38,681 nt of DNA from Minisyncoccota bacterium. Its GTDB lineage: Bacteria; Patescibacteriota; Minisyncoccia; Phycocordibacterales; Zambryskibacteraceae. The notes beneath the pieces are model-generated. The model was not told where the DNA came from. It worked only from the letters and a program-made list of their open reading frames with translations, and ran no database searches. Location of the stretch: NCBI GenBank assembly GCA_036517475.1, contig DATDVZ010000008.1, positions 1-38,681 on the forward strand. The letters run 5' to 3'. Positions 1 to 38,681 of the stretch are shown piece by piece. Numbering within the stretch: position 1 is the first letter of the stretch; every line of letters begins with the position of its first letter. A program made the translations under genes and the position numbers.

Positions 1-42
1 GTATCTTGAGGGCTCCCCTCAAGATTTCACCCCTCAAGATAC
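1..42. repeat. REP-like hairpin (AGGGCTCCCCT family) with a duplicated arm
   Basis: ATCTTGAGGG-ctc-CCCTCAAGAT at 3-25. A second CCCTCAAGATAC arm at 31-42 can pair with 1-12. The same core occurs at 5765-5775 and 5789-5799. Confidence 0.6.
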
Positions 43-127
43 ACCTTAAGGTTTTACTTTTTAGATTTAATTGAAAAACTTTTATTTCGTGTTATAATGT
101 TGGTAACAAATCAAATTAGAGATTAAA

Positions 128-1096
128 ATGAAAAGAATGAAAAAATACTTCATCCCCCACAAAGAAAACGACTACAAGCCGCATGTAATGCGCAAGACTT
201 CTCTTGCGGTAATCTCTCTATTATCTGTATTTGTCTTTTTCGTTGCTGTTCTACAGACAACAATTCTCCAAAAAAGTAATTTTTTAAGTGCTGTTATTCC
301 CCAGTCACTTGCAGTTCTTGCCAATTCTGACCGGGGTGCAAACAATCTGCAATCCCTTTCTTACAGTCCTGTTCTTGAGGCAGCTGCGCAAGAGAAAGCC
401 AATGATATGGCAGCCAAAGGTTACTTTGCTCACAACAGCCCAGAAGGCATTACTCCTTGGTACTGGTTTTCAAAAGTGGGGTACAGTTATGTTTACGCGG
501 GAGAAAATTTAGCGGTTAATTTTTCTGATTCTGCTGATGTTAATAATGCCTGGATGAATTCTCCCGGACACAGAGCAAATATTTTAAATGATAAATTTTC
601 AGAAGTCGGTATTGCAACTGCACTTGGCTACTATAAAGGTGCGGCAACGGTTTTTGTGGTTCAGATGTTTGGAAGACCATCGATTTCTATAAATCCTCCT
701 GTTCAAGTGGCAGCAGCTCCCACTCCGATTACTTCAATTACTGAATCAAATGAAACGATAACTTCTGAAAATGTATTGAGTGAATCTCAAACAGAAAATC
801 AAACTTTCATTGCAGTGGAGAATCCTGATGTAAAAGAGGTAGAGTTTAGTCCGGAAAGTGAAGAAGTAAGCGCCTCATGGATCCAGAAGGCGCTCTCCAG
901 CCCAAATAGAATGCTAAATCTATCGTATTTGATTATTGGCCTATTTGTTCTGATTTCGCTTCTTCTGATGGTATTTATTGAGATCAAGCACCAGCATCCC
1001 AGGAATGTCTTGGCAGCTGTAGGGGTGCTAGTTCTGATAGTTGCTCTAGCTTATATTTACCGAAGTTTTCTCCTTTCAGAAGTAATCGTCTTATAG
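128..1096 (+). CDS. CAP/SCP-domain membrane protein
   Basis: CAP motifs LEAAAQEKANDMAAKGYFAH, AGENLA and WMNSPGHRANIL; N-terminal TM helix and two C-terminal TM helices. Confidence 0.9.
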   Translation: MKRMKKYFIPHKENDYKPHVMRKTSLAVISLLSVFVFFVAVLQTTILQKSNFLSAVIPQSLAVLANSDRGANNLQSLSYSPVLEAAAQEKANDMAAKGYFAHNSPEGITPWYWFSKVGYSYVYAGENLAVNFSDSADVNNAWMNSPGHRANILNDKFSEVGIATALGYYKGAATVFVVQMFGRPSISINPPVQVAAAPTPITSITESNETITSENVLSESQTENQTFIAVENPDVKEVEFSPESEEVSASWIQKALSSPNRMLNLSYLIIGLFVLISLLLMVFIEIKHQHPRNVLAAVGVLVLIVALAYIYRSFLLSEVIVL

Positions 1097-1130
1097 CTTT
1101 CAGCCGCTAGCTTTTAGGTTAAATTTAAAT

Positions 1131-1162
1131 CCACTTGCAAACTTAGCGGGGGGGGTAGCATT
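1131..1162 (+). promoter_or_regulatory. sigma70-like promoter with G8 tract in the spacer
   Basis: TTGCAA (1135-1140), 15 bp spacer containing G8 (1148-1155), TAGCAT (1156-1161); near-identical to 3044-3076. Confidence 0.55.
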
Positions 1163-1188
1163 TAAGTATTAGAAATAAAAAAAATATT

Positions 1189-1716
1189 ATGGCACTTGAA
1201 TCACCACAGGAGTCTCAAGATAGTAAACCAAAAAAGCCTAACAAATTAAGGAAGATCGCTAGAGATGTTGGTTTAATGGCGGCAGGGGCTGTTGCAATGG
1301 AGGCGGGTCACACAATAAGAGATGTGTATGATCGCCATCAAGAAGAAAAAAGGCAGGAACAGGGAGTTGAGGCAGTAAACGGAGAATCAGAAGCGAGTAA
1401 ATACGCAAATGATTGGTTTGAAAAATACTATCACTTGAAAGAATATAACACTTCGGAGAGAGGTAACCAGTTAGTTCAGGAGTTTTTGCAGCACTTTCAG
1501 GATTTAAGTGAAGGTTTAGCTAAAGATCAGATTACGGATTTAACTAAGAAATATACACACTGGGATTTGGTTAGTATCAACAAAGTTCTCTATAGTATTA
1601 TTGGAAATCCCGGTAATACAACCATTACTGGAGAACTAATTATTTTTAATAACAATATTATGAGGTACTTGGGTGCTACTAATAAACCCATGTTTCCACA
1701 GCATTTAGAAAAATAA
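1189..1716 (+). CDS. hypothetical protein
   Basis: 175 aa ORF with an upstream promoter and downstream hairpins; no family recognised. Confidence 0.75.
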   Translation: MALESPQESQDSKPKKPNKLRKIARDVGLMAAGAVAMEAGHTIRDVYDRHQEEKRQEQGVEAVNGESEASKYANDWFEKYYHLKEYNTSERGNQLVQEFLQHFQDLSEGLAKDQITDLTKKYTHWDLVSINKVLYSIIGNPGNTTITGELIIFNNNIMRYLGATNKPMFPQHLEK

Positions 1717-1721
1717 AAGTT

Positions 1722-1867
1722 CCTCGGGGAAAGCCCCGAGGTATTGAGGGGATCCGCTTTACTCGTACGTTCACGCGGCAGAGCCGCGTGGTATTAAACC
1801 TTTGTTTCGACTTCTCTCGGACAGAGTGCAAAAGATTACTTTCGCACTCGTCTCTCGCTCGTCGAAA
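1722..1867. repeat. cluster of GC-rich hairpins (IS200/IS605-end or REP-like)
   Basis: CCTCGGGG-aaag-CCCCGAGG (1722-1741) and CACGCGGC-aga-GCCGCGTG (1772-1790), each ending in GGTATT; a longer imperfect hairpin at 1805-1867. Confidence 0.6.
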
Positions 1868-1874
1868 TAAATTT

Positions 1875-2363
1875 TTAGGTTTTAATTAAAATTTTTTTGT
1901 TGAGTTCAGAGTTTATTTTTTGAAGAGCTAATTTACCATCTTCAGTAAAAGGCCAAGCGAATAGTGTGGCATCTGTAGTGAGAGGGATTCTGGCAATTGC
2001 TTCAAGTGTAAGTTTTTTTGCATGACCTTGTTTCCTAAATTCTGGGATTGTTATCGCAGAACATAGATAAAGGGCAGAGTAATTTTGGTCAGGCAATGTT
2101 TTCTCAAGGAGTTCTCTTTCTGTTATTTTATCAGCGAGAAAATCATTCACTATATCTTTTGTAGTTGGCACAACCACAACCCAAGAAATTAATTTTCCGT
2201 TTTCTTCCTCGTACAATACACAGTTTTCATTTAATTTTTGAAGTTTATTCCAAGAATCCATTGTTATCGGCATTTGATTGGGGTCATTGCGTGTGCCAAA
2301 AATAGATTCAGCGACCCTCATCATTTCATCAAGAACTTCCTGATTTGGTTTATTACTTATCAT
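1875..2363 (-). CDS. GNAT-like acetyltransferase
   Basis: Acetyl-CoA-binding motif-A-like segment ITIPEFRKQGHAKKL. Confidence 0.6.
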   Translation of the reverse strand: MISNKPNQEVLDEMMRVAESIFGTRNDPNQMPITMDSWNKLQKLNENCVLYEEENGKLISWVVVVPTTKDIVNDFLADKITERELLEKTLPDQNYSALYLCSAITIPEFRKQGHAKKLTLEAIARIPLTTDATLFAWPFTEDGKLALQKINSELNKKILIKT

Positions 2364-2381
2364 TTTATTCCTTTATTTCTT

Positions 2382-2425
2382 ATTACTATTCCATACTATG
2401 ATATATCATAGTATGGAATAGTAAT
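2382..2425. repeat. 44 bp perfect palindrome with core TACTATGATATATCATAGTA
   Basis: Perfectly self-complementary from 2382 to 2425; lies between the TrpR-like stop and the GNAT start. Confidence 0.9.
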
Positions 2426-2429
2426 TATA

Positions 2430-2840
2430 TTATTTAGGAGTAGGGAAGAGCAAAAAATAGAGCGGATATTTTTTCTTTAGTCTATAGAGCGCGCTTTTTG
2501 CATAAAGCTTTTTTTCTTTTCTACTTTGAAATTCTTTATTCATCTCTCCAATTGCATTCTCAAAACCAGGAAATTTATCCTTGAGCCACCTATCAACACG
2601 GCCAATAGTATCAAGCCCGACGTGCATTGATTCGGCTATTTCTTCCCATATCTCGCCATTTATTAGTCTTTGCGCGATCAGTATTCTTCTTCCTAGCATT
2701 ATACGTTCACTCTCTGTTAGAAGATCTCGCAATAATAACTTCATTGCTTCTCTTCCATGTATTACAGAAGCTGCCGTATAAAGCGCGTCAAGCGTTTTAA
2801 CTCTATCTTTGTTAGTTAAATTCTCCTTTTTTATTTTCAT
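2430..2840 (-). CDS. TrpR / YerC-YecD family helix-turn-helix protein
   Basis: LLRDLLTESERIMLGRRILIAQRL...EEIAESMHVGLDTIGRVDRWL matches the TrpR-like HTH pattern. Confidence 0.8.
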   Translation of the reverse strand: MKIKKENLTNKDRVKTLDALYTAASVIHGREAMKLLLRDLLTESERIMLGRRILIAQRLINGEIWEEIAESMHVGLDTIGRVDRWLKDKFPGFENAIGEMNKEFQSRKEKKLYAKSALYRLKKKYPLYFLLFPTPK

Positions 2841-2882
2841 TGTGTTGTTTGTATTATTTGGGCGCCTAAATACATAATTTAC

Positions 2883-2960
2883 ATACTATGATATATCATA
2901 GTATAAAATAATTAAAATTAATGGGTATTAAAATACTATGATATATCATAGTATTTTAAT
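2883..2960. repeat. two more TACTATGATATATCATAGTA palindromes
   Basis: 22 bp palindrome at 2883-2904 and 34 bp palindrome at 2927-2960, centres exactly 50 bp apart, upstream of the TrpR-like gene. Confidence 0.9.
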
Positions 2961-3043
2961 TAACAATTGAGAATTCACAATTAATGATTAACAAAAGAAT
3001 GTATTTGGTGCAGATTCCAGGTTAATTCTTTAGTTATGTTTTT

Positions 3044-3076
3044 CCACTTGCAAACTTGGCGGGGGGGGGTAGTATT
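3044..3076 (+). promoter_or_regulatory. sigma70-like promoter with G9 tract in the spacer
   Basis: TTGCAA (3048-3053), 16 bp spacer containing G9 (3061-3069), TAGTAT (3070-3075). Confidence 0.6.
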
Positions 3077-3103
3077 AGCTAATAAACATAAACAATAACC
3101 TTT

Positions 3104-3469
3104 ATGTCAGCAGAAAAATACACACCATCGGATGAAGAAGTGCGTCTGGGGCAAGAAATGTCAGATCTGGTAAAACGTGAAAATGACAAGGAACATCTCA
3201 AGAAGTCAGGAATTTCATGGCTAAAAGAAGAAAAGGCAAGGGTGGAACGCGAGAGTTCGAGCGAGATTGATTATCTTTCTGCGGTTCATGGCACAACAGG
3301 ACAGACACGAGCACAACAAAAATATAGACTTGGTTTGCTTGATGAAGTATTGAAAGAACTTCAACTTGAAAGTGATATCAGGAGAGAAGCAGAAAGCATG
3401 AGTGTTGGTGAATTGGAAAAGTATATCTCTCTTTTTACGAGAATACTCCAAAAGAAGAAAGGAAACTAA
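3104..3469 (+). CDS. hypothetical protein (charged, helical)
   Basis: 121 aa ORF downstream of the poly-G promoter. Confidence 0.7.
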   Translation: MSAEKYTPSDEEVRLGQEMSDLVKRENDKEHLKKSGISWLKEEKARVERESSSEIDYLSAVHGTTGQTRAQQKYRLGLLDEVLKELQLESDIRREAESMSVGELEKYISLFTRILQKKKGN

Positions 3470-3519
3470 ACTAAACAGAATAAAATGAAATCTAAGCAAG
3501 GTCGAACCTTGCTTAGATT

Positions 3520-4470
3520 TTACTTCGCATGTAAATGCATGTAAATATCTTCTAGGGCGCGGACGGCGTCGCCGGCGGCGATGTTATTTTGATGGTAAAG
3601 GGTGTCAGTTGAATCGCCAGCTGCCCAGATTCCTTTTGTTTGCGTCTGGCTTGTTCTTGGGTCAATTATTATCTGACCGTATTGATTTAAAGGCACCAAA
3701 TCCTTCACATAATTTGTTGAAGGGATAAGACCGATTTCAACAAACACTCCCTCAGCTGGTATTTCCACCGTTCTTTTACTTATTTCATCTTGATAAATAA
3801 CTGAAGTCACAAATTTATTACCTTTTATTTCAATAGGGGTAGCATTTTCATAAGCCTTCATTTTAGGATTTTCCAGAACCTTTTTTATTGTAACTGGATC
3901 AGCGCGGAAAGGGCCGTGTGTAATTAAAGTTACACTTTTGCAATATGCCAGAAGCTGGGCGGCAGTTTCAAAACCTGCATTCCCCCCGCCTATAACAACA
4001 ACATCTTTATCTGCAAATAAGGGACCATCGCAGGATGCGCAGTATGTAATGCCTTTGTTTTCAAATTCTTTTGCTCCCGGAATTTGGAGTTTTCTTCTCT
4101 GACTTCCGGTTGCTATTAGAATGGTCTTAGCTTCATATTCTGATTTATCAGTTTTAATTGTAAAAGTTGCTTGCCCTGAGCCCGTCGAAGAGTTTTTTGT
4201 TACTTTTAGTACTTTTTCTCCTGCATGAATATCAACTAAATCTGCCGCATATGCCCTCAAGTGCTTTTCAAGAATTTCGGCAAATTCTAGACCACTTATT
4301 TTCACCGTTCCTATCCAATTTTCAATCCCCATTGATTCCGTGCTTTGCCCACCCCAGCTTTCAGTGATGAATAGAGTTTTAAGGTGTTTTCTGGCTGCAT
4401 AAACGCCGGCTGCCACACCGGCCGGCCCACCCCCTAAAATAGCAAGATCATACATAGAAGTAAGAATCAT
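3520..4470 (-). CDS. trxB: thioredoxin reductase-like FAD/NADPH disulfide oxidoreductase
   Basis: GGGPAG FAD motif, YCASCDG redox pair, VIGGGNAG NADPH motif, C-terminal WAAGD. Confidence 0.85.
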   Translation of the reverse strand: MILTSMYDLAILGGGPAGVAAGVYAARKHLKTLFITESWGGQSTESMGIENWIGTVKISGLEFAEILEKHLRAYAADLVDIHAGEKVLKVTKNSSTGSGQATFTIKTDKSEYEAKTILIATGSQRRKLQIPGAKEFENKGITYCASCDGPLFADKDVVVIGGGNAGFETAAQLLAYCKSVTLITHGPFRADPVTIKKVLENPKMKAYENATPIEIKGNKFVTSVIYQDEISKRTVEIPAEGVFVEIGLIPSTNYVKDLVPLNQYGQIIIDPRTSQTQTKGIWAAGDSTDTLYHQNNIAAGDAVRALEDIYMHLHAK

Positions 4471-4588
4471 GAATCACGAATAATTAATACAAGATAGCAG
4501 AAAAGGAGGGAATTACAAAATTTCTTGTTTATGATGATGAATGTTAACAAAATATACGATGTTATTTTATTAATATTTGAAATTAAAA

Positions 4589-4609
4589 AACCACGCTATA
4601 TGCGTGGTT
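4589..4609 (-). terminator. intrinsic terminator
   Basis: AACCACGC-tatat-GCGTGGTT followed by a T-run on the minus strand, just after the 4620 stop. Confidence 0.65.
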
Positions 4610-4619
4610 AAATTTTCAT

Positions 4620-5561
4620 TTAGTAAGTTCCTTTCCCAATCCACTTTTGTTGATTTACAGGAAACGATTTAACTTCGCCAGATACTTCAACTTTTGGTCG
4701 AAGGGCTTCAATCTGCTCCTGCAAGTCATCAAGCTTTCTTACAAGTCCAGCATCGCTTACGTCTTCGCGAATTTCGCGAAGACCATCGAGATAATTGCCT
4801 AAACGCCTGCTTGCTACACTAATACGAGGCTCGTCTTCATCAATTTTTTCATCAGCAAGAGCAAATTGGTGTTCTCTCACCACTTCAAGTGCTTCGGCGG
4901 TTAGCCGAGAGCAAACATCCCGAGCAGCCGCACTAATAGCTTTTCGCTTCTCCACCGCTCTTGCTCTGAGGATGTCGTTGTCGCGGCTCGACATGATGTG
5001 AAGACCGAGCATCGCGTATTCTTCAAGATCAGCCGTTACTGCCTCAATGAGAGGAGTAGCTTCTCCTGGCACAAACTCGGTGAGCTTCTCAAGAGCCAGA
5101 ACAAAGCCCATTGCAATTTCATCACTGCCTACCAGCTCTTTGAGCAGATTAGCAAAGGTTTTACGCTCTTCTTTTATTTCCTCTTCTCTCTTTTGTTTTA
5201 ATGCAAATTTGATTTTATTATTTGCATAGATGACAAGTTCTCCGAAAGAAATAAAGCCAACAGCTAAAGAAATGATAATTACGATCAGAGCTAAAAACTT
5301 GGCGCCTATCACAAGTGTGGCAAGGACTCCCAGCGCTGCAGCGACCCAGCCAACCACTAATGGAAATCTGATCTTATCTGGAATTGTCTGGCCGATATTA
5401 CGTTCATGGCCACATAATACTATTAGTACAAGAAGTGAAAATATAGCTAAAATAGGAACATTGACTGTAGTTTTCGGCACAAAAAAAAGTAAATATGAGA
5501 TTGCAGTTATCAAAGGAAAAATGACTGCAAACCTCATGAAATACATGATCTTTTTAAACAT
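4620..5561 (-). CDS. hypothetical membrane protein (about four N-terminal TM helices, helical cytoplasmic C-terminus)
   Basis: Track ORF 4620-5591; ATG at 5561 preferred because AAGGAG lies just upstream. Confidence 0.75.
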   Translation of the reverse strand: MFKKIMYFMRFAVIFPLITAISYLLFFVPKTTVNVPILAIFSLLVLIVLCGHERNIGQTIPDKIRFPLVVGWVAAALGVLATLVIGAKFLALIVIIISLAVGFISFGELVIYANNKIKFALKQKREEEIKEERKTFANLLKELVGSDEIAMGFVLALEKLTEFVPGEATPLIEAVTADLEEYAMLGLHIMSSRDNDILRARAVEKRKAISAAARDVCSRLTAEALEVVREHQFALADEKIDEDEPRISVASRRLGNYLDGLREIREDVSDAGLVRKLDDLQEQIEALRPKVEVSGEVKSFPVNQQKWIGKGTY

Positions 5562-5644
5562 CAATGAGCTCCTTGTGAGTTTCTGATGCAATTATAATAC
5601 AAAATTTTAAAATAGCAACAGTAAAAAAATATAATTTTAAAAGC

Positions 5645-5679
5645 AATCAAAAATTCTGCTTGTGGCAGAATTTTTGATT
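5645..5679. terminator. bidirectional terminator-like hairpin downstream of ftsZ
   Basis: AATCAAAAATTCTGC-ttgtg-GCAGAATTTTTGATT, 15 bp stem. Confidence 0.65.
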
Positions 5680-5691
5680 ATTGTTAGTTGT

Positions 5692-5723
5692 CCGCCTAAA
5701 TTTCTCTTGGAAATTTTGGGCGG
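5692..5723. repeat. CCGCC-AAATTT palindromic element
   Basis: CCGCCTAAATTTC-tcttg-GAAATTTTGGGCGG; a related copy lies in-frame in the cysteine desulfurase gene (32637-32673). Confidence 0.6.
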
Positions 5724-5760
5724 TCAAATTATTGGTTATTTAAACTTTGATTTTAACGTT

Positions 5761-5803
5761 ACCAAGGGGAGCCCTTGGGAATTCTTTAAGGGCTCCCCTT
5801 GGT
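5761..5803. repeat. inverted doublet of AGGGCTCCCCT REP-like hairpins
   Basis: 16 bp perfect inverted arms ACCAAGGGGAGCCCTT / AAGGGCTCCCCTTGGT, directly after the ftsZ stop. Confidence 0.7.
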
Positions 5804-5805
5804 AT

Positions 5806-6936
5806 TTATTTTAATTTAGAGCGACGTAGAAATGCCGGCACTGCTCCCCAGTCATCATCCTCCTTGTCCTCATCAGTTTTTTTACTCTGAATAGTCGGCT
5901 CTTCTTTCTGGGGTACTGCATTAAAAATTTTACCTCTTTTATCATCATCGGATGACCCGAAAAGCGACTTTTTTACTGTTCCTTCGGGGAAACCGGTTGC
6001 AATAACAGTAACTTTGATTTCTCCTTTCTTCAGCCTTTCATCGCGAACCGTACCGAAGATAATCTTGGCATTTGGATCCACTGATTCGGTGATTATCTTT
6101 GCCGCGTCCTGTATTTCAAACATAGTGAGGTCATCTCCGCCGGCAATTGAGAAGAGCACTCCTTTTGCGCCAGCAATTGAAACCTCAAGAAGAGGTGAGT
6201 TAATGGCAATACGAGCAGCCTCCTCTGCTCTTTTCTCGCCAGAAGCATAACCAATACCCATGAGAGCCGGTCCGGCATTTTCCATTACTGCTCTGATATC
6301 AGCAAAGTCAATATTAATTATTCCCGGAGTCGTAACCAAATCAGAAATTCCTTCAACTGCTTTTCTTAAAATGTCATCACACATTGCAAAAGCTTGCTTT
6401 GCTGTAGTGTCTTTATCTACCGTTGCAAGCAGTCTGTCATTTGGAATTACAATCAAAGCATCAACGCTCTGTTTTAAGTCATCAATTCCTGATTCTGCCA
6501 AGCGCATTCGTAGCATCCCTTCGAAGAAAAACGGCTTAGTGACAACGCCTACTGTCAGCACGCCGGATTCCTTAGCTACTTTTGAGATTGCCGGCGCCGC
6601 ACCCGTGCCCGTACCTCCTCCCATACCGCAGGTTATAAAAGCCATATCAGCACCCTTAACAACTTCTTGAATCTCTTCTTTATTTTCTTCCGCGGCGCGC
6701 TTACCAAGGTCAACATTCATTCCGGTGCCCAGACCTTTTGTAAGATTTTTTCCGATGTGGATTTTTTTCTTGGCATGTGAATGGTGAAGGTCTTGAGCAT
6801 CCGTGTTAACAGCAATAAAATCAACTCCACGAACTTTTGAGTTGATCATATGATTAACAGCATTCTTGCCTGAGCCGCCAACTCCGATAACTTTGATACG
6901 TGCAAAAGCTTCTATATCCGGTTTAACTTGGGGCAT
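5806..6936 (-). CDS. ftsZ: cell division protein FtsZ
   Basis: IKVIGVGGSG, VNTDAQDL, tubulin signature GMGGGTGTG, C-terminal VPAFLRR. Confidence 0.98.
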   Translation of the reverse strand: MPQVKPDIEAFARIKVIGVGGSGKNAVNHMINSKVRGVDFIAVNTDAQDLHHSHAKKKIHIGKNLTKGLGTGMNVDLGKRAAEENKEEIQEVVKGADMAFITCGMGGGTGTGAAPAISKVAKESGVLTVGVVTKPFFFEGMLRMRLAESGIDDLKQSVDALIVIPNDRLLATVDKDTTAKQAFAMCDDILRKAVEGISDLVTTPGIINIDFADIRAVMENAGPALMGIGYASGEKRAEEAARIAINSPLLEVSIAGAKGVLFSIAGGDDLTMFEIQDAAKIITESVDPNAKIIFGTVRDERLKKGEIKVTVIATGFPEGTVKKSLFGSSDDDKRGKIFNAVPQKEEPTIQSKKTDEDKEDDDWGAVPAFLRRSKLK

Positions 6937-7078
6937 GAATTTAAATTAAAAATTAAATCTAAAAAATCAAAATTTAAAGTTAATAAAATTAAAAATTAAA
7001 ATTGTTATTCCTAAATACTACCACTATAATTTTTGCAGTAAAGTCCATTAACGATATACACAAAAATATTGCTTTTCA

Positions 7079-8260
7079 CTAAGGCAAAAGAGGGTCGATC
7101 CAGTTTTTTATAGCCTTAAAAATTTTTATCGGGGCCTTAATTAGAATAGTGCTGCCTGACGGGTCATCATCACTAAATCCGGCAATGCAAAGACCCAGTG
7201 CAACAGCAAAAAATGCCTCTCTGATTCTACCTTTATCTTTTTCAAGAAAATTTATGTGGCCGACGCGCGAGGGAAGTTCAAGAGAAGCTTTTGCCAATTC
7301 TTCAACTACAGCCAGATTGCTGCCACCGCCAGTAATGACAATGCCGGCTGGGAGTAATCCGCTTTTACCGATTTTTTTCAGATGAGCTTCAATCAGTTCA
7401 AAAATATCCGTGAGTCTGGCAGAAATAATTTCATCCAGTTTTTTTCTCGGATAACTGTTTAGAGTAATTCCTCCGAGTTTGATACTTTCTGCCTCTTCAA
7501 GAGATATTCTCATTCCCAGAGCTATATCATTTGTAATATCAGCTCCACCGATGGGAAAAACCTCAAGTGAAATGGGCTTATTATTCTCATATACAACTAT
7601 TGAAACTGTTTCTGAACCGATGTTTGCAAGGACAACTCCAGCAATTCTCTGGGTTTTGGTCAAAGTCACGAAACTAGCAGCAATGGGGGATGCCACAACA
7701 TCAACAACATCAATACCCGCTTCAATTACCGCCTCAGTCAGATCCCTAAGATGAGTTTCAAGACATGTTATGAAAAGAGCCCTAACTTCAAGTTTCACCC
7801 CCTTGAGCCCGACCGGAGAATGACCCAACACTTCCTTGCCATCAACTCTGTATTTGACGGGAATCTCATAAATAATAGTTCTGTTTTGCGATGCATTTTT
7901 TGGAATTTCTTCTCTGGCGACTTCCATTGCCGTTTCAGTGTCTCGGCCCGTAATCTCCAGATCACCCCGAGAAATCATGGCAACTCCGGTAGATGTCACG
8001 GCAGAAAGTCCTATACCTCCTACAGAAACATAAGCTTTCTTGATTCTCATCCCCGATGATTTTTCAGCCTGACTTAGGGCAGAGCGGATTGCTTTTGAAA
8101 CTTCCGGAATATTAACAATATAGCCATGGCGCATACCCCAGGATTGAGTTATACCTGTTCCAAGAATTCTCGGATGCTCGTCGTTTTCGGAAGATTTTTC
8201 CGCAACAACAACCTTTATTTGATATGTACCTATGTCTATGCCTACGGCGATGTTTCTCAT
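7079..8260 (-). CDS. ftsA: cell division protein FtsA
   Basis: GIDIGT, ANIGSET, PIGGADITNDIA and VITGGGS actin-like ATPase motifs; directly upstream of ftsZ. Confidence 0.95.
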   Translation of the reverse strand: MRNIAVGIDIGTYQIKVVVAEKSSENDEHPRILGTGITQSWGMRHGYIVNIPEVSKAIRSALSQAEKSSGMRIKKAYVSVGGIGLSAVTSTGVAMISRGDLEITGRDTETAMEVAREEIPKNASQNRTIIYEIPVKYRVDGKEVLGHSPVGLKGVKLEVRALFITCLETHLRDLTEAVIEAGIDVVDVVASPIAASFVTLTKTQRIAGVVLANIGSETVSIVVYENNKPISLEVFPIGGADITNDIALGMRISLEEAESIKLGGITLNSYPRKKLDEIISARLTDIFELIEAHLKKIGKSGLLPAGIVITGGGSNLAVVEELAKASLELPSRVGHINFLEKDKGRIREAFFAVALGLCIAGFSDDDPSGSTILIKAPIKIFKAIKNWIDPLLP

Positions 8261-8344
8261 AAATTTACTAACAACTTACAACTGACTACTAACAACAAAG
8301 ATTCAAAAGAGCCTAACTTTTAGTTACAAGTGGTAGGTTGTTGG

Positions 8345-8746
8345 TTAGCAGAAATTAAATTTTTTAAGAAATTTAATTTCTGCTCGTTCCATTCTACTGC
8401 CATGAGACATTCCTTTCAAATGCAGTAGTGCGTGGATAAATAGCCGCAAGACATGAAGTTTGAAGCTTGAATCATGAATCATAAATTCCTTTTTTATAAG
8501 AGAAAGATTCAAAAAAATTTCTCCGGAAGTTTTTGATAAGGAAAATGACAAAACATTGGTAGTTTTGTTTTTCCCTCTGTAAATCCTATTTAATCTTTTA
8601 AGCAGGGCATCGTCGCTAAAGACTAAAGACAACTCATATTTTTTGCCTAGAACAGCATTTTTAATCTCTACAAAAGGCAGAGAGGGTACTCTGCCTTTTG
8701 TGAGGTTTTTTACATAAAATTTGCTGTTATCTCCTTGTCTTAACAT
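8345..8746 (-). CDS. ybeY: rRNA maturation endoribonuclease YbeY
   Basis: LNRIYRGKNKTTNVLSF and the HALLHLKGMSH metal motif (H-x3-H-x5-H). Confidence 0.9.
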   Translation of the reverse strand: MLRQGDNSKFYVKNLTKGRVPSLPFVEIKNAVLGKKYELSLVFSDDALLKRLNRIYRGKNKTTNVLSFSLSKTSGEIFLNLSLIKKEFMIHDSSFKLHVLRLFIHALLHLKGMSHGSRMERAEIKFLKKFNFC

Positions 8747-8975
8747 TCTTTTGTTCTACGAGCTTTCCAAGTTTGATTAAATGTTTGATTTCTTCTCGCC
8801 TTCGCAATAATTTCATGGTTTTTTTATGCTTAACACTTTCGGAGATTGCTCTTGAAGAGTAGCGGATGGATCGGACACGGTTAAGAATCCCGGCGCCTTG
8901 AACCCTTTTTGTGAATCTTCGCAGAAGCGAAAGATTATTCTCATTTGATCCTTTCTCAACTTCTATATTAATCAT
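8727..8975 (-). CDS. rpsU: 30S ribosomal protein S21 (CPR-type)
   Basis: Basic 82 aa protein; ENNLSLLRRFTKRVQGAGIL resembles the S21 pattern. Confidence 0.7.
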   Translation of the reverse strand: MINIEVEKGSNENNLSLLRRFTKRVQGAGILNRVRSIRYSSRAISESVKHKKTMKLLRRREEIKHLIKLGKLVEQKNVKTRR

Positions 8976-9115
8976 AGGGGTAAGATATTAACACGGCAAG
9001 AATCATGAATCAAGAATAAGAAAGATTATTCATAGAACATAGAGCATGGAACATTAATCATAAAAAATGGAGTATGAGACTATAAAACATGAGACATGAA
9101 TCAAAAAATTATGAT

Positions 9116-10327
9116 TTAAAGTTTTAGTTTTTTGATGTATGAGACGAGATTCCCTAAAGGAACAGTTTCTTGAACACGGGTAGAGACATTGCGGATAGTA
9201 ACGGAGTTCTCAATCGCTTCTTTTTGTCCGACAATCAGAATATAGGGGACCTTGAGATTTTCAGCGCTCAAAAGCTGGCTTTGGAGCTTATCTTTAGCAA
9301 GCGAGTGAGCTAGGAAGATTTTGTTTTTTCTTAGGATATCTATTACTTTGAGGCTTAACAATCTTGCCGGGAAGCCTAGCTGAATTAAATAAAATTTCGG
9401 ATCCACCCTTTTTCTCGGTGTACTAGCTTTTACTTTTTTTCTAATAAGAAGTGTGGCCCCAATTGAAGGCACTTCTTTTTTGAATATACCGAGTTTTCTT
9501 GAAAGTCTGCTGTACCTGTAGCCGCTCGCTAGAACTTCCGGCACTAAACCCTTGAGTGTTTCAATTTCAAAAATAGTTTCAGAGCAAAAATAAGGTGAGG
9601 CTACCAGAGTGTGATCAATGGTATAGGGAATGCCGAAGCTTTCAATAAACTCCAGAGTCTCTTTCAGGTGATTTCGCGGGATTTCGGAAAGAAAGTTGAT
9701 TGATTTTGGCACACTCTCCAGAAACTTTTCTGGCGCCCCCTTCCTGCAGATCTCAAAAAAGTCTTCCTTAACGAGCTTGCGCAGCTCAGCGGGGAATTCG
9801 GATATATTTTTTCTTATGAAACCGCCCACCGCTCTTTCAAATTCATTTATTGACTCTTTGTCACCCAGACTGTTTATCCTGATATTTAAGTTAGTGTATC
9901 CTTCATCTTCAAGAATTGAAATCAGAGTCCGAAGAAGAATTCCTTCGGCAGAACTTGACTGAAGCCCGAAAATTTCAAGGCCGTAAATCACAGAATTTTC
10001 TCTGCGGCGGTGATCGCTGCCTGAAAGAGGCTTATAGAAAGAGACGAAAACCGGATGCCAGAGCGCCGAAAGACTCCATTCATTGAATGTTCTGAGCAGT
10101 GATATTTTCTCTAATGCCTCGGGTCCGAGGGGAAAATCACTCTTTGCTCGCGGGAGCTCGGAATAAGGATCATTTATTATTTTAAAAAGAGTTTGATCAT
10201 TTTTTATAATTTGCGGAGTCTTTATAGGATTGAAACCAAAATATGTAGCACTTAAAATATTTTTATCAATGACTTTTGCTTCATATGGGATCTGCCGGTT
10301 TTTCTTTTTAAGCCTAGATCTTGCCAT
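9116..10327 (-). CDS. degenerate histidyl-tRNA-synthetase-like protein (HisS/HisZ fold with anticodon-binding domain)
   Basis: INSLGD, ASGYRY and a C-terminal ILIVGQKE...VTIRN anticodon-binding domain; HisRS catalytic motifs not recognisable. Confidence 0.7.
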   Translation of the reverse strand: MARSRLKKKNRQIPYEAKVIDKNILSATYFGFNPIKTPQIIKNDQTLFKIINDPYSELPRAKSDFPLGPEALEKISLLRTFNEWSLSALWHPVFVSFYKPLSGSDHRRRENSVIYGLEIFGLQSSSAEGILLRTLISILEDEGYTNLNIRINSLGDKESINEFERAVGGFIRKNISEFPAELRKLVKEDFFEICRKGAPEKFLESVPKSINFLSEIPRNHLKETLEFIESFGIPYTIDHTLVASPYFCSETIFEIETLKGLVPEVLASGYRYSRLSRKLGIFKKEVPSIGATLLIRKKVKASTPRKRVDPKFYLIQLGFPARLLSLKVIDILRKNKIFLAHSLAKDKLQSQLLSAENLKVPYILIVGQKEAIENSVTIRNVSTRVQETVPLGNLVSYIKKLKL

Positions 10328-10328
10328 A

Positions 10329-10937
10329 TTAGTTCGCCTTTAAGATATCTCTTTGATCTCCAGGCATAAAATCAAGCTCTGAGAGGGGCAGAAGCCTGAT
10401 GATCGGTCTTCCAACGACATTCTCTTCTGGAACTGGCCCCCAGATACGCGAGTCGGCGCTGCCTGCACGATTGTCTCCTAAAACAAAATACTCGTTATCA
10501 TCAAGAGTAATGGTAAAGCTATCTTTCTTTTCATGCTCAATATAGGGTTCATTCAGACTGAAGCCCTTTGGGTTGGAAGAATTTTTAATAGTTACTTTGC
10601 CGGAGTTTAAAGAGATGGTTTCATTCGGAAGCCCGATAACGCGTTTGATAAAATGTTTTGAGGGATCTTTGGGGTATTTAAAAATAAGAACAGAGCCTCT
10701 CTCCGGAGGGTCAAAACGATACGAAAGCTGATCAACAATCAAGTATTCGCCGTTTTTAAAGGTCGGGTCCATTGAAGCTCCATTTACAACAAACGGCTGT
10801 GCAACAAAGACTCTGAAGGGGATTACTATAAAGACAGCAATAAGAATAAAATCAATTATTTCATTAAGAAATCCTTTAGTTTTCTTTTGTTGCTCTGGAG
10901 GTGTTGTGATGGTGCTCTCTTGTGTTTCTGTGTTCAT
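10329..10937 (-). CDS. lepB: signal peptidase I
   Basis: GASMDPTF (catalytic Ser), FIKRVIGLP (catalytic Lys), GDNRAGSADSR. Confidence 0.95.
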   Translation of the reverse strand: MNTETQESTITTPPEQQKKTKGFLNEIIDFILIAVFIVIPFRVFVAQPFVVNGASMDPTFKNGEYLIVDQLSYRFDPPERGSVLIFKYPKDPSKHFIKRVIGLPNETISLNSGKVTIKNSSNPKGFSLNEPYIEHEKKDSFTITLDDNEYFVLGDNRAGSADSRIWGPVPEENVVGRPIIRLLPLSELDFMPGDQRDILKAN

Positions 10938-11108
10938 TAGTAATTTGAGTGAATTTTAATGATTGTAGTTTGACTTAACTATTGACAGCAATAGAGAAAA
11001 TGTTCCATGAACAATTACAATAAAAAAAATAATGCTAAAAAATAATTTTTAAATTCTGTCATTTTATTGAACTTGTCCATTGTGTATCGTTCATAGTATA
11101 TTGTTTCT

Positions 11109-11702
11109 ATGTTTATCATTGTCGGTCTTGGGAATCCTGGGCAAGATTATGAAGATACGCGCCATAATACTGGGAGGTTAGTTACCGGTTATTTTTTGAA
11201 GATGTTTAGCTTTCCAGTAATGGTCAAAAGCGCCAAATATCAGGCGTTGGTTTCTCTAGGTAAGGTAAAAAAAGAAAAGGTAATGGTTCTTTTTCCGGAG
11301 ACTTTTATGAATAAATCCGGAGCAAGTCTGGCATCTCTAATAACAAGTAAAAAGAAAGCAGAGACTCTCATTGTTATTCATGATGATTTAGATCTGCCAT
11401 TGGGTAAAATTAAAATCTCATTTAACAGAGGCACCGGCGGTCACAGGGGCGTTCTTTCAATTGTTAAAAAAATAGGTACAGAGGCATTTGTAAGAATTCG
11501 AGTCGGCATTAGCCCCGTGAGCCCTTCCGGTAAAATTAAAAAGCCTCTAGGCGACAAGGAAGTGGAGAAACATATTTTAGGAAAATGGAAACCCAAAGAA
11601 GAGGATCTAATGAAAAAAGCCTCAAAAAAAATTGCTCTTGTTTTAGAGATTCTCGTTACTGAAGGAAGAGATAAAGCAACCATGTTTGCGAATAGTGATT
11701 AG
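11109..11702 (+). CDS. pth: peptidyl-tRNA hydrolase
   Basis: IVGLGNPG, TRHNTG, PETFMNKSG, IHDDLDLPLG, GGHRG. Confidence 0.97.
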   Translation: MFIIVGLGNPGQDYEDTRHNTGRLVTGYFLKMFSFPVMVKSAKYQALVSLGKVKKEKVMVLFPETFMNKSGASLASLITSKKKAETLIVIHDDLDLPLGKIKISFNRGTGGHRGVLSIVKKIGTEAFVRIRVGISPVSPSGKIKKPLGDKEVEKHILGKWKPKEEDLMKKASKKIALVLEILVTEGRDKATMFANSD

Positions 11703-11755
11703 CCCCGACGCCTAAATCAACTGATTGGGTCGGGGTCCCGACCGAAGCGTCGGGA
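11703..11755. repeat. tandem CCCGAC...GTCGGG hairpins
   Basis: CCCCGAC..GTCGGGG (11703-11735) abutting TCCCGAC-cgaagc-GTCGGGA (11736-11755), directly after the pth stop. Confidence 0.55.
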
Positions 11756-11808
11756 TAAACAGTAATAAGTAGACAGAAGAATGGAAACAAAAAACCCCAT
11801 CTGCGGGG

Positions 11809-12243
11809 TTATTCTCCTTCGAGTATTTTTTTGTATTCGGCAATAGGCTTTTTCGAGGCTTCGCGGGCGTCGTCATAATCCACGAAGTATCGTAAATATG
11901 ACTCGACTTCTGGAGCGTCTTTGGAGAGAAATATTTGATCATTCTGGTCTAGCGTTTTCCGCCAGATCCGCTGGTGTGTCATGAGCTCAATCACCGCGGC
12001 ATCGAGCTCTTCGTATCTTCCGTCTTCACCTCGGTGAAAACCGCTCTCCTGCACTCCCAACTCCTTAAGCACCTCGAGAAATTCAGGAAAGACGCGATGA
12101 AGCAGTTTTAGATTAACCCCTGAAATATTACGACGAGAAAATTCAGTAAGCAAAGTTAAAACGAGGTCTCTCCGCAGTCTCTTCTTGTCAGTGCCAGCGC
12201 CTCGCATATACACTCCACTCTGTCCGACGTGCCGCTCTCGCAT
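11809..12243 (-). CDS. hypothetical protein, paralog of 12526-12975
   Basis: ATG at 12243 has GGAG upstream; terminator-like AACCCC..GGGGTT at 11793-11810; shares the LHxxFPxFL and GRY/F motifs with its neighbour. Confidence 0.75.
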   Translation of the reverse strand: MRERHVGQSGVYMRGAGTDKKRLRRDLVLTLLTEFSRRNISGVNLKLLHRVFPEFLEVLKELGVQESGFHRGEDGRYEELDAAVIELMTHQRIWRKTLDQNDQIFLSKDAPEVESYLRYFVDYDDAREASKKPIAEYKKILEGE

Positions 12244-12305
12244 GGATTCTCCAAGGAAAAGGTTCTCGTTTGAGATTATCAAGTAAAAATAATTTTGCAA
12301 CAAAA

Positions 12306-12330
12306 AAAGCCTCAGTTACACAGAGGCTTT
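12306..12330 (-). terminator. intrinsic terminator
   Basis: AAAGCCTC-N9-GAGGCTTT with a T-run on the minus strand. Confidence 0.6.
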
Positions 12331-12496
12331 AGGAGGCACAGAAGAGACCCGGTCCATTTCGTCATAAGCACTCATGAAGGAGTGTGCAGCTTCGAACAAC
12401 TTATCACGCTCTACTCTCGCGCCTGCCCTGAAGGCAACTTGTTGTCCTTCAGGGAGCTTTGCTCTACTACTGGGGTTAAATTTTAGAAAATTAAAA

Positions 12497-12517
12497 CCGC
12501 AAAGTTTTGCTTTGCGG
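12497..12517 (-). terminator. terminator-like hairpin just after the TGA of 12526-12975
   Basis: CCGCAAAG-ttttg-CTTTGCGG. Confidence 0.5.
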
Positions 12518-12525
12518 AGTAAAAT

Positions 12526-12975
12526 TCAAAACCCCAAGTCTTCCCACTTTGCTTCATGCCGATAAGCGGCGCTGAAAGATGCGGCGGCTTTCTGCACAAG
12601 ATCAAATTCAGGATTTCTCATTAACCTCTCTTTCATGCGCGGGTCAGCAAGACGGAAATAAATCAGATCTTTGATATCTCCACTATGGTACTCAATCATG
12701 CCATAGATGTGAAGATCTGAGATTGCTTTATCAATATCGCGAAATCTGCCAGAAGTTATATCCCGATAAAAATGAAGCCCACGAACATTTCCGCCAAGGG
12801 CACAGTAGAAAGCAAGAAAAAAGGGAAATGCTTGATGAAGTTTCTCACGTTCAAGAGACTGGAAACCGAAAGCACAATAAAGTGTATGAAATAGAGCTAA
12901 AAGAACATCGCTTTGCAGATGAGCTGTATTTCTTTTACTGGGATCATAAGTTTCAAAAATGCCCCCTTTTGGCAT
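12526..12975 (-). CDS. hypothetical protein, paralog of 11809-12243
   Basis: ATG at 12975 is preceded by AAGGGAGG; shared motifs with the neighbouring gene. Confidence 0.75.
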   Translation of the reverse strand: MPKGGIFETYDPSKRNTAHLQSDVLLALFHTLYCAFGFQSLEREKLHQAFPFFLAFYCALGGNVRGLHFYRDITSGRFRDIDKAISDLHIYGMIEYHSGDIKDLIYFRLADPRMKERLMRNPEFDLVQKAAASFSAAYRHEAKWEDLGF

Positions 12976-13052
12976 CAAAACCTCCCTTGAGAAATTTGAA
13001 TCTGGCAACTACACTATCACACTTTTCTAATTAGTAAAATATAATTCTCTTT

Positions 13053-14192
13053 TTATTTTGCCGGGTTTGCTTCCATGAAAGAGAGAGCCATCTTTTGTTC
13101 CTGAACATCAAAGAGAGTAATTTTAAAATCGTAAGTTTTGCCAAGTTCAAGAGCTTCTCGAAGTTTCTCCTCGCTTCCGAATTCTGAAATATGAACAAGC
13201 CCGGCAACACCTTCTTCAATTGAAGCAAGAGCTCCGTGCTTGTTGAATTTAATAACAACCCCTTTTACTAGATCGTCTTTTTTATATTTTTTAGCGGCTT
13301 CAATCCAGGGATTTTCTTTGAGAGCTTTTATGGAAAGTGAAATCTTGCCGTCTTTGATGTCAATTACCTTTACTTTTACCTTATCTCCTACTTTATAGAG
13401 GGTGCGCGGATTTTCTACCAGTGCCCAATCCATTTCAGAAATATGAACCAAACCCTCAAGCCCCTCTTCCAGTTTTATAAAGACCCCGAAGTCAACCATT
13501 CCAGTTACCTCTCCTTCAATCTCATCTCCCAGAGTGTACTTGTCAATCATTGCAACTTTCTCCTTATCTTCCGGATCTTTTTCAGAAAATATGAGTTTTC
13601 CTTCCTTCGGAATGGCGCCGATTATTGTAACTGAAAGCCTCTGACCGACGAGTTTTCTCAGTTCTTCTAAAATTTTATCTTTGTCGCCATCTTCAACTCT
13701 GGGATAATGTTCGCTTTTAAGCTGGGAAGCAGGCAGGAATCCCTGCAAACCCTGCCAATTGATAATGAGTCCGCCTTTATTGGCTTCATTTATGGGCAGG
13801 TCAAAAATTTTCTTTTCTTTTATTGCCGCTTCAGCCTCATTCCAGATCAGAGCTTGTCTTGCTTCTTTGAGAGAAATCTCAATATAGCCGTCTGGGTTAT
13901 CAAGAGCGATAACTTTACCGGCGACAGTATCTCCAATATTTATTTTTTTAATAATATCGCGCGCCTGAAGGAATTCTTTTCCATAAATAATACCTGTGCC
14001 AAAAGGCGGAAGATCAATGTAGACTTCGCCTTTTTCTATAGCCATTACTTTTCCTTCAATGAGATCATCAATCAGGGGTGGGGTGGCGGTGGAGATCATT
14101 ATATCCTCCATTAGGTCGTTCCTTTTAACAGTCTCTTTTTTAATTTCCTTTTCTTCAGGTTCTTTAACAGTTGTTTGATTTGTCATGAACAA
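13053..14192 (-). CDS. rpsA: 30S ribosomal protein S1 (short form)
   Basis: Repeated S1 domains (DFGVFIKLEEGLEGLVHISEM, GALASIEEGVAGLVHISEF). Confidence 0.9.
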   Translation of the reverse strand: MFMTNQTTVKEPEEKEIKKETVKRNDLMEDIMISTATPPLIDDLIEGKVMAIEKGEVYIDLPPFGTGIIYGKEFLQARDIIKKINIGDTVAGKVIALDNPDGYIEISLKEARQALIWNEAEAAIKEKKIFDLPINEANKGGLIINWQGLQGFLPASQLKSEHYPRVEDGDKDKILEELRKLVGQRLSVTIIGAIPKEGKLIFSEKDPEDKEKVAMIDKYTLGDEIEGEVTGMVDFGVFIKLEEGLEGLVHISEMDWALVENPRTLYKVGDKVKVKVIDIKDGKISLSIKALKENPWIEAAKKYKKDDLVKGVVIKFNKHGALASIEEGVAGLVHISEFGSEEKLREALELGKTYDFKITLFDVQEQKMALSFMEANPAK

Positions 14193-14322
14193 AAAAATTG
14201 CTAAGTTTCCAGTCTTGCCTTAACCGCAATTCTCCGACTGAAGGTTATCTTAGCCCCTGTTAAACAGGGAATGCTAATAATTGAACCAAAATATACTACA
14301 TAAAACTTTCCTAAAAGCAAAG

Positions 14323-14348
14323 CCCCCTCCGAGCGATCTCGGAGGGGG
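14323..14348 (-). terminator. intrinsic terminator
   Basis: CCCCCTCCGAG-cgat-CTCGGAGGGGG, 11 bp stem. Confidence 0.65.
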
Positions 14349-14353
14349 TTACT

Positions 14354-14476
14354 TCACAAACTGTTTTCTGCGCGCTTTTTTTCTTTCTTTTCAAAGGAGT
14401 ATTTTCGAGCCCGAGGAGCTTTCCCGATCGCAATGCTAGGGGTTGCAATCAGGCCTCTTTTCGGGTGTGACGACAT
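14354..14476 (-). CDS. putative 40 aa basic small protein (not in the ORF track)
   Basis: AAGGAG 4 nt before ATG; MSSHPKRGLIATPSIAIGKAPRARKYSFEKKEKKRAENSL; terminator immediately after. Confidence 0.4.
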   Translation of the reverse strand: MSSHPKRGLIATPSIAIGKAPRARKYSFEKKEKKRAENSL

Positions 14477-14694
14477 CACTCTCCTTTCTTTTTGAGCGCA
14501 TGTGCGGCTTGTGTGTAGGCGGCGTTCTCATCGTGACGGAGAAGGCCGCAGCGGGGCCCGATCGCTGTCGGGCCAAGTTCAGATCTTTAACAACCATATC
14601 AACAATAGATTTTCTGTCAAGTGTCAAGGTGTAAAAAATTAAAAAAAACCTTTAAAACACTGGCTTTTTGGGGTAAATGTGCTATTATTAATCT

Positions 14695-15327
14695 ATGGTA
14701 ATTTCATATCAGGGGCTAGAATCTTTCAAAATCCAGTTTGGTGAAATAGTGGTTGCGTATAACCCGATTTCCAAAGATTCCAAGCACAAGGGCACTAAAT
14801 TCGGTGCTGATATAGTTTTAATTTCAGCAAATCATCCGGATTTTAATGGTGCCGAAAATGCTTCTCGCGGAGATAAACAACCTTTTGTAATAAACGGGCC
14901 AGGAGAGTATGAAATTGGCGGAATATTTGTGAGAGGTTTTCTTTCAAAAACTAATTACGATGGATCCGAATCGATTAACACTGTTTATCTTATGAATCTG
15001 GAAAATATGAACCTCTGTTTTCTGGGCCCCCTAAATTCGGCAGCAAGTCTTGATGCCGAAACAATTGAAGCACTCGATGATATTGATGTTTTGTTTTTAC
15101 CAATCGGAGATGGAATGAATCCTGCGGAGGCAAACAAGCTCTCAGTCAAGCTTGAACCTAAAATTATTATTCCGATGCATTATGAGGAAGGGGACAGCAA
15201 AACCCTGAGAACTTTCCTGAAAGAAGCTGGTGAAGAGTCTGTTATGGCAGAAGAAAAACTGACACTGAAGAAGAAAGATTTGGAGGGTAAAGAGGGAGAT
15301 GTGGTGGTATTGAAATACAGCGTTTAA
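14695..15327 (+). CDS. MBL-fold metallo-hydrolase family protein
   Basis: DIVLISANHPDFN, GPGEYEIGG, DVLFLPIG, PKIIIPMHY. Confidence 0.85.
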   Translation: MVISYQGLESFKIQFGEIVVAYNPISKDSKHKGTKFGADIVLISANHPDFNGAENASRGDKQPFVINGPGEYEIGGIFVRGFLSKTNYDGSESINTVYLMNLENMNLCFLGPLNSAASLDAETIEALDDIDVLFLPIGDGMNPAEANKLSVKLEPKIIIPMHYEEGDSKTLRTFLKEAGEESVMAEEKLTLKKKDLEGKEGDVVVLKYSV

Positions 15328-15343
15328 TGATTAATATAAAGGC

Positions 15344-15682
15344 ATGAGAGAAACATTGATTACGAAACTTGAAAGGATGCGCTCCCGTCCCGATCACCAC
15401 AAGAGAGGTATTGCTCTTGGGGTCTCGGCATTTTTGACTGCCGTAATTTTTTCAGTGTGGCTCTCGGTAAATTTTCGCACAAATACGTCTCAGATTATTG
15501 TCGAGAAACCAAAAGAAGATTCTCCAATAACCAATCTTAAGAAAAGTCTGGCTTCTGTATATTATGCCATCAAGGGGTTGGGTAAAGAAAATAATATTAA
15601 TTTTCAAGATGAGTACGACAGGATTAAAAATCAGGTTGAAACAGGGCAATTAAGAGTTGTGCCAAAAAACGACAGTTATTAA
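15344..15682 (+). CDS. hypothetical single-pass membrane protein
   Basis: One TM helix (IALGVSAFLTAVIFSVWL); co-oriented between the MBL gene and gyrA. Confidence 0.75.
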   Translation: MRETLITKLERMRSRPDHHKRGIALGVSAFLTAVIFSVWLSVNFRTNTSQIIVEKPKEDSPITNLKKSLASVYYAIKGLGKENNINFQDEYDRIKNQVETGQLRVVPKNDSY

Positions 15683-15728
15683 TATTTCGTAGTTTTTATA
15701 TTTATTTTTATATTTTTGATTTAATTTT

Positions 15729-18185
15729 GTGGCTAAAGAGAAAATAAAAAATCCGACCCCAAAAGGAAATATCATTGAGCGTTCGATTGTTTCTGAAATG
15801 AAAGAGTCTTTCATTGACTATGCCATGTCAGTTATTACTGACAGAGCTCTTCCGGATGTCCGAGACGGCTTAAAGCCGGTCCACCGCCGGATACTTTTTA
15901 CTATGCATGAAATGGGGCTTAATGCGGGAGCAAAGTTTAGGAAATCAGCGGCTGTTGTAGGAGATGTATTGGGGAAATATCATCCGCACGGCGATATGGC
16001 TGTGTATGAGGCTTTGGTAAAACTGGCACAGGATTTCAGCATGCGCTACCCCCTTATTTTTCCTCAAGGAAACTTCGGCTCCATAGACGGGGACAATGCT
16101 GCCGCTCCCAGATATACGGAGGCGAAGATGAGCCGTATTGCCGGTGAACTTCTTAAAGATATTGAAAAAGACACGGTGAGCTTCAGACCAAACTATGATT
16201 CAACAAGAAAAGAGCCGACAGTGATGCCGACATCCGTGCCGAATCTTCTTTTAAATGGCACTCTGGGTATTGCTGTCGGAATGGCAACAAACATTCCCCC
16301 GCATAATTTAAACGAGGTATCTGATGCGATTTCATTTCTAATTGATAATTCCGATGCCACAACAGAAGATCTTTTGGAATTTATAAAAGGCCCTGACTTT
16401 CCGACCGGCGGAATCGCTTTTAATCAAAAAGATATTCACCATGCTTACGCAACGGGACGCGGAGGAGTGGTGGTGCGCGGAGTGGCAGAAATAATTGAAA
16501 ACAAGCTGGGAAACTTCCAGATTATAATAAGCGAAATCCCATATCGTGTTAACAAGGCAACTCTAATTGAAAAAATTGCCGAACTTGTAAAGGATAAAAA
16601 AATAGAAGGAATCAGAGGGCTCAGGGACGAATCAACAAAAGACATACGGGTTGTTATAGAGCTAAAGGCAGGAAGTCAGCCACAGAAAATTCTCAACTCA
16701 CTTTATAAGCATACTCAACTTGAAGAAACTTTTCATTTTAATCTTGTTGGCTTAATTGACGGTGTGCCACAAACTCTTTCATTAAAGCCGATTCTTGAGG
16801 AATTTATTGATCATAGGAAAGAAGTTATCCGCAGAAGAACTGTCTTTGATCTAGCTAAGGCAGAGAATCGCGAACATATTCTTTTAGGGCTAAAAAAAGC
16901 TCTTGACCATATTGATGCAATCATAAAACTCATAAAGGCTTCAAAAACGGTTGAGGACGCAAAATCTGAACTTATAAGGCAGTTTAAATTCTCCGAGATG
17001 CAAGCCATTGCGATACTTGAAATGAAGCTTCAGAGACTTGCTGGACTTGAACGCAAAAAAATTGAGGATGAACTTATAGAGATGCAGAAACTTATTGCAG
17101 AATTAAAAGGAATTCTAGCAAGCCCCAAAAAAATACTTTCAATAATTAAAAAAGAATTGGCGGATCTTCAGGAAAAATACGGCGATGAAAGGAGAACAAA
17201 AATCGTAAAAGGCGGAATAAAGGTTTTTTCAGTTGAAGACTTGATAGCTGATACTGATAATGCCTTGGTTCTGACAGCGGGCGGTTACATTAAGCGCACA
17301 AATCCTGATGAATTCAAAAAACAAAAGAGGGGAGGAGTAGGGGTAATTGATCTAGATACGAAGGAGGAGGATTTCGTGACCCATTTTCTGACAGCATCAA
17401 CTCACAGTGATCTTTTATTCTTTACCGACAAAGGCAAGGTCTACCAGATAAAAATGTATGATATTCCGGAAGGGAAGCGTGCAACACGCGGCAAATCTAT
17501 AATGAATTATATTTCTCTTGGAAGCGAGGAAAAAATAACTTCAATTTTACCCGTTCCCAAAGACTCTAAAGAAAAGGAGGGGTTATCACTCATTATGGTT
17601 ACTAGAAATGGCACAAGCAAAAGAGTAAGCGCGGGGGTTTTCCGTGATGTCAGGACAAGCGGAATAATTGCAATAAAACTTACGGAAGATGATTCCCTGG
17701 TGAGCGCATCTTTAATTGAAAAGGGAGATACTGTCTCTGTCGTAACTGCTAAGGGTCAGGCGATCAGATTTAAAGATTCGGACGTACGTGAGATGGGAAG
17801 AGGGGCCGGAGGAGTGAGAGTCATAAAAATACGCAAAGGTGACCTGGTTGTTGGAGCGCAAGTTGTTAACCACAATTTTAAAAAACCAATGCTTTTGACA
17901 GTAACGCAGAACGGATACGGAAAGAAAACAGATTTGGATGAATATAAAATTCAGAAAAGAGGTGGAAGCGGAATAAAGACAGGAAAAGTGACTTCAAAAA
18001 CTGGAGAAATAATTGCCTCAGCTGTTGTGACGGAGGAAGAGGAAGAGATTGTGGCAATTTCAAAAAAAGGACAAGTGATTAGGACAGGGATTGCGGAGAT
18101 TCCGGAGTTAGGACGTCAGACACAAGGTGTAAGAATAATGAAACTACGCGAGGGGGACAACCTGGCTTCAGTCATTTGTCTATGA
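15729..18185 (+). CDS. gyrA: DNA gyrase subunit A
   Basis: [30 protein letters not shown] (catalytic Tyr), GyrA-box QKRGGVG. Confidence 0.98.
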
Positions 18186-18190
18186 TTTCA

Positions 18191-18215
18191 CACTTGGACA
18201 TCGAATGTCCAAGTG
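18191..18215. repeat. REP-like hairpin left of the RAYT gene
   Basis: CACTTGGACAT-cga-ATGTCCAAGTG. Confidence 0.85.
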
Positions 18216-18230
18216 AGTTATAATAAATAT

Positions 18231-18878
18231 ATGAGAAAGACACCGCTAGTTACTGGGGAATTTTACCATGTATATAACCGGGGAGTAGATAAAAGGAAAA
18301 TATTTAATAATCATTATGATTTAGAAAGATTTCTCCAAAGCATGGAGGAATTTAATTCTGTTGAACCAATTGGAAGTATTTACGAAAATTCTTACGTAAA
18401 AAATAACAAGAAAACTCAACTTGGACATCGAATGTCCAAGTTAGAACTTGTTGAATTTATAACTTATTGCCTGAATCAAAATCACTATCATCTTTTATTG
18501 AGACAAAAAGCGGAAAAAGGTATTGAAAGATTTATGCAGAAGCTTGGAAACGGATATACAAAATTTTTTAACAACAAATATAAAAGATCAGGAGTTCTTT
18601 TTCAAGGAAGTTTCAAATCAATTCACGTTGAGTCTAATGAATATCTTCTGCATTTAAGTGCTTATATTAATCTAAATAACAAGCAAAAAAACAACAAAAC
18701 ATTAAGTAAAAGCAGTTGGGAAGAATACACAGAAGATTATCAAAACCGAGTTTGCAAAACCGAAATTATTCTTGATCAGTTTAAAAATAAAAAAGATTAT
18801 AAATCATTCGCAGAATCATCTTTAGAAGATATAATTGTCAGAAAAAAAATGTTGGATGAATTGGAAGAACTTGAATAA
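18231..18878 (+). mobile_element. IS200-like / REP-associated HUH Y1 tyrosine transposase (RAYT-like)
   Basis: FYHVYNRGVDKRKIF, HUH motif NHYHLLL, LFQGSFKS, YINLN; flanked by inverted REPs. ATG 18231 preferred over GTG 18213. Confidence 0.9.
18418..18442. repeat. REP-like hairpin inside the RAYT coding sequence
   Basis: AACTTGGACAT-cga-ATGTCCAAGTT, read in-frame as QLGHRMSKL. Confidence 0.85.
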
Positions 18879-18889
18879 GCAACTGGTTT

Positions 18890-18912
18890 ACTTGGACATT
18901 CGATGTCCAAGT
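18890..18912. repeat. REP-like hairpin right of the RAYT gene (inverted orientation)
   Basis: ACTTGGACAT-tcg-ATGTCCAAGT; the loop is the reverse complement of the left copy's loop. Confidence 0.85.
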
Positions 18913-18953
18913 GGGGGTCGATAAAATGTGGAATTTTTTTGTATAATTAGATC

Positions 18954-19484
18954 ATGTCATTCTCTAATCCTGAAAAAAATATTGAACAGTTTGCATTAAG
19001 ACTGGGTTCATCAGTTGCAGATTTTGGATCAGGCTCGGGGCATCACAGTTTATCACTTGCGGGCGCTGTCGGAGAAAAAGGGAAAGTTTACGCAGTAGAT
19101 GTTCAGAAGGAATTACTTTCAAAATTAAAGAAAGAGGCAAATAATAAGGGGTTTTTTAATGTCGAAATTGTCTGGGGGGATTTGGAAAAAATTGGTGGCA
19201 CAAAAATTGCCGATTCGTCTGTAGATGCGGTGTTGATTTCAAACCTTTTGTTTCAGGTTGAAAAAAAAGAAAATGTAGCAGAGGAGACCAAAAGAATTTT
19301 AAAAAAGGAAGGCAAGCTCCTGGTGATTGACTGGCAGGAAAGTTTCGGAGGAATTGGTCCTCACCCCGATCAGGTATATGAGAAAAAAAGCGCAAAGGCG
19401 TTATTTGAAAGCAAGAGGTTTATATATGACCGTGAAATTGTAGCTGGGGAGCACCACTACGGATTAATTTTCAGAAAAGCCTGA
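18954..19484 (+). CDS. class I SAM-dependent methyltransferase
   Basis: VADFGSGSG motif I, VYAVD, VDAVLISNLLFQ. Confidence 0.9.
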   Translation: MSFSNPEKNIEQFALRLGSSVADFGSGSGHHSLSLAGAVGEKGKVYAVDVQKELLSKLKKEANNKGFFNVEIVWGDLEKIGGTKIADSSVDAVLISNLLFQVEKKENVAEETKRILKKEGKLLVIDWQESFGGIGPHPDQVYEKKSAKALFESKRFIYDREIVAGEHHYGLIFRKA

Positions 19485-19633
19485 AAGTTAGTTTATAATT
19501 TTTAATTCTAAATTTTTGTTGAATTCCTATTTTAAAAATTGGTTTATTGAAACATTTATTAAAAATTAAAAATTGGAAATTAATGAATGTTATTGTGGAA
19601 ATCAGATGGTTATTAAAGTGATATAATTTTGGG

Positions 19634-20935
19634 ATGCAGCAAAGTAAGTTCCAACTCATATTAATAGGTGTATTTACGGTATTTATAGTTATTGGGGTAA
19701 TTCTTTTTGCCATGTCAGGCAGAGGATCAAGCTCTAAAATCGCAAGACTGACCGTCTGGGGCACAATGCAGCAGCCGATTTTTCTTAATATTTACGATCA
19801 GTCCTCGCTTTCAAAAAATAAAAATATAGCAATTACTTATGTAGAGAAATCTCCGAATACATTTGATTCTGAGTTTGTGAATGCTTTGGCTGAAGGCAGA
19901 GGCCCTGATATTATATTTTTAACTCACGATTCTTTACTTAAGAACACGAATAGACTCATAGTTATCCCTTATGACAGCTATTCCGAAAGAACTTTCAAGG
20001 ACACCTTTGTTGAGGAAGGGGAGCTATTTTTAACTCCGTCGGGTATTCTTGCCCTACCTATAACAATTGATCCTCTGATTATGTACTGGAATAGGGATAT
20101 TTTTACAAGTGCTGGAATTGCAGAGCCCCCAGCATTCTGGGATGAATTCTTCAAGCTTTCACAAAACCTCACTCTTAAAGATGGAGCATTTAATATTAAA
20201 AGATCAACAATTGCACTTGGTGAATACAGCAACATTAATAATGCTAAGGAAATCTTCTCGGCTTTGCTAATGCAGGCAGGCACTCCGATAGTTGCTAGAG
20301 TGAACGGCATTCCCACAAGTCTTTTAAGCGAGAAATTTAATCTTCCTATACAACCGGCAACATCTGCGCTTTCTTTCTATACTGAGTTTTCAAATCCAAG
20401 CAAACCGCATTATTCCTGGAACCGCTCCCGTCCGAATTCAGTCGACGCGTTTCTTGTTGGTGATCTGGCGGTGTATTTTGGTTTAGCATCAGAGCTTCCA
20501 AAACTTAAACTCAAAAATCCGAACTTGAATTTTGATATTAAAGCCCTGCCGCAATCAAGTAATGTGAGAACTGGAGAGAGAAAAGTTACTTTTGGAAGGA
20601 TGTTGGGGGCGGCAATTGTCAGAAATTCCACCAAAGTCAGCCCGGCATTTGCTGCAATACTTGAATTTTCCAGTGCCAATTTTTCAAAACGATTTGCTGA
20701 AGTTAACTCTGTGTCGCCGGCCCGCAGGGACTTGCTTTCTCAATATCAAGCTGATGCTTTTAAGCCGGTGGTCTACAGCTCGGCACTTTCTGCTAAGGCG
20801 TGGCTTGATCCGGATTACGCAGGAACTTCTTCAATTTTTGAGAATCTGATAGAGTCTGTTACTGGCGGACGACTTAAAATGGAGGCAGCTATAACTGGAG
20901 CAAACTCCTCAATTACTCAATTGCTAAGAAAATAA
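19634..20935 (+). CDS. membrane-anchored extracellular solute-binding protein (ABC carbohydrate-type fold)
   Basis: N-terminal TM helix, LTVWG, ALAEGRGPDI, LIMYWNRDIF, FLVGDLAVYFG. Confidence 0.8.
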   Translation: MQQSKFQLILIGVFTVFIVIGVILFAMSGRGSSSKIARLTVWGTMQQPIFLNIYDQSSLSKNKNIAITYVEKSPNTFDSEFVNALAEGRGPDIIFLTHDSLLKNTNRLIVIPYDSYSERTFKDTFVEEGELFLTPSGILALPITIDPLIMYWNRDIFTSAGIAEPPAFWDEFFKLSQNLTLKDGAFNIKRSTIALGEYSNINNAKEIFSALLMQAGTPIVARVNGIPTSLLSEKFNLPIQPATSALSFYTEFSNPSKPHYSWNRSRPNSVDAFLVGDLAVYFGLASELPKLKLKNPNLNFDIKALPQSSNVRTGERKVTFGRMLGAAIVRNSTKVSPAFAAILEFSSANFSKRFAEVNSVSPARRDLLSQYQADAFKPVVYSSALSAKAWLDPDYAGTSSIFENLIESVTGGRLKMEAAITGANSSITQLLRK

Positions 20936-21345
20936 TGAAATTAAATTTTTTTATAAATATATTTGTTCATCTGCTGGTTTTTTGTATTTTAATTTTACCC
21001 CTGTCATCTATTGCTCAAGATACTAATTTGATTGTCTGCGATCCTAAACAACCAAATGCAAATAATTTGCCGGACTGCGGATTTAATCAGCTTATACAAC
21101 TTGGAATAAATTTAATAAATTTTCTCATTGTTCTAGCTGTGCCTCTTGCCGCAATCTCTTTTGTCTGGGCTGGGGTGCTGCTTCTAACTTCAGGTGGGAG
21201 CGAATCAGCAAGGGATAAGGCAAAAACGGTTGCTACAAAGACTGGCTGGGGTCTTATAATAGTTATCGGAGCTTGGGTAATAGTTAAGACTATACTTGTG
21301 GTTCTACTCGGGGATGATTCGGGTTATTCACTTCTAACATTTTAG
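20935..21345 (+). CDS. TrbC/VirB2-like pilin 1
   Basis: Signal peptide plus two hydrophobic helices around GSESARDKAK. Confidence 0.75.
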   Translation: MKLNFFINIFVHLLVFCILILPLSSIAQDTNLIVCDPKQPNANNLPDCGFNQLIQLGINLINFLIVLAVPLAAISFVWAGVLLLTSGGSESARDKAKTVATKTGWGLIIVIGAWVIVKTILVVLLGDDSGYSLLTF

Positions 21346-21348
21346 AAT

Positions 21349-21846
21349 ATGAAAATATCTACTAAAATAAATAGCATGAAGATTAATTCCTTATCAGCAA
21401 TACTGGTAATTTTAATATTATTTGTAGTATTTCCCTACACTGCAAGTGCCGCTTGCCCGCAAGGTTATATTGAAAGAGACGGAACATGCTGGCTTCAAGA
21501 CATAAATGTAGAAGGCCAAAATGATCCGGGGCCTGATGCAGAAGGAAGTAATAGGGGTTGTCCTGCCAACACTATCTGTATAGATAATCCAGTAAGCGGA
21601 GAAGATACTCTGGAGGGATTTATTAATTTGATTATTAGAAACATCATAATGCCAGTAGGGGGGGTTATTGCTGTTGTATTTATAATTTACTCTGGTTTTC
21701 TTTTTGCTACTGCAAGAGGTAGTGAAGAAAAAATCAAAACTGCCAAGAGAGCATTTCTTTATGCTGTAATTGGGGCTCTCATATTGCTAGGGGCAATGGT
21801 TATATCGGAGGCCATAAAGGGAACTATTGATCAAATAAGAACTTAA
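21349..21846 (+). CDS. TrbC/VirB2-like pilin 2
   Basis: Signal peptide, Cys-containing N-domain, ARGSEEKIKTAK between TM helices. Confidence 0.75.
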   Translation: MKISTKINSMKINSLSAILVILILFVVFPYTASAACPQGYIERDGTCWLQDINVEGQNDPGPDAEGSNRGCPANTICIDNPVSGEDTLEGFINLIIRNIIMPVGGVIAVVFIIYSGFLFATARGSEEKIKTAKRAFLYAVIGALILLGAMVISEAIKGTIDQIRT

Positions 21847-22233
21847 ATGTTTTATAAAAAAATTAGTCTGTCTGCATTTTTTATTCTAGTTCTGATTTTT
21901 GCGCCCCTTTCAATTGCTAATGCGGCTCCGATTTGTGAATTTAGTTATCCGCCAACCGAACCTCAAAATTTTAAGGATTTTACATGCGTCCTCATAAATG
22001 GAATAAGTATGCTCGTTCCGGTAATTATAGGTCTCACACTTATTATTTTTCTCTGGGGACTGGCAAGATTCATCTGGGCTGGGGGAGACGAAGAAAAAAT
22101 AAAATCCGGCAAATCTCTCATGTTCTGGGGAATTGTCGGGCTGTTTGTAATGGTTTCAGTCTGGGGGATTATAAATATTTTATACGGAAGCTTTTTTAGC
22201 GGAGGCATCAGGTTGCCGCTTTTAAGACAATAA
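21847..22233 (+). CDS. TrbC/VirB2-like pilin 3
   Basis: AGGDEEKIKSGKSLMFWGIVGLFVMVSVWGII. Confidence 0.8.
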   Translation: MFYKKISLSAFFILVLIFAPLSIANAAPICEFSYPPTEPQNFKDFTCVLINGISMLVPVIIGLTLIIFLWGLARFIWAGGDEEKIKSGKSLMFWGIVGLFVMVSVWGIINILYGSFFSGGIRLPLLRQ

Positions 22234-22245
22234 AAAAATAATTTT

Positions 22246-22548
22246 ATGAATGTTATAGGTCAAATTTGTCCAGCTATTCTAGGTTCACCAGTTGCAAGGC
22301 TTCAGGATCTGATACTTAAAATTAGCTGCTTAATTGGTCCTTTAATCAATGTTCTTATTGGTTTGGGTTTGGTATTTTTTCTCTGGAATCTGGCAGTATT
22401 TATTCTTAAAGCCGGCGATGAGGAAGCAAGAAAAAATGCAAAAAAAATGATGTTTTGGGGGATTTTAGCCATTTTCATAATGGTTTCAATCTGGGGGATA
22501 ATAAAAATACTTCAAGGGGAATTTGGCATTGAGGCTGTTAGTTTTTAG
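22246..22548 (+). CDS. TrbC/VirB2-like pilin 4
   Basis: AGDEEARKNAKKMMFWGILAIFIMVSIWGII. Confidence 0.8.
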   Translation: MNVIGQICPAILGSPVARLQDLILKISCLIGPLINVLIGLGLVFFLWNLAVFILKAGDEEARKNAKKMMFWGILAIFIMVSIWGIIKILQGEFGIEAVSF

Positions 22549-22577
22549 TTTTAATTTGGCTATATTTTTTGGAAATT

Positions 22578-22617
22578 ACTTGGACATCCGATGTCCTTGG
22601 ACATCGGATGTCCAAGT
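22578..22617. repeat. REPIN-like inverted doublet of the RAYT-associated REP
   Basis: ACTTGGACATCCGATGTCC-tt-GGACATCGGATGTCCAAGT, 19 bp perfect arms. Confidence 0.85.
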
Positions 22618-22707
22618 GGGTGGTACTATCCACAACGACTAGAATTTTGGCTAAAAGATGCTATTATTTATTAATACCCAAAGGTATTAATAATTAATTA
22701 TTAGTTT

Positions 22708-23073
22708 ATGAAAATGAAAAAATTAGTCTTGATTTCTGGCGGTATCACAGCTGCCCTTTTGCCTGTAATGGCATTTGCTCAGCAATTTACATATGCTTCC
22801 TCGTTTCTTACAACGTTGAGCAATCTTATCAATCAGGCAACACCTATAATTATAGGGCTGGCTTTACTTTTCTTCCTTTACGGTTTGATGACATTTATTC
22901 TTGCTGCGGGAGATGAGGAAAAGAGCAAGAAGGGTAAGAAAATCATGGTATGGGGCATTGTTGCTCTGTTTATCATGGTTTCAATCTGGGGAATTATCCG
23001 ATTGCTCCAGACAAATACCGGTGTTCCGGGTGATGTTAATGCTCCGACGGTGCCAAGACCCCCAACAGGCTAA
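22708..23073 (+). CDS. TrbC/VirB2-like pilin 5
   Basis: Signal peptide ending MAFA; AGDEEKSKKGKKIMVWGIVALFIMVSIWGII. Confidence 0.8.
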   Translation: MKMKKLVLISGGITAALLPVMAFAQQFTYASSFLTTLSNLINQATPIIIGLALLFFLYGLMTFILAAGDEEKSKKGKKIMVWGIVALFIMVSIWGIIRLLQTNTGVPGDVNAPTVPRPPTG

Positions 23074-23084
23074 TTCTCTAAGGC

Positions 23085-23357
23085 ATGAATGGGTACACTG
23101 TTGAACCGCTACTACGCAAAATAAACGCGGCAATATTAAATCCGCTTATAACCTTACTTTTTGCAATTGCGCTTTTGTATTTTCTATACGGAGTTTTTCA
23201 GTTTGTGAGAAAAACAGATGACACTAAGGCAATGGAAGAAGGAAAACAGGCTATGCTGTGGGGGATAATCGGAATGTTTATAATGTTTGCAGTTGCCGGT
23301 ATCATTGGTGTTGTTCTTAATACGTTTGGAATAAGCACTGACTATCTTCCATTCTAG
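23085..23357 (+). CDS. TrbC/VirB2-like pilin 6
   Basis: TDDTKAMEEGKQAMLWGIIGMFIM between TM helices. Confidence 0.75.
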   Translation: MNGYTVEPLLRKINAAILNPLITLLFAIALLYFLYGVFQFVRKTDDTKAMEEGKQAMLWGIIGMFIMFAVAGIIGVVLNTFGISTDYLPF

Positions 23358-23423
23358 CCCTGTTAAATAATCAAAAATCCCGATTAAGTCGGGATTTTTG
23401 ATTCTCAGGCAAATTTAACATGG
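23358..23423. repeat. CCCTGTTAAAT-armed element enclosing a terminator-like hairpin
   Basis: Outer arms CCCTGTTAAAT / ATTTAACATGG; inner 15 bp stem at 23369-23403. Confidence 0.6.
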
Positions 23424-23450
23424 TAAATTGAATAAATATTTTGCTACTAT

Positions 23451-24413
23451 ATGATAATGGGAAAATTCAACCGGGGGGATTCTGATACACTTTTCATTAT
23501 AGGAATTGCAGCGCTACTTTTGGTATTTTTGATTGGCGGAAGAAACTTTCTCAATATTGGTGGGACTGGTTTTCTTTCAATTCCTGGAGGCCCATCTGTT
23601 TTTGAGTCTGTTTCAAGAAGCGATCAGTCTATTCAGGACCCAAATAGCTCCTATTGGCGAGGAAAAGTCAGTTTGAGTCCCGGCAATGTCTATGAAATAC
23701 AGCCATATTTGGAATACGTGACTATTAATGCGGGGGATGTGGGGGAGAGTGGAGTAAATATTTCCGGCTGGTATCTTACAAACAATAAGGGGCAACGCCG
23801 AGTGCAGTTTGGTGGAAATGATCAGTATTTTGCCTCTGATAAAGCAGTAATACCTTATGTTGCCAAACTTTTTTTAACTAACAATAGTAACTATCTTTCA
23901 CCAGTAGTTCTGCATTCCGGAGGAAGTGCGATACTTATAACAGGAAGTTTTGGCAACAGAAGTCCATTTCAAGTTACCAGTTTCCAAGTGAATAAATGCA
24001 GCGGCTATTTGGAAAATGTGACTGGTTACGATTTTCATCCACCACTTTCTCAAAGCTGCCCTGTTCCCTCAAAGGAAGTTGGTGCTGATGCACTTCAAAG
24101 TGATTGTTATGATTTTGTAAAAAGAATGCCTTATTGTCACAAACCCGAAATGGATAAATTTGTTAAGGTCAATGGTGTGGAAGAAAGCGGTTATGTTGAC
24201 GGAGTCGGAGGTCTATCAAACCAGTGTAAAACATACCTTCAAGCGCATTACTCATATGAAGGGTGTCTTGCGTATCACGCAACTGAAGAAGATTTTTATA
24301 AGAACGAATGGAGAATATTTCTAAATAATTCCTGGGAGCTCTGGGGCAAGGATAGAGAAGTTATAACTCTTTATGATAGCTCGGGTAAAGTTGTAGATCA
24401 GGTTTCATATTAA
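23451..24413 (+). CDS. membrane-anchored extracellular protein with a lamin-tail-like domain
   Basis: N-terminal TM helix, EYVTI...VNISGWYLTN, Cys-rich middle, C-terminal WGKDREVITLYDSSGKVVD. ATG 23457 may be the true start. Confidence 0.7.
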   Translation: MIMGKFNRGDSDTLFIIGIAALLLVFLIGGRNFLNIGGTGFLSIPGGPSVFESVSRSDQSIQDPNSSYWRGKVSLSPGNVYEIQPYLEYVTINAGDVGESGVNISGWYLTNNKGQRRVQFGGNDQYFASDKAVIPYVAKLFLTNNSNYLSPVVLHSGGSAILITGSFGNRSPFQVTSFQVNKCSGYLENVTGYDFHPPLSQSCPVPSKEVGADALQSDCYDFVKRMPYCHKPEMDKFVKVNGVEESGYVDGVGGLSNQCKTYLQAHYSYEGCLAYHATEEDFYKNEWRIFLNNSWELWGKDREVITLYDSSGKVVDQVSY

Positions 24414-24468
24414 TCTGTTAAAAATTTAATTAAAATTTGATAGCAGTCTAAATTTTTGATTAATTAAT

Positions 24469-24492
24469 TTTACTATGATATATCATAGTAAA
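24469..24492. repeat. distal TACTATGATATATCATAGTA palindrome
   Basis: 24 bp perfect palindrome in a convergent intergenic region. Confidence 0.9.
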
Positions 24493-24537
24493 TCATTATT
24501 AACACAAAGCAGACAGTAAATTTATTATCAAGTAAAA

Positions 24538-24559
24538 AGGCAAGCCTATTGGCTTGCCT
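24538..24559 (-). terminator. intrinsic terminator
   Basis: AGGCAAGCC-tatt-GGCTTGCCT plus a T-run on the minus strand. Confidence 0.7.
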
Positions 24560-24566
24560 TGTAAAG

Positions 24567-25799
24567 TTACGTTAGAGGTATTTTCATTAGCGCATAGCGA
24601 ATTCTGACAACTGTGTCAGAATTTGCTTTGAACGTCAGTGATTTGATGTCTCTTCCCAATTGAAGCTTTGGGCTTCCGGGGATGAAAAGAACACTATCCC
24701 CATTCTGCTTCCTAATCCAATAGGGTATTGAATCCAAACTTATGATCTGGATTTTATATTTGCGTGGTATTTCAACCGCATTACTCCACTCCATCCCTAC
24801 GATAATTACCGTGTCAATCATGTAATTACCGGCGATATATCGATCAGGAAGTCCATATCCAATGGGGCGTTTGTTATAGTGTGCGTACCAGCACCAGGAG
24901 GATTTCTGCCAGTCCTCGTAGCCGGTCTTACCTTCCTTGCGTTTCTCTCTGACAATGTGCTCCGCAAACGAAGCATTGCCATCAAGTGTATGAATATCAA
25001 TGCCTGCTGACTTTGCGCTATCTCCCCAGATCTTTTCGTTGATCTGGAAAATTCCCACATCATTGGGGTCAGTACCGCGAAAGACGGTTTTTCCATCATC
25101 ATCATATTGCCTGAAATGAGATTCACAGGCCGCAATGTTACGCAGTACTGTATCTGACACCAGAGCAAAAAGAGAATCACGGTCAGGTCCCAAAAAATGT
25201 CTCCAAGGGCTTTCCGTGAATTTCTCTGCCACGCTCGCGCTTCTCACCGGCACTGTGCTTGAAGGGGGAACCTGTTGTAGCTGTTGCAGTTTTTTTCCGT
25301 ATAGTAAAATCATGACAACAGGGATAACAAACGCCCCAGCAATAATCAGACCATCTTTCCACTGCTTTCCTGCCTTAGTTGCAGACTGTTTTGCAGGCGC
25401 AGCTGTTGCTGAAACTGGAGTGGCACTAGCCGAAGTTTTTGATTTTCTGAAAGCGTAAACCAGAATCAAAATGACGATAGTTACTGCTAACGCAATCAGC
25501 CCAAACTTACCAACTGATGACCAGTTGATTATCGGCCAATCAATCCCTTTTAACTTCTCAATGAGATAGACTACACTTACTGCAACCAGAACCACAACGA
25601 TGATGGCGTTTCGCCGCCATCTTGGCAGAAGTTTCTTTTTCATTTTGTAACCCAAAGCCTTTCTCCAGAGAATATATTGGTATGTCCTCTTATGAACTGT
25701 GAATCTTGCTTTGGTGTAGAGCCATTGGCGGCGAAGATAGCGAGTAAATTGATGTCGCCACATTTGGCCCAACAGAAAAAGCGAATTGGATAAATCCAT
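24567..25799 (-). CDS. multi-pass membrane protein with a lysozyme-like / lytic transglycosylase domain
   Basis: Three TM helices, then IAACES (catalytic Glu), VGIFQIN and a W..S..CW motif; AAGGAGG RBS. Confidence 0.75.
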   Translation of the reverse strand: MDLSNSLFLLGQMWRHQFTRYLRRQWLYTKARFTVHKRTYQYILWRKALGYKMKKKLLPRWRRNAIIVVVLVAVSVVYLIEKLKGIDWPIINWSSVGKFGLIALAVTIVILILVYAFRKSKTSASATPVSATAAPAKQSATKAGKQWKDGLIIAGAFVIPVVMILLYGKKLQQLQQVPPSSTVPVRSASVAEKFTESPWRHFLGPDRDSLFALVSDTVLRNIAACESHFRQYDDDGKTVFRGTDPNDVGIFQINEKIWGDSAKSAGIDIHTLDGNASFAEHIVREKRKEGKTGYEDWQKSSWCWYAHYNKRPIGYGLPDRYIAGNYMIDTVIIVGMEWSNAVEIPRKYKIQIISLDSIPYWIRKQNGDSVLFIPGSPKLQLGRDIKSLTFKANSDTVVRIRYALMKIPLT

Positions 25800-25831
25800 A
25801 CTTCCTCCTTTGTAAGATCTTTTCTTTTAAC

Positions 25832-25861
25832 ATACTAACACATTTTTTATACATTTGTCAA
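25832..25861 (-). promoter_or_regulatory. sigma70-like promoter
   Basis: TTGACA-N18-TAGTAT on the minus strand. Confidence 0.6.
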
Positions 25862-25865
25862 TTAA

Positions 25866-25894
25866 AAAAGCTAACCAGAACTTGGTTAGCTTTT
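25866..25894 (-). terminator. intrinsic terminator
   Basis: AAAAGCTAACCA-gaact-TGGTTAGCTTTT. Confidence 0.7.
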
Positions 25895-25902
25895 GATGAA
25901 CA

Positions 25903-27003
25903 TTACTTCTCAGGCTGAGCTGATTTTCCTTTATCAGGCTGAGGAATAATGATACCCATACCCTTGCCACCAATAGAGAGGGTGGTAACGGTCTCATTGC
26001 TCTCATATGCTTCAGCAAACCTAACTGCAGGTCCTCCTGGTTCGCGGGCAACAGGCAGAATCACTCTATTTACGCGATCTTCATCTGCCTCATTGGCAAG
26101 CATCTGAACTTCCTTCGCCGCTTCTCCAGCAAGAATTGTAACTTTCTTGTCGGCTTCTGCCACCTGAATCTTGGCGGCCTGCTCAAGCCGAGTTTTTTCT
26201 GCAAGCTGAAGCAGTTCGCGCAGTTTCTTTTCTGCCTCATCCGGATCAATTGAGAAGAGGGAAGCATCGGTAATAAATATTCCGAGTTGACTGAGAGTAT
26301 CGCCAGCGATTCCTTCTATCGCGTCAGTAAGCTCTTCTTTCTGTTTCACATCTCCATATAAGTAATAGTCAGGCGGCTTGCTGCCAGTTAAGGCAATAGT
26401 TCTTGCTTCTGCCTTCTGCGAAAGTACAGCATTGGCATCAGCCACTCTAACGATGGCTTTAACTGGATGTTTTCTTTCAAAGATTATGTTGTAAATGATA
26501 TCAAGTCCGAAGGCTCCGGCAGTTTCGGCATTATCAACCTTTACCGCCTGATTACTTGAGAAGAAGACAAACTTTGTTTTCTGATCCTCTGGGAAAACAT
26601 GATATGTCTCTTCTTTATCCTTCCTTCCATATCTAAAAGACCGTAATGCATTCCGGCGAAGGTCTTTAAAAGGTCCTTTCCAATGTACGCCGTAAAGGCG
26701 ATGGAGTAGACCTCTATCTTCCTCTCCTTCCACGAACTCAGCGTTGAAAAGATTGTTATCTGCCGGAATTATTAAGCGGTGTCCAGGGATGTCATGAGCT
26801 ATTCCAACAATCCCGCCACCACCTTCAGTGAGATCTGTGGTCTCGTTACCTTTTCTTACTAGAAGGGCATACGTGTTTCCTGGAGTAAAAAACCAAAGAA
26901 TCTCCTTATTGGCAAGAGCTCTGATTGCAAGTCCGACGAAGAACCATAATCCAAAAAGTGTCGCAGCTATTGCTGCGGCATATATAAGAATTTGCGTCAG
27001 CAC
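25903..27003 (-). CDS. SPFH/band-7-like membrane protein
   Basis: N-terminal TM helix, a beta-rich domain ending LGIFITDASLFSIDP, then an AEA/AE-rich coiled coil; AAGGAGG RBS before GTG. Confidence 0.75.
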   Translation of the reverse strand: MLTQILIYAAAIAATLFGLWFFVGLAIRALANKEILWFFTPGNTYALLVRKGNETTDLTEGGGGIVGIAHDIPGHRLIIPADNNLFNAEFVEGEEDRGLLHRLYGVHWKGPFKDLRRNALRSFRYGRKDKEETYHVFPEDQKTKFVFFSSNQAVKVDNAETAGAFGLDIIYNIIFERKHPVKAIVRVADANAVLSQKAEARTIALTGSKPPDYYLYGDVKQKEELTDAIEGIAGDTLSQLGIFITDASLFSIDPDEAEKKLRELLQLAEKTRLEQAAKIQVAEADKKVTILAGEAAKEVQMLANEADEDRVNRVILPVAREPGGPAVRFAEAYESNETVTTLSIGGKGMGIIIPQPDKGKSAQPEK

Positions 27004-27045
27004 ATTTCCTCCTTTGAATAGTTTCAGAGATCTGTTCCAGTGAGG

Positions 27046-27074
27046 ATTCTATAATGAAGTTGGAGAAATGTCAA
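27046..27074 (-). promoter_or_regulatory. sigma70-like promoter
   Basis: TTGACA-N17-TAGAAT on the minus strand. Confidence 0.65.
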
Positions 27075-27089
27075 CTTTGTAATGAAAAA

Positions 27090-27117
27090 CCGCCGAGCGC
27101 GCAAGCACGCTCGGCGG
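27090..27117 (-). terminator. terminator-like hairpin
   Basis: CCGCCGAGCG-N8-CGCTCGGCGG. Confidence 0.65.
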
Positions 27118-27147
27118 CACTGATTTTCTAAAGCTACCTGATTGACT

Positions 27148-27840
27148 CTACTTCGGAAGTTGGCGAAGTTGATAGGTAAGCAGATCAGTGAAACTCCAGT
27201 TCTTGCTCACACCTGTTAACTTTCCTCGGACTGGATTATCGACACCATCGATTGTCCTGACCACGAATTTCAATGGCCAGCCATTATGTCCCGGAATTGA
27301 ATTCATGGCAATGTGGAAATCGGTCCACCAACACCACGGCGCGAATTTCCCCATAGCCATGCACAGGCGTGGACCAACCTCTGGCGGACAGATATCAATC
27401 TCCTGTCCATAGAGGTGATGTGCGCTCCAGCTGGCAAGCCACTCGGAGTTGAAGATTTGCTTTGACTTGTATGTGCCGAGAGCCGCCGGGGTGATAAAAA
27501 CCAAGTCGATCTTCTCCTGCTGAACCAGAGTGGTGAATCCTGGGTCAGCAAGCATTGTGTGTGCGTTTTCTTCTACTTCGCATGCGCTCTCGACTAATTG
27601 CGCCAACTCCAGAGGCCTTGCGCCTCCGATCTCCAGTCCATCGTGGTTTACCGGTAAGACCATTCTCATTCCCCGAGATACCTCTTGTCCCTCAGCGATT
27701 CGTTGAAGTTCACTCATTACCCAACGAACGGGAATGGCGCGATCGTCTAGCCGTTTCCTAACACCCATCCATCGACGATCAAGAGCTCCAACTTCTTCGT
27801 TCGTGAGTCTTCCGTCCGCGACAGCAGAATATGCCGTCAT
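27148..27840 (-). CDS. hypothetical protein (GC-richer than its neighbours)
   Basis: ATG at 27840 (MTAYSAV) has GGAGG upstream; own promoter and terminator. Confidence 0.7.
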   Translation of the reverse strand: MTAYSAVADGRLTNEEVGALDRRWMGVRKRLDDRAIPVRWVMSELQRIAEGQEVSRGMRMVLPVNHDGLEIGGARPLELAQLVESACEVEENAHTMLADPGFTTLVQQEKIDLVFITPAALGTYKSKQIFNSEWLASWSAHHLYGQEIDICPPEVGPRLCMAMGKFAPWCWWTDFHIAMNSIPGHNGWPLKFVVRTIDGVDNPVRGKLTGVSKNWSFTDLLTYQLRQLPK

Positions 27841-28020
27841 ATGACAGTTCCTCCGTTTTTGAACCCGGATTAACGCTCTGGTTGGCGGCAAGTCTCCGAA
27901 TGAGACAAGCTCTCCAACGTCGAGTTATTCGACGGCAAAGAGCTTGTCTCAGATTCAAATGATTGAAAAGATCTATGCTGTGGTGATCCTACAATAGCTT
28001 ATTGTTTTGTCAAGGTAAGT

Positions 28021-28169
28021 AAATAAATTTGTTTTATTAGTATGGGTGGGAGAGGACTTGATTCTTACAGAATCTGTACATCTTTCGCATTCTCCGCCAA
28101 TTGGCGGATCATATATGCTCAAGGTCTTCAAGTCCTCTCGCGAGAACAAATAAATTTGTTTTCTCCTTA
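28021..28169 (-). repeat. tRNA-Leu(TAG) 3'-associated structured element with a duplicated tRNA 3' end
   Basis: Direct repeat 28021-28061 vs 28148-28188 (127 bp period); inverted T-arm copy at 28127-28139. Confidence 0.8.
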
Positions 28170-28250
28170 TGGGCGGGAGAGGACTTGAACCTCCACTCCT
28201 TGCGGAACTAGCTCCTAAGGCTAGCGCGTCTGCCATTTCGCCACCCGCCC
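28170..28250 (-). tRNA. tRNA-Leu(TAG)
   Basis: Acceptor GGGCGGG/CCCGCCC, anticodon arm CTAGC-CTTAGGA-GCTAG, long variable arm, T-loop TTCAAGT; CCA not encoded. Confidence 0.95.
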
Positions 28251-28385
28251 ACCAAATATGAAGGGTTAAATCTGCCACTTGCCCCTTATGAAATCGATCA
28301 CTTGTGATCGTAATTTCATTTTGGGTTTTGTCACCCGCTTGTAAGAAAGAATACTATAACATTTTGAAATATAAAAAAGATCCGT

Positions 28386-28664
28386 TTAGGATCTTTTGGC
28401 TTTTAGGATCATTGTTCTGGTCCCAAGAAAATGTGTGGCAACATTTTTTCTAGGGATACTGAGTCTGTCTACTTCTTGCAAGAGAGCTTTCATACTCTTA
28501 GCTAAAGCTACTGATCTGCCATTATGGAATGCAACATACTGGTTAGGAAACTTTTTTTGAAGTCTTCTTAACTGCGCATCCATTGATCTAACGTTTGCAC
28601 TAAATGATCTTAATTCTCTTGCGACTTGAGACGGATTATCTATAAGATCCTTAAGTCGGTGCAT
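28386..28664 (-). CDS. small protein resembling the DUF5678 family
   Basis: KKFPNQYVAFHNGRSVALAKSMKALLQEV pattern, recalled family resemblance only. Confidence 0.6.
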   Translation of the reverse strand: MHRLKDLIDNPSQVARELRSFSANVRSMDAQLRRLQKKFPNQYVAFHNGRSVALAKSMKALLQEVDRLSIPRKNVATHFLGTRTMILKAKRS

Positions 28665-28770
28665 TTTTTCTCCCGGAGATTTCTAGGTTAAAAGTATTAA
28701 AAATTGTAACTAAAGTCAATTTGAAATCTTGATAAACCTCAACTTTTTTCGTATTCTTTAAACCTGAATT

Positions 28771-28792
28771 TTATGGCCACGTAGCCAAGTAG
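28771..28792 (+). repeat. duplicated 5' end of tRNA-Cys
   Basis: TTATGGCCACGTAGCCAAGTAG is identical to 28877-28898. Confidence 0.85.
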
Positions 28793-28880
28793 CATGAGCG
28801 TAGCGAATTATAAAAAAGCCAGCAAGCTGCTCAAGGTTAGTATTGTGGTAGGATTTTGTTGATTGTAATAAGTTAATTAT

Positions 28881-28955
28881 GGCCACGTAGCCAAGTAGTA
28901 AGGCAGCTCTCTGCAAAAGAGCTACACGCGAGTGCGATTCTCGCCGTGGCCTCCA
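28881..28955 (+). tRNA. tRNA-Cys(GCA)
   Basis: Acceptor GGCCACG/CGTGGCC, GCTCT-CTGCAAA-AGAGC, U discriminator, encoded CCA; variant T-loop TGCGATT. Confidence 0.9.
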
Positions 28956-29087
28956 GGCAACGGAGCAAGCAAATTGATTTGCTTGCGTCGAGAATCGCAG
29001 GCCGGAATATCTTGCCACAGGCAAGAATGAGGCGGGGTCGCGAGTTTGCATTGCAAAACTTGTGACCGATTCTCGCCGTGGCCTCCA
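28956..29087 (+). repeat. tRNA-Cys 3'-associated structured element
   Basis: 22 bp direct repeat 28935-28956 = 29067-29088 (132 bp period); inverted T-arm copy at 28989-28999. Confidence 0.85.
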
Positions 29088-29168
29088 GCCCGAGTGGTGG
29101 AATGGTTTACACGCACGACTTAAAATCGTGTGCCGCAAGGCATGTGAGTTCGAGTCTCACCTCGGGCA
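29088..29168 (+). tRNA. tRNA-Leu(TAA)
   Basis: Acceptor GCCCGAG/CTCGGGC, CACGA-CTTAAAA-TCGTG, long variable arm, T-loop TTCGAGT. Confidence 0.95.
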
Positions 29169-29171
29169 TTT

Positions 29172-29476
29172 CCGCCCATAGCTCAGCTGGTCCCGTACCA
29201 AAACCTTTTAAAAGGAATTTAATTTGTATAATATTGTATTTTATGTAATTTTCCGTCCCTGTGTCCACCCATAGCTCAGGCTGGTAGAGCAGTTGCCTCT
29301 TAAGCAAACGGTCGCAGGTTCGAATCCTGCTGGGTGGACACAGGGACGGCAACAAAAAATTATTTAGATAAATTTGGTACGGGATATATGCCGCAGTTGC
29401 GTCCCTGCCCCGTAGCAAGCTTCGCTTTGCTTCGGGGTTAAGCAAACGGTCGCAGGTTCGAATCCTGCTGGGCGGA
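29172..29476 (+). pseudogene. interrupted outer tRNA-Lys scaffold enclosing the intact tRNA-Lys
   Basis: 5' part CCGCCCATAGCTCAGCTGGT (29172-29191) and 3' part (29438-29476) have mutually complementary acceptor arms CCGCCCA/TGGGCGG. Confidence 0.65.
29265..29338 (+). tRNA. tRNA-Lys(CTT)
   Basis: Acceptor CCACCCA/TGGGTGG, GTTGC-CTCTTAA-GCAAA, GCAGG-TTCGAAT-CCTGC. Confidence 0.9.
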
Positions 29477-29610
29477 TATGATAGAAAAATAAGAATTGCT
29501 TCATATTTTTCGGTACATATCCGAGACGGAGCCATGTTTTTGCAGCTGCAAAAACAGGCGAGTCGGGGTCGCGGAAATTTCGTTTTAACGAAAACGAAAT
29601 TATCTGTGAC
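29473..29610 (+). repeat. structured element related to the tRNA-Cys element
   Basis: CGGATATG/CATATCCG stem, 22 bp palindrome at 29535-29556, GGGGTCGCG (29565-29573), hairpin, TGTGAC (29605-29610). Confidence 0.6.
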
Positions 29611-29621
29611 GATAAAAAATA

Positions 29622-29951
29622 TTATTGATTAGAAATTTCCTCAATTCTTTGGCGGTTTTTTTCTCCGACATCAAGGGTAAACTTCACTTCGGGCATCCTG
29701 CCAATTCTGGCATGAGTATCAACAAAACTCATGAAAACTCTTTTATTTAGATCCAAAAATTTTTTTACTGCATTCTCTTCGCTTTCCGGCAAGACTGTGT
29801 ATAAAATATCAACGCTTTGCTGGTTGGAGCTTATATGGGCTCCAGTAACTGTTATTAAAGAGGAAAAGTTCCACTCCCTTTCAATAAATTCTGCCGCTAA
29901 GCGCTTTAAGAGTTCCGGCAATTTTTCTTTTCTATATGAAGTGTGACGCAT
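29622..29951 (-). CDS. rbfA: ribosome-binding factor A
   Basis: Follows infB; LITVTGAHIS...DILYTV...RMPEVKFTLD. Confidence 0.85.
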   Translation of the reverse strand: MRHTSYRKEKLPELLKRLAAEFIEREWNFSSLITVTGAHISSNQQSVDILYTVLPESEENAVKKFLDLNKRVFMSFVDTHARIGRMPEVKFTLDVGEKNRQRIEEISNQ

Positions 29952-29978
29952 CTAAAAGTTAAAAGTTAAAAGTGGCTA

Positions 29979-31478
29979 TTATTTATTTACTATTATGAAT
30001 GATTCAATCTTATCGCCGGAGGCAATTTCAATTTTTGATTCTATTTTTGCTCCAAATTCATTACCCTCCTCAACTGTGCTGGTTTTATTTTTTTGCATCT
30101 GAAGTTCGCGGATTCTGCCCATTCCGATTTCAGTCTCGCGCCTCCAAATCTTTACCGGCTCATTAACAGATATTTTCCCGCTTTCAACTTTTCCCCCGAC
30201 TATCTGCTTGTCTTTTGTGCTGCTGAAAAATTTTAAAATCTTTGCTTTTCCTGTGACTTCTTCCTGTAGAACTGTGGGAGTGCGGGCCTTTAATTCATCT
30301 TGGAGCCACTCTGTCATCTTATAGATAATGTTAAAAGTATTGATTTTTATTCCGAGTCTTTCAGAAAGAGACTGCGCCTGTTTCTGCGTTTCAGTGTTAA
30401 AGGCGATAACTATTGCAGAATTGCTCTCGGCAGTTCTTATGTCATTTTCAGAAATGGGTCCGAGGCCGGTAAGGGTGATCTTAGCTTCAATCTTTTCATT
30501 GGCAAGTTTTTCTATCTCATATAGTAGAGCATCTAGACTACCTGTCGTATCTGCTTTAATGACAATTGGAATTTTTGCTCTCTCATTTTTCTCCGGCACT
30601 TTTTCTGGTTTTTTTTCTGACTTAGATTCAGAAATTGCCTGCAAAGAATCTGGTTTACTTGAAAAAATTTTTATTTGACTTCCAACTTCCGGGACAGAGT
30701 CCCATCCGATGATTCTAACTGGAGAAGAGAATGTGGCGCTATCTATATTTTGCCCACGGAAATCTTCCAACATACGCAAGGGAGAAAATGATTTACCACA
30801 GACAGCAAATCCGCCCTTTTTTAAAGTCCCGTTTGTAATTATGGCTGTGGCGACAATGCCTTTTCTGGTATCCAGATGACTTTCTATTATTACGCCTTCT
30901 GCATCTGCCTCTGGATCGGCTTTCAATTCTTCAAGCTCCGCAGTCAATAAAATAAGATCCAAAAGTTCAGGAATGCCAACTCCAGTTTTAGCAGAAATTG
31001 CCACCCATGAAATATGGCCACCATAACCTTCCAAGTAAACATCGTTTTTTGCCAGACTTTGTTTCGTTTTCTCAATATTAGCCTGAGGTTTATCAATTTT
31101 ATTTATTGCAACAATAAATGGCATTTTTTCTTCGTTAAAAATTTTTATTGCCTCCTGCGTCTGTGGCATAACTGCATCTTCAGCTGAGACAACCAGTATC
31201 CCAATATCAGCCACGCGAGCGCCTCGCGAGCGTATTGCTTTGAATGACTCATGCCCTGGAGTATCAAGAAATGTAATTTTTTGACTTTTTCCTTCTTTTT
31301 GATGTATTACTTCATAGGCTCCGATATGCTGGGTAATGCCACCGACCTCCATGTCGACAATATTAGTCTTTCGGATGTAATCAAGAAGAGTTGATTTCCC
31401 ATGATCAATATGCCCCATAATTACAATTATGGGGGGGCGTTCGATTAGATTTCCTTTTTTGTTAATTGTTTTCTGCAT
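29979..31478 (-). CDS. infB: translation initiation factor IF-2 (short, no N-terminal extension)
   Basis: [43 protein letters not shown]. Confidence 0.97.
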
Positions 31479-31947
31479 TTAATAATTTCTCTTTAGAATT
31501 ATTGATTACTAGTTTCTCCTCGTCTGTCAGCTCAAAATCAGAAGAGAATTTTTTGACTGGTTTGGAAAAAATACTTGTCTGATCTCTATAACTCATGCTT
31601 GAGGTTACTACTCCGTCGCCCTTCTCGTTTAGAATTGCTGTAGAAAAACTATTATTTCCTCCCGATCCTGTGCCCTTGAAAGGGTTGAATCTTATGGTCT
31701 CCACTGCTTGAACAGAGCGTTTCAATCTTCTTTCAACCGATTTGAAATACTTCGTGGATTCATCTCTGAAGCGCGAAATATCATCCAAAGTAATCCTTAG
31801 GTTTACAATTGCTTCCTCCAGACTTTTGCCATCCTTGCCAGAAAAAAATTTTCTTAGTCTATACTCAATCCTTATGAATAAAAGGATAAGGATGATGTCT
31901 AATCCGATAAGTGCATAAATTATTATTTGAGAATCAATTTGAGGCAT
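31462..31947 (-). CDS. DUF4446-like membrane-anchored protein
   Basis: N-terminal TM helix; TIRFNPFKGTGSGGNNSFSTAILNEKGDGVV. Confidence 0.7.
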   Translation of the reverse strand: MPQIDSQIIIYALIGLDIILILLFIRIEYRLRKFFSGKDGKSLEEAIVNLRITLDDISRFRDESTKYFKSVERRLKRSVQAVETIRFNPFKGTGSGGNNSFSTAILNEKGDGVVTSSMSYRDQTSIFSKPVKKFSSDFELTDEEKLVINNSKEKLLNAENN

Positions 31948-32099
31948 AAAATCAGGAATGGTTTGTAATTATATATCTATTTTCATTTTTTTGAAAATCA
32001 TTTTTTCTGTTATATTTTTAAGAAATTTGTTAGGGTTTACCCTGTTAAATCCCGCAAAGCAGAAATTCCGCAAGTAGAATTACTTAGCGAGGTTAAAAA

Positions 32100-33296
32100 G
32101 TGAAAAAACAAGAAAAAATTTTTATGGATCATGCTTCAACAACTCCCGTATTACTGGAGGTTTTTTCTGCAATGAAGCCTTTCCTTATGAACAAATTTTT
32201 TAATTCACAAGCTATATATGAAAGGGGGGTTGATGTTAATAAAGCGACTGAAAATGCTCGAGAGAAAATTGCAAAAATACTTAATTCTCATAGCGATGAA
32301 ATTGTATTTACCGGAAGCGGTACTGAGTCTGATAACTTGGCCTTGTTTGGAGTTATTGAAGATGCTTGGAAGAAATTTAAAAAACCTCATATGATTGTCA
32401 GTTCTTTCGAGCATCCCGCGATTTTAGAAGCTGCCAAGAAAATTCAAAAATATGGTGGGGAAATTACTTATCTTGGTCCTGATCATGATGGAATAATTCA
32501 ACCTGCTCTGTTAAAAAAATTTCTGAAGCAAAACACGGTTTTGGTTTCAATAATGTATGCAAACAATGAAATTGGGGTAATCCAGCCAATTCGTGAAATT
32601 GCAAAAGTTATCCGCGATTTTAAAAAAAATCGGCTTGCCCGCAAAAATTTTGCAAGGCAAAATTTCGGCGGGCCCTACTTTCATACTGACGCAACTGCCG
32701 CAGCAAACTATTTGTCATTAAATACTCTTGAGCTACATGTTGATTTGATGACTCTAGATAGCTCTAAAATCTATGGTCCTAAAGGGGTCGGGGCACTTTT
32801 CAGAAGAAGAGGAACTCCTATTGAGCCGCAAATAGTAGGTGGAGGGCAGGAAGGAGGAGTTCGTTCAGGGACAGAAAATGTTGCAGGAATTGTCGCCTTT
32901 GCCAAAGCTCTCTTTATCGTTCAATCTGATAGAGAAAAAGAATCAAAGAGGTTAACAAAATTGCGAGATTATGCTATTAGTGAAATTAAAAGAACATATA
33001 AGCACGCAAAATTAAATGGGTCTTTTGGCAATAGGTTGCCCAACAATATTAATTTTTGTTTTCCTGGTTTGGACTCTGAATTTGCAGTAATAAAATTGGA
33101 TACATTGGGGATTGAGTGTTCTTCAGCAAGCACGTGCAAAAGCATGTCAGAAACTACTAATTCCTACGTCATTGAGGCGATTGGAAATGGTGGGTGTGCC
33201 GAGTCTAGTTTGCGTTTCACGTTTGGAAGAAGTACGACAAAAAACGAAGTTAAAAAAATGTTACTGGCTCTTAAAAAAGTATTGAAAAATATTTAA
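32100..33296 (+). CDS. iscS: cysteine desulfurase (IscS/NifS family, PLP)
   Basis: MDHASTTP, FTGSGTESDN, FEHPAIL, SKIYGPKG (PLP Lys), SSASTCKS (catalytic Cys), LRFTFG. Confidence 0.88.
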   Translation: MKKQEKIFMDHASTTPVLLEVFSAMKPFLMNKFFNSQAIYERGVDVNKATENAREKIAKILNSHSDEIVFTGSGTESDNLALFGVIEDAWKKFKKPHMIVSSFEHPAILEAAKKIQKYGGEITYLGPDHDGIIQPALLKKFLKQNTVLVSIMYANNEIGVIQPIREIAKVIRDFKKNRLARKNFARQNFGGPYFHTDATAAANYLSLNTLELHVDLMTLDSSKIYGPKGVGALFRRRGTPIEPQIVGGGQEGGVRSGTENVAGIVAFAKALFIVQSDREKESKRLTKLRDYAISEIKRTYKHAKLNGSFGNRLPNNINFCFPGLDSEFAVIKLDTLGIECSSASTCKSMSETTNSYVIEAIGNGGCAESSLRFTFGRSTTKNEVKKMLLALKKVLKNI

Positions 33297-33385
33297 ATTT
33301 AGTTATAATTTTTACATATGTCCCGCCAGTATCAGAGCCCAGCAGGGCTGTGCGAGAGTACCTCGGGGCAGTAATTTCTAACGGT

Positions 33386-34204
33386 ATGGAGGATTTGAAT
33401 AAAACACAATTAATTCTACTCACTCTTTTGGTGAGTTTCATGACGTCAATTGCGACGGGTATTATTACTGTGTCGTTACTTCAGGAGGCGCCCCAAAGCG
33501 TGACTCAGACCATAAACCGCGTCGTGGAGAGAACAATTGAGCAAGTGGCGCCAGCAACGGGCAGCACCGAAATCAAGACCAAGGAGGTGGTAGTGGTAAA
33601 GGAGGAGGACTTGGTAATTGATGCGATTAACAAAAACTCAAAGAGTCTTGTCAGAATCAGAGATAATGCGCTTGTCAACGGAGTTTCACCTTTTTATGCA
33701 ATCGGCATTCTCCTTAATAAGGACGGAATCGTGCTCTCTGATAGAAGGGAAAATATTTCAAATACAACAACATATACAGCCACACTCTCTGATGGGACAT
33801 CTTTCCTTATGAAAGTGACAGCAATTGATGATAATGCCGGAATAGTATTTTTTACAATTGTTAAGAATCCAAAGGTTCAAATTGGGGCTGAAGGAGCGAT
33901 ATTTGCCGATAAGGATCTGCAGTTGGGGCAATCGGTTATTGCTATAGAGGGCGAGGAAAAAAATGTTGTTTCAACCGGAAGGGTAATTTCATTCAATTAT
34001 TCTGATTCCGAACAAAAAAATATTTCAATTGTGGAGACTGATATCAATCCAAAAACTTTCACTTTCGGAGGCCCGCTTGTAAATCTATCAGGGGAAATAG
34101 TTGGTTTGAGGTCATCCAAACAGGCTTCTTTAAGTGGTGGTGAATCTTATGTATCATTAAACCTTATTAAATCTTCAATGTCAGCAAATAATATTAAAAA
34201 GTAG
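33386..34204 (+). CDS. membrane-anchored trypsin-like (HtrA/S1C fold) protein, probably catalytically dead
   Basis: MEDLNKTQLILL TM anchor; GGPLVNLSGEIVG C-terminal motif, but Phe at the catalytic Ser position. ATG 33386 preferred. Confidence 0.75.
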   Translation: MEDLNKTQLILLTLLVSFMTSIATGIITVSLLQEAPQSVTQTINRVVERTIEQVAPATGSTEIKTKEVVVVKEEDLVIDAINKNSKSLVRIRDNALVNGVSPFYAIGILLNKDGIVLSDRRENISNTTTYTATLSDGTSFLMKVTAIDDNAGIVFFTIVKNPKVQIGAEGAIFADKDLQLGQSVIAIEGEEKNVVSTGRVISFNYSDSEQKNISIVETDINPKTFTFGGPLVNLSGEIVGLRSSKQASLSGGESYVSLNLIKSSMSANNIKK

Positions 34205-34252
34205 AATTATATTCATCTTGATTTTTGATTTTTAAATTTTAATATAGCGATT

Positions 34253-36946
34253 ATGCCTCCATTTAATCAATTCACAACAAAGGCGAAAGAAGCGATAAAA
34301 AGAGCCCATGAGCTTGCTATTGAACGTGGCCAAAATCATGTAAATCCGATGCATTTACTGGCAGCTCTTATCATGCAGGATGAATCCGTGGTTACCTCGA
34401 TTTTTGATAAACTTGATATTGATACAATACTTCTGACTGATCATATACTTGAGTCAATTGAATCTCATGATGGGTCTTCAACCATGACGCCCTCGTATCA
34501 GATTTTTATAACACCCGAGCTTGCCCAGATTATTGAAGGCAGCATCAAAGTCGCCCAAGGTTTGAATGATGAATTTGCCTCGACCGAGCATCTTTTCATA
34601 TCAATTTTGGAAATGCCCGGCCCCGCAAGAGATTTACTTTCACGATTTAAAATTGACAAACAGACCGTAATGCGCGTTTTGGAGGAACTGCGCTCAAGTA
34701 ATGTTCATGTTGGTAAAGAATCAAAAAAACTCAAATCCCTATTAAAGTACACAAGAAGTCTTACCAAACTTGCATCGCAAAACAAACTTGACCCCGTTAT
34801 TGGTAGGGATATTGAAATTTCCCGCATTATTCAGATTCTTTCGCGCAGAACAAAAAATAATCCGATCCTAATTGGTGAGGCTGGGGTAGGAAAAACGGCA
34901 ATAGTCGAAGGGCTGGCCCAAAGAATGGCAGGAGGCAACGTTCCTGAATCCCTCAAGGAAAAAGAGCTCGTTATGCTTGATTTGGGGCTTTTGATTGCAG
35001 GAACAAAATACAGGGGGGAATTTGAAGAAAGACTCAAGAATATACTGAAGGAGATTGAACGTTCAGAAGGAAAAATAGTTCTTTTTATTGATGAGATTCA
35101 CACAATTGTAGGCGCCGGAGCGGCGGAAGGCGCACTGGACGCTTCTAATATGTTAAAACCTGCTCTGGCCAGAGGGGAGCTGCGCGCAATTGGTGCAACA
35201 ACTCTCAAAGAATATCAAAAACATATTGAGAAGGACCCGGCTCTGACAAGGCGTTTTCAACCGGTTTATGTCAATGAACCTTCAATTGAAGATGCAATTA
35301 CAATATTGCGCGGCTTGAAGGAAAAATATGAGCTTTATCATGGTGTCAGAATCACAGATGATTCGATCGTGTCTGCTGTGAACCTTTCTACCAGATATAT
35401 AACCGACAGATTTCTGCCGGATAAGGCGGTGGATTTAATTGATGAAGCGGCCTCACAACTTAAGATCTCACTTGAGAACATGCCGCCAATACTTGAAGAA
35501 ACGCACTCTAAAATCATGAAGCTGGAAATTGAAAGAGAGGCGCTTAAAAGAGAAATAAATACTGAAAATAAAAGCCCAAAGACAAAAGCAAGAATTAAAG
35601 AAATTGAGAAAGAGATTGCTGATCTTAGAGAAAAAACCTCAGAAGTTGAGCTTAAGTGGAAAAATGAAAAGGAGACTGTAACAGATATAAAAACAATTAA
35701 AAAGGAATTGGAAACTATGAGGCTGGAGGCTGAGGCGGCTGAAGCTCGCTCTGATTTATCTTCAGCCGCAGAAATCAGATATGGAAAAATTCCAAATCTG
35801 GTAAAGGATTTGGAAACAAAGACTAAAAGATTAAAACGTCTTCAGAGTTCACGCAGGATTCTAAAAGAAGAAATTATGGATGCAGATATTGCGGATGTAG
35901 TGTCTCGATGGACAAGTATTCCAGTTTCACGAATGCTTGAAGAGGAAGCAGAAAAACTTTCCCGTATGGAAGAATTTCTCCAGAAAAGAATTGTGGGTCA
36001 GGATGAGGCGGTTAAAAATATTTCTGACACAGTAAAAAGAAGCCGCGCAGGCATTGCAGATCCCAACCGACCAATTGGCTCTTTTATCTTCCTTGGGCCA
36101 ACCGGTGTAGGCAAAACTGAGCTAACCAAGGCTCTGGCGGAATTTATGTTTGATGATGAAAGGGCTCTCATCAGGGTAGATATGTCTGAATTTATGGAAA
36201 GGCACTCTGTTTCAAAGCTTATCGGGGCACCACCTGGGTATGTCGGATTTGAAGAGGGGGGGCAGTTTACAGAAACTGTTCGCCACAGACCTTACTCTGT
36301 AATTCTTTTTGACGAGATTGAGAAAGCCCATCCGGAAGTATTTAACATTCTGCTTCAGGTACTTGATAATGGAAGATTAACTGATGCCAAGGGCAGAGTG
36401 GTGAACTTTAAGAATACAATTATCATTATGACCTCCAATATTGGTGCTCAATATATTGATAAGATGGAGAAGATAGGCTTTGCGGAAAATAATGCTGATC
36501 AACAAAATTACGAAGATGCAAAAACAAAAGTGATGGAAACCCTGCGAGAGCAATTCCGTCCGGAATTTCTCAATCGTCTTGATGACATAATCATATTTAA
36601 TATACTCTCTCCTAAAGCAGTTAAGAAAATCGTTCTACTACAGGTAGATCAGGTTATGAAGCGTCTCGCACAAAAAGAGATCTCACTTGAACTGACTCCG
36701 GCTGCTCTCGACTATCTTGCTAAGGATGGTTATAACCCGCAGTACGGGGCAAGACCTCTAAAGCGCTTGATTCAAACTAAGATTTTAAATCCTGTTGCAA
36801 GTATGATGATTTCAAAAGATGTTGTTAAAGGTGGGGTAGTATCAGTTGGTGTGAAAGGCGGAGAATTGACTTTTGAGGTTAAAAAAGGAAGAAAGGGGAG
36901 TCTGTGGACACAGAGTGTAATTGAAACAAAACAAAAAACTAAATAA
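34253..36946 (+). CDS. clpB: ATP-dependent chaperone ClpB
   Basis: Clp N-domain, two AAA+ modules ([16 protein letters not shown]), coiled-coil middle domain, YGARPLKR. Confidence 0.9.
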
Positions 36947-36964
36947 CAAAATTTAAGTCTGGAT

Positions 36965-38233
36965 ATGAATAAAAAAAATATTTTTATCTGGACACTGTAT
37001 GATTTTGCAAACTCAATAGTATCAATTGTTTTTTATTTGCATTTCTCGCAATGGCTTGTAATTGATAAAGGGGTAAGTGATTTTTGGTATAACATGATTT
37101 TTACTATTGGCTCGGTCCTTTTATTACTCACTGCTCCAATACTAGGAAGCATCGCTGATAGAACAGGTAGACAGCAAAAATATCTAAACAGTATTACTAT
37201 TATTACTTTTTTTTGTTTTTTAGGAGCTTCCATCGTAACCCTCTTTTTGTCAGACAAATTTTTCTTGGCCGCACTATTTTTCTTACTAGCAAATTATTTT
37301 TATCAATTTTCCTTTGTTTTTTACAACGCGTTATTATCTTATATTGCACCGAAAGAAAATTGGGGAAAAGTCTCAGGTATAGGCCAAGCCGGCAATTGGC
37401 TTGGGCAAATTGCCGGCCTTGCTGTTACTTTACCGCTTGCAGGCGGGGCCGTTTATCTAATAGGCGAGGTTGGCCGGGCGCAGGCTTTCCTTCCTTCAGT
37501 AATAATATTTTTTATTCTAGCTATTCCAATGCTTATATTCTTTAAGTTACCAAAGAAGGAATATGTGCCAATTCGAATAAATCTTAAAGAAGAATATAAA
37601 ATTCAATGGAATAAATTTAGAGATTTGATCAGTGACGTCAATATGAAATATTTTCTATTAGCATATTTCTTTTTTAACGATGCTATTATCACAGTAGCAA
37701 ATAATTTTCCAATCTATTTACAAAATGTATTTGAAATCAATGACAAGACAAAAACAATGATACTGGGTGGGGCACTGATCACTTCGGTCTTTGGTGCTTA
37801 TTTTTCAGGCATTATCGCTGACAAAATTGGATTGAAAAAAACACTGAAGTTTGTATTGGGTATCTGGGTAATTTTTCTCCCTTTATTAGGAATAATTAAC
37901 AACCTCAATATATTTATTGGTTTATGTATTATTTATGGTTTTATTTTTGGTTCAATTTGGACAATTACCAGAGCAGCAATGACTGCTCTTACACCTAAAG
38001 AAAAATTAAACTACGGATTTAGCTTCTACACGTTAGCCGAGCGAGTTTCTACTTTTATTGGCCCACTTTCATGGGGGCTAATAACACTTCTTTTGGCAAG
38101 CCTTGGAGCAGTTCGGTACCGAGTTGCAATGATTGTAATGGCGATTTTTATAGCAATTGGTCTTTATTTAATAAAAAAAGTAAAAATTTCTGAACATAAG
38201 GAAAATGAACTCAGGGCAAGTTTAACTAGATAG
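36965..38233 (+). CDS. MFS transporter (UMF1/Atg22-like)
   Basis: About 12 TM helices; WTLYDFANS, GSIADRTG, GKVSGIG. Confidence 0.88.
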   Translation: MNKKNIFIWTLYDFANSIVSIVFYLHFSQWLVIDKGVSDFWYNMIFTIGSVLLLLTAPILGSIADRTGRQQKYLNSITIITFFCFLGASIVTLFLSDKFFLAALFFLLANYFYQFSFVFYNALLSYIAPKENWGKVSGIGQAGNWLGQIAGLAVTLPLAGGAVYLIGEVGRAQAFLPSVIIFFILAIPMLIFFKLPKKEYVPIRINLKEEYKIQWNKFRDLISDVNMKYFLLAYFFFNDAIITVANNFPIYLQNVFEINDKTKTMILGGALITSVFGAYFSGIIADKIGLKKTLKFVLGIWVIFLPLLGIINNLNIFIGLCIIYGFIFGSIWTITRAAMTALTPKEKLNYGFSFYTLAERVSTFIGPLSWGLITLLLASLGAVRYRVAMIVMAIFIAIGLYLIKKVKISEHKENELRASLTR

Positions 38234-38273
38234 TACTGGAAATCAGTCTTAAAAGTTGGTAAATTTATGATCT

Positions 38274-38356
38274 GCGTCGGTGGTAGAGTGGACAATTACA
38301 ACAGACTGTAAATCTGTCGCCTTCGGGCTTCGTTGGTTCGAATCCAACCCGGCGCA
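38274..38356 (+). tRNA. tRNA-Tyr(GTA)
   Basis: Acceptor GCGTCGG/CCGGCGC, ACAGA-CTGTAAA-TCTGT, long variable arm, T-loop TTCGAAT. Confidence 0.95.
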
Positions 38357-38360
38357 CAAA

Positions 38361-38547
38361 ACAAATATTCGAGCCTTACGCTCGCTAATTTTGTTTTGCT
38401 GAATCATGGGTGGGATTCGAACAGGAAGAGGGTCGGAGAAACTCTAGTTTCTCCGTGAAGGAAAACAGCGAGCTAAGCGAGCGTTAGAAACCGTGGGTTT
38501 CTAAAGAGCGACGCAGTCGCGAGTGAGATTCCAACCCGGCGCACAAA
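38361..38547 (+). repeat. tRNA-Tyr 3'-associated structured element
   Basis: 18 bp direct repeat 38343-38360 = 38530-38547 (187 bp period); inverted T-arm copy at 38408-38422. Confidence 0.85.
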
Positions 38548-38574
38548 CGGAAGTTTCTTGGTATAATTGCTATT

Positions 38575-38681
38575 ATGTTAGCCGTAGTTCGTGAATATAA
38601 TAAAGAAATTATCCTGGGCGTCATACTCTTCTCTCTTCCGTTTTTGGTTCCGTTGTATGGGTTGGGTATAGATGCAAATAC
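38575..38681 (+). CDS. partial membrane protein (runs off the window)
   Basis: MLAVVREYNKEIILGVILFSLPFLVPLYGLG...; TGGTATAAT 7 nt before the ATG. Confidence 0.5.
   Translation, partial: MLAVVREYNKEIILGVILFSLPFLVPLYGLGIDAN

What the first reader, a model, noticed from the sequence alone, without database searches (positions are those of the whole stretch)
2382..2960. TrpR-like gene bracketed by perfect TACTATGATATATCATAGTA palindromes
Seen: a 44 bp perfect palindrome just after the stop codon, and 22 and 34 bp copies upstream with centres exactly 50 bp apart. All share a 20 bp core. Established: TrpR binds palindromic operators containing ACTAG half-sites; these contain ACTAT. Inference: these are the cognate sites of this orphan TrpR/YerC protein (autoregulation plus control of the downstream GNAT gene). 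Alternatively, gene and palindromes form a selfish module organised like the RAYT/REP locus.
Basis: partly seen in the sequence, partly recalled or inferred. Interest (0 to 1): 0.7.

Follow-up and report, generated by a model that had tools for sequence, protein, structure and literature searches.

The report
Repressor gene bracketed by private operators
A small TrpR-type DNA-binding protein of an ultra-small (CPR/Patescibacteria) bacterium lies between exact copies of the 20-bp palindrome it almost certainly binds; nearly all its relatives share this layout with their own palindromes, following a readable amino-acid-to-base code, so this is a new variant of a familiar self-regulating switch.

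Summary
There are perfect palindromes of 44, 22 and 34 bp around the TrpR-like gene (2430..2840, minus strand). In 78 of 84 homologous loci from many CPR lineages the gene is bracketed by two copies of a ~20-bp palindrome. The centre (G/C)ATATAT(C/G) is fixed and the arms are private to each paralog. The arms covary with three HTH residues that align with TrpR's DNA contacts R69, I79 and A80: Asp77 goes with G at bp 4, Arg66 with G at bp 9, Arg76 with G at bp 8.

Upstream copies overlap promoters of apparently leaderless mRNAs, which points to autorepression. The downstream copy is anchored to the gene's own stop codon, not to the GNAT-like gene. It is therefore a family-wide second operator (looping or roadblock; undecided).

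Further copies form small per-genome sets, some written in frame inside trmD and miaA. The RAYT/REP-like reading is mostly rejected. Two features remain unexplained: palindromic symmetry that extends past any plausible footprint, and the many sites inside genes. I found no published description. Verdict: new variant of a known kind.

The parts
2430..2840 (-). TrpR-like regulator gene (136 aa). It belongs to a CPR subfamily with a conserved C-terminal extension.
   Evidence: ORF. PF01371, 47.4 bits against a cut-off of 27. Below the TrpR and YerC equivalog cut-offs. The same 136-aa gene is called on public contigs.
2583..2651 (-). Region encoding the helix-turn-helix (residues 64-86). The specificity codons are E66 (2643-2645), L76 (2613-2615) and D77 (2610-2612).
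   Evidence: AF2 helices 65-72 and 76-88. hhalign places 66=TrpR R69, 76=I79, 77=A80, T78=T81, R81=R84. These are the strongest covariation positions.
2433..2564 (-). Region encoding the C-terminal extension (residues 93-136; family consensus ...LYATSALYRLKKKYPLHFLLFPTPK). TrpR and HisR lack it. It is a candidate oligomerisation module.
   Evidence: Nearly invariant columns. Confident helices 93-115, 117-124 and 126-131. PDB relatives align only to about residue 103.
2382..2425 (.). Downstream operator: a 44-bp perfect palindrome (core 2394-2413). The outer arms repeat the TACTAT half-site 10 bp further out (2384-2389 and its mirror). It lies between the regulator's stop codon and the GNAT-like ORF's SD and ATG.
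   Evidence: The position matches the family-wide downstream site.
2883..2904 (.). Proximal upstream operator: a 22-bp perfect palindrome with its centre 53 nt before the ATG.
2927..2960 (.). Distal upstream operator: a 34-bp perfect palindrome with its centre 103 nt before the ATG. It overlaps the only promoter-like matches that point toward the gene.
24469..24492 (.). Fourth copy, with no regulator gene nearby: a 24-bp perfect palindrome between the convergent genes 23451..24413 (+) and 24567..25799 (-).
1875..2363 (-). Downstream co-directional ORF (162 aa, weakly GNAT-like), probably gated by the 44-bp operator.
   Evidence: The SD-like AAGGA and the ATG follow the palindrome by 18 nt. Control is inferred, not shown.
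3104..3469 (+). Divergent 121-aa ORF that shares the 263-bp intergenic region holding both upstream operators. It may be co-regulated.
   Evidence: No Pfam match. Co-regulation is an inference only.

Best explanation
The 136-aa protein is a TrpR-fold, presumably dimeric, sequence-specific DNA-binding protein. Its cognate site is the palindrome ATACTATGATA|TATCATAGTAT. Each monomer reads one half-site through its helix-turn-helix: residue 66 reads bp 9 from the dyad, residue 76 reads bp 8, and residue 77 reads bp 4-5. For this protein, E66, L76 and D77 predict A9, non-G8 and G4, which is what the sites show.

Gene and sites form one unit. One or two operators lie in front of the gene. Across the family these overlap the -10 or -35 element of a promoter for a leaderless mRNA, which would give negative autoregulation. 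A second operator lies just behind the stop codon. I infer that the downstream operator cooperates with the upstream one. The mechanism could be protein-mediated looping across the roughly 480-bp gene, or a roadblock that seals the unit against read-through in either direction. In this window it would also gate the GNAT-like ORF immediately behind it. The fourth copy, and the sites elsewhere in related genomes, belong to a small private set of further binding sites.

Shown by comparative computation: the protein-site pairing and its code, the bracket layout, and the promoter overlap. Inferred only: the sign of regulation, looping versus roadblock, any ligand, and the role of intragenic and 3'-end sites.
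For: - Observation: 4 exact 20-mers against 0.00 expected.
- The identical 20-mer occurs in 19 loci of species-representative genomes, nearly all CPR of several classes. In 9 it lies beside a 55-67% identical homolog, and in 3 more beside a distant TrpR-like paralog.
- Bracket: 78 of 84 homolog loci carry both an upstream and a downstream palindrome. Identity of the two 22-mers is 19.3/22 within a locus and 12.0/22 between loci. There are 58 distinct half-sites.
- Paralogs in the same genome have different palindromes in all 12 genomes checked.
- Code: D77 goes with G at bp 4 in 46/46, non-D with C in 27/28. R66 goes with G at bp 9 in 22/22. R76 goes with G at bp 8 in 15/15.
- The three determinants combine freely: 7 of 8 combinations are seen, and the predicted base is the majority in every combination.
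- On a tree built without the HTH they change at least 6-13 times, on the same branches as the bases.
- These residues align with TrpR R69, I79 and A80, and T78 and R81 align with T81 and R84. PMC9413887 lists these as DNA-contacting residues.
- Fold and family.
- Promoter overlap: the distance from palindrome centre to ATG peaks at 17 and at 29-30 nt. A TAnnnT element ends 6-9 nt before the ATG in 48/83 genes. SD-like motifs occur in only 7/83.
- The downstream site is anchored to the regulator's stop (mostly 7-45 nt) whatever the neighbour.
- Centre-to-centre spacing has a median of 480 bp. By my own knowledge this is near the length where DNA looping is easiest and helical phasing matters little.
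- In 11 of 18 genomes with several sites, exactly two of the 18-mer sites bracket a TrpR-like gene and 1-8 more lie elsewhere.
Against: - There is no binding experiment.
- In this window the proximal operator is centred 53 nt from the ATG. That is not one of the family's modal positions, and the promoter-like matches are not above shuffle expectation.
- No helical phasing between upstream and downstream sites was detected. This neither supports nor excludes looping.
- Tetramerisation could not be tested.
- Of 128 sites with the 18-mer core, 33 lie well inside long ORFs and 25 have only 3' ends within 150 nt (10 of them between convergent stops). This is unusual for a promoter-directed repressor.
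- Palindromic symmetry continues beyond the core with arbitrary sequence, at about 0.7 probability per added pair, up to 56 bp. A protein footprint does not explain that.
- Sites are near-perfect over 18 bp, more information than a 1-Mb genome needs.
- Seven of the 18 multi-site genomes showed no adjacent TrpR-like gene with my queries. These are incomplete MAGs, and the queries may not reach more divergent regulators.
Confidence: 0.72

Rival explanations
1. The protein binds its sites as above, but they are not mainly promoter operators. Instead the protein and its few near-perfect sites would form a roadblock, insulator or bridging network that punctuates transcription or organises DNA. Sites lie at gene ends, inside genes and in arrays, and the self-bracket is only the most conserved instance. 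MatP/matS-like bridging and LacI-type roadblocks are functional analogies.
For: A quarter of the 18-mer sites are inside ORFs and a fifth are at 3' ends. In-frame sites recur in trmD (34 of 121 sequences: 120 orthologs plus the query; 16 palindrome variants) and in miaA. L194 holds an array of eight copies spaced 109-195 bp (488 bp across the gene itself) beside another TrpR-like gene. The downstream site usually faces a convergent gene. A conserved extra C-terminal helical module is present.
Against: 38 of 128 sites lie within 150 nt upstream of a start codon, and the upstream sites overlap promoter elements. Nothing shows bridging or oligomers. Several paralogs with different specificities per genome fit poorly with a single architectural role.
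Confidence: 0.2
2. Selfish palindrome module, RAYT/REP-like or like the Rickettsia palindromic elements. Under this reading the palindromes spread to new places, including into genes, and the enclosed protein is their recognition or maintenance factor.
For: The gene is flanked by its own repeats, and the repeats covary with the protein. Palindromes sit in frame inside conserved genes. In trmD they lie in a loop that is 43-46 residues long in the short form and up to 75 with the insert. Symmetry extends with arbitrary sequence. Sites are exact copies rather than degenerate.
Against: No nuclease, transposase or recombinase domain is present; the only match is Trp_repressor and the fold is all-helical. 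Copy number is only 2-10 per genome. Each orthologous group keeps its chromosomal neighbours: Obg/SecA, GrpE-DnaK/MurA, ValS/TsaD (gene names are my reading of the sequences). In miaA the site replaces existing codons without any length change, so it arose in place. Protein and palindrome are absent from viral contigs.
Confidence: 0.08
3. The palindromes act as RNA hairpins in the transcript, as terminators or stabilisers, and the link to the protein is secondary.
For: The predicted hairpins are stable: -27.3 kcal/mol for the 44-mer and -9 to -15 for the others. The 44-mer is flagged terminator-like on the plus strand. Downstream copies have somewhat longer arms than upstream ones.
Against: A T-run follows only 11 of 80 downstream sites. 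Mismatches show no clear G.U preference: 43 G.T, 29 A.C, 79 other. With leaderless starts the upstream copy is not transcribed at all. The Arg-to-G and Asp-to-G:C covariation with HTH residues has no RNA-hairpin explanation. The two copies of a locus share sequence, not merely pairing potential.
Confidence: 0.05
4. Excisable cassette: the two palindromes are recombination sites in the style of dif, lox or pdif modules, and copies without a regulator nearby are empty or solo sites.
For: The anatomy fits: two binding arms around an AT-rich 6-bp centre, a gene between two identical sites, and single sites elsewhere.
Against: No recombinase lies nearby. The centre is itself symmetric, so it gives no direction. 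Host Xer-type sites would be the same for all cassettes in a genome, yet the sites differ between paralogs. Synteny is stable.
Confidence: 0.04

Closest known systems
E. coli Trp repressor (TrpR) and its operators
   Same: Both belong to Pfam family PF01371 and share the fold. The operator is a ~20-bp palindrome, and the regulator has an operator at its own gene. The DNA-contact positions coincide: R69, I79 and A80 align with residues 66, 76 and 77, and T81 and R84 are conserved as T78 and R81. When residue 66 is Arg the base at bp 9 is G. By my own knowledge this mirrors the Arg69-G9 contact of the TrpR-operator crystal structure.
   Different: It scores far below the TrpR equivalog cut-off (28.3 against 67.25 bits). 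It carries about 40 extra conserved C-terminal residues. The operator sequence differs, and the shared ACTA is shifted by 2 bp. A second operator lies behind the gene. There are many paralogs with private specificities. No link to tryptophan genes was seen, and the ligand, if any, is unknown.
HisR (YerC of B. subtilis), the TrpR-family histidine repressor (PMC9413887)
   Same: These are the closest solved relatives by sequence (3frw, 3kor, 3g1c). HisR has 20-bp palindromic, lineage-specific operators that were found by comparative genomics, and about half of hisR genes are preceded by their own site.
   Different: It scores below the YerC/YecD cut-off (21.6 against 42.2 bits). HisR proteins are under 100 aa, with consensus site cacTTTAnnnnnnTAAAgtg. 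No downstream site is mentioned in the passages of that paper I read. No his genes lie near the CPR sites.
Lambdoid phage immunity region (OL - cI - OR)
   Same: This is a working analogy only. A repressor gene lies between two operator regions specific to that repressor, and operators and repressor diversify together into non-cross-reacting types. In lambda the two regions cooperate by looping (my own knowledge).
   Different: The fold is different. There is no phage context. There is a single site per side rather than operator triplets, the loop would be about 0.5 kb, and cooperation is untested.
REP elements and their RAYT transposase-like genes
   Same: The gene is flanked by the palindromic repeats it matches, and the repeat type covaries with the gene type.
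   Different: RAYTs are HUH/Tyr nucleases and REPs occur in tens to hundreds of extragenic copies. Here the protein is an HTH protein without a catalytic domain, there are 2-10 copies per genome, some are inside genes, and the chromosomal position is stable.
Rickettsia palindromic elements (in-frame palindromic inserts in conserved genes)
   Same: Palindromic DNA is tolerated in frame in loops of essential genes (trmD).
   Different: RPEs are over 100 bp and are not known to me to pair with a dedicated binding protein. Here the inserts are 18-34 bp and match a resident regulator's specificity (L188 against L035, same genome). In miaA there is no insertion at all.

Membership tests
Pfam Trp_repressor (PF01371) | Profile score at or above the gathering cut-off | tested here: met
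   47.4 bits against 27, E=2e-12, residues 16-100. Profile hits to PDB TrpR and YerC-type chains.
TrpR proper (NCBIfam TIGR01321, equivalog) | Score at or above the curated cut-off | tested here: not met
   28.3 bits against 67.25.
TrpR proper | L-tryptophan corepressor and control of trp/aro genes | not testable with these tools
   No trp or aro genes lie next to any site examined. Ligand binding cannot be computed here.
YerC/YecD = HisR (NCBIfam TIGR02531) | Score at or above the curated cut-off | tested here: not met
   21.6 bits against 42.2. Length is 136 aa against under 100 aa.
TrpR-family operator logic | A ~20-bp palindromic operator read by the HTH, with the contact residues of TrpR | tested here: met
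   The palindrome is conserved to about +-9/10 bp. Residues 66, 76 and 77 covary with bp 9, 8 and 4 and align with R69, I79 and A80. This is comparative evidence, not biochemical.
TrpR-family operator logic | Homodimer binding | not tested
   Only a monomer model could be built. The dyad symmetry of the sites implies a dimer.
RAYT/REP | HUH/Tyr (Y1 transposase-like) catalytic domain in the flanked gene | tested here: not met
   Trp_repressor is the only Pfam hit. The model is all-helical.
RAYT/REP | Many dispersed, mostly extragenic repeat copies | tested here: not met
   4 copies in 38.7 kb. 2-10 copies of the 18-mer per multi-site genome. 33 of 128 sites are intragenic.
RAYT/REP | Gene flanked by its own repeat type | tested here: met
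   78 of 84 loci.
Intrinsic terminator | Stable hairpin followed by a T-tract on the transcribed strand | tested here: not met
   11 of 80 downstream sites have TTTT within 12 nt. In the window the T-rich tail is on the plus strand only.
Operator-bracketed, looping repressor (lambda CI-like logic) | Operators of the same specificity on both sides of the repressor gene | tested here: met
Operator-bracketed, looping repressor (lambda CI-like logic) | Cooperative binding or looping through oligomerisation | not testable with these tools
   Median spacing is 480 bp with no phasing signal. The C-terminal module has unknown function.

The most novel reading that the evidence does not exclude
CPR bacteria may carry a family of self-contained operator-gene-operator cassettes whose protein specificity and sites co-diversify quickly, like immunity or incompatibility determinants. 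On this reading the near-perfect palindromes are also written into essential genes (in frame in trmD and miaA), gene ends and arrays. The system would then be a programmable roadblock, insulator or bridging network, or a partly selfish palindrome-protein partnership, rather than ordinary metabolite-responsive promoter control. The unexplained growth of palindromic arms would be part of its biology.
Probability: 0.22. Interest if true: 0.85.

Novelty: new variant of a known kind. Interest (0 to 1): 0.72.

Why it matters
CPR/Patescibacteria make up a large share of bacterial diversity, and I know of little work on how they regulate genes. Four literature searches found no description of this family or its sites.

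- The result identifies what may be one of their main transcription-factor families: 1717 cluster representatives at E<=1e-3.
- It supplies each member's binding site directly from the gene's own flanks.
- It gives a simple, chemically sensible recognition code (Arg with G, Asp with the G:C pair) that can predict sites genome by genome.
- That makes regulons in uncultivated organisms directly testable.
- It offers a natural library of dozens of apparently non-cross-reacting repressor/operator pairs of about 140 aa and 20 bp.
- The operator behind the stop codon, the leaderless promoter design and the in-frame operators inside tRNA-modification genes are features a specialist would not expect from a TrpR-type protein.

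Tried and rejected
- **Chance:** rejected (234 perfect ATATAT-centred palindromes with arms of at least 9 in 991 kb, against 0.2 expected).
- **Known RNA family:** Rfam finds only five tRNAs in the window.
- **Terminator or RNA hairpin:** rejected by T-tract counts, mismatch types and the untranscribed upstream copies.
- **Fixed -35 box at constant distance from the palindrome:** none found.
- **Helical phasing of upstream and downstream sites:** none found.
- **Downstream site stronger than upstream site:** no difference within +-9 bp.
- **Downstream site as the operator of the next gene:** its distance is anchored to the regulator's stop, not to the next start, and the next gene is usually convergent.
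- **Phage or plasmid origin:** no relatives and no palindrome in IMG/VR. The window neighbourhood is chromosomal, with ftsA, ftsZ, ybeY and pth.
- **Single-protein search for related loci:** found only 4 loci; the alignment-based search was needed.
- **Foldseek:** gave only weak E-values, because the monomer of an intertwined dimer is extended, but ranked TrpR/YerC structures first.
- **Common functional theme for sites without a regulator nearby:** only partly found. tRNA position-37 enzymes and DNA-repair genes recur, but the set is mixed.
- **Literature search for leaderless translation in CPR:** nothing usable.
Full report
**1. The observation**

The 20-mer TACTATGATATATCATAGTA occurs exactly at 2394, 2884 and 2934. 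No copies with 1-3 mismatches exist, and shuffles gave 0.00 expected matches.

The perfect palindromes are 2382-2425 (44 bp), 2883-2904 (22 bp), 2927-2960 (34 bp) and 24469-24492 (24 bp). The two upstream centres are exactly 50 bp apart.

The gene is on the minus strand (2430..2840, 136 aa). It is a member of Pfam Trp_repressor (47.4 bits against 27). It falls below the curated cut-offs for TrpR proper and for YerC/YecD. On public contigs the same gene sits in a chromosomal neighbourhood with pth, ybeY, ftsA, ftsZ and a thioredoxin-reductase-like gene.

The 44-bp palindrome starts 4 nt after the stop codon. It ends 18 nt before the ATG of a weakly GNAT-like ORF (23.9 bits, below the cut-off). 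Its outer arms repeat the TACTAT half-site one helical turn (10 bp) further out.

**2. The same site elsewhere**

The exact 20-mer occurs in 19 loci of species-representative genomes. Nearly all are CPR: Woese-, Giovannoni-, Zambryski- and Kaiserbacteria, other Parcubacteria, and MAGs labelled Saccharibacteria. In 9 loci it lies directly beside a 55-67% identical homolog of the window protein. In 3 more it lies beside a distant TrpR-like paralog. A metagenome scan gave 81 more loci, about a third of whose sites are adjacent to such genes.

**3. The bracket is a family property**

The protein belongs to a large family of 137-150 aa proteins. There are 1012 word-sharing hits and 1717 representatives of 50%-identity clusters at E<=1e-3. 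The family has a strongly conserved C-terminal extension that TrpR and HisR lack.

I fetched 80 loci with an alignment-based search and looked for palindromes at both gene ends.

- 78 of 84 genes have one palindrome centred 6-107 nt before the ATG and another mostly 7-45 nt after the stop.
- The centre (G/C)ATA|TAT(C/G) is almost invariant.
- The arms differ between loci (58 distinct 11-nt half-sites) but agree between the two copies of one locus (19.3 of 22 against 12.0 of 22).
- All 12 genomes with two or three paralogs have different palindromes for each paralog.
- Relatives at 29-36% identity are also bracketed, by palindromes of a different type (L021, L022).

In 991 kb of non-redundant fetched DNA there are 234 perfect palindromes of this type against 0.2 expected. 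Of these, 166 lie within 200 bp of a TrpR-like gene.

**4. A recognition code**

The strongest mutual information between alignment columns and half-site positions falls on three residues.

| Residue (window numbering) | Rule | Count |
|---|---|---|
| 77 | Asp goes with G at bp 4 | 46/46 |
| 77 | Any other residue goes with C at bp 4 | 27/28 |
| 66 | Arg goes with G at bp 9 | 22/22 |
| 66 | Asp or Glu goes with A at bp 9 | 39/44 |
| 76 | Arg goes with G at bp 8 | 15/15 |

- The three determinants occur in 7 of the 8 possible combinations, and the predicted base is the majority in every combination.
- On a neighbour-joining tree built without the HTH they change at least 6, 11 and 8 times, on the same branches as the bases. 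The signal is therefore not a single inherited event.
- A profile alignment to E. coli TrpR puts 66, 76 and 77 on R69, I79 and A80. The conserved T78 and R81 fall on T81 and R84.
- PMC9413887 names exactly these residues among the six DNA contacts of TrpR.
- Arg pairing with G is the textbook contact. By my own knowledge Arg69 contacts G9 in the TrpR-operator crystal, which puts the two operators in the same register.
- The window protein (E66, L76, D77) predicts A9, non-G8 and G4. Its sites read ATACTATGATA, as predicted.

**5. Promoter context**

- No -35 box keeps a fixed distance from the palindrome.
- The distance from palindrome centre to ATG has modes at 17 and at 29-30 nt.
- SD-like motifs are rare (7/83), while a TAnnnT element ends 6-9 nt before the ATG in 48/83 genes. 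This is the signature of leaderless mRNAs.
- At d=17 the outer part of the palindrome's right arm (for example TAGTAT) is that -10 element.
- At d of about 30 the left half (TTGATA) sits where a -35 would be, and a separate -10 follows.
- Binding would occlude the promoter in either design, which gives negative autoregulation. This is an inference.
- The upstream neighbour is divergent in 51 of 77 loci. In the Obg group the short intergenic region consists largely of the palindrome, so one site could serve both directions.
- This window is atypical (d = 53 and 103). The only promoter-like matches toward the gene overlap the distal palindrome and are no more frequent than in shuffles. The local promoter is unresolved.

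**6. The downstream site**

It follows the regulator's stop codon closely whatever comes next. The next gene is convergent in 58 of 79 loci, and where it is co-directional the distance to its start varies from a few nt to over 250 nt. The site therefore belongs to the regulator unit, not to the GNAT-like ORF. In this window it would nevertheless gate that ORF.

- It is not a classical terminator (T-tract in 11/80).
- Mismatches show no clear G.U preference.
- It is as perfect as the upstream site.
- Centre-to-centre spacing is 446-663 bp, median 480, without helical phasing.

I consider cooperative binding with looping, or a roadblock sealing the unit, the two live mechanisms, and I cannot decide between them. 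The confident extra C-terminal helices are a candidate oligomerisation module, but only a monomer could be modelled.

**7. Sites away from the regulator gene**

The 18-mer core occurs at 128 distinct sites in species-representative genomes, with 2-10 per genome in those with several. In 11 of 18 such genomes exactly two sites bracket a TrpR-like gene and 1-8 lie elsewhere.

By crude ORF calling:

| Location | Sites |
|---|---|
| Within 150 nt upstream of a start codon | 38 |
| Well inside an ORF of at least 150 aa | 33 |
| Only a 3' end within 150 nt, or between convergent stops | 25 |
| Adjacent to a TrpR-like gene (motif-based count) | 27 |
| Other, contig edge, or near the 5' end of a called ORF | 5 |

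Recurrent places are inside miaA, upstream of uvrB and ruvA, near recG, MGMT-like genes, an epimerase, dCMP deaminase and DHFR, and after lepA, secF and secA. The gene names are my reading of the sequences.

Intragenic sites are always in the one open frame, which encodes T-M-I-Y-H-S.

*trmD.* The 120 closest CPR orthologs plus the query show a variable loop that is 43-46 residues long in the short form and up to 75 with an insert. 34 of these 121 sequences carry a hexapeptide xyIYy'x' whose codons can be reverse complements. There are 16 variants (TMIYHS, TTIYRS, DLIYQV, GLIYQS, SSIYGT and others), against 0 of 164 control contexts. Several of them encode palindromes found flanking regulators elsewhere.

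*miaA.* The same kind of site replaces existing codons with no length change, so it arose in place under selection.

**8. Unexplained**

- Palindromic symmetry continues outside the conserved core with arbitrary sequence, at about 0.7 probability per extra pair instead of about 0.27. It reaches 44-56 bp, even inside trmD. A protein footprint does not explain this. Selection for DNA or RNA hairpins, or symmetrisation by template switching at a strong palindrome, are candidates.
- L194 shows an array of eight copies beside a third TrpR-like subfamily gene.
- I do not know why tRNA position-37 enzymes carry operators.

**9. Comparison and verdict**

It works like a TrpR/HisR-type repressor with a 20-bp palindromic operator at its own gene, and it is a member of the Pfam family. 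It is not TrpR or YerC/HisR proper.

The features I found undescribed, within the searchable library, are:

- the operator on both sides of the gene across a whole family;
- the rapid, code-like diversification into private specificities;
- the leaderless promoter design;
- the C-terminal module;
- the in-frame intragenic sites.

The RAYT/REP reading fails on the catalytic domain, on copy number and on mobility. Its intuition that gene and palindromes form one co-evolving module is correct.

I rate this a new variant of a known kind. About one chance in five remains that the system is something more unusual: a roadblock or bridging network, or a partly selfish palindrome-protein partnership.

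Noticed in passing
window 24469-24492: A fourth exact copy of the palindrome (24-bp perfect) lies between convergent genes, 57 nt after a 320-aa ORF and 45 nt before what looks by eye like a GC-rich terminator hairpin (24536-24562). No TrpR-like gene is nearby.
   Followed up: partly
window 22246-23357: Three tandem small membrane proteins match T4SS_pilin (PF18895). They are followed by a 320-aa ORF with a sub-threshold Lamin-tail-domain match (26.1 bits against a cut-off of 34.3), a 410-aa ORF with no Pfam hit, and an SPFH/Band-7 protein.
   Followed up: partly
window 3048-3075: A run of nine G (3061-3069) fills the 16-nt spacer between a TTGCAA and a TAGTAT hexamer upstream of the divergent 121-aa ORF. 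This is the layout of a slipped-strand phase-variable promoter.
   Followed up: no
L194 3814-5179: A third TrpR-like subfamily gene (3862..4278, minus strand) is bracketed by GGCACTATGATATATCATAGTGCC. Six more copies follow in about 900 bp of non-coding DNA at 109-195 bp spacing, next to recG.
   Followed up: partly
L188 3269-3302; L191 3226-3243; L150 2121-2142: CPR trmD genes carry in-frame palindromes of different specificities in one variable loop. In these loci trmD lies in rpsP-khpA-trmD, followed after about 260-290 nt by a fused rpoB-rpoC gene of about 2290 aa.
   Followed up: yes
L169 1087-1106; L109 1157-1176; P0241-P0360: miaA orthologs carry the palindrome (TMIYHS, DMIYHI and others) at one position of a helix with no change in length. 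About 12 of 120 orthologs do so.
   Followed up: yes
L006, L009, L249, L015, L007, L012, L258, L077: DNA-repair genes recur next to sites of the ACTATGATATATCATAGT class: uvrB divergent at 51 nt, ruvA, recG, and MGMT-like genes. This hints at a damage-related gene set in some lineages. The gene names are my reading of the sequences.
   Followed up: partly
L001 5189-5208; L231; L237; L246: The same 18-20-mer also occurs in a few Firmicutes MAGs (Erysipelotrichaceae, Ruminococcus). In L001 it is a 30-bp palindrome between what I read as gyrA and serS. It could be chance in AT-rich DNA or a real site of a Firmicute YerC-type protein.
   Followed up: no
L003 2031-2050; L176 2377-2396: The palindrome lies in frame immediately after the YADD motif of a reverse-transcriptase-like ORF in two diverged genomes.
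   Followed up: no
window 28170-29338 and 38274-38356: Five tRNA genes are present, four of them clustered.
   Followed up: no
window protein residue W85 (codon 2586-2588): An invariant Trp aligns with the TrpR position I know as Ser88, next to conserved equivalents of TrpR T44, R54, T81 and R84 (T42, R52, T78, R81). My recollection is that these TrpR residues line the tryptophan pocket, so the protein's own Trp might fill that pocket. This is speculation and was not examined in the model.
   Followed up: no

Follow-up and report, generated by a model that had tools for sequence, protein, structure and literature searches.

RAYTs flanked by their cognate REPs are well established (PMC2817692; PMC3116915; PMC5581495). 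In Escherichia coli, the RAYT TnpA_REP (YafM) cleaves and rejoins REPs (PMC3479197; Ton-Hoang, 2012, as cited in PMC6006769); this enzyme and its REPtron are documented in PDB entry 4ER8 and by Nunvar (2010; PMC2817692), Ton-Hoang (2012; PMC3333891) and Messing (2012; PMC3479197). A second type of arrangement is found in subclass 2.4, or RAYT group 4, of Cyanobacteria and Bacteroidetes, in which, according to Quentin et al. (2018; PMC6006769), REPs lie predominantly inside the tnpA_REP genes and in frame. That source places these insertions between HuH and Y, in a peripheral region of variable length, and judges them to be tolerated. Intragenic in-frame REPs have also been described in several bacteria, as have the RPEs of Rickettsia (Di Nocera et al., 2013; PMC3733652). 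Since REPs inside tnpA_REP genes have been reported for subclass 2.4, the idea of a REP within its own RAYT gene is not new in kind. However, in the literature searched, with most subscription journals lying outside it, no REP/RAYT system was described for Patescibacteria, no fixed internal slots were reported outside the HuH–Y interval, no family-wide concerted change of internal and flanking copies was shown and no length-neutral replacement by REPs was found in housekeeping genes.

In this study, a RAYT-like gene and its hairpins were analyzed in a 38,681-nt stretch of contig DATDVZ010000008.1 from a Minisyncoccota bacterium (the window), together with 79 loci from different GTDB species, around each of which the perfect hairpins were listed; family tallies are given over 80 loci. 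The gene, two flanking hairpins and an in-frame internal hairpin make up a REPtron-like unit in a stable place, with gyrA on one side and a methyltransferase gene on the other. The questions that are touched concern the spread and uniformity of REPs and the persistence of RAYT genes.

The RAYT-like protein and its surroundings

The ORF at 18231–18878 on the forward strand encodes a protein of 215 amino acids, which is identified as a RAYT-like Y1 HUH nuclease by a match to Pfam PF01797 (Y1_Tnp; 33.1 bits, with the cut-off at 23; E = 7.1e-8), by its fold and by its homologues. The HUH motif, H85-Y86-H87, is encoded by the codons CAC TAT CAT (18483–18491, forward strand), and the codon of the catalytic residue Tyr145, which lies in the motif SAYINLN, is located at 18663–18665 on the same strand; the HuH–Y distance of 60 residues is ordinary. 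In an alignment of 43 homologues the HUH motif, the catalytic Tyr and about 40 further residues are invariant; His85, His87, Tyr145, Asn147, Leu148 and Asn149 are all unchanged.

The AlphaFold model of the protein (pLDDT 81.7, pTM 0.81) gave as its top fold match in the PDB the E. coli TnpA_REP bound to REP (4ER8_A; E = 8.6e-5, TM scores 0.37/0.47). IS608 TnpA followed closely with similar TM scores, and ISDra2 TnpA was also among the runners-up. The structure-based alignment with 4ER8_A has 10% identity, and a sequence search of the PDB with the family profile gave no match. With the NCBIfam equivalog model NF047646 (REP_Tyr_transpos) the protein reaches 17 bits where the cut-off is 80, and this places it outside the curated RAYT equivalog. 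The gene had previously been called a RAYT-like transposase; a Y1 HUH nuclease of the RAYT type is indeed encoded, but it falls below the cut-off of the NCBI RAYT model. Judging from the predicted structure, the product would work like a RAYT, while standing outside the curated equivalog and being remote in sequence from the described RAYTs.

The family is large. At least 4,000 homologues were obtained in a word-indexed search, and those with a named source are almost all from Patescibacteria, several being called RayT or transposase. An exhaustive profile search returned 1,027 clusters, defined at 50% identity, when E ≤ 1e-30 was required and 10,651 when the limit was E ≤ 1e-10.

The 768-nt unit is identical, base for base, in four independent assemblies, and the exact protein is present on 18 contigs from several samples; the places shown share gyrA, the methyltransferase gene and a gene for a solute-binding protein as neighbours. 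With an identical unit in four assemblies and constant neighbours, an assembly artefact is ruled out and the unit is not a moving element in this population. The window holds a single copy of the gene. The closest homologue (70% identity) resides in a different genomic context, which at such divergence has little bearing on mobility. A search for excision and inversion joints among the assembled contigs of 2014–2016 metagenomes gave apparent joints that were matches of 21–38 nt from other contigs, many of them at the repeated hairpin, and so carry no information on such events.

Hairpins and promoter of the window gene

A pattern search of the window located a perfect palindrome of 23 nt in three copies, at 18192–18214, 18419–18441 and 18890–18912. 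The pattern had no match across 100 dinucleotide-preserving shuffles, so that a chance origin of the hairpins is ruled out. The core of the first two copies is ACTTGGACAT-CGA-ATGTCCAAGT, which extends over 23–25 nt with adjoining bases, while the third has the loop TCG and is therefore inverted. Including adjoining bases, the stems measure 11 bp in the upstream hairpin (U), 11 bp in the internal one (slot S1) and 10 bp in the downstream one (D), and folding as single-stranded DNA gave −11.2, −10.1 and −9.2 kcal/mol, respectively (z from −5.5 to −6.5). An Rfam search found no family at the hairpins.

Hairpin U (18191–18215; CACTTGGACAT-CGA-ATGTCCAAGTG, with a perfect 11-bp stem) lies 5 nt past the stop codon of gyrA (18185) and precedes the ATG of the ORF by 16 nt. 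The internal copy in slot S1 (18418–18442; AACTTGGACAT-CGA-ATGTCCAAGTT) is in frame and encodes Gln63–Leu71 (QLGHRMSKL), with the loop forming a single codon, that of Arg67; it is located 14 codons upstream of H85-Y-H87. Hairpin D (18890–18912; ACTTGGACAT-TCG-ATGTCCAAGT) starts 12 nt past the stop codon. A second slot, S2 (18672–18710, forward strand), corresponds to the loop after the Tyr helix and is empty in the window gene. In addition, a dispersed REPIN-like copy lies in an intergenic position at 22578–22617, 3.7 kb from the gene, and consists of two overlapping inverted REPs with the loops CCG and CGG; this doublet folds as one 18-bp hairpin (−20.9 kcal/mol, z = −9.8).

The best promoter-like site of the region (18195–18224, forward strand; 11 of 12 matches) comprises a −35 element TGGACA (18195–18200), an 18-nt spacer and a −10 element TATAAT (18219–18224), and the −35 element sits within the left arm of U. 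Three features described in the earlier note were recovered here: flanking hairpins in inverted orientation (loop CGA in U versus TCG in D), a third REP copy read in frame as QLGHRMSKL (residues 63–71) upstream of the HUH motif, and a left REP that ends 3 bp before the −10 box (left stem end at 18215).

The ORF truly starts at 18231 with an ATG rather than with the GTG inside the hairpin (18213). This ATG lies 6 nt past the −10 box and a Shine–Dalgarno sequence is absent; the mRNA of the RAYT-like gene is therefore probably leaderless. The −10 box of the neighbouring methyltransferase gene is also 6 nt ahead of its ATG, and thus a leaderless layout probably characterizes the organism in general. 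A −10-like box follows U in 43 of the 64 loci that possess this hairpin, starting most commonly 14–18 nt past the loop centre, and in those loci the ATG usually comes 6–12 nt past the box. Because the −35 element lies within U, occupancy or extrusion of the hairpin could feed back on expression. None of the RNA runs searched for a transcription start contained the RAYT-like gene.

Hairpin positions in related loci

Most loci have one locus-specific hairpin that recurs about 40 nt before the ATG (U), at about +175 (S1), at about +450 (S2) and shortly past the stop codon (D). Of the 80 loci, 64 have an equivalent of U no more than 110 nt ahead of the start, and a perfect hairpin is present at S1 in 50, at S2 in 40 and at D in 57. 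Hairpins were counted in position bins, as column-wise pair counts at S1 were bimodal, the variable linker being misaligned by a few residues. Within the coding sequence, perfect hairpins with stems of at least 8 bp are confined to nucleotides 150–250 (48 of the 80 loci) and 400–550 (36), and none was found at nucleotides 0–100 or 250–400 in these loci. At least one internal copy is carried by about 85% of the loci, and neither slot is filled in about 12 of 78.

At the protein level, the alignment of 43 homologues has Q-L-G-x-x-x-S-K at the same place as S1, and most homologues have a second in-frame cognate hairpin after the Tyr helix, read as VHQLGxxxSKLV (S2). S2 is also missing from L196, a relative of the window gene with 70% identity. 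The variable residues of the slots are reverse-complement codon pairs (His/Met, Ser/Thr, Ser/Ala, Asn/Val and His/Val) and co-vary between S1 and S2 of the same protein. A proposal made beforehand was to align related genes and see whether each carries its own cognate REP at the same internal position; the 79 loci do carry their own hairpin at the same internal position or positions and in the flanks. Homologues with other flanking hairpins do not keep LGHRMSK; only L-G and S-K recur, and these residues are encoded by the conserved foot of the stem, CTTGG/CCAAG. Hairpins without this foot occupy the same slots in other loci and encode unrelated peptides (NSRHRMSTI in L033, CGGPTAT in L032 and GLGPTQS in L079). 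One reading frame is shared by 58 of the 64 internal cognate hairpins, and three loci (L048, L074 and L077) translate theirs in another frame. A protein-only codon-pair signature, applied to 137 diverse representatives, has a background of 0.81 chance windows per shuffled protein and serves for examples only.

Among more distant paralogues (31–39% identity) flanked by cognate hairpins, L088 and L172 have no internal copy, L009b has one at S1 and L024b has one just after the HUH motif. A subfamily without S1 is eight residues shorter at this place, which is consistent with an old 27-nt insertion. In the AlphaFold model the S1 peptide (Gln63–Leu71) forms the least confident part (pLDDT of about 62), in a linker between the helix 50–60 and the strand 74–81, and S2 would fall in the loop past the Tyr helix (136–147).

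Agreement between coding and noncoding copies

The copies of each locus were compared with the noncoding hairpin U as the reference, and a match allowed at most one mismatch over the seven positions of the stem that adjoin the loop. By this measure S1 matched U of its own locus in 36 of 44 cases (82%), versus 12.8% for U of other loci; the corresponding values were 64% versus 10.9% for S2 and 40 of 50 (80%) versus 11.3% for D. The hairpins that are being matched are diverse, with 43 different hairpin tops among 64 U hairpins. The loops of U and S1 are both CGA in the window and both CCG in L196. Single-base changes are also common to the copies of a locus: compared with L012, which is 82% identical, L024 has its top pair opened by a single base change, which is found in U, S1 and D. 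Two other loci with 82% identity, L009 and L014, have entirely different tops. Mosaics occur as well: in L014, U shares its hairpin type with S2, and S1 shares a different one with D, whereas in L031 the pairs of equal type are U with S1 and S2 with D.

Hairpin type is tied to the similarity of the proteins (mean identity 57.9% versus 51.2%), but too weakly to demonstrate specific co-evolution of the enzyme and the hairpin top. Paralogues in the same genome, which are 49–63% identical, each have different hairpins, as has been reported for RAYTs. The orientation of the loop is random among the four positions, so that the inverted flanks of the window are not a rule of the family. The general statement of the earlier note that RAYTs are flanked by REPs in inverted orientation accordingly holds for the window gene but is not conserved in the family. 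The changes of frame, the variety of the hairpins and the matching within each locus together point to conservation at the nucleic acid level. These comparisons indicate that the conserved feature is a DNA (or RNA) palindrome matched to the flanking copies of its own locus, and that all copies at a locus evolve in concert. Judged by its sequence, the internal copy genuinely belongs with the REPs and occupies one of two ancient coding slots.

Copies away from the RAYT-like genes

Hairpins of a locus's own type also occur beyond the gene, with 31 copies in 759 kb of flanking sequence, at about 18 times the density of the types of other loci. The stem of the window hairpin was found in more than 116 stretches of Patescibacteria genomes, often on many contigs per genome, either alone or as doublets. 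The complete 752-kb genome CP011215.1 holds six exact copies, three of which are at a RAYT-like gene. GTAG stands next to the hairpin in three of 144 copies, and the flanks merely lengthen the palindrome. Repeats of the type of DNA-uptake sequences were considered and rejected, because a density of about one copy per 24 kb is far too low for them and because the hairpins go with a Y1 gene.

Among 112 copies away from RAYT-like genes, 57 lie at least 20 residues inside ATG-initiated ORFs of at least 150 amino acids. These intragenic copies are read in all three frames (LGHxMSK, LDIxCPS and TWTSxVQV), none of which contains a stop codon. The hosts of in-frame hairpins include, by Pfam, RecG, LigA, GltX, UvrC, LysS and a Mur ligase, and further hosts identified by PDB matches are GatB and MnmA. 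GatB has one fixed 24-nt site that carries different REP types in different genomes; at this site 17 of 80 orthologues have at least seven of ten pairs, versus 0.9% of control windows. The length of GatB is equal in hairpin-free orthologues, which often retain the 3′ half of the hairpin (CTTCCAAGT, encoding L-P-S), and no residues are added in comparison with the Thermotoga GatB (3AL0). The hairpin therefore replaces native codons rather than being inserted, which suggests that the GatB hairpins arise by rewriting in place. In MnmA, a doublet adds about 13 residues in comparison with 9HLV.

The palindromes of the window family thus resemble intragenic REPs and RPEs in being placed in frame within housekeeping genes for repair proteins and tRNA synthetases. 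Rickettsia palindromic elements are reportedly read in frame inside functional genes, as Ogata is said to have described in 2000. Unlike the insertion picture for these Rickettsia elements, the GatB hairpin replaces native codons with the length unchanged.

Origin of the internal hairpin

The internal hairpin is probably a cognate REP copy that resides in a tolerated slot and is kept there by concerted evolution, a reading that draws on the comparison of loci and on the predicted structure. Of the two possibilities raised in the earlier note, a self-insertion tolerated in a loop and a self-targeting feedback site, the former is better supported: the S1 peptide lies in a linker of low pLDDT, either slot can be empty and the same hairpins are found in frame in many unrelated genes. 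The placement of the S1 peptide in this low-confidence linker makes a tolerated REP copy the best reading, and since both slots fall in predicted loops, the nine residues encoded by a hairpin would be tolerated rather than required.

By analogy with the E. coli TnpA_REP, the nuclease would bind its cognate hairpins in single-stranded DNA, cut them and rejoin them. It would act most often beside its own gene, so that the local copies would stay identical, and template switching on the palindromes could keep the arms perfectly complementary while flipping the loops. The dispersed copies of the genome, from a few to tens, would change together with those of the locus. A protein bound at U, which holds the −35 element, or extrusion of this hairpin may in turn damp transcription.

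It is conceivable, although we regard it with some doubt, that the nuclease overwrites hairpins in place at fixed 'rewritable REP slots' by cutting and rejoining at the conserved foot. If this is true, the slots include two in its own gene and sites in essential genes such as gatB. The copies within the coding sequence would then be protected master templates, lost only with the enzyme, and the linkage of enzyme and substrate would be kept through vertical descent and horizontal transfer. Short repeats would evolve in concert without homologous recombination, and the loops of housekeeping proteins would have a source of programmed peptide variation.

A different explanation is that the internal hairpin is a functional cis-element, either through self-targeting or feedback nicking or binding, or as an mRNA hairpin that limits translation or stability; the amount of enzyme would thereby be coupled to its activity. 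This is considered unlikely. The internal slots are kept nearly as well (S1 in 50 and S2 in 40 of 80 loci) as the flanking hairpins (U in 64 and D in 57), U overlaps the promoter −35 element in a conserved layout of hairpin, −10 box and ATG, and a second, unrelated RAYT subclass also has a 'predominance' of internal REPs according to PMC6006769. The occurrence of internal copies in about 85% of the loci, with hairpins that are perfect, exceeds simple tolerance and could reflect selection for a function. However, slots are lost while the ORF remains intact, as is the case for S2 in the window gene and in L196 and for both slots in about 12 of 78 loci. Paralogues L088 and L172 are flanked by the same hairpin yet do without an internal copy, L024b has its copy at another position and the orientation of the loop is random. 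Moreover, feedback would be senseless in RecG, LigA, GltX, UvrC, LysS, the Mur ligase, MnmA and GatB, all of which have in-frame hairpins, and the existence of fixed, rewritten slots outside the RAYT gene lessens the need for a special self-targeting explanation.

It is very improbable that the unit is an autonomous insertion sequence of the IS200/IS605 type, with the flanking hairpins as its subterminal ends and the internal hairpin as an alternative end. The protein shares its fold, and presumably its chemistry, with IS200/IS605 TnpA (IS608 and ISDra2), for which recognition of hairpins in single-stranded DNA is likewise a feature; hairpins stand near both ends of the gene, and the relative with 70% identity has a different genomic context. 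Unlike IS200/IS605 elements, the unit shows no sign of movement, lacks both asymmetric ends and tnpB and does not occur in near-identical copies. The exact gene remains in a constant context on 18 contigs from several samples with one copy in the window, and the copies in one genome, 49–63% identical with different hairpins, are unlike copies of an IS. Asymmetric guide or cleavage flanks are missing from the hairpins, which are perfect palindromes whose orientation with respect to the gene varies, and solitary hairpins are dispersed without the gene.

That the peptide QLGxxxSKL is conserved as a protein motif, with the palindrome as a by-product, is scarcely credible and already contradicted: although most homologues have L-G and S-K and the frame is the same for 58 of the 64 internal cognate hairpins, the variable residues follow reverse-complement codon pairs that match the noncoding flanking hairpins of the same locus, hairpins with another foot encode peptides of no resemblance in that slot, the frame differs in three loci and the peptide lies in a low-confidence linker.

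Relation to described systems

One of the nearest described systems is that of E. coli. As in E. coli, a Y1 HUH nuclease with an HUH motif and a single Tyr is encoded, for which TnpA_REP is the best structural match, by a single-copy, stably placed gene that is bracketed by cognate hairpins as in a REPtron. The hairpins are likewise dispersed singly and as inverted doublets, and several paralogues in one genome each have their own hairpin type. Unlike those of TnpA_REP, the hairpins are short perfect palindromes with an ACTTGG/CCAAGT foot and no GTAG/CGTC tag, and unlike E. coli REPs they are low in copy number (a few to tens), with many copies intragenic. In addition, the two fixed in-frame internal slots and a host from the Patescibacteria distinguish the family from the E. 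coli enzyme.

Subclass 2.4, as described in PMC6006769, is the direct precedent for REPs inside a transposase-like gene that leave the frame unbroken. By that description, the window family differs in that its slots lie before the HUH motif and after the catalytic Tyr, at a fixed position and in a fixed frame, with an HuH–Y interval of an ordinary 60 residues; the REPs of subclass 2.4 are long and have GT[AG]G feet. A further difference from what is stated there is that the internal and flanking copies of the window family evolve in concert across about 80 species.

Despite these precedents, the family stands out as a case that is unusually clean and very widespread, and it points to rewriting of hairpins in place: in more than 1,000 sequence clusters, two fixed in-frame slots of an enzyme's gene carry its presumed substrate, and the copies at a locus change together down to single bases. 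The system is compact, with a 215-residue protein and hairpins of 23 nt, which makes the homogenization of REPs directly testable. With regard to annotation, the hairpin repeats break metagenome assemblies and account for odd peptides, such as LGHxMSK, LDIxCPS and TWTSxVQV, in CPR proteins.

Hairpins translated within protein-coding genes

In gatB, perfect hairpins were found at a single fixed 24-nt site, at which the type of REP (the palindrome that flanks the RAYT-like nuclease gene of the window and also lies inside it) differs between Paceibacteria genomes. The GatB loci compared were L197–L276, among which L206, L216, L221, L228 and L229 are examples with a hairpin, as are L166, L176, L184 and L153. 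The length of gatB genes carrying the hairpin is unchanged relative to both orthologues without it and Thermotoga GatB, and CTTCCAAGT, the 3' half of the hairpin, is often retained in the orthologues that lack it.

REP doublets are translated through in frame in the essential genes for MnmA (L102:5951–6007 and L102:6428–6484), LigA (L090), GltX (L094) and RecG (L154/L136). An example of such a read-through doublet is NLDIECPSQNESLGHSMSK, which is present twice within one MnmA; the first MnmA doublet accounts for approximately 13 extra residues compared with solved MnmA structures. Furthermore, a ACTTGGACAT hairpin is read in frame as HLDIxCPSEFE in a Cys-rich protein of six genomes (L126, L195, L101, L145, L128 and L135), in all of which it occupies the same position, about 33 amino acids before the C-terminus. 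This protein comprises approximately 570–640 amino acids, as judged from the three loci with a full-length copy, and the L101 copy had no match in Pfam.

The RAYT-like family and its distant paralogues

Several members of the RAYT-like family in the database (cluster representatives P0160, P0201, P0263 and P0267) stop at profile positions 153–156, which correspond to slot S2, the second in-frame internal hairpin site of the family. This truncation probably reflects breaks in metagenome assemblies at the hairpin, which is a repeat.

Distant paralogues (31–39% identity) adjoin the RAYT-like gene at L024:641–1291 (minus strand) and L009:6408–7016. These carry unrelated hairpins of their own, TGCCAAAGC-aag-GCTTTGGCA and TGTCAAACAC-tcg-GTGTTTGACA, on both flanks and within the gene; the internal hairpin of the L024 paralogue directly follows the catalytic HUH motif.

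Other elements of the window

A second palindrome family, unrelated to REP and with the core TACTATGA-TATA-TCATAGTA, occurs four times in the window (2382–2425, 2883–2904, 2927–2960 and 24469–24492) with stems of up to 20 bp, and may represent an operator or promoter element. The hairpins at 5645–5679 and 23369–23403, with 15-bp stems, have outer arms in common (AATCAAAAAT...ATTTTTGATT) and unlike interiors, and are probably terminators made on one shared motif. The intergenic perfect hairpin at 3488–3520 (15 bp; AAATCTAAGCAAGGT-CGA-ACCTTGCTTAGATTT) has a CGA loop identical to that of REP, whereas its stem is different.

Like the RAYT-like gene, the methyltransferase gene downstream of it is preceded by a promoter-like site, TCGATA-18-TATAAT (18918–18956), with 6 nt between the end of the −10 element and the ATG. 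The gene starts without a Shine–Dalgarno sequence; many genes of this genome may have leaderless starts.

Follow-up and report, generated by a model that had tools for sequence, protein, structure and literature searches.

What are the short cassettes that lie directly behind several tRNA genes in this DNA, and why does each of them repeat parts of the tRNA that precedes it? The window, by which we mean the whole 38,681-nucleotide stretch that was analysed, holds the following tRNA genes.

28169-28251, minus strand: tRNA-Leu(TAG) (ARAGORN; 57.6 bits with the Rfam tRNA model), host of a type C cassette
28881-28955, plus strand: tRNA-Cys with encoded CCA (ARAGORN, Rfam), host of a type B cassette
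29088-29168, plus strand: tRNA-Leu(TAA) (ARAGORN, Rfam), without a cassette
29265-29339, plus strand: tRNA-Lys(CTT) (ARAGORN, Rfam)
38274-38357, plus strand: tRNA-Tyr (ARAGORN, Rfam), host of a type D cassette

An earlier note on this DNA claimed that the tRNA-Leu(TAG), tRNA-Cys and tRNA-Tyr genes are followed by cassettes of 127, 132 and 187 bp with parts in the same order, and we found them. Behind each of the three genes lies a hairpin, then an inverted copy of the tRNA's own T-arm and 3' strand, then further hairpins, and then a direct copy of the tRNA 3' end. The direct repeats join 28021-28061 to 28148-28188 for Leu (41 nt, 88%, period 127), 28935-28956 to 29067-29088 for Cys (22 nt, 100%, period 132), and 38340-38360 to 38527-38547 for Tyr (21 nt, 95%, period 187). 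The inverted copies, previously given as 13, 11 and 15 nt, are present, with lengths now set at 16 nt for Leu (28127-28142, 94%), 14 nt for Cys (28986-28999, 93%) and 15 nt for Tyr (38408-38422, 93%). They are the reverse complement of the tRNA 3' strand and T-loop; the 5' strand is not their source, as the Leu cassette has AGAGG where a copy of that strand would give GGAGG (G49·T65 pair of tRNA-Leu(TAG)). The inverted copy is complementary both to the tRNA 3' end and to the distal copy.

As a chance control, we used 500 dinucleotide shuffles of the 200-nt region downstream of each tRNA. The inverted runs were matched in 0, 2 and 0 of 500 shuffles for Leu, Cys and Tyr, respectively, and the direct runs in none of the 500 for any of the three, and the region behind the cassette-less tRNA-Leu(TAA) resembles its own shuffles. 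The three-tRNA observation is confirmed and is beyond chance. The cassettes encode no protein, as had been stated. The original list of cases was correct for Leu, Cys and Tyr but missed a nested arrangement at tRNA-Lys, 5'-side copies of tRNA-Cys and tRNA-Lys, a stand-alone module and a RAYT-like gene; cassettes or nested copies are found at four of the five tRNA genes.

The common anatomy is a tRNA, a hairpin (hp1 or a terminator-like one), the inverted copy (rc-X), one of the modules A to D, and the direct copy (X). rc-X reproduces, as a reverse complement, the host tRNA's T-loop, T-stem 3' strand and sometimes part of the acceptor 3' strand; hp1 interrupts it in types A and B. X is usually an exact copy of the tRNA from T55 or C56 to the discriminator or CCA. 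The Leu cassette reads as follows.

28142..28165, minus strand: first hairpin, hp1-like, GAGAAAACAAATTTATTTGTTCTC (RNA fold)
28127..28142, minus strand: rc-X, covering T-loop, T-stem 3' strand and 4 nt of the acceptor
28062..28126, minus strand: module C, two hairpins with ends GTACAGATTCTGTAAGAA (fold z=-5.6)
28021..28061, minus strand: distal direct 3'-end copy with repeated trailer reaching the hp1 loop (41-nt repeat)

The loop of the first hairpin, AAATTTATTT, is identical to the hp1 loop of type A cassettes. The distal copy proper occupies 28041-28061 and has the allele CCCACCC, as against CCCGCCC in tRNA-Leu(TAG). It is followed by a promoter-like TTGACA, which at the empty sites of relatives stands directly after the tRNA. 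Homologues of the module C cassette are found at tRNA-Leu(CAA), tRNA-Leu(TAG) and tRNA-Tyr in genomes L002, L009 and L047.

The Cys cassette and a partial copy upstream of its host gene consist of these parts.

28771..28807, plus strand: 5'-side pseudo-copy of tRNA-Cys, positions 1-18 exact with TTAT flank, then D-loop insert CATGAGCGTAGCGAA
28956..28999, plus strand: left part of the cassette, with a near-copy of the acceptor 5' strand, GGCAACGG, then hp1 and the inverted T-arm copy
28965-28986 and 28986-28999, plus strand: hp1 and the inverted T-arm copy, respectively
29000..29066, plus strand: module B, CCGGA, hairpin, GAGGCGGGGTCGCG, hairpin, TGTGAC
29067..29087, plus strand: distal exact 3'-end copy, C56 to CCA, abutting tRNA-Leu(TAA)

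The cassette spans from CCA to CCA, and it is the only place in the window where hp1 occurs. Its fold (z=-5.8) includes a 7-bp acceptor-like stem with a UCCA tail, and its module B scores 53 bits (E=2.5e-9) with covariance model R1. The upstream 5'-end repeat at 28771-28792 is 22 nt long and 100% identical, and in at least 13 other genomes tRNA-Cys is likewise preceded by a pseudo-copy, which in every case matches the tRNA-Cys of that genome.

At tRNA-Lys the parts are nested.

29171..29190, plus strand: outer 5' fragment of a displaced tRNA-Lys allele, CCGCCCA...
29191..29384, plus strand: 194-bp unit with the intact tRNA-Lys(CTT) and an AT-rich promoter-like stretch
29408..29478, plus strand: hairpin at 29408-29437, then the outer 3' part of the displaced tRNA-Lys (fold)
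29519..29618, plus strand: stand-alone module B, Lys flavour, ATCCGAG ... CTGTGAC-GAT

The upstream 5'-end copy (29171-29186) pairs with the outer 3' fragment TGGGCGG and not with the intact tRNA, which has CCACCCA/TGGGTGG. The displaced 3' part at 29438-29476 runs from the anticodon loop to the end and is a 39-nt direct repeat (97%). The acceptor stem of the tRNA-Lys in the 194-bp unit is lengthened to a 22-bp stem. This unit ends in perfect 12-nt inverted repeats (29191-29202 and 29373-29384), yet it is a different object from the cassettes. The stand-alone module B scores 78 bits (E=3e-15, model R1) with a fold z of -7.1, and is closed by the clamp ATC/GAT, in which GAT copies the last bases of the displaced tRNA-Lys. 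Lys-flavour module B orthologues lie at the same position behind tRNA-Lys in approximately 20 genomes, flanked by copies of only 3-8 nt, and the tRNA-Lys end, rc-X and X covary three ways among them: CAC/GTG/CAC, GAC/GTC/GAC and, in the window, GAT/ATC/GAT.

The Tyr cassette has the following parts.

38358..38397, plus strand: terminator-like hairpin immediately 3' of the tRNA (fold)
38408..38422, plus strand: inverted copy, G53 through T-loop, T-stem 3' strand and acceptor start
38423..38526, plus strand: module D, GAAGAGGGT, hairpin, TGAAGGAAA, hairpins, GTGAGA
38527..38547, plus strand: distal direct copy of the tRNA-Tyr 3' end (21 nt, 95%)

Module D of this cassette shares 73% column identity with a tRNA-Lys cassette of genome L067, with the tRNA-specific parts swapped.

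We measured recurrence in an unbiased set of 298 tRNAs near infB, drawn from 80 related genomes and the window. A downstream 3'-end copy at 16/18 or better follows 23 of the 298 tRNAs (approximately 8%), and 21 of these 23 have an inverted T-loop/T-stem copy scoring at least 9/12 between tRNA and copy. The same inverted score is reached by 16% of copy-less tRNAs and 7% of upstream controls, so that the enrichment of the layout extends beyond the tRNAs and the genome of the window. With a threshold of at least 19/20, a 3'-end copy was found 90-160 nt downstream in 19 of 311 tRNAs of the unbiased set; no upstream region of the set has a 3'-end copy better than 16/20. The type A motif occurs in 90 stretches of GTDB genomes, nearly all from Paceibacteria. 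In the 76 context windows examined, a same-strand tRNA stands 41-216 nt upstream, and these tRNAs are of at least 15 identities. In 56 of 71 cases, the 18-21 nt after the motif equal the host tRNA from C56 to its end with at most two mismatches; in the other 15 the distal copy is decayed. X is perfect at 18/18 in 50 of 70 type A cases. rc-X matches its cognate tRNA at 10.3/12 and non-cognate tRNAs at 8.1/12, is perfect in only 12 of 70, and has a recurrent mismatch near T-loop positions 59-60. The distal copy thus looks young, and rc-X is cognate-specific but imperfect.

There are at least four conserved module types (A-D), and the window has B, C and D, each of which recurs behind other tRNAs. 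The phrase "one architecture but tRNA-specific sequence", with which the cassettes had been introduced, holds for these types behind at least 15 tRNA identities. Module B has 33 matches in 1.27 Mb, almost all of them adjacent to a tRNA and on its strand. Filled and empty loci are both seen in relatives. A TTGAC...TATACT promoter stands directly 3' of tRNA-Leu(TAG) at empty sites (L022, L032, L033, L051, L061, L075 and L079) and after the distal copy at filled ones (L018, L019, L059, L069 and the window), and tRNA-Lys sites are either empty or module B-bearing. Behind tRNA-Leu(TAG) genes that are one base apart, L057 has a type B cassette and L019 has a type A cassette. Tandem units are present in L011, L112 and L160, and a partial second unit at 6 of approximately 70 type A loci; the shortest cassette, of 41 nt, retains parts of module A. 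In L069, the inner hairpins of two cassettes are identical, which gene conversion could explain instead of transposition. Presence/absence polymorphism was not found among ten strain contigs of the host species. The cassettes form a large family in the 3' tRNA trailers of Paceibacteria that is apparently undescribed.

The stems of the cassettes covary. In type A, 96.9% of cells are paired and 15 of 29 pairs are compensated; in module B, the values are 97.6% and 13 of 17; for both, 0 of 500 shuffles score as high. The structure of the cassettes is under selection. On the tRNA-sense strand, we counted approximately 29 G·U against 9 A·C pairings for type A (tallied from pair tables, with the conserved U·G of columns 97-113 left out) and approximately 41 G·U against 4 A·C for module B, in which one G·U is present in 24 of 25 sequences. 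In an Rfam 15 search of the window, only tRNAs reach gathering thresholds, and at E<=10 the search returned weak chance matches, such as Clostridiales-1 (21.9 bits, threshold 48); we recognised no described IS-end family in the cassettes. Exact-pattern scans of 2.9 million viral contigs in IMG/VR gave no true match for types A to D, and we found no excised or circular form of a cassette and no autonomous relative.

The earlier note reported no integrase in the window. A Pfam scan likewise finds none, but a transposase-like gene had been overlooked.

18231-18878, plus strand: RAYT-like Y1/HUH transposase gene (Pfam Y1_Tnp, E=7.5e-8; HUH and Tyr motifs)

This gene has 2899 homologues, some of them named RayT by JGI. 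In the window it is flanked by its own palindrome, CTTGGACATCGAATGTCCAAG (CTTGG-N11-CCAAG), and homologues elsewhere are likewise flanked. The cassette hairpins are absent from the RAYT flanks and the RAYT palindrome is absent from the cassettes; the gene is a candidate trans-acting enzyme that is unlinked to the cassettes.

Both explanations that had been offered at the outset, trans-mobilised elements and a pre-tRNA switch, still lead, and the evidence favours the mobile one. We tentatively prefer to regard the cassettes as non-autonomous insertions. They would find tRNA 3' ends through base pairing, and their transcript would fold as a closed mimic of the tRNA top half. Since rc-X pairs with X on the tRNA-sense strand, the insert would close into a three-way structure resembling the acceptor/T-arm half of the host. 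rc-X would act as the guide by pairing with the tRNA gene at its 3' end, much as IS200/IS605 ends do with their target; a trans-acting enzyme, for which the RAYT-like Y1 transposase is a candidate, would cut and join; and insertion would leave X on both flanks. The insert may be tolerated because its transcript folds on itself and not onto the tRNA, and ordinary tRNA processing is proposed to trim it. Where proximal and distal copies differ, rc-X agrees with the proximal one, the real tRNA, at 63 positions as against 38; this test is noisy, and it suggests that a proximal copy supplied by the element fits better than a distal copy carried by it. This result speaks against the mobile reading, as do the RAYT palindrome that differs from the cassette hairpins, the failure to find an excised form or an autonomous relative, the uniformity of the ten strain contigs, and flanking duplications of 18-21 nt, which are unlike the products of known Y1 or DDE transposases. 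A bolder form of the guided-insertion idea, which we regard as doubtful, is a base-pairing-guided mobile element of approximately 110-190 nt and no coding capacity, with rc-X as its guide and the target copy regenerated at its far end, that could be re-aimed by a change of guide. A domesticated Y1/HUH enzyme might handle it as folded single-stranded DNA, or it might travel as an RNA with a tRNA-like acceptor stem and a CCA-type tail, from which a reverse transcriptase makes the copy; the latter route, if true, would make the element a bacterial counterpart of tRNA-derived SINEs.

The main rival, a host-serving, cis-acting RNA within a polycistronic pre-tRNA, is possible, if on balance unlikely. 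It could be a processing or punctuation module, in which the top-half mimic defines where RNase P or RNase Z cuts beside the tRNA 3' end, a folding switch, in which rc-X pairs with the tRNA 3' end or with the decoy X, or a stable spacer-derived small RNA. The strong covariation and the sense-strand G·U pairs, including the near-invariant one of module B, argue for such an RNA, as do the tRNA-adjacent, same-strand position of nearly all module B matches, the fit of the Cys cassette exactly from CCA to CCA between two tRNAs with its acceptor-like stem and UCCA tail, and the ability of rc-X to pair with either copy. Given its constant position in approximately 20 genomes and the three-way covariation, the Lys module B in particular looks like a conserved functional RNA and not a selfish insert. 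However, a host-serving RNA does not sit well with the patchiness of the cassettes among tRNAs of the unbiased set, the change of module type from genome to genome behind the same tRNA, the numerous empty orthologous sites, the identical tandem units or the decayed distal copies of type A, nor is it obvious why a processing signal should copy the sequence of its host tRNA.

Template switching during replication, which we consider improbable, would make the cassettes a functionless direct-inverted-direct triplication of the tRNA 3' end: the polymerase would turn back twice, first at the hairpin (terminator or hp1) and then in the T-loop, whose TTCGAA is palindromic. On this view the conserved modules have a separate origin as hairpin elements and reached the middle of the palindrome afterwards, by insertion or by copying. 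The breakpoints always lie in loops, and rc-X of the window Leu cassette is complementary to the 3' strand and does not copy the 5' one; L092, L167, L082 and L051 have long perfect palindromes in which the tRNA end, a terminator and the reverse complement of the tRNA end follow one another; the terminator of L053 is duplicated along with X; and the 5'-side copies end in a fold-back at a palindromic TGCA in the anticodon loop of tRNA-Cys. Template switching leaves unexplained why the same modules and hp1 stand behind unrelated tRNAs of many genomes, why stems are maintained by compensatory changes and why the rc-X mismatch near positions 59-60 recurs, and we found no module-less direct-inverted-direct intermediates with T-loop breakpoints; even the shortest cassette has module A parts. 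More improbable still are scars or attP-only mini-elements, similar to CIMEs, of elements with tRNA-targeting tyrosine integrases. The likeness to attL/attR that had been noticed extends to the points where the direct repeats start, which are the T-loop for Leu, Cys and Tyr and the anticodon loop for Lys, reportedly the two classic crossover sublocations of tRNA-integrating integrases, and the distal fragment is sometimes another allele (window Leu, window Lys, L077), as for a displaced resident end. The likeness fails for the remainder of the element. The window has no integrase by Pfam; none of the 91 repeat pairs in 1.86 Mb surrounds an integrase, 89 of them lying within 300 nt and the two longer ones containing a 203-aa ORF or another tRNA; and the exact-pattern scans of viral contigs found no true match. 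In addition, the intact T-arm core is missing at the distal site and the conserved parts are base-paired stems and not protein-binding sequence. Where alleles differ, the 5' acceptor strand of the intact tRNA matches the proximal and not the distal 3' strand, contrary to a simple T-loop crossover.

Among known systems, the IS200/IS605 family and its miniature derivatives (PATEs), which are moved by Y1/HUH enzymes as single strands, are likewise small and hairpin-rich, and the window encodes a Y1 enzyme. IS608 recognises both its left flank and its right end through pairing with its own internal sequences, and we propose that rc-X pairs in a similar way with the tRNA 3' end and the distal X. 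However, known IS200/IS605 guides measure 4-5 nt and the putative guides of the cassettes 10-19 nt; known IS200/IS605 elements insert 3' of a fixed target of 4-5 nt and leave no flanking duplication, whereas the cassettes have tRNA-end copies of 18-21 nt (3-8 nt in the Lys flavour); and the cassettes lack the two similar subterminal hairpins and a linked transposase. REP/REPIN-RAYT systems combine non-coding palindromes with a single-copy domesticated Y1 gene, and the window has a RAYT with its own palindromes, but the palindromes of the cassettes are not those that flank it, and REP/REPIN sequences are dispersed, whereas the cassettes are tRNA-adjacent with host-tRNA-specific segments. attL/attR sites and CIMEs share the 3' direct repeat starting in the T-loop or anticodon loop and the displaced resident fragment at the far end; the cassettes differ in their 110-190 bp size, their inverted copy, their covarying hairpins, the module sequence common to different tRNAs and the lack of a nearby integrase.

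The E. coli 3'ETS-leuZ sponge and mascRNA from the MALAT1 3' end are tRNA-co-transcribed or tRNA-shaped RNAs freed by tRNA-processing enzymes. Like them, the cassettes, whose transcription is predicted, combine a non-coding structured RNA with a tRNA or tRNA-like part, and they have the conserved structure with compensatory changes on the transcribed strand that is a feature of ETS/ITS-type cis-acting RNAs. In contrast to the cassettes, those RNAs are not known to be insertion-polymorphic, tandem or built from inverted and direct copies of a neighbouring tRNA. Integron attC sites and the attP of CTX phage resemble the cassettes in that an imperfect inverted repeat folds on one strand into a double-stranded copy of the target, with structure kept above sequence and with recurrent stem mismatches; the cassettes carry no cargo. 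An attC assignment was rejected: in a comparison by eye with the R''/R' boxes (RYYYAAC ... GTTRRRY), position 4 of the T-loop GTTCGAA does not fit GTTRRRY, and the window has no integrase. Casposons and Cas1-type integration produce long flanking duplications (14-48 bp), with a preference for tRNA 3' ends in casposons and tandem growth beside leader-like sequence. The cassettes resemble them and CRISPR repeats in their long tRNA-3'-end duplication and tandem growth; we found no Cas1 among the scanned ORFs of the window and saw no terminal inverted repeats at the cassettes. A DDE-type MITE was also rejected, as the cassette ends lack terminal inverted repeats and the repeat length varies with the tRNA segment.

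Whatever moves or maintains them, the cassettes account for stray tRNA fragments that mislead annotation and island-finding tools, which take partial repeats for att sites, and types A to D provide covariance models for a new set of RNA/DNA motifs. Paceibacteria have some of the smallest bacterial genomes, with mostly single-copy tRNA genes. If the cassettes are mobile, they would home to essential genes without disrupting them, through a pairing-based recognition of the target that has apparently been re-aimed between tRNAs and that would be relevant to programmable insertion systems. As host RNAs, they would instead reveal a previously unrecognised level of pre-tRNA processing in the Candidate Phyla Radiation.

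ARAGORN and Rfam were both used to call tRNA genes, and the two tools agreed on five genes in the window:

28169-28251, minus strand, tRNA-Leu(TAG)
28881-28955, plus strand, tRNA-Cys
29088-29168, plus strand, tRNA-Leu(TAA)
29265-29339, plus strand, tRNA-Lys(CTT)
38274-38357, plus strand, tRNA-Tyr

An earlier note on this DNA had described non-coding cassettes behind tRNA-Leu(TAG), tRNA-Cys and tRNA-Tyr, each running from the tRNA 3' end through an inverted copy of its T-arm to a direct copy of that 3' end. A repeat finder reproduced this layout nearly base for base. The direct copies are 41 nt at 88% with a period of 127 nt for tRNA-Leu(TAG), 22 nt at 100% with a period of 132 nt for tRNA-Cys, and 21 nt at 95% with a period of 187 nt for tRNA-Tyr. 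Between the tRNA and its direct copy lie inverted copies of the T-loop and the 3' strand of the T-stem (Leu 16, Cys 14 and Tyr 15 nt), and those of the Leu and Tyr cassettes extend into the acceptor. When each downstream region was subjected to 500 dinucleotide shuffles, the direct runs were never reached and the inverted copies were matched in 0, 2 and 0 shuffles for Leu, Cys and Tyr, respectively. The region downstream of tRNA-Leu(TAA), which has no cassette, resembles its own shuffles. The cassettes are therefore real, and the framing given to them in the earlier note holds.

Several related copies had been missed. The 3' part of tRNA-Lys is copied from the anticodon loop on (39 nt, 29438-29476), 5'-end copies lie upstream of tRNA-Cys (28771-28792) and tRNA-Lys (29171-29186), and a further copy of the inner module of the Cys cassette stands alone at 29519-29618. 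The tRNA-Lys fragments represent another allele (CCGCCCA...TGGGCGG) than the intact gene (CCACCCA...TGGGTGG), which is contained in a 194-bp unit whose 12-nt inverted ends are perfect. The displaced allele (29171-29478) is split by two insertions: the 194-bp unit, whose complete tRNA-Lys has an acceptor stem extended to 22 bp, sits in the D-loop, and a hairpin (29408-29437) sits in the anticodon loop.

Other arrangements were observed around these tRNAs. A copy of the 5' half of tRNA-Cys lies 70-107 nt upstream of the gene in the window (28771-28810) and in 13 loci fetched from related genomes (designated by L numbers: L001, L013, L016, L019, L036, L040, L047, L051, L054, L057, L059, L061 and L078). 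Its D-loop is replaced by CATGAGCGTAGCGAA, its anticodon stem folds back at the loop TGCA, and an AT-rich, promoter-like spacer follows it; the copy agrees with the tRNA-Cys of the same genome, usually at 18/18 positions, although the genomes are deeply diverged. About 20-35 nt upstream of tRNA-Leu(TAG) lies GGGGCAAGTGGCAGA (28271-28285, minus strand), which looks like part of the 5' end of a tRNA-Leu allele found in L002 and L069 (GGGCAAGTGGC) and may be a 5'-side remnant of the Leu locus. Compared with most relatives, such as L003, the Cys-Leu(TAA)-Lys block (28881-29339) is inverted relative to infB-rbfA (29622-31478), whereas the orientation of tRNA-Leu(TAG) is unchanged; flipped members of the same cluster also occur in L002, L019, L036 and L054.

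To describe the cassettes, we define X as the part of the tRNA that begins at T55/C56 and ends at the discriminator or CCA. X occurs proximally, in the tRNA, and distally, at the far end of the cassette; rc-X is its inverted copy and hp1 the first hairpin after the tRNA. The order is tRNA ending in X, a hairpin (hp1 or a terminator-like stem), rc-X, a conserved folded module, and X. We then examined 80 loci from related GTDB genomes, anchored on the IF-2 gene, infB, and belonging to Paceibacteria/Nomurabacteria with only about 55% IF-2 identity. The layout proved to be enriched at other tRNAs and genomes: the last 20 nt recur at 19/20 or better, 90-160 nt downstream, for 19 of 311 tRNAs, whereas no upstream region of these tRNAs exceeds a 16/20 match to the 3' end. 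An inverted T-loop/T-stem segment lies between tRNA and copy in 21 of the 23 tRNAs having a downstream copy, compared with 16% of copy-less tRNAs and 7% of upstream controls. Together with the shuffles, these upstream and downstream controls rule out a chance origin of the layout. The inserts group into sequence families common to different tRNAs and genomes, of four types:

Type A: hp1, rc-X, GAAAGG, variable hairpin, CACCTGGCTATGTAATAGC, X
Type B (window Cys cassette): ...CCGGAG, hairpin, GAGGCGGGGTCGCG, hairpin, TGTGAC, X
Type C (window Leu cassette): ...GTACNGANNCTGTAAGNN, X
Type D (window Tyr cassette): 73% aligned-column identity to the L067 cassette that follows tRNA-Lys, the tRNA-specific parts being exchanged

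As the earlier note had proposed, one architecture carries tRNA-specific sequence: the modules recur while the tRNA-matching parts are swapped, as between Tyr and Lys in type D. A strict type D pattern matched only the L067 genome among GTDB genomes, so this type is based on two examples. The 19-nt type A motif occurs in 90 stretches of a GTDB genome scan, nearly all from Paceibacteria, and in the 76 context windows examined a tRNA on the same strand lies just upstream of it; at least 15 amino-acid identities are represented among these tRNAs. In 56 of 71 cases, the bases 3' of the motif equal the upstream tRNA from C56 to its end with at most 2 mismatches. Module B gave 33 model matches in 1.27 Mb, almost all adjacent to a tRNA and on its strand; REP sequences, in contrast, are dispersed.

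The modules show strong covariation. In the type A alignment (31 sequences), 96.9% of cells are paired and 15 of 29 pairs are compensated, values that 0 of 500 shuffles and no slid register approach. Likewise, in the module B alignment (25 sequences), 97.6% of cells are paired and 13 of 17 pairs are compensated. The pair tables contain about 29 G·U to 9 A·C combinations for type A; for module B the ratio is about 41 to 4, and one G·U is conserved in 24 of its 25 sequences. This excess of G·U over A·C on the sense strand identifies the folded strand as the tRNA-sense strand. A comparison of minimum free energies (MFE) per strand revealed no strand difference, and is superseded by the alignment-based pair counts, which are the better test. 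These alignments indicate that cassette structure is under selection on the tRNA strand, as would be expected if cassette and tRNA were transcribed together; the same data would also be compatible with a DNA intermediate of the sense strand.

MFE folds on the tRNA-sense strand consistently place an outer helix, formed by an anti-acceptor part of rc-X with the acceptor 3' strand, before hp1 and an inner helix, formed by the anti-T part with the T part of X, which encloses the module hairpins. In cassettes of types A and B, these two parts of rc-X are separated by hp1; together with the tRNA end, the anti-acceptor part often makes up a long perfect palindrome that spans a terminator hairpin (L092, L167 and L082). 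The Cys cassette is predicted to fold with a 7-bp acceptor-like stem and a free UCCA tail (z=-5.8); the z-scores are -5.6 for the Leu cassette and only -1.9 for the Tyr cassette. rc-X is the complement of the 3' strand plus loop, and follows TTCGA versus TTCAA loop variants; at the G49·T65 pair of the window tRNA-Leu it has AGAGG, not the GGAGG of the 5' strand. It is specific for its cognate tRNA (10.3/12 versus 8.1/12 against other tRNAs). Among 70 type A cassettes it is perfect in just 12, and a mismatch recurs close to T-loop positions 59-60. By eye, a hammerhead-like interpretation of the three-way junction was dismissed: GAAA lies before, not after, the variable hairpin, and CUGANGA is absent.

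At the tips of variable hairpins, GAGCGNAGCGA(A/G) recurs in many cassettes (for example, window 28796-28807 and 38476-38487; L063, L014 and L038). It includes GCGNAGC between GA/GA; d(GCGAAGC)-type sequences form unusually stable mini-hairpins.

Comparison of loci indicates that cassettes are gained or lost, and multiplied. A TTGAC...TATACT promoter lies directly after tRNA-Leu(TAG) in seven genomes and after the distal copy in five others, including the window, so the insert equals the cassette plus one X. At tRNA-Lys, the next tRNA follows directly in some genomes and a module B element lies there in about 20 others. L057 has a type B and L019 a type A cassette behind tRNA-Leu(TAG) genes that are nearly identical (one base apart). 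Identical tandem units occur in L011, L112 and L160, and in six type A loci a second unit starts after X. In 50 of 70 type A cassettes the distal X has no mismatch, suggesting a recent origin. Empty and filled loci, a comparison proposed in the earlier note, are seen across genomes at Leu(TAG) and Lys; ten strain contigs of the window species are too similar (99.8-100% identical across 27950-29650) for a recent event to be visible. Where the two copies of X differ, rc-X leans to the proximal over the distal one by 63:38, a count contaminated by neighboring tRNA genes and type-specific junctions. In three loci (window Leu, window Lys and L077), the intact tRNA over its whole length and the distal fragment represent different alleles; given that rc-X tends to follow the proximal copy, some events may import a complete tRNA with its cassette.

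We searched for known families and larger relatives of the cassettes. Rfam 15, including its models of known self-cleaving ribozymes, returned only tRNAs and weak chance matches at the gathering threshold and at E<=10, so the cassettes match no described Rfam family. One weak full-length match, of the Leu cassette (28049-28199, minus strand) to Clostridiales-1 RNA, is considered chance (21.9 bits versus a threshold of 48, E=0.05). No type had a true match in pattern scans of 2.9 million IMG/VR viral contigs, and a phage or plasmid attP was rejected on these scans: types A and C had 0 matches, and each of the 22 type B and 3 type D matches falls within coding sequence of an unrelated phage, usually one of higher G+C, and has no tRNA nearby. 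Copies of tRNA 3' ends were also sought up to 12 kb downstream in 171 loci (1.86 Mb). The repeats lie within 300 nt in 89 of 91 cases and none encloses an integrase, indicating that the cassettes are not trimmed islands; of the other two pairs, one spans a 203-aa ORF without a family match and the other reflects a second tRNA. The searched literature, whose coverage lies largely outside subscription journals, contained no account of cassettes of this kind, and the family appears to be undescribed there and in Rfam 15.

In L052 (3640-4461, minus strand), an insert of about 700 bp lies behind tRNA-Tyr and contains a single ORF of 203 aa that matches no Pfam family. After this insert comes a second, almost complete tRNA-Tyr copy, in which the first 6 nt are missing and the D-loop holds the hairpin GCCCCGCCATGGCGGGGTGAAG. 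L079 has a comparable D-loop hairpin upstream of its tRNA-Tyr.

Pfam scans of 40 window ORFs detected no integrase, in agreement with the earlier note, and identified a RAYT-like Y1/HUH transposase-like protein (18231-18878) that it had missed. This gene is a member of a very large family in Patescibacteria, with 2899 homologues and at least 576 loci among species representatives, and is flanked by its own palindrome, CTTGG-N11-CCAAG. A link to the cassettes found no support, as the cassettes lack this palindrome. In the window (18193-18911), it is a perfect 21-nt CTTGGACATCGAATGTCCAAG, found about 20 nt upstream of the start, once in-frame within the ORF (where it encodes LGHRMSK) and immediately downstream; another two copies are found between pilin-like genes (22579-22616). 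The palindrome occupies the same places in most of 80 homologous Patescibacteria loci (L171-L250), one or two sites within the ORF among them, and the 4 bp at its center covary between genomes. Seven infB loci (L020, L022, L026, L033, L052, L058 and L075, at about 14-21.5 kb) have a second, distant Y1 homologue 6-8 kb away from the tRNA cluster; it shares 27-35% identity with the window protein and shows no clear association with cassettes.

Elsewhere in the window, six consecutive small ORFs (90-165 aa, 20935-23357) all match the T4SS_pilin/TrbC family, forming an array of tandem pilin-like paralogues 3' of a solute-binding protein gene. Long perfect palindromes on ATACTATGATATATCATAGTAT (2382-2425 and 2866-2971) flank a Trp-repressor-like gene (2430-2840) and are possible operator sites.

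We favor the interpretation that the cassettes are non-autonomous insertions. rc-X would act as a guide for the 3' end of the tRNA gene, and the insertion would end up with X on both flanks. The insert would be tolerated because its transcript pairs rc-X with the distal X rather than disturbing the tRNA; the Cys insert spans CCA to CCA between two tRNAs, so ordinary end-processing could remove it. The ends of IS200/IS605 elements use internal guide/target pairing, which the logic of rc-X resembles, although the cassettes differ in guide length, flanking duplication and absence of a linked enzyme. The tendency of rc-X to follow the proximal copy argues against the simplest guide-insertion model.

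The main rival is an element that serves the host within the pre-tRNA, as a processing mimic or folding switch. The orthologous position of module B behind tRNA-Lys in about 20 genomes supports such a role, as does the three-way covariation of tRNA end, rc-X and X (CAC/GTG/CAC, GAC/GTC/GAC and, in the window, GAT/ATC/GAT). Template switching during replication, at the terminator and the palindromic T-loop, would account for the direct-inverted-direct pattern and the loop breakpoints, but leaves the common, covarying modules unexplained, while integrase scars would fit the start positions of the repeats and nothing beyond them.

The cassettes combine a self-closing structure built from the host tRNA's 3' end with modules common to different hosts, insertion polymorphism, tandem growth and selected pairing on the sense strand. 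They would represent miniature non-autonomous elements or structured tRNA-spacer RNAs, and there is a fair chance that they are something more unusual.

Follow-up and report, generated by a model that had tools for sequence, protein, structure and literature searches.

A structured 132-nt unit between tRNA-Cys and tRNA-Leu(TAA) of a Minisyncoccota bacterium belongs to a widespread family of probable non-coding insertion elements with tRNA 3' ends

The tRNA-Cys gene of a Minisyncoccota bacterium is followed by a 132-nt unit that ends in a second copy of the gene's own 3' end, and by its sequence this unit is a member of a widespread family, here named T1. We consider T1 units probably to be small, protein-less (non-coding) duplicative insertion elements that carry a replacement tRNA 3' end; our confidence in such a selfish-insertion reading is moderate, and in any specific mechanism it is low. 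The stretch of DNA analysed (38,681 nt of contig DATDVZ010000008.1, assembly GCA_036517475.1; hereafter the window) comes from a Patescibacteria-type chromosome with IF-2, RbfA and DUF4446, and the features discussed below are collected in Table 1.

Table 1. Features at and around the tRNA-Cys/tRNA-Leu(TAA) site and related elements elsewhere in the window.
Feature	Positions	Strand	Basis
T4-type element behind tRNA-Leu(TAG), with the tRNA 3' end and trailer repeated at its end (41 nt, 88% identical)	28021..28168	-	
Pseudo-tRNA-Cys 5' copy: flank and nt 1-18 exact, then CATGAGCGTAGCGAA module	28771..28880	+	repeat search
tRNA-Cys(GCA), intact; T loop TGCGATT unusual; CCA encoded at 28953-28955	28881..28955	+	ARAGORN; Rfam tRNA model, 60.9 bits
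Proximal repeat copy (22 nt), from T-loop C56 to CCA with one further G	28935..28956	+	100% identity
GGCAACGG, degenerate acceptor-5'-strand-like; can pair with CCGUGGCC of the distal copy, one A.G mismatch	28956..28963	+	MFE fold
Hairpin A (GCAAGCAAA-TTGA-TTTGCTTGC)	28965..28986	+	fold, comparison of loci
Left arm GTCGAGAATCGCA, complementary to T-loop 56-60 and T-stem 3' strand of tRNA-Cys	28987..28999	+	inverted-repeat search, fold
Helix P_b: base G-N-C/G-N'-C (here C:G), GGA/GA internal loop, variable hairpin	29001..29033	+	alignment, pair counts, parse of 98 members
Helix P_c: invariant GGUCGCG/UGUGACC (two invariant G.U pairs), variable top	29036..29067	+	alignment, pair counts
Distal copy of the 22-nt repeat; abuts tRNA-Leu(TAA), last G common to both	29067..29088	+	direct reading, repeat search
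tRNA-Leu(TAA), ancestral downstream neighbour of tRNA-Cys	29088..29168	+	ARAGORN, Rfam, synteny
Second T1-type element (core 29564-29610) behind broken outer tRNA-Lys 3' end	29508..29612	+	repeat search, core pattern
T3-type element behind tRNA-Tyr, with the tRNA 3' end repeated at its end	38358..38547	+	repeat search, locus comparison

The 22-nt repeat CGATTCTCGCCGTGGCCTCCAG can be read directly in the window as two identical copies at a spacing of 132 nt, with just 110 nt between them. It runs from C56 of the T-loop through the 3' strands of the T-stem and acceptor stem to the discriminator U and the encoded CCA, and takes in one further G, which in the distal copy is G1 of tRNA-Leu(TAA), leaving a gap of zero. 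The chance expectation of an exact 22-nt repeat within 2.6 kb is about 1e-7, and the repeat is therefore not attributable to chance. The only open reading frames across the two copies are minus-strand frames that run through the tRNA genes. A first-pass annotation of this DNA had described a 22-bp repeat that includes CCA and whose second copy meets tRNA-Leu(TAA) without a gap, which ARAGORN, Rfam and the exact repeat all confirm; its corollary, that deletion of one 132-nt unit leaves a directly abutting Cys-Leu pair, holds by arithmetic. The further claim that the element regenerates a CCA end is correct in that the distal CCA is present, but this is a passive outcome of a duplication that extends from C56 past the gene end, and an encoded CCA is limited to this tRNA-Cys lineage. 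The consequence at this locus is an intact tRNA-Cys and a displaced or duplicated 3' end, with CCA, that abuts tRNA-Leu(TAA).

As relatives of the window we used 80 loci fetched by IF2 homology (51-58% identity); with identities no higher than 58%, there is no close relative in the collections. Most of these loci, which come from Paceibacteria-like relatives, keep the order IF2-RbfA-tRNA Cys-Leu(TAA)-Lys(CTT)-Leu(TAG). Across 63 adjacent pairs the gap from Cys to Leu(TAA) has a median of 43 nt and measures 3-81 nt in 51 of them, down to 3-15 nt in some relatives, while four gaps of about 550-580 nt carry an HNH endonuclease ORF. Most relatives have no T1 element at the Cys-Leu site. The T-arm 24-mer of this tRNA-Cys retrieved eight related metagenome contigs, none of them from the same species and none with an element behind Cys. 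The closest tRNA-Cys (L202; one mismatch, CCA encoded) is followed by an unrelated 45-nt spacer without the element, and at another locus from the T-arm scan (L208) the Cys gap is 4 nt and the element is likewise absent. Conserved order, short gaps and the L202 site thus support the view that the 132-nt unit was added to an old Cys-Leu(TAA) pair, and the zero gap between the distal copy and tRNA-Leu(TAA) suggests that the two genes once touched or nearly did so. In a further species (L085), T1 is likewise present between tRNA-Cys and tRNA-Leu, together with a truncated second unit. Insertion into an ancestral Cys-Leu operon, as proposed in the first-pass annotation, accordingly finds partial support in synteny, in the gaps of the 63 pairs and in the empty L202 site, but no empty allele of the same species came to light. 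Such an allele is predicted to join GCGAGTGCGATTCTCGCCGTGGCCTCCA directly to GCCCGAGTGG; the 18-mer across that junction (CGTGGCCTCCAGCCCGAG) had only chance matches, in GC-rich genomes, among genome contigs, and no empty junction occurred in the Logan contigs of the eight DNA runs that hold the flanks.

Those eight public runs hold the flanks at roughly 3-15x. Contigs from two of them (X4 and X8) link this tRNA-Cys to the spacer as far as 28972-28974, and positions 28975-29087 are uncovered by any Logan contig of the eight, so that the window assembly is the sole source for the interior of the unit. A contig of run X10 contains 29029-29072 at 100% identity in another context, and contigs of other organisms in those runs have these modules following different tRNA ends; a search of run X11 with the L116 element and the window element gave no relevant match. 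The missing interior and the exact X10 match would both be expected of an assembly artefact in which another organism's element was stitched between two copies of the shared 22-mer. We find this hardly credible: the X4 and X8 contigs run from precisely this tRNA-Cys variant into the spacer for 17-19 nt, the left arm (AATCGCA) fits the unusual T loop of this particular tRNA, which makes a chimera unlikely, and over 100 further assemblies show the same architecture, L085 even at the Cys-Leu site.

The 132-nt unit (28956-29087) has a minimum free energy fold with z = -5.8 relative to shuffled sequences. This fold comprises an acceptor-like stem (GGCAACGG/CCGUGGCC) followed by UCCA, hairpin A, a helix P_a and two further hairpins; P_a is formed by the left arm GTCGAGAATCGCA and the distal copy (a complement of 12 nt, 92%). 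Hairpin A is a module that also occurs in elements behind other tRNAs of other species. All five features that define T1 are present in the Cys element, namely a position 3' of a tRNA, a copy starting at C56, helix P_b (GCCGGA at 29001-29006 with GAGGC at 29029-29033), helix P_c (CGGGGUCGCG ... UGUGACC at 29033-29066) and a complementary arm. Its layout can be written ...TCGAAAG-N-CGGA-X[hairpin b]X'-GAG-N'-CGGGGUCGCG[hairpin c]YUGUGAC, directly followed by C56, so that the last C of P_c (29067) is C56 of the distal tRNA copy. Rfam 15 covariance models found no match in 28956-29087, either at the gathering threshold or at E<=5. We also considered a second, intron-bearing tRNA-Cys and rejected it: ARAGORN and the Rfam tRNA model are silent, there is no D arm or anticodon arm, and the loop of hairpin A has 4 nt. 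A group I or archaeal-type intron within such a second gene was discarded likewise, given its lack of an Rfam intron match and its too small size.

A scan of species-representative genomes with the T1 core pattern gave, among the matches listed, more than 120 loci, mostly from several classes of Patescibacteria and with several from Elusimicrobia; a few GC-rich matches are due to chance. Together with the loci found earlier and the window, the matches listed amount to 130 cores of roughly 70 nt. Among the matches listed, a tRNA on the same strand lies within 300 nt upstream of 83 of the 130, and 41 are associated with an exact 12-nt copy that starts 18-21 nt before the annotated tRNA end, that is, at C56. 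These 41 cover 20 anticodon types, and further types occur among the other 42 tRNA-linked cores. The name "tRNA-Cys element" given in the first-pass annotation is therefore too narrow, since among the matches listed the tRNAs that precede family members represent more than 20 anticodon types, and some members follow protein genes. Where the duplication could be delimited, it starts 18 to 21 nt before the tRNA end (C56) in 55 of 68 cases among the matches listed, and its other end falls anywhere between -11 and about +49 nt relative to the tRNA end (two ends at +70 are tandem arrays clipped by the scan window). The duplicated block measures about 18 to 62 nt and at 57-62 nt may include the terminator; units are about 110-190 nt long and repeats are spaced about 100-200 nt apart. 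A separate scan for copies of tRNA 3' ends in the IF2 loci and the window gave 22 cases, 3 in the window and 19 in the loci.

Wherever the layout could be read, the order is tRNA, an optional terminator and/or hairpin A, complementary arm, A-rich junction, two hairpins and the C56 copy. At least four core types (T1, T2, T3 and T4) can be distinguished, and behind Leu(TAG) different species carry T1, T2 or T4 cores at the same site. Within single genomes (L069, L040, L085), near-identical cores stand behind different tRNAs, with both arms matching the local tRNA in each case. T1 is also found behind protein genes. In L095 and L130 the gene is topoisomerase-like, and in L153 it was judged by eye to be rpsI; in all three the last ~45 nt of the gene recur behind it as a diverged second copy. 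The junctions at these protein genes share the trinucleotide CRA, which looks as though it lies inside a T-arm-like hairpin. One member (L139) has two 3'-end copies with different, individually intact terminators, which fits an incoming unit that provided the proximal 3' end, the distal copy being the displaced original. At another (L141), the core sits within the T loop of a full upstream copy of tRNA-Lys and an intact copy lies downstream. Tandem arrays are present in L011 (at least 3 units), L087 and L108, and many T1 cores are located at contig ends. A terminator separates tRNA and element in several members (L053, L061 and L139), an arrangement that speaks against simple co-transcription. 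In many members (for example L018 and L011) the acceptor-like strand is degenerate or missing, and decayed or truncated copies exist in L085 and L139. Scanning the protein genes beside elements at about 115 loci revealed no linked recombinase, transposase or reverse transcriptase; the recurrent neighbouring families are housekeeping genes, the most frequent of them present at 7 of the ~115 loci. Viral contigs contained one true T1 element (L209), the other nine matches being chance hits in coding DNA.

The core is conserved in structure more than in sequence. Among 98 parsed members, which were selected for pairing, the bases that precede CGGA and CGGGG pair with each other in all four Watson-Crick combinations, and the covariation is also seen in the raw listing and in an independent alignment. 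Hairpins b and c are represented by 92 and 89 distinct sequences, respectively, and both fold better on the sense strand (74 vs 14 for hairpin b, 69 vs 24 for hairpin c). RNAalifold applied to a MAFFT alignment of 37 members returned P_b and a 15-bp P_c, with compensatory changes in 11 of 20 pairs; the N:N' pair of P_b is CG in 24 members, AU in 8, GC in 3 and UA in 2. In this alignment (A1), 97.4% of the cells are paired (75.8% after shuffling) and double changes number 155 (vs 42), with a covariation score of 0.539 as opposed to 0.135 in shuffled alignments; none of 500 shuffles scored as high, and slid controls did not exceed 0.136. The strands GGUCGCG/UGUGACC, with their two G.U pairs, are invariant in all 37 aligned members. 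Together with the strand bias, these invariant G.U pairs point to an RNA of tRNA polarity or to a single-stranded state of that DNA strand. Elements from five other loci had no Rfam match at E<=1, and no description of a T1-like element was found in Rfam or in the literature searched. Known self-cleaving ribozymes were considered on account of a hammerhead-like topology and set aside, as the junction sequences do not fit and cmscan was silent.

The window itself holds at least four related elements in 38.7 kb, the same architecture being found behind four tRNAs, and every 3' spacer contains a segment complementary to the T-loop and the 3' half of the T-stem of its own tRNA. The 3' end and trailer of tRNA-Leu(TAG) recur 127 nt downstream on the minus strand, and the 3' end of tRNA-Tyr recurs about 190 nt downstream. 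A tRNA-Lys(CTT) gene is nested in a broken outer tRNA-Lys, whose 5' and 3' pieces show a compensatory acceptor change relative to the inner gene; the Lys repeats, outer and inner, begin in the anticodon loop. On the other side of tRNA-Cys, the first 18 nt of the gene recur 106 nt upstream. This is a separate 5'-side duplication, found in the same arrangement in at least 13 relatives. The T4 element scores 21.9 bits with the Rfam family Clostridiales-1 (RF01699) over 28049-28199 of the minus strand, below the gathering threshold of 48, and this likeness in sequence may serve as a lead but does not amount to membership.

RNA evidence comes from L122, a lake Paceibacteria MAG of another species than the window, in which T1 lies behind tRNA-Leu(TAA); for the window itself, the search for RNA runs containing it found none. 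A freshwater metatranscriptome contains a 185-nt contig (depth 12.1) that is 100% identical to positions 5993..5818 (minus strand) of L122 and runs on into AGTGGAATA, a sequence that in the L122 genome follows the proximal tRNA end and not the distal copy. The first 30 nt of the contig equal its last 30 nt, giving a cycle of 155 nt, which is the repeat period. The rest of the 8-kb L122 locus yielded only one other RNA contig, a piece of mRNA with a depth of 2.2. The element is thus transcribed and accumulates, and its units are joined head to tail in RNA. The junction may stem from a circular RNA, from transcription of a tandem array that the MAG shows collapsed, or from a longer duplication in the sampled strain.

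A T1 unit consists, in order, of the 3' part of a tRNA from C56 onwards, a short trailer (in the Cys unit, the degenerate acceptor-like strand and hairpin A), the complementary arm and a three-way-junction core made of P_b and P_c. It lies head to tail on a tRNA gene, which stays intact, with the second copy of the 3' end behind the core. Under the reading that we favour, spread might proceed via a unit-length intermediate, circular or tandemly repeated, that would join its target between T and CRA in the loop of a T-arm-like hairpin and, in the manner of tRNA-targeting integrative elements, bring along a 3' end to replace that of the gene; arm and core would be the structure by which a trans-acting enzyme, or the RNA itself, defines the junction. 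Several observations weigh against an insertion element of this kind. The match of the arm to each new target is left unexplained, near-identical cores within one genome may be products of gene conversion and not of transposition, and the head-to-tail RNA of L122 could reflect the tandem array or longer duplication mentioned above. The lack of an empty allele in the same species, the absence of recombinase, transposase and reverse transcriptase genes at the ~115 loci, the intrinsic terminator ahead of several members and the gap in Logan coverage over 28975-29087 count against it as well.

Several of the same features could have arisen differently. The repeats might be the scar of an integrase: a prophage or other element would have entered the T loop of tRNA-Cys with a replacement 3' end and then lost almost all of its content, leaving CIME-like attL and attR sites 132 nt apart. 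The starts of the repeats do fall in the T loop for Cys and in the anticodon loop for Lys, reportedly the classical sublocations of tyrosine-integrase att sites, and the duplicated blocks may take in trailer and terminator and may differ between copies, as an element-borne 3' end would. More than 100 independent loci, however, share the same structured core of ~70 nt and a spacing of ~100-200 nt, which would be unexpected from random deletion of different islands. No integrase lies beside the elements at the ~115 loci, the distal copy is preceded on its left by the P_c helix instead of a T-stem-like core-type site, and the invariant G.U pairs suggest a fold of a single strand; we thus regard an integrase scar as very unlikely. 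A gene serving the host is another possibility, in the form of a tRNA-like ncRNA (an acceptor/T-arm minihelix with an expanded T loop) duplicated locally from each tRNA locus, which might set tRNA 3' ends via cleavage by RNase P or RNase Z, might serve as decoy or spare part when the T-loop or 3' end is damaged, or might titrate a tRNA-binding factor. This would agree with the acceptor-like stem ending in UCCA, with the strong conservation and covariation of the core, and with an L122 RNA more abundant than the sole mRNA contig detected at its locus; RNase P cuts 5' of G28956 and G29088 would, moreover, free both a mature-ended tRNA-Cys and the element. Such a role sits badly with the patchy occurrence at orthologous sites and the exchange of core types at a single one (T1, T2 or T4 behind Leu(TAG)), with decayed or truncated copies (L085, L139), copies behind protein genes and tandem arrays, with the degenerate or missing acceptor-like strand of many members (L018, L011) and with the terminators between tRNA and element (L053, L061, L139), and we consider it unlikely.

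The core could alternatively belong to a small circular RNA encoded in DNA and act in it as a new ribozyme or guide; this RNA would be cut or circularised at the boundary between P_c and C56 and retrocopied into tRNA genes, in the manner of retrozymes or viroid-like RNAs. The three-way junction with an open helix and two hairpins, the target-derived strand that starts exactly at the foot of P_c, the head-to-tail junction in L122 RNA, the tandem DNA arrays and the lack of coding capacity are all in keeping with this proposal. It is nevertheless quite unlikely in our view, given that known ribozyme families do not match, that there is no evidence of cleavage and no linked reverse transcriptase, and that the duplicated block enters trailer and terminator and bears no non-encoded CCA, so that mature tRNA is not its source. 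For the same reason we rejected copying of a mature tRNA by reverse transcription from its CCA end (in the style of a retroviral primer-binding site): CCA is absent where the gene lacks it. Extending these ideas, T1 and its sister types may be viewed as a genetic parasite of bacteria, a DNA-encoded circular or multimeric RNA of ~110-190 nt with a ribozyme or guide core, arm-guided joining at C56 or at T-arm-like hairpins, and a spare 3' end. We hold this to be a rather doubtful prospect, and equally doubtful its description as a programmable, protein-less retroelement or viroid-like element.

If real, the family would be a large group of structured-RNA elements in the tRNA operons of Patescibacteria and Elusimicrobia, spanning more than 100 species. 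It would account for many odd tRNA fragments and contig breaks, and would bear on annotation and on island finders based on tRNA fragments. It would also represent a harmless route for insertion into essential single-copy tRNA genes, and the target-matched arm with its precise junction would suggest site choice guided by nucleic acid without a linked protein, which is of interest for the biology of mobile elements as well as for programmable insertion. The head-to-tail RNA, finally, makes DNA-encoded small circular RNAs in bacteria directly testable.

T1 lacks the defining properties of every known kind of element with which we compared it: it carries neither an integrase nor terminal repeats of its own, its duplication is not of a fixed short length, and it contains no known ribozyme. 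It resembles tRNA-targeting integrative elements in the direct repeat of the tRNA 3' part from the T loop, in the replacement 3' end that keeps the gene intact, in tandem accretion and in the use of protein-gene 3' ends as additional targets, but measures only ~110-190 nt, has neither integrase nor cargo, and combines a single-strand fold with a target-complementary arm. CTX-phage attP(+), used by XerCD, and integron attC sites also have inverted and direct target-like copies, roughly 70-100 nt apart, that pair within one strand, with structure kept above sequence and with strand being of importance. The arms of T1, in contrast, vary with the target, Xer- or IntI-type core sequences are absent, the junction lies at the foot of a three-way junction and, in one case, the RNA is abundant. 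Like SINEs and MITEs, T1 is short, non-coding, multi-copy and partly tRNA-like, and needs functions in trans. It differs from them in having neither terminal inverted repeats of its own nor an A-tail, in always residing at the 3' end of its target gene, and in a target duplication of 18-62 nt of which only one end is fixed; arms that change with the target tRNA and a duplication without fixed length set it apart from MITEs in particular. The T4 neighbour shares with Clostridiales-1 the motif UGAGCAU...GAAUGCGAA and a GAUU...AAUC hairpin in a multi-stem junction with an outer closing helix, even if its 21.9 bits fall short of the gathering score of 48 and the Cys T1 element has no match to that family. 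Clostridiales-1 is an orphan motif, and the paper found on it records no link to tRNA ends (PMC2864571). Compared with retrozymes, viroid-like circular RNAs and circularly permuted tRNA genes (PMC3978253), T1 is bacterial, is joined to an intact tRNA gene, contains no known ribozyme and is only putatively circular; head-to-tail unit RNA, tandem DNA units and ends of the tRNA-processing type are plausible points in common with this group.

The tRNA-Cys gene of the window is preceded by a pseudo-tRNA-Cys, in which an exact copy of nt 1-18 is followed by a CATGAGCGTAGCGAA tandem-G.A hairpin module, occupying the D-loop position, and then by a degenerate anticodon arm. This layout was seen again in at least 13 species (relatives' loci L013, L016, L019, L036, L040, L047, L054, L057, L059 and L061 among them), and 28 comparable 5' copies were found for tRNAs Tyr, Ser, Arg, Val, Glu and Gln. 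At another relative's locus, L034, a copy of the tRNA-Leu 5' end pairs with a complement lying downstream, the mirror image of the elements found 3' of tRNA genes.

The spacer between tRNA-Cys and tRNA-Leu(TAA) also has other occupants. In four relatives (L029, L047, L053 and L058) the gap is filled by a free-standing HNH endonuclease ORF of ~150 aa, without duplication of a tRNA end. A recurrent motif of ~70 nt, GCYGGT-hairpin-AATCGCCG...CGA-RCCGGC-RATAGG, was found in this spacer upstream of tRNA-Leu(TAA) in L017, L045 and L063.

Features of the tRNA cluster and of locus L141 (window coordinates unless stated)
Feature	Position	Strand	Remarks
T4-type element	28021-28168	-	behind tRNA-Leu(TAG)
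DUF5678-like ORF	28386-28664	-	92 aa; between Cys and Leu(TAG)
Pseudo-tRNA-Cys	28771-28880		upstream of tRNA-Cys
Outer tRNA-Lys, 5' part	29173-29190		
Perfect 12-nt inverted repeats	29191-29202 and 29373-29384		bound the outer tRNA-Lys insert
Inner tRNA-Lys(CTT), intact	29265-29339		part of the insert; enclosed by 22-nt extended stem
Outer tRNA-Lys, 3' part	29403-29476		37-nt hairpin in anticodon loop
Second T1 core	29564-29610 (element 29508-29612)		between outer tRNA-Lys 3' end and rbfA
tRNA-Lys(TTT) region with T1 core	L141 203-400		core within T loop of full-length upstream copy

The Cys-Leu(TAA)-Lys block (28771-29612) is oriented relative to IF2-RbfA in the opposite sense to most of the relatives compared (L001-L080), and different inversions of parts of the cluster were found in L019, L022, L024, L025, L033, L037 and L054. 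Within this block, tRNA-Lys (29171-29476) is nested, an intact inner gene lying inside an outer tRNA-Lys broken in its D loop; a compensatory change distinguishes the two acceptor stems.

The right flank of the window's second core of the T1 family of tRNA-linked elements is a trailer repeat (GATA...), not a T-loop repeat. In L141, a locus with a T1 core match, the tRNA-Lys(TTT) copy runs from nt 1-53 into the core and then into a degenerate 56-76, and after 45 nt the intact gene follows; this order, core-bearing copy and then intact gene, is the reverse of the usual T1 layout.

Adjoining tRNA-Leu(TAG) is a stretch of higher GC content (24567-27891; 0.43-0.49 vs about 0.39), possibly foreign DNA, which encodes an SPFH/Band-7-like ORF and two further ORFs without a Pfam match. 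Against the orphan Rfam motif Clostridiales-1, the T4 element (sister core type of T1) behind the same tRNA scored 21.9 bits (E = 0.008 on 261 nt), a sub-threshold value that hints that Clostridiales-1 may be related to these tRNA-linked elements.

Follow-up and report, generated by a model that had tools for sequence, protein, structure and literature searches.

A tRNA-Lys gene nested in a broken tRNA-Lys gene of a CPR bacterium and its probable origin by DNA insertion

We analyzed a stretch of 38,681 nucleotides (the window) from a Paceibacteria-type CPR bacterium. The stretch codes for proteins such as a short IF-2, RbfA and ClpB, and its relatives are CPR MAGs of the Paceibacteria/Nomurabacteria type. 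In most of 80 relatives a tRNA array of the order Cys-Leu(TAA)-Lys(CTT)-Leu(TAG) is conserved beside infB-rbfA, with frequent inversions and with spacer lengths between 2 nt and >1.6 kb. The array of the window is preceded by a promoter-like site (28729-28757) and carries, at 29172-29476, an intact tRNA-Lys(CTT) gene enclosed by the 5' and 3' pieces of a second tRNA-Lys gene (Table 1). Several other tRNA genes of the window are accompanied by copies of their own ends, and tRNA-Cys has a nested look like that of tRNA-Lys. The exact copy of the tRNA-Cys 3' end (29067-29087, 21 nt) abuts tRNA-Leu(TAA) at 29088-29168; the genes for tRNA-Leu(TAG) and tRNA-Tyr, each followed by an element of its own, lie at 28170-28250 and 38274-38356.

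Table 1. Coordinates of the nested tRNA-Lys locus and of tRNA-associated elements in the window
Feature	Position	Strand	Sequence or evidence
Outer tRNA-Lys, 5' fragment	29172..29190	+	CCGCCCATAGCTCAGCTGG; positions 1-19; acceptor strand CCGCCCA
Proposed inserted unit, 247 nt	29191..29437	+	Putative, by analogy with the block of the tRNA-Pro loci L181/L180 (134/136 identical)
IR1, left arm	29191..29202	+	TCCCGTACCAAA
IR2, left arm	29253..29264	+	CCGTCCCTGTGT; flush with inner acceptor stem
Inner intact tRNA-Lys(CTT)	29265..29338	+	ARAGORN; Rfam RF00005, 65.4 bits
IR2, right arm	29338..29349	+	ACACAGGGACGG; first base is the discriminator
IR1, right arm	29373..29384	+	TTTGGTACGGGA
tRNA-Lys-like stretch	29385..29403	+	TATATGCC + GCAGTTGCGTC; positions 24-34 with C32G
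34-nt hairpin element	29404..29437	+	CCTGCCCCGTAGCAAGCTTCGCTTTGCTTCGGGG; GCGAAGC mini-hairpin on minus strand
Outer tRNA-Lys, 3' fragment	29438..29476	+	Positions 35-73; acceptor strand TGGGCGG
Truncated type-A 3' element after outer gene	29528..29610	+	GGAGC..GAGTCGGGGTCGCG..GTGAC, without tRNA-end copy
5' element of tRNA-Cys	28775..28880	+	Exact copy of positions 1-18 (28775-28792), CATGAGCGTAGCGAA module, spacer
Intact tRNA-Cys(GCA), between copies of its 5' end (upstream) and 3' end (downstream)	28881..28955	+	ARAGORN, Rfam
Type-A 3' element of tRNA-Cys	28956..29087	+	Covariance model, 27.9 bits
Type-C 3' element of tRNA-Leu(TAG)	28042..28169	-	tRNA-end copy 28043-28061; covariance model, 29.3 bits
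3' element of tRNA-Tyr	38358..38544	+	187 nt, structured; tRNA-end copy 38526-38544

The surroundings of the array hold further features. A small ORF on the minus strand (28386-28664, 92 aa) has a weak match to DUF5678 and is conserved in the array of the relative L088 (~4900-5200); with respect to tRNA-Leu(TAG) it is placed differently in the window and in L088, indicating rearrangement. The stretch adjoining tRNA-Leu(TAG) at 24567-27891 has a G+C content of 43-49% compared with ~39% and contains three minus-strand ORFs. We considered this GC-richer stretch (~25-28 kb) as a large island beside the tRNA gene and rejected it: it has no third tRNA-end copy, and Pfam returned weak matches only, SPFH/Band_7-like, with two ORFs lacking a Pfam match. 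In relatives, free-standing homing-endonuclease-like genes occupy the spacer between tRNA-Cys and tRNA-Leu (L014, L035, L053, L059 and L064), and further endonuclease-like genes are found in array spacers (L057, 8137-8766; ORFs of ~240 aa in L026, L057 and L075). Pfam assigns HNH to the gene of L053 and LAGLIDADG to that of L057, and the 240-aa type gave only a weak helix-turn-helix match. The HNH and LAGLIDADG genes in these spacers show that the array is targeted by selfish DNA and by break repair.

The acceptor strands of the two outer pieces, CCGCCCA and TGGGCGG, pair with each other, and the outer 3' stretch ends in TGGGCGGA, reaching 29476. The inner gene has the acceptor stem CCACCCA/TGGGTGG, which differs from the outer pair at 3:70, and a D loop with one extra G. 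The 3' halves of the two genes form a 39-nt repeat with one mismatch and 35 consecutive identical nucleotides. In the outer gene the 3' strand of the D stem is degenerate, reading ..CCGC where GAGC is expected, and the two large pieces are separated in part by 194 nt bounded by IR1, a perfect 12-bp inverted repeat whose word is present in two copies in the window compared with 0.19 expected. The original prediction, made from the letters alone, had described an intact tRNA-Lys within a broken one with these features (the distinct, self-pairing outer acceptor stem, the 194-nt segment between the IR1 arms, the 35 shared nucleotides and the degenerate D stem), and all of its coordinates for the arrangement were confirmed. 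It had missed IR2, a second perfect 12-nt inverted repeat, which lengthens the inner acceptor helix to ~20 bp; every other tRNA gene scanned in the collected loci (459 including the tRNA-Lys of the window) has at most seven acceptor-extending pairs. The interruption of the outer anticodon loop is also present, but it is not the predicted 37 nt in place of CTC: we read a 34-nt insertion between C34 and U35, plus a C32G change, and parse the arm as GTTGC-GTC-(34 nt, 29404-29437)-TTAA-GCAA.

The proposed unit of 247 nt consists of the left arm of IR1, an AT-rich spacer, IR2, the inner tRNA-Lys and IR2' in its first half, and of a spacer, the right arm of IR1, a short tRNA-like piece and the 34-nt hairpin in its second half. 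It contains no real ORF (only spurious minus-strand ORFs overlapping the tRNAs are listed), and no target-site duplication is visible beside it. Elsewhere in the window the words of the inverted repeats are absent, and a search of 174 loci gave no relevant match; they also differ from the inverted-repeat words of the tRNA-Pro and 5S rRNA loci described below. The missing ORF and target-site duplication and the differing words speak against an insertion. The whole region folds into nested rods, with z = -8.7 compared with shuffled sequences.

The original prediction offered two explanations, an insertion carrying its own replacement tRNA or a spliced/processed precursor. According to the second, the outer gene would contain an intron or be split, and splicing or trans-assembly would turn it into another functional tRNA-Lys. 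Removal of 29404-29437 would indeed create the anticodon loop GUCUUAA with the anticodon CUU, and the T arm and acceptor stem of the outer gene are intact. However, the boundaries are perfect helices without a bulge-helix-bulge, no group I or group II intron or ribozyme was found with Rfam even at a permissive threshold (E ≤ 10), the D stem stays broken when both inserts are taken out and retains 2/4 pairs after removal of the 194-nt insert, and ARAGORN with introns allowed finds the inner gene alone. When we joined the pieces virtually in 14,446 exon-boundary combinations, every listed tRNA-Lys(CTT) call by ARAGORN was at 29403/29438; this trial is too permissive to serve as a test, and many odd tRNAs were called. 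We find splicing of the outer gene hardly credible.

The outer fragments at 29172-29190 and 29438-29476 would be the displaced 5' and 3' ends of a resident gene. The outer 5' end is located 3 nt past tRNA-Leu(TAA); this is the usual start of tRNA-Lys in relatives, whose spacers measure 2-26 nt, and the outer exons are identical at 68 of 70 positions to the functional tRNA-Lys of the relative L003 (sequences read by eye). The outer pieces complement each other within a single gene (1-19, 24-34 and 35-73). Among 447 tRNA contexts no other has their breakpoints or a 39-nt 3' copy that begins within the anticodon loop. Downstream of the outer gene lies the truncated 3' element, which we set by eye against the element at 28956-29087. 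The original context, the clade-typical sequence and the 3' element of its own make the outer gene look original, and the inner gene with its palindromic flanks look added. The inner tRNA-Lys is atypical by its A3:U70 pair and the extra G of its D loop when set against all relatives listed in the tRNA-Lys comparison; U70 is present in the close relative L087. The functional tRNA-Lys genes of L003, L048, L054 and L073 have G3:C70. As this is the state of functional genes in relatives, the outer pair is explained by the halves of one formerly intact gene, and because both 3:70 states are known in relatives, the earlier suggestion that both acceptor stems were under selection is not required.

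The comparison of the locus with relatives, which had been proposed as a check, bore out the outer gene as clade-typical in state and position and did not yield an empty or intermediate Lys site, which we count against an insertion; the nearest relatives share 72-78% identity in RbfA (ribosome-binding factor A). A protein search with RbfA and three contigs examined for closer relatives gave none reaching the Lys locus. A 42-mer of the inner type had 0 matches in a metagenome scan, and in a genome scan the 39-mer matched only tRNA-Lys(TTT) genes and L003. In at least 15 relatives a copy of tRNA-Lys positions 1-12 is conserved upstream of the gene, and so the outer 5' piece could have arisen earlier as a separate module and not be half of a split gene. 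In L088 an upstream D-arm-like remnant resembles part of the outer 3' piece, and this sequence likeness hints that the locus may have a more complex history.

The 34-nt hairpin is not confined to the window. Its exact 30-nt core is present in five metagenome contigs and two genome (GTDB) contigs, which identifies it as a dispersed element; in the viral collection the hairpin had 0 matches and its 18-mer only chance matches in a coding region. Two loci (L181, 4470-4700; L180, 1-130), from two different MAG species, contain an intact tRNA-Pro(TGG) within a broken tRNA-Pro. They begin with an outer 5' part (positions 1-33, acceptor CGGGGCG), which is followed by the intact inner tRNA-Pro between the arms of a 14-nt perfect inverted repeat. 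After these come a tRNA-like piece of 7 nt, the hairpin and an outer 3' part (acceptor CGCCCCG). The hairpin, 7-nt piece, inverted repeat and inner tRNA are identical at 134 of 136 positions between L181 and L180, so that the inner cassette is much better conserved than the outer gene: the outer 3' parts agree at 32 of 39 positions, with compensatory changes in the T stem, and the upstream flanks are unalignable. Such a pattern is expected of a cassette that spread recently into two resident genes already diverged from each other. The same arrangement recurs with 5S rRNA. In L175, L176 and L179 an intact 5S rRNA (Rfam, 69.7 bits) lies within a broken 5S gene. Inverted repeats (29 nt and 20 nt) enclose the inner 5S, and 21 nt separate the hairpin from the cassette. 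The locus lies in the 23S-5S region of a groundwater CPR organism (L176, 380-800, minus strand) and was assembled identically from three metagenomes. In L178 a displaced 5' fragment of tRNA-Pro(GGG) precedes the intact gene, and the hairpin comes directly after this fragment. We define the gene-in-gene class as an intact small RNA gene with inverted repeats inside its own broken copy, the hairpin lying at a distance of 7-21 nt from this cassette; the tRNA-Lys of the window, the tRNA-Pro of L181/L180 and the 5S rRNA of L175/L176/L179 all have this form. The identical hairpin is the only sequence common to the Lys, Pro and 5S loci.

The tip of the hairpin reads GCGAAGC on the minus strand (29419-29425), and the tRNA-Cys 5' element contains GCGTAGC at 28798-28804. 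The pattern GCGNAGC is found nine times in the window compared with 9.0 expected and hence is not enriched. GCGNAGC is a motif that forms extraordinarily stable DNA mini-hairpins (PMC13037366), and the hairpins tipped by it hint at a site or intermediate that may be a single-stranded-DNA hairpin.

These parallels also bear on the trivial explanation that the nested locus is an assembly artefact, in which two tRNA-Lys alleles from different strains or loci were joined through the 35-nt repeat, or a chimera arose by amplification of the palindrome. The source is of a metagenome type, no independent assembly of the window was found, and assemblies do break at the repeat, the contig of L087 ending inside it. 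But the inner acceptor strand pairs with inner and the outer with outer, as in real genes, and two direct copies on one contig leave only a deletion or a tandem amplification as another resolution. Since a like architecture was assembled independently for 5S in three metagenomes and for tRNA-Pro in two MAGs, we consider an artefact very improbable.

We regard it as probable that a DNA insertion split the resident tRNA-Lys(CTT) and brought a complete replacement, with the outer copy left as an unspliced relic. The first explanation of the original prediction is thus supported by the outer ends in their original context, by the 68/70 match of the outer exons and by the tRNA-Pro parallel. The resident gene would have been the clade-usual tRNA-Lys(CTT) with the acceptor CCGCCCA/TGGGCGG. 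An insertion of ~247 bp (29191-29437) would have entered between position 19 and position 35 and would have supplied a whole tRNA-Lys(CTT) on a palindromic stalk of two nested 12-bp inverted repeats, with the 34-nt hairpin element terminating the insert. The inner gene would now be the working copy, and the outer halves would be displaced relic ends that are not spliced. We infer from the analogy with the tRNA-Pro loci that the insert may have arrived as a single unit; the stretch at 29385-29403 could be either a remnant of the resident gene or a portion of the inserted unit. In the transcript, leader and trailer would zip together (7 + 12 + 20 bp), which may prevent wrong pairing between the decoy halves and the inner tRNA, and such zipping would explain the strong fold with no need for a function. 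The event would be one instance of a recurrent process in CPR bacteria that strikes small structured-RNA genes and compensates for this with a whole or partial copy of the target.

Partial copies of tRNA genes are frequent in this clade. Fragments of at least 12 nt are present in spacers of 27 of 81 related loci, and their breakpoints are stereotyped, 5' copies stopping at position 12 or 18/19 and 3' copies beginning 19 nt from the end, at C56. Such fragments favor a local origin of the nested locus, in which the outer pieces would be independent partial copies of tRNA ends that only resemble one split gene; they would stem from template switching during replication or from break repair at a hairpin or palindrome, and the inverted repeats from palindrome extension. 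The 5' copies of tRNA-Lys upstream of the gene in relatives, the tRNA-Cys of the window with flanking copies of both kinds and the repeated inversion and rearrangement of the array fit this as well. Local duplication does not account for outer pieces that are complementary within one gene (1-19 and 24-73), that both carry the G3:C70 state absent from the inner gene and that have breakpoints unlike those of any other tRNA context, and duplication in place does not predict the far higher conservation of the inner tRNA-Pro cassette. We consider local duplication rather unlikely but still a serious rival.

Many of the 3'-end copies belong to structured elements of 95-140 nt, which begin directly after the tRNA, contain conserved hairpins and end in a 19-nt copy of the tRNA end. 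In the commonest type, compensatory changes affect six of the 9 bp of helix P1 and likewise maintain P3, and P4 has a GUA triloop with a covarying closing pair. Helix P2 forms between one strand of the 3' elements and the beginning of the copied tRNA end, with only a modest cognate specificity by pairing count (8.9 of 11 pairs compared with 7.8 of 11 for non-cognate ends). A scan with the type-B core identified 83 copies in 79 loci, nearly all from Paceibacteria; 74 of the 83 are located behind a tRNA on the same strand, representing 20 tRNA species, and ~55 have an exact 19/19 match to the tRNA end or an equivalent. The covariance model built on type B also detects other types, including the tRNA-Cys and tRNA-Leu(TAG) elements of the window. 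We define trailer elements by their location after a tRNA, helices P1, P3 and P4, an exact 19-nt copy (C56-C74) and a match to covariance model R1. The tRNA-Cys (27.9 bits) and tRNA-Leu(TAG) (29.3 bits) elements match R1. The trailer of the inner tRNA-Lys (29339-29476) falls outside this class, having the 39-nt copy and no R1 match at E ≤ 1. The body of the tRNA-Tyr 3' element resembles a tRNA-Lys element of L073 and is undetected by the type-B model. Rfam searches of the array and of a type-B locus, with gathering and permissive thresholds, returned tRNAs only, and literature searches on tRNA introns, tRNA-like elements and repeats in Patescibacteria, Parcubacteria and Nomurabacteria turned up no description of such structures.

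The 3' elements are present in some genomes and absent from others with exact boundaries. Comparison of the filled site of L025 with the empty sites of L028, L039, L085 and L052 places the element and its 19-nt copy precisely after the tRNA end and ahead of the downstream promoter, which identifies the 3' elements as precise insertions. The related genomes L025 and L063 have identical tRNA-Leu(TAG) 3' ends followed by a different element at the same site (B and A, respectively). In L017, tRNA-Leu(TAG) is followed by a tandem pair of identical 3' elements of 139 nt each (7786-8063), and L120 has two type-B copies 112 nt apart; a copied tRNA end is evidently usable as a new target or crossover site. 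In the collected loci we found no tRNA 3'-end copies more than 300 nt downstream, as autonomous versions of the elements would have. The type-B core had 0 matches in the viral collection; there the type-A pattern, besides four chance matches within GC-rich coding regions, picked out one real element, L168. In this contig, which is classed as viral (IMGVR_UViG_3300033463_005745), two tandem type-A-like elements lie between direct repeats (2890-3260), with no recognisable tRNA beside them. A 5' element of tRNA-Cys is present in at least 15 genomes among those inspected. It contains tRNA positions 1-18, a CATGAGCG-N-AGCGAA motif and a copy of the 5' strand of the anticodon stem that is closed into a hairpin, and it follows the lineage-specific substitutions of its cognate tRNA.

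The nested locus might be an RNA-level device, a leader-trailer stalk or tRNA-like punctuation that is cut by RNase III, RNase P or RNase Z and was selected for maturation of the array. This would suit the very stable nested fold, the perfectly paired outer acceptor stem and the compensatory changes in the helices of the related 3' elements, and with the promoter-like site upstream the whole array may be one transcript. A general processing feature, however, is not expected to be unique, and the acceptor-extending repeat is so among 459 clade tRNAs; in addition, the upstream tRNA-Lys copy of relatives drifts from pairing with the tRNA 3' end, and the elements are presence/absence polymorphisms. 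We consider such a device improbable.

From their common architecture and motifs, we infer that the elements with 19-nt copies and the full gene-in-gene cassettes are related. It is possible, and we propose it tentatively, that they form an undescribed class in CPR bacteria of ORF-less, self-compensating mobile insertions into tRNA and 5S genes, with GCGNAGC-tipped hairpins and a whole or partial replacement copy. The elements with 19-nt copies, found after at least 20 tRNA species, would represent this class in its minimal form, and the nested tRNA-Lys would represent it with a full copy. Their mobility might depend on a hairpin intermediate of single-stranded DNA or on homology arms from the conserved RNA gene. 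If this is true, essential single-copy RNA genes of tiny genomes are overwritten by small selfish cassettes that carry a rescue copy, a natural 'cleave/insert and rescue' logic that works without a protein gene. It would also provide a route for the horizontal replacement of tRNA and 5S rRNA genes and account for the rearranged tRNA array and the assembly breaks there. For annotation, fragments beside CPR tRNAs would then be footprints and not noise, and with more than 80 conserved, structured, tRNA-linked elements outside Rfam, function and mobility mechanism are now testable.

Several known systems share parts of this design. Archaeal multi-intron, split and permuted tRNAs resemble it in the interruptions of D, anticodon and T loops and in complementary leader and trailer sequences. 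In contrast, the host here is bacterial, an intact copy lies inside, and the outer tRNA-Lys has neither a splice motif (a bulge-helix-bulge) or ribozyme core nor joined exons that can fold. Phage T4 segB is a free-standing homing endonuclease gene in a tRNA gene cluster, and the arrays of relatives likewise hold HNH and LAGLIDADG genes in their spacers; unlike these, the array of the window has no endonuclease gene and the nested structure no ORF. Small palindromic or MITE-like elements, of which the Rickettsia palindromic elements are an example, also enter genes, RNA genes among them. They are similar in being short, ORF-less, hairpin-forming and dispersed, and in residing within functional genes of reduced genomes. 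However, they are not known to duplicate or replace their target, whereas here the 34-nt hairpin marks a gene-in-gene junction. Of the features of transposons and MITEs, the locus has the perfect 12-bp inverted repeat; no flanking duplication is visible, and the inverted-repeat words have no further copy in the window and no relevant one in the 174 loci.

In its logic the locus matches islands and prophages that integrate into tRNA and tmRNA genes with tyrosine integrases, as catalogued by Islander (PMC4383910). In both cases the target gene is split, the insert restores an intact gene, and a fragment in direct orientation is displaced to the end of the insert; at the Lys locus the regenerated target is the inner gene (29265-29338), and the displaced fragments are 29438-29476 and 29172-29190. 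The displaced 3' fragment spans the anticodon loop to the 3' end, a stretch that is reportedly among the classical sublocations of tRNA-gene integration distinguished by Williams in 2002. Integrase islands carry an integrase and cargo between the repeats, whereas the insert here is ~250 bp (247 nt in the proposed unit) without an integrase or any other ORF. It contains a whole gene copy, so that fragments are displaced on both sides, and the inner gene stands between inverted repeats. The same design has also struck 5S rRNA, and the related elements with 19-nt repeats follow at least 20 tRNA species with one common body.
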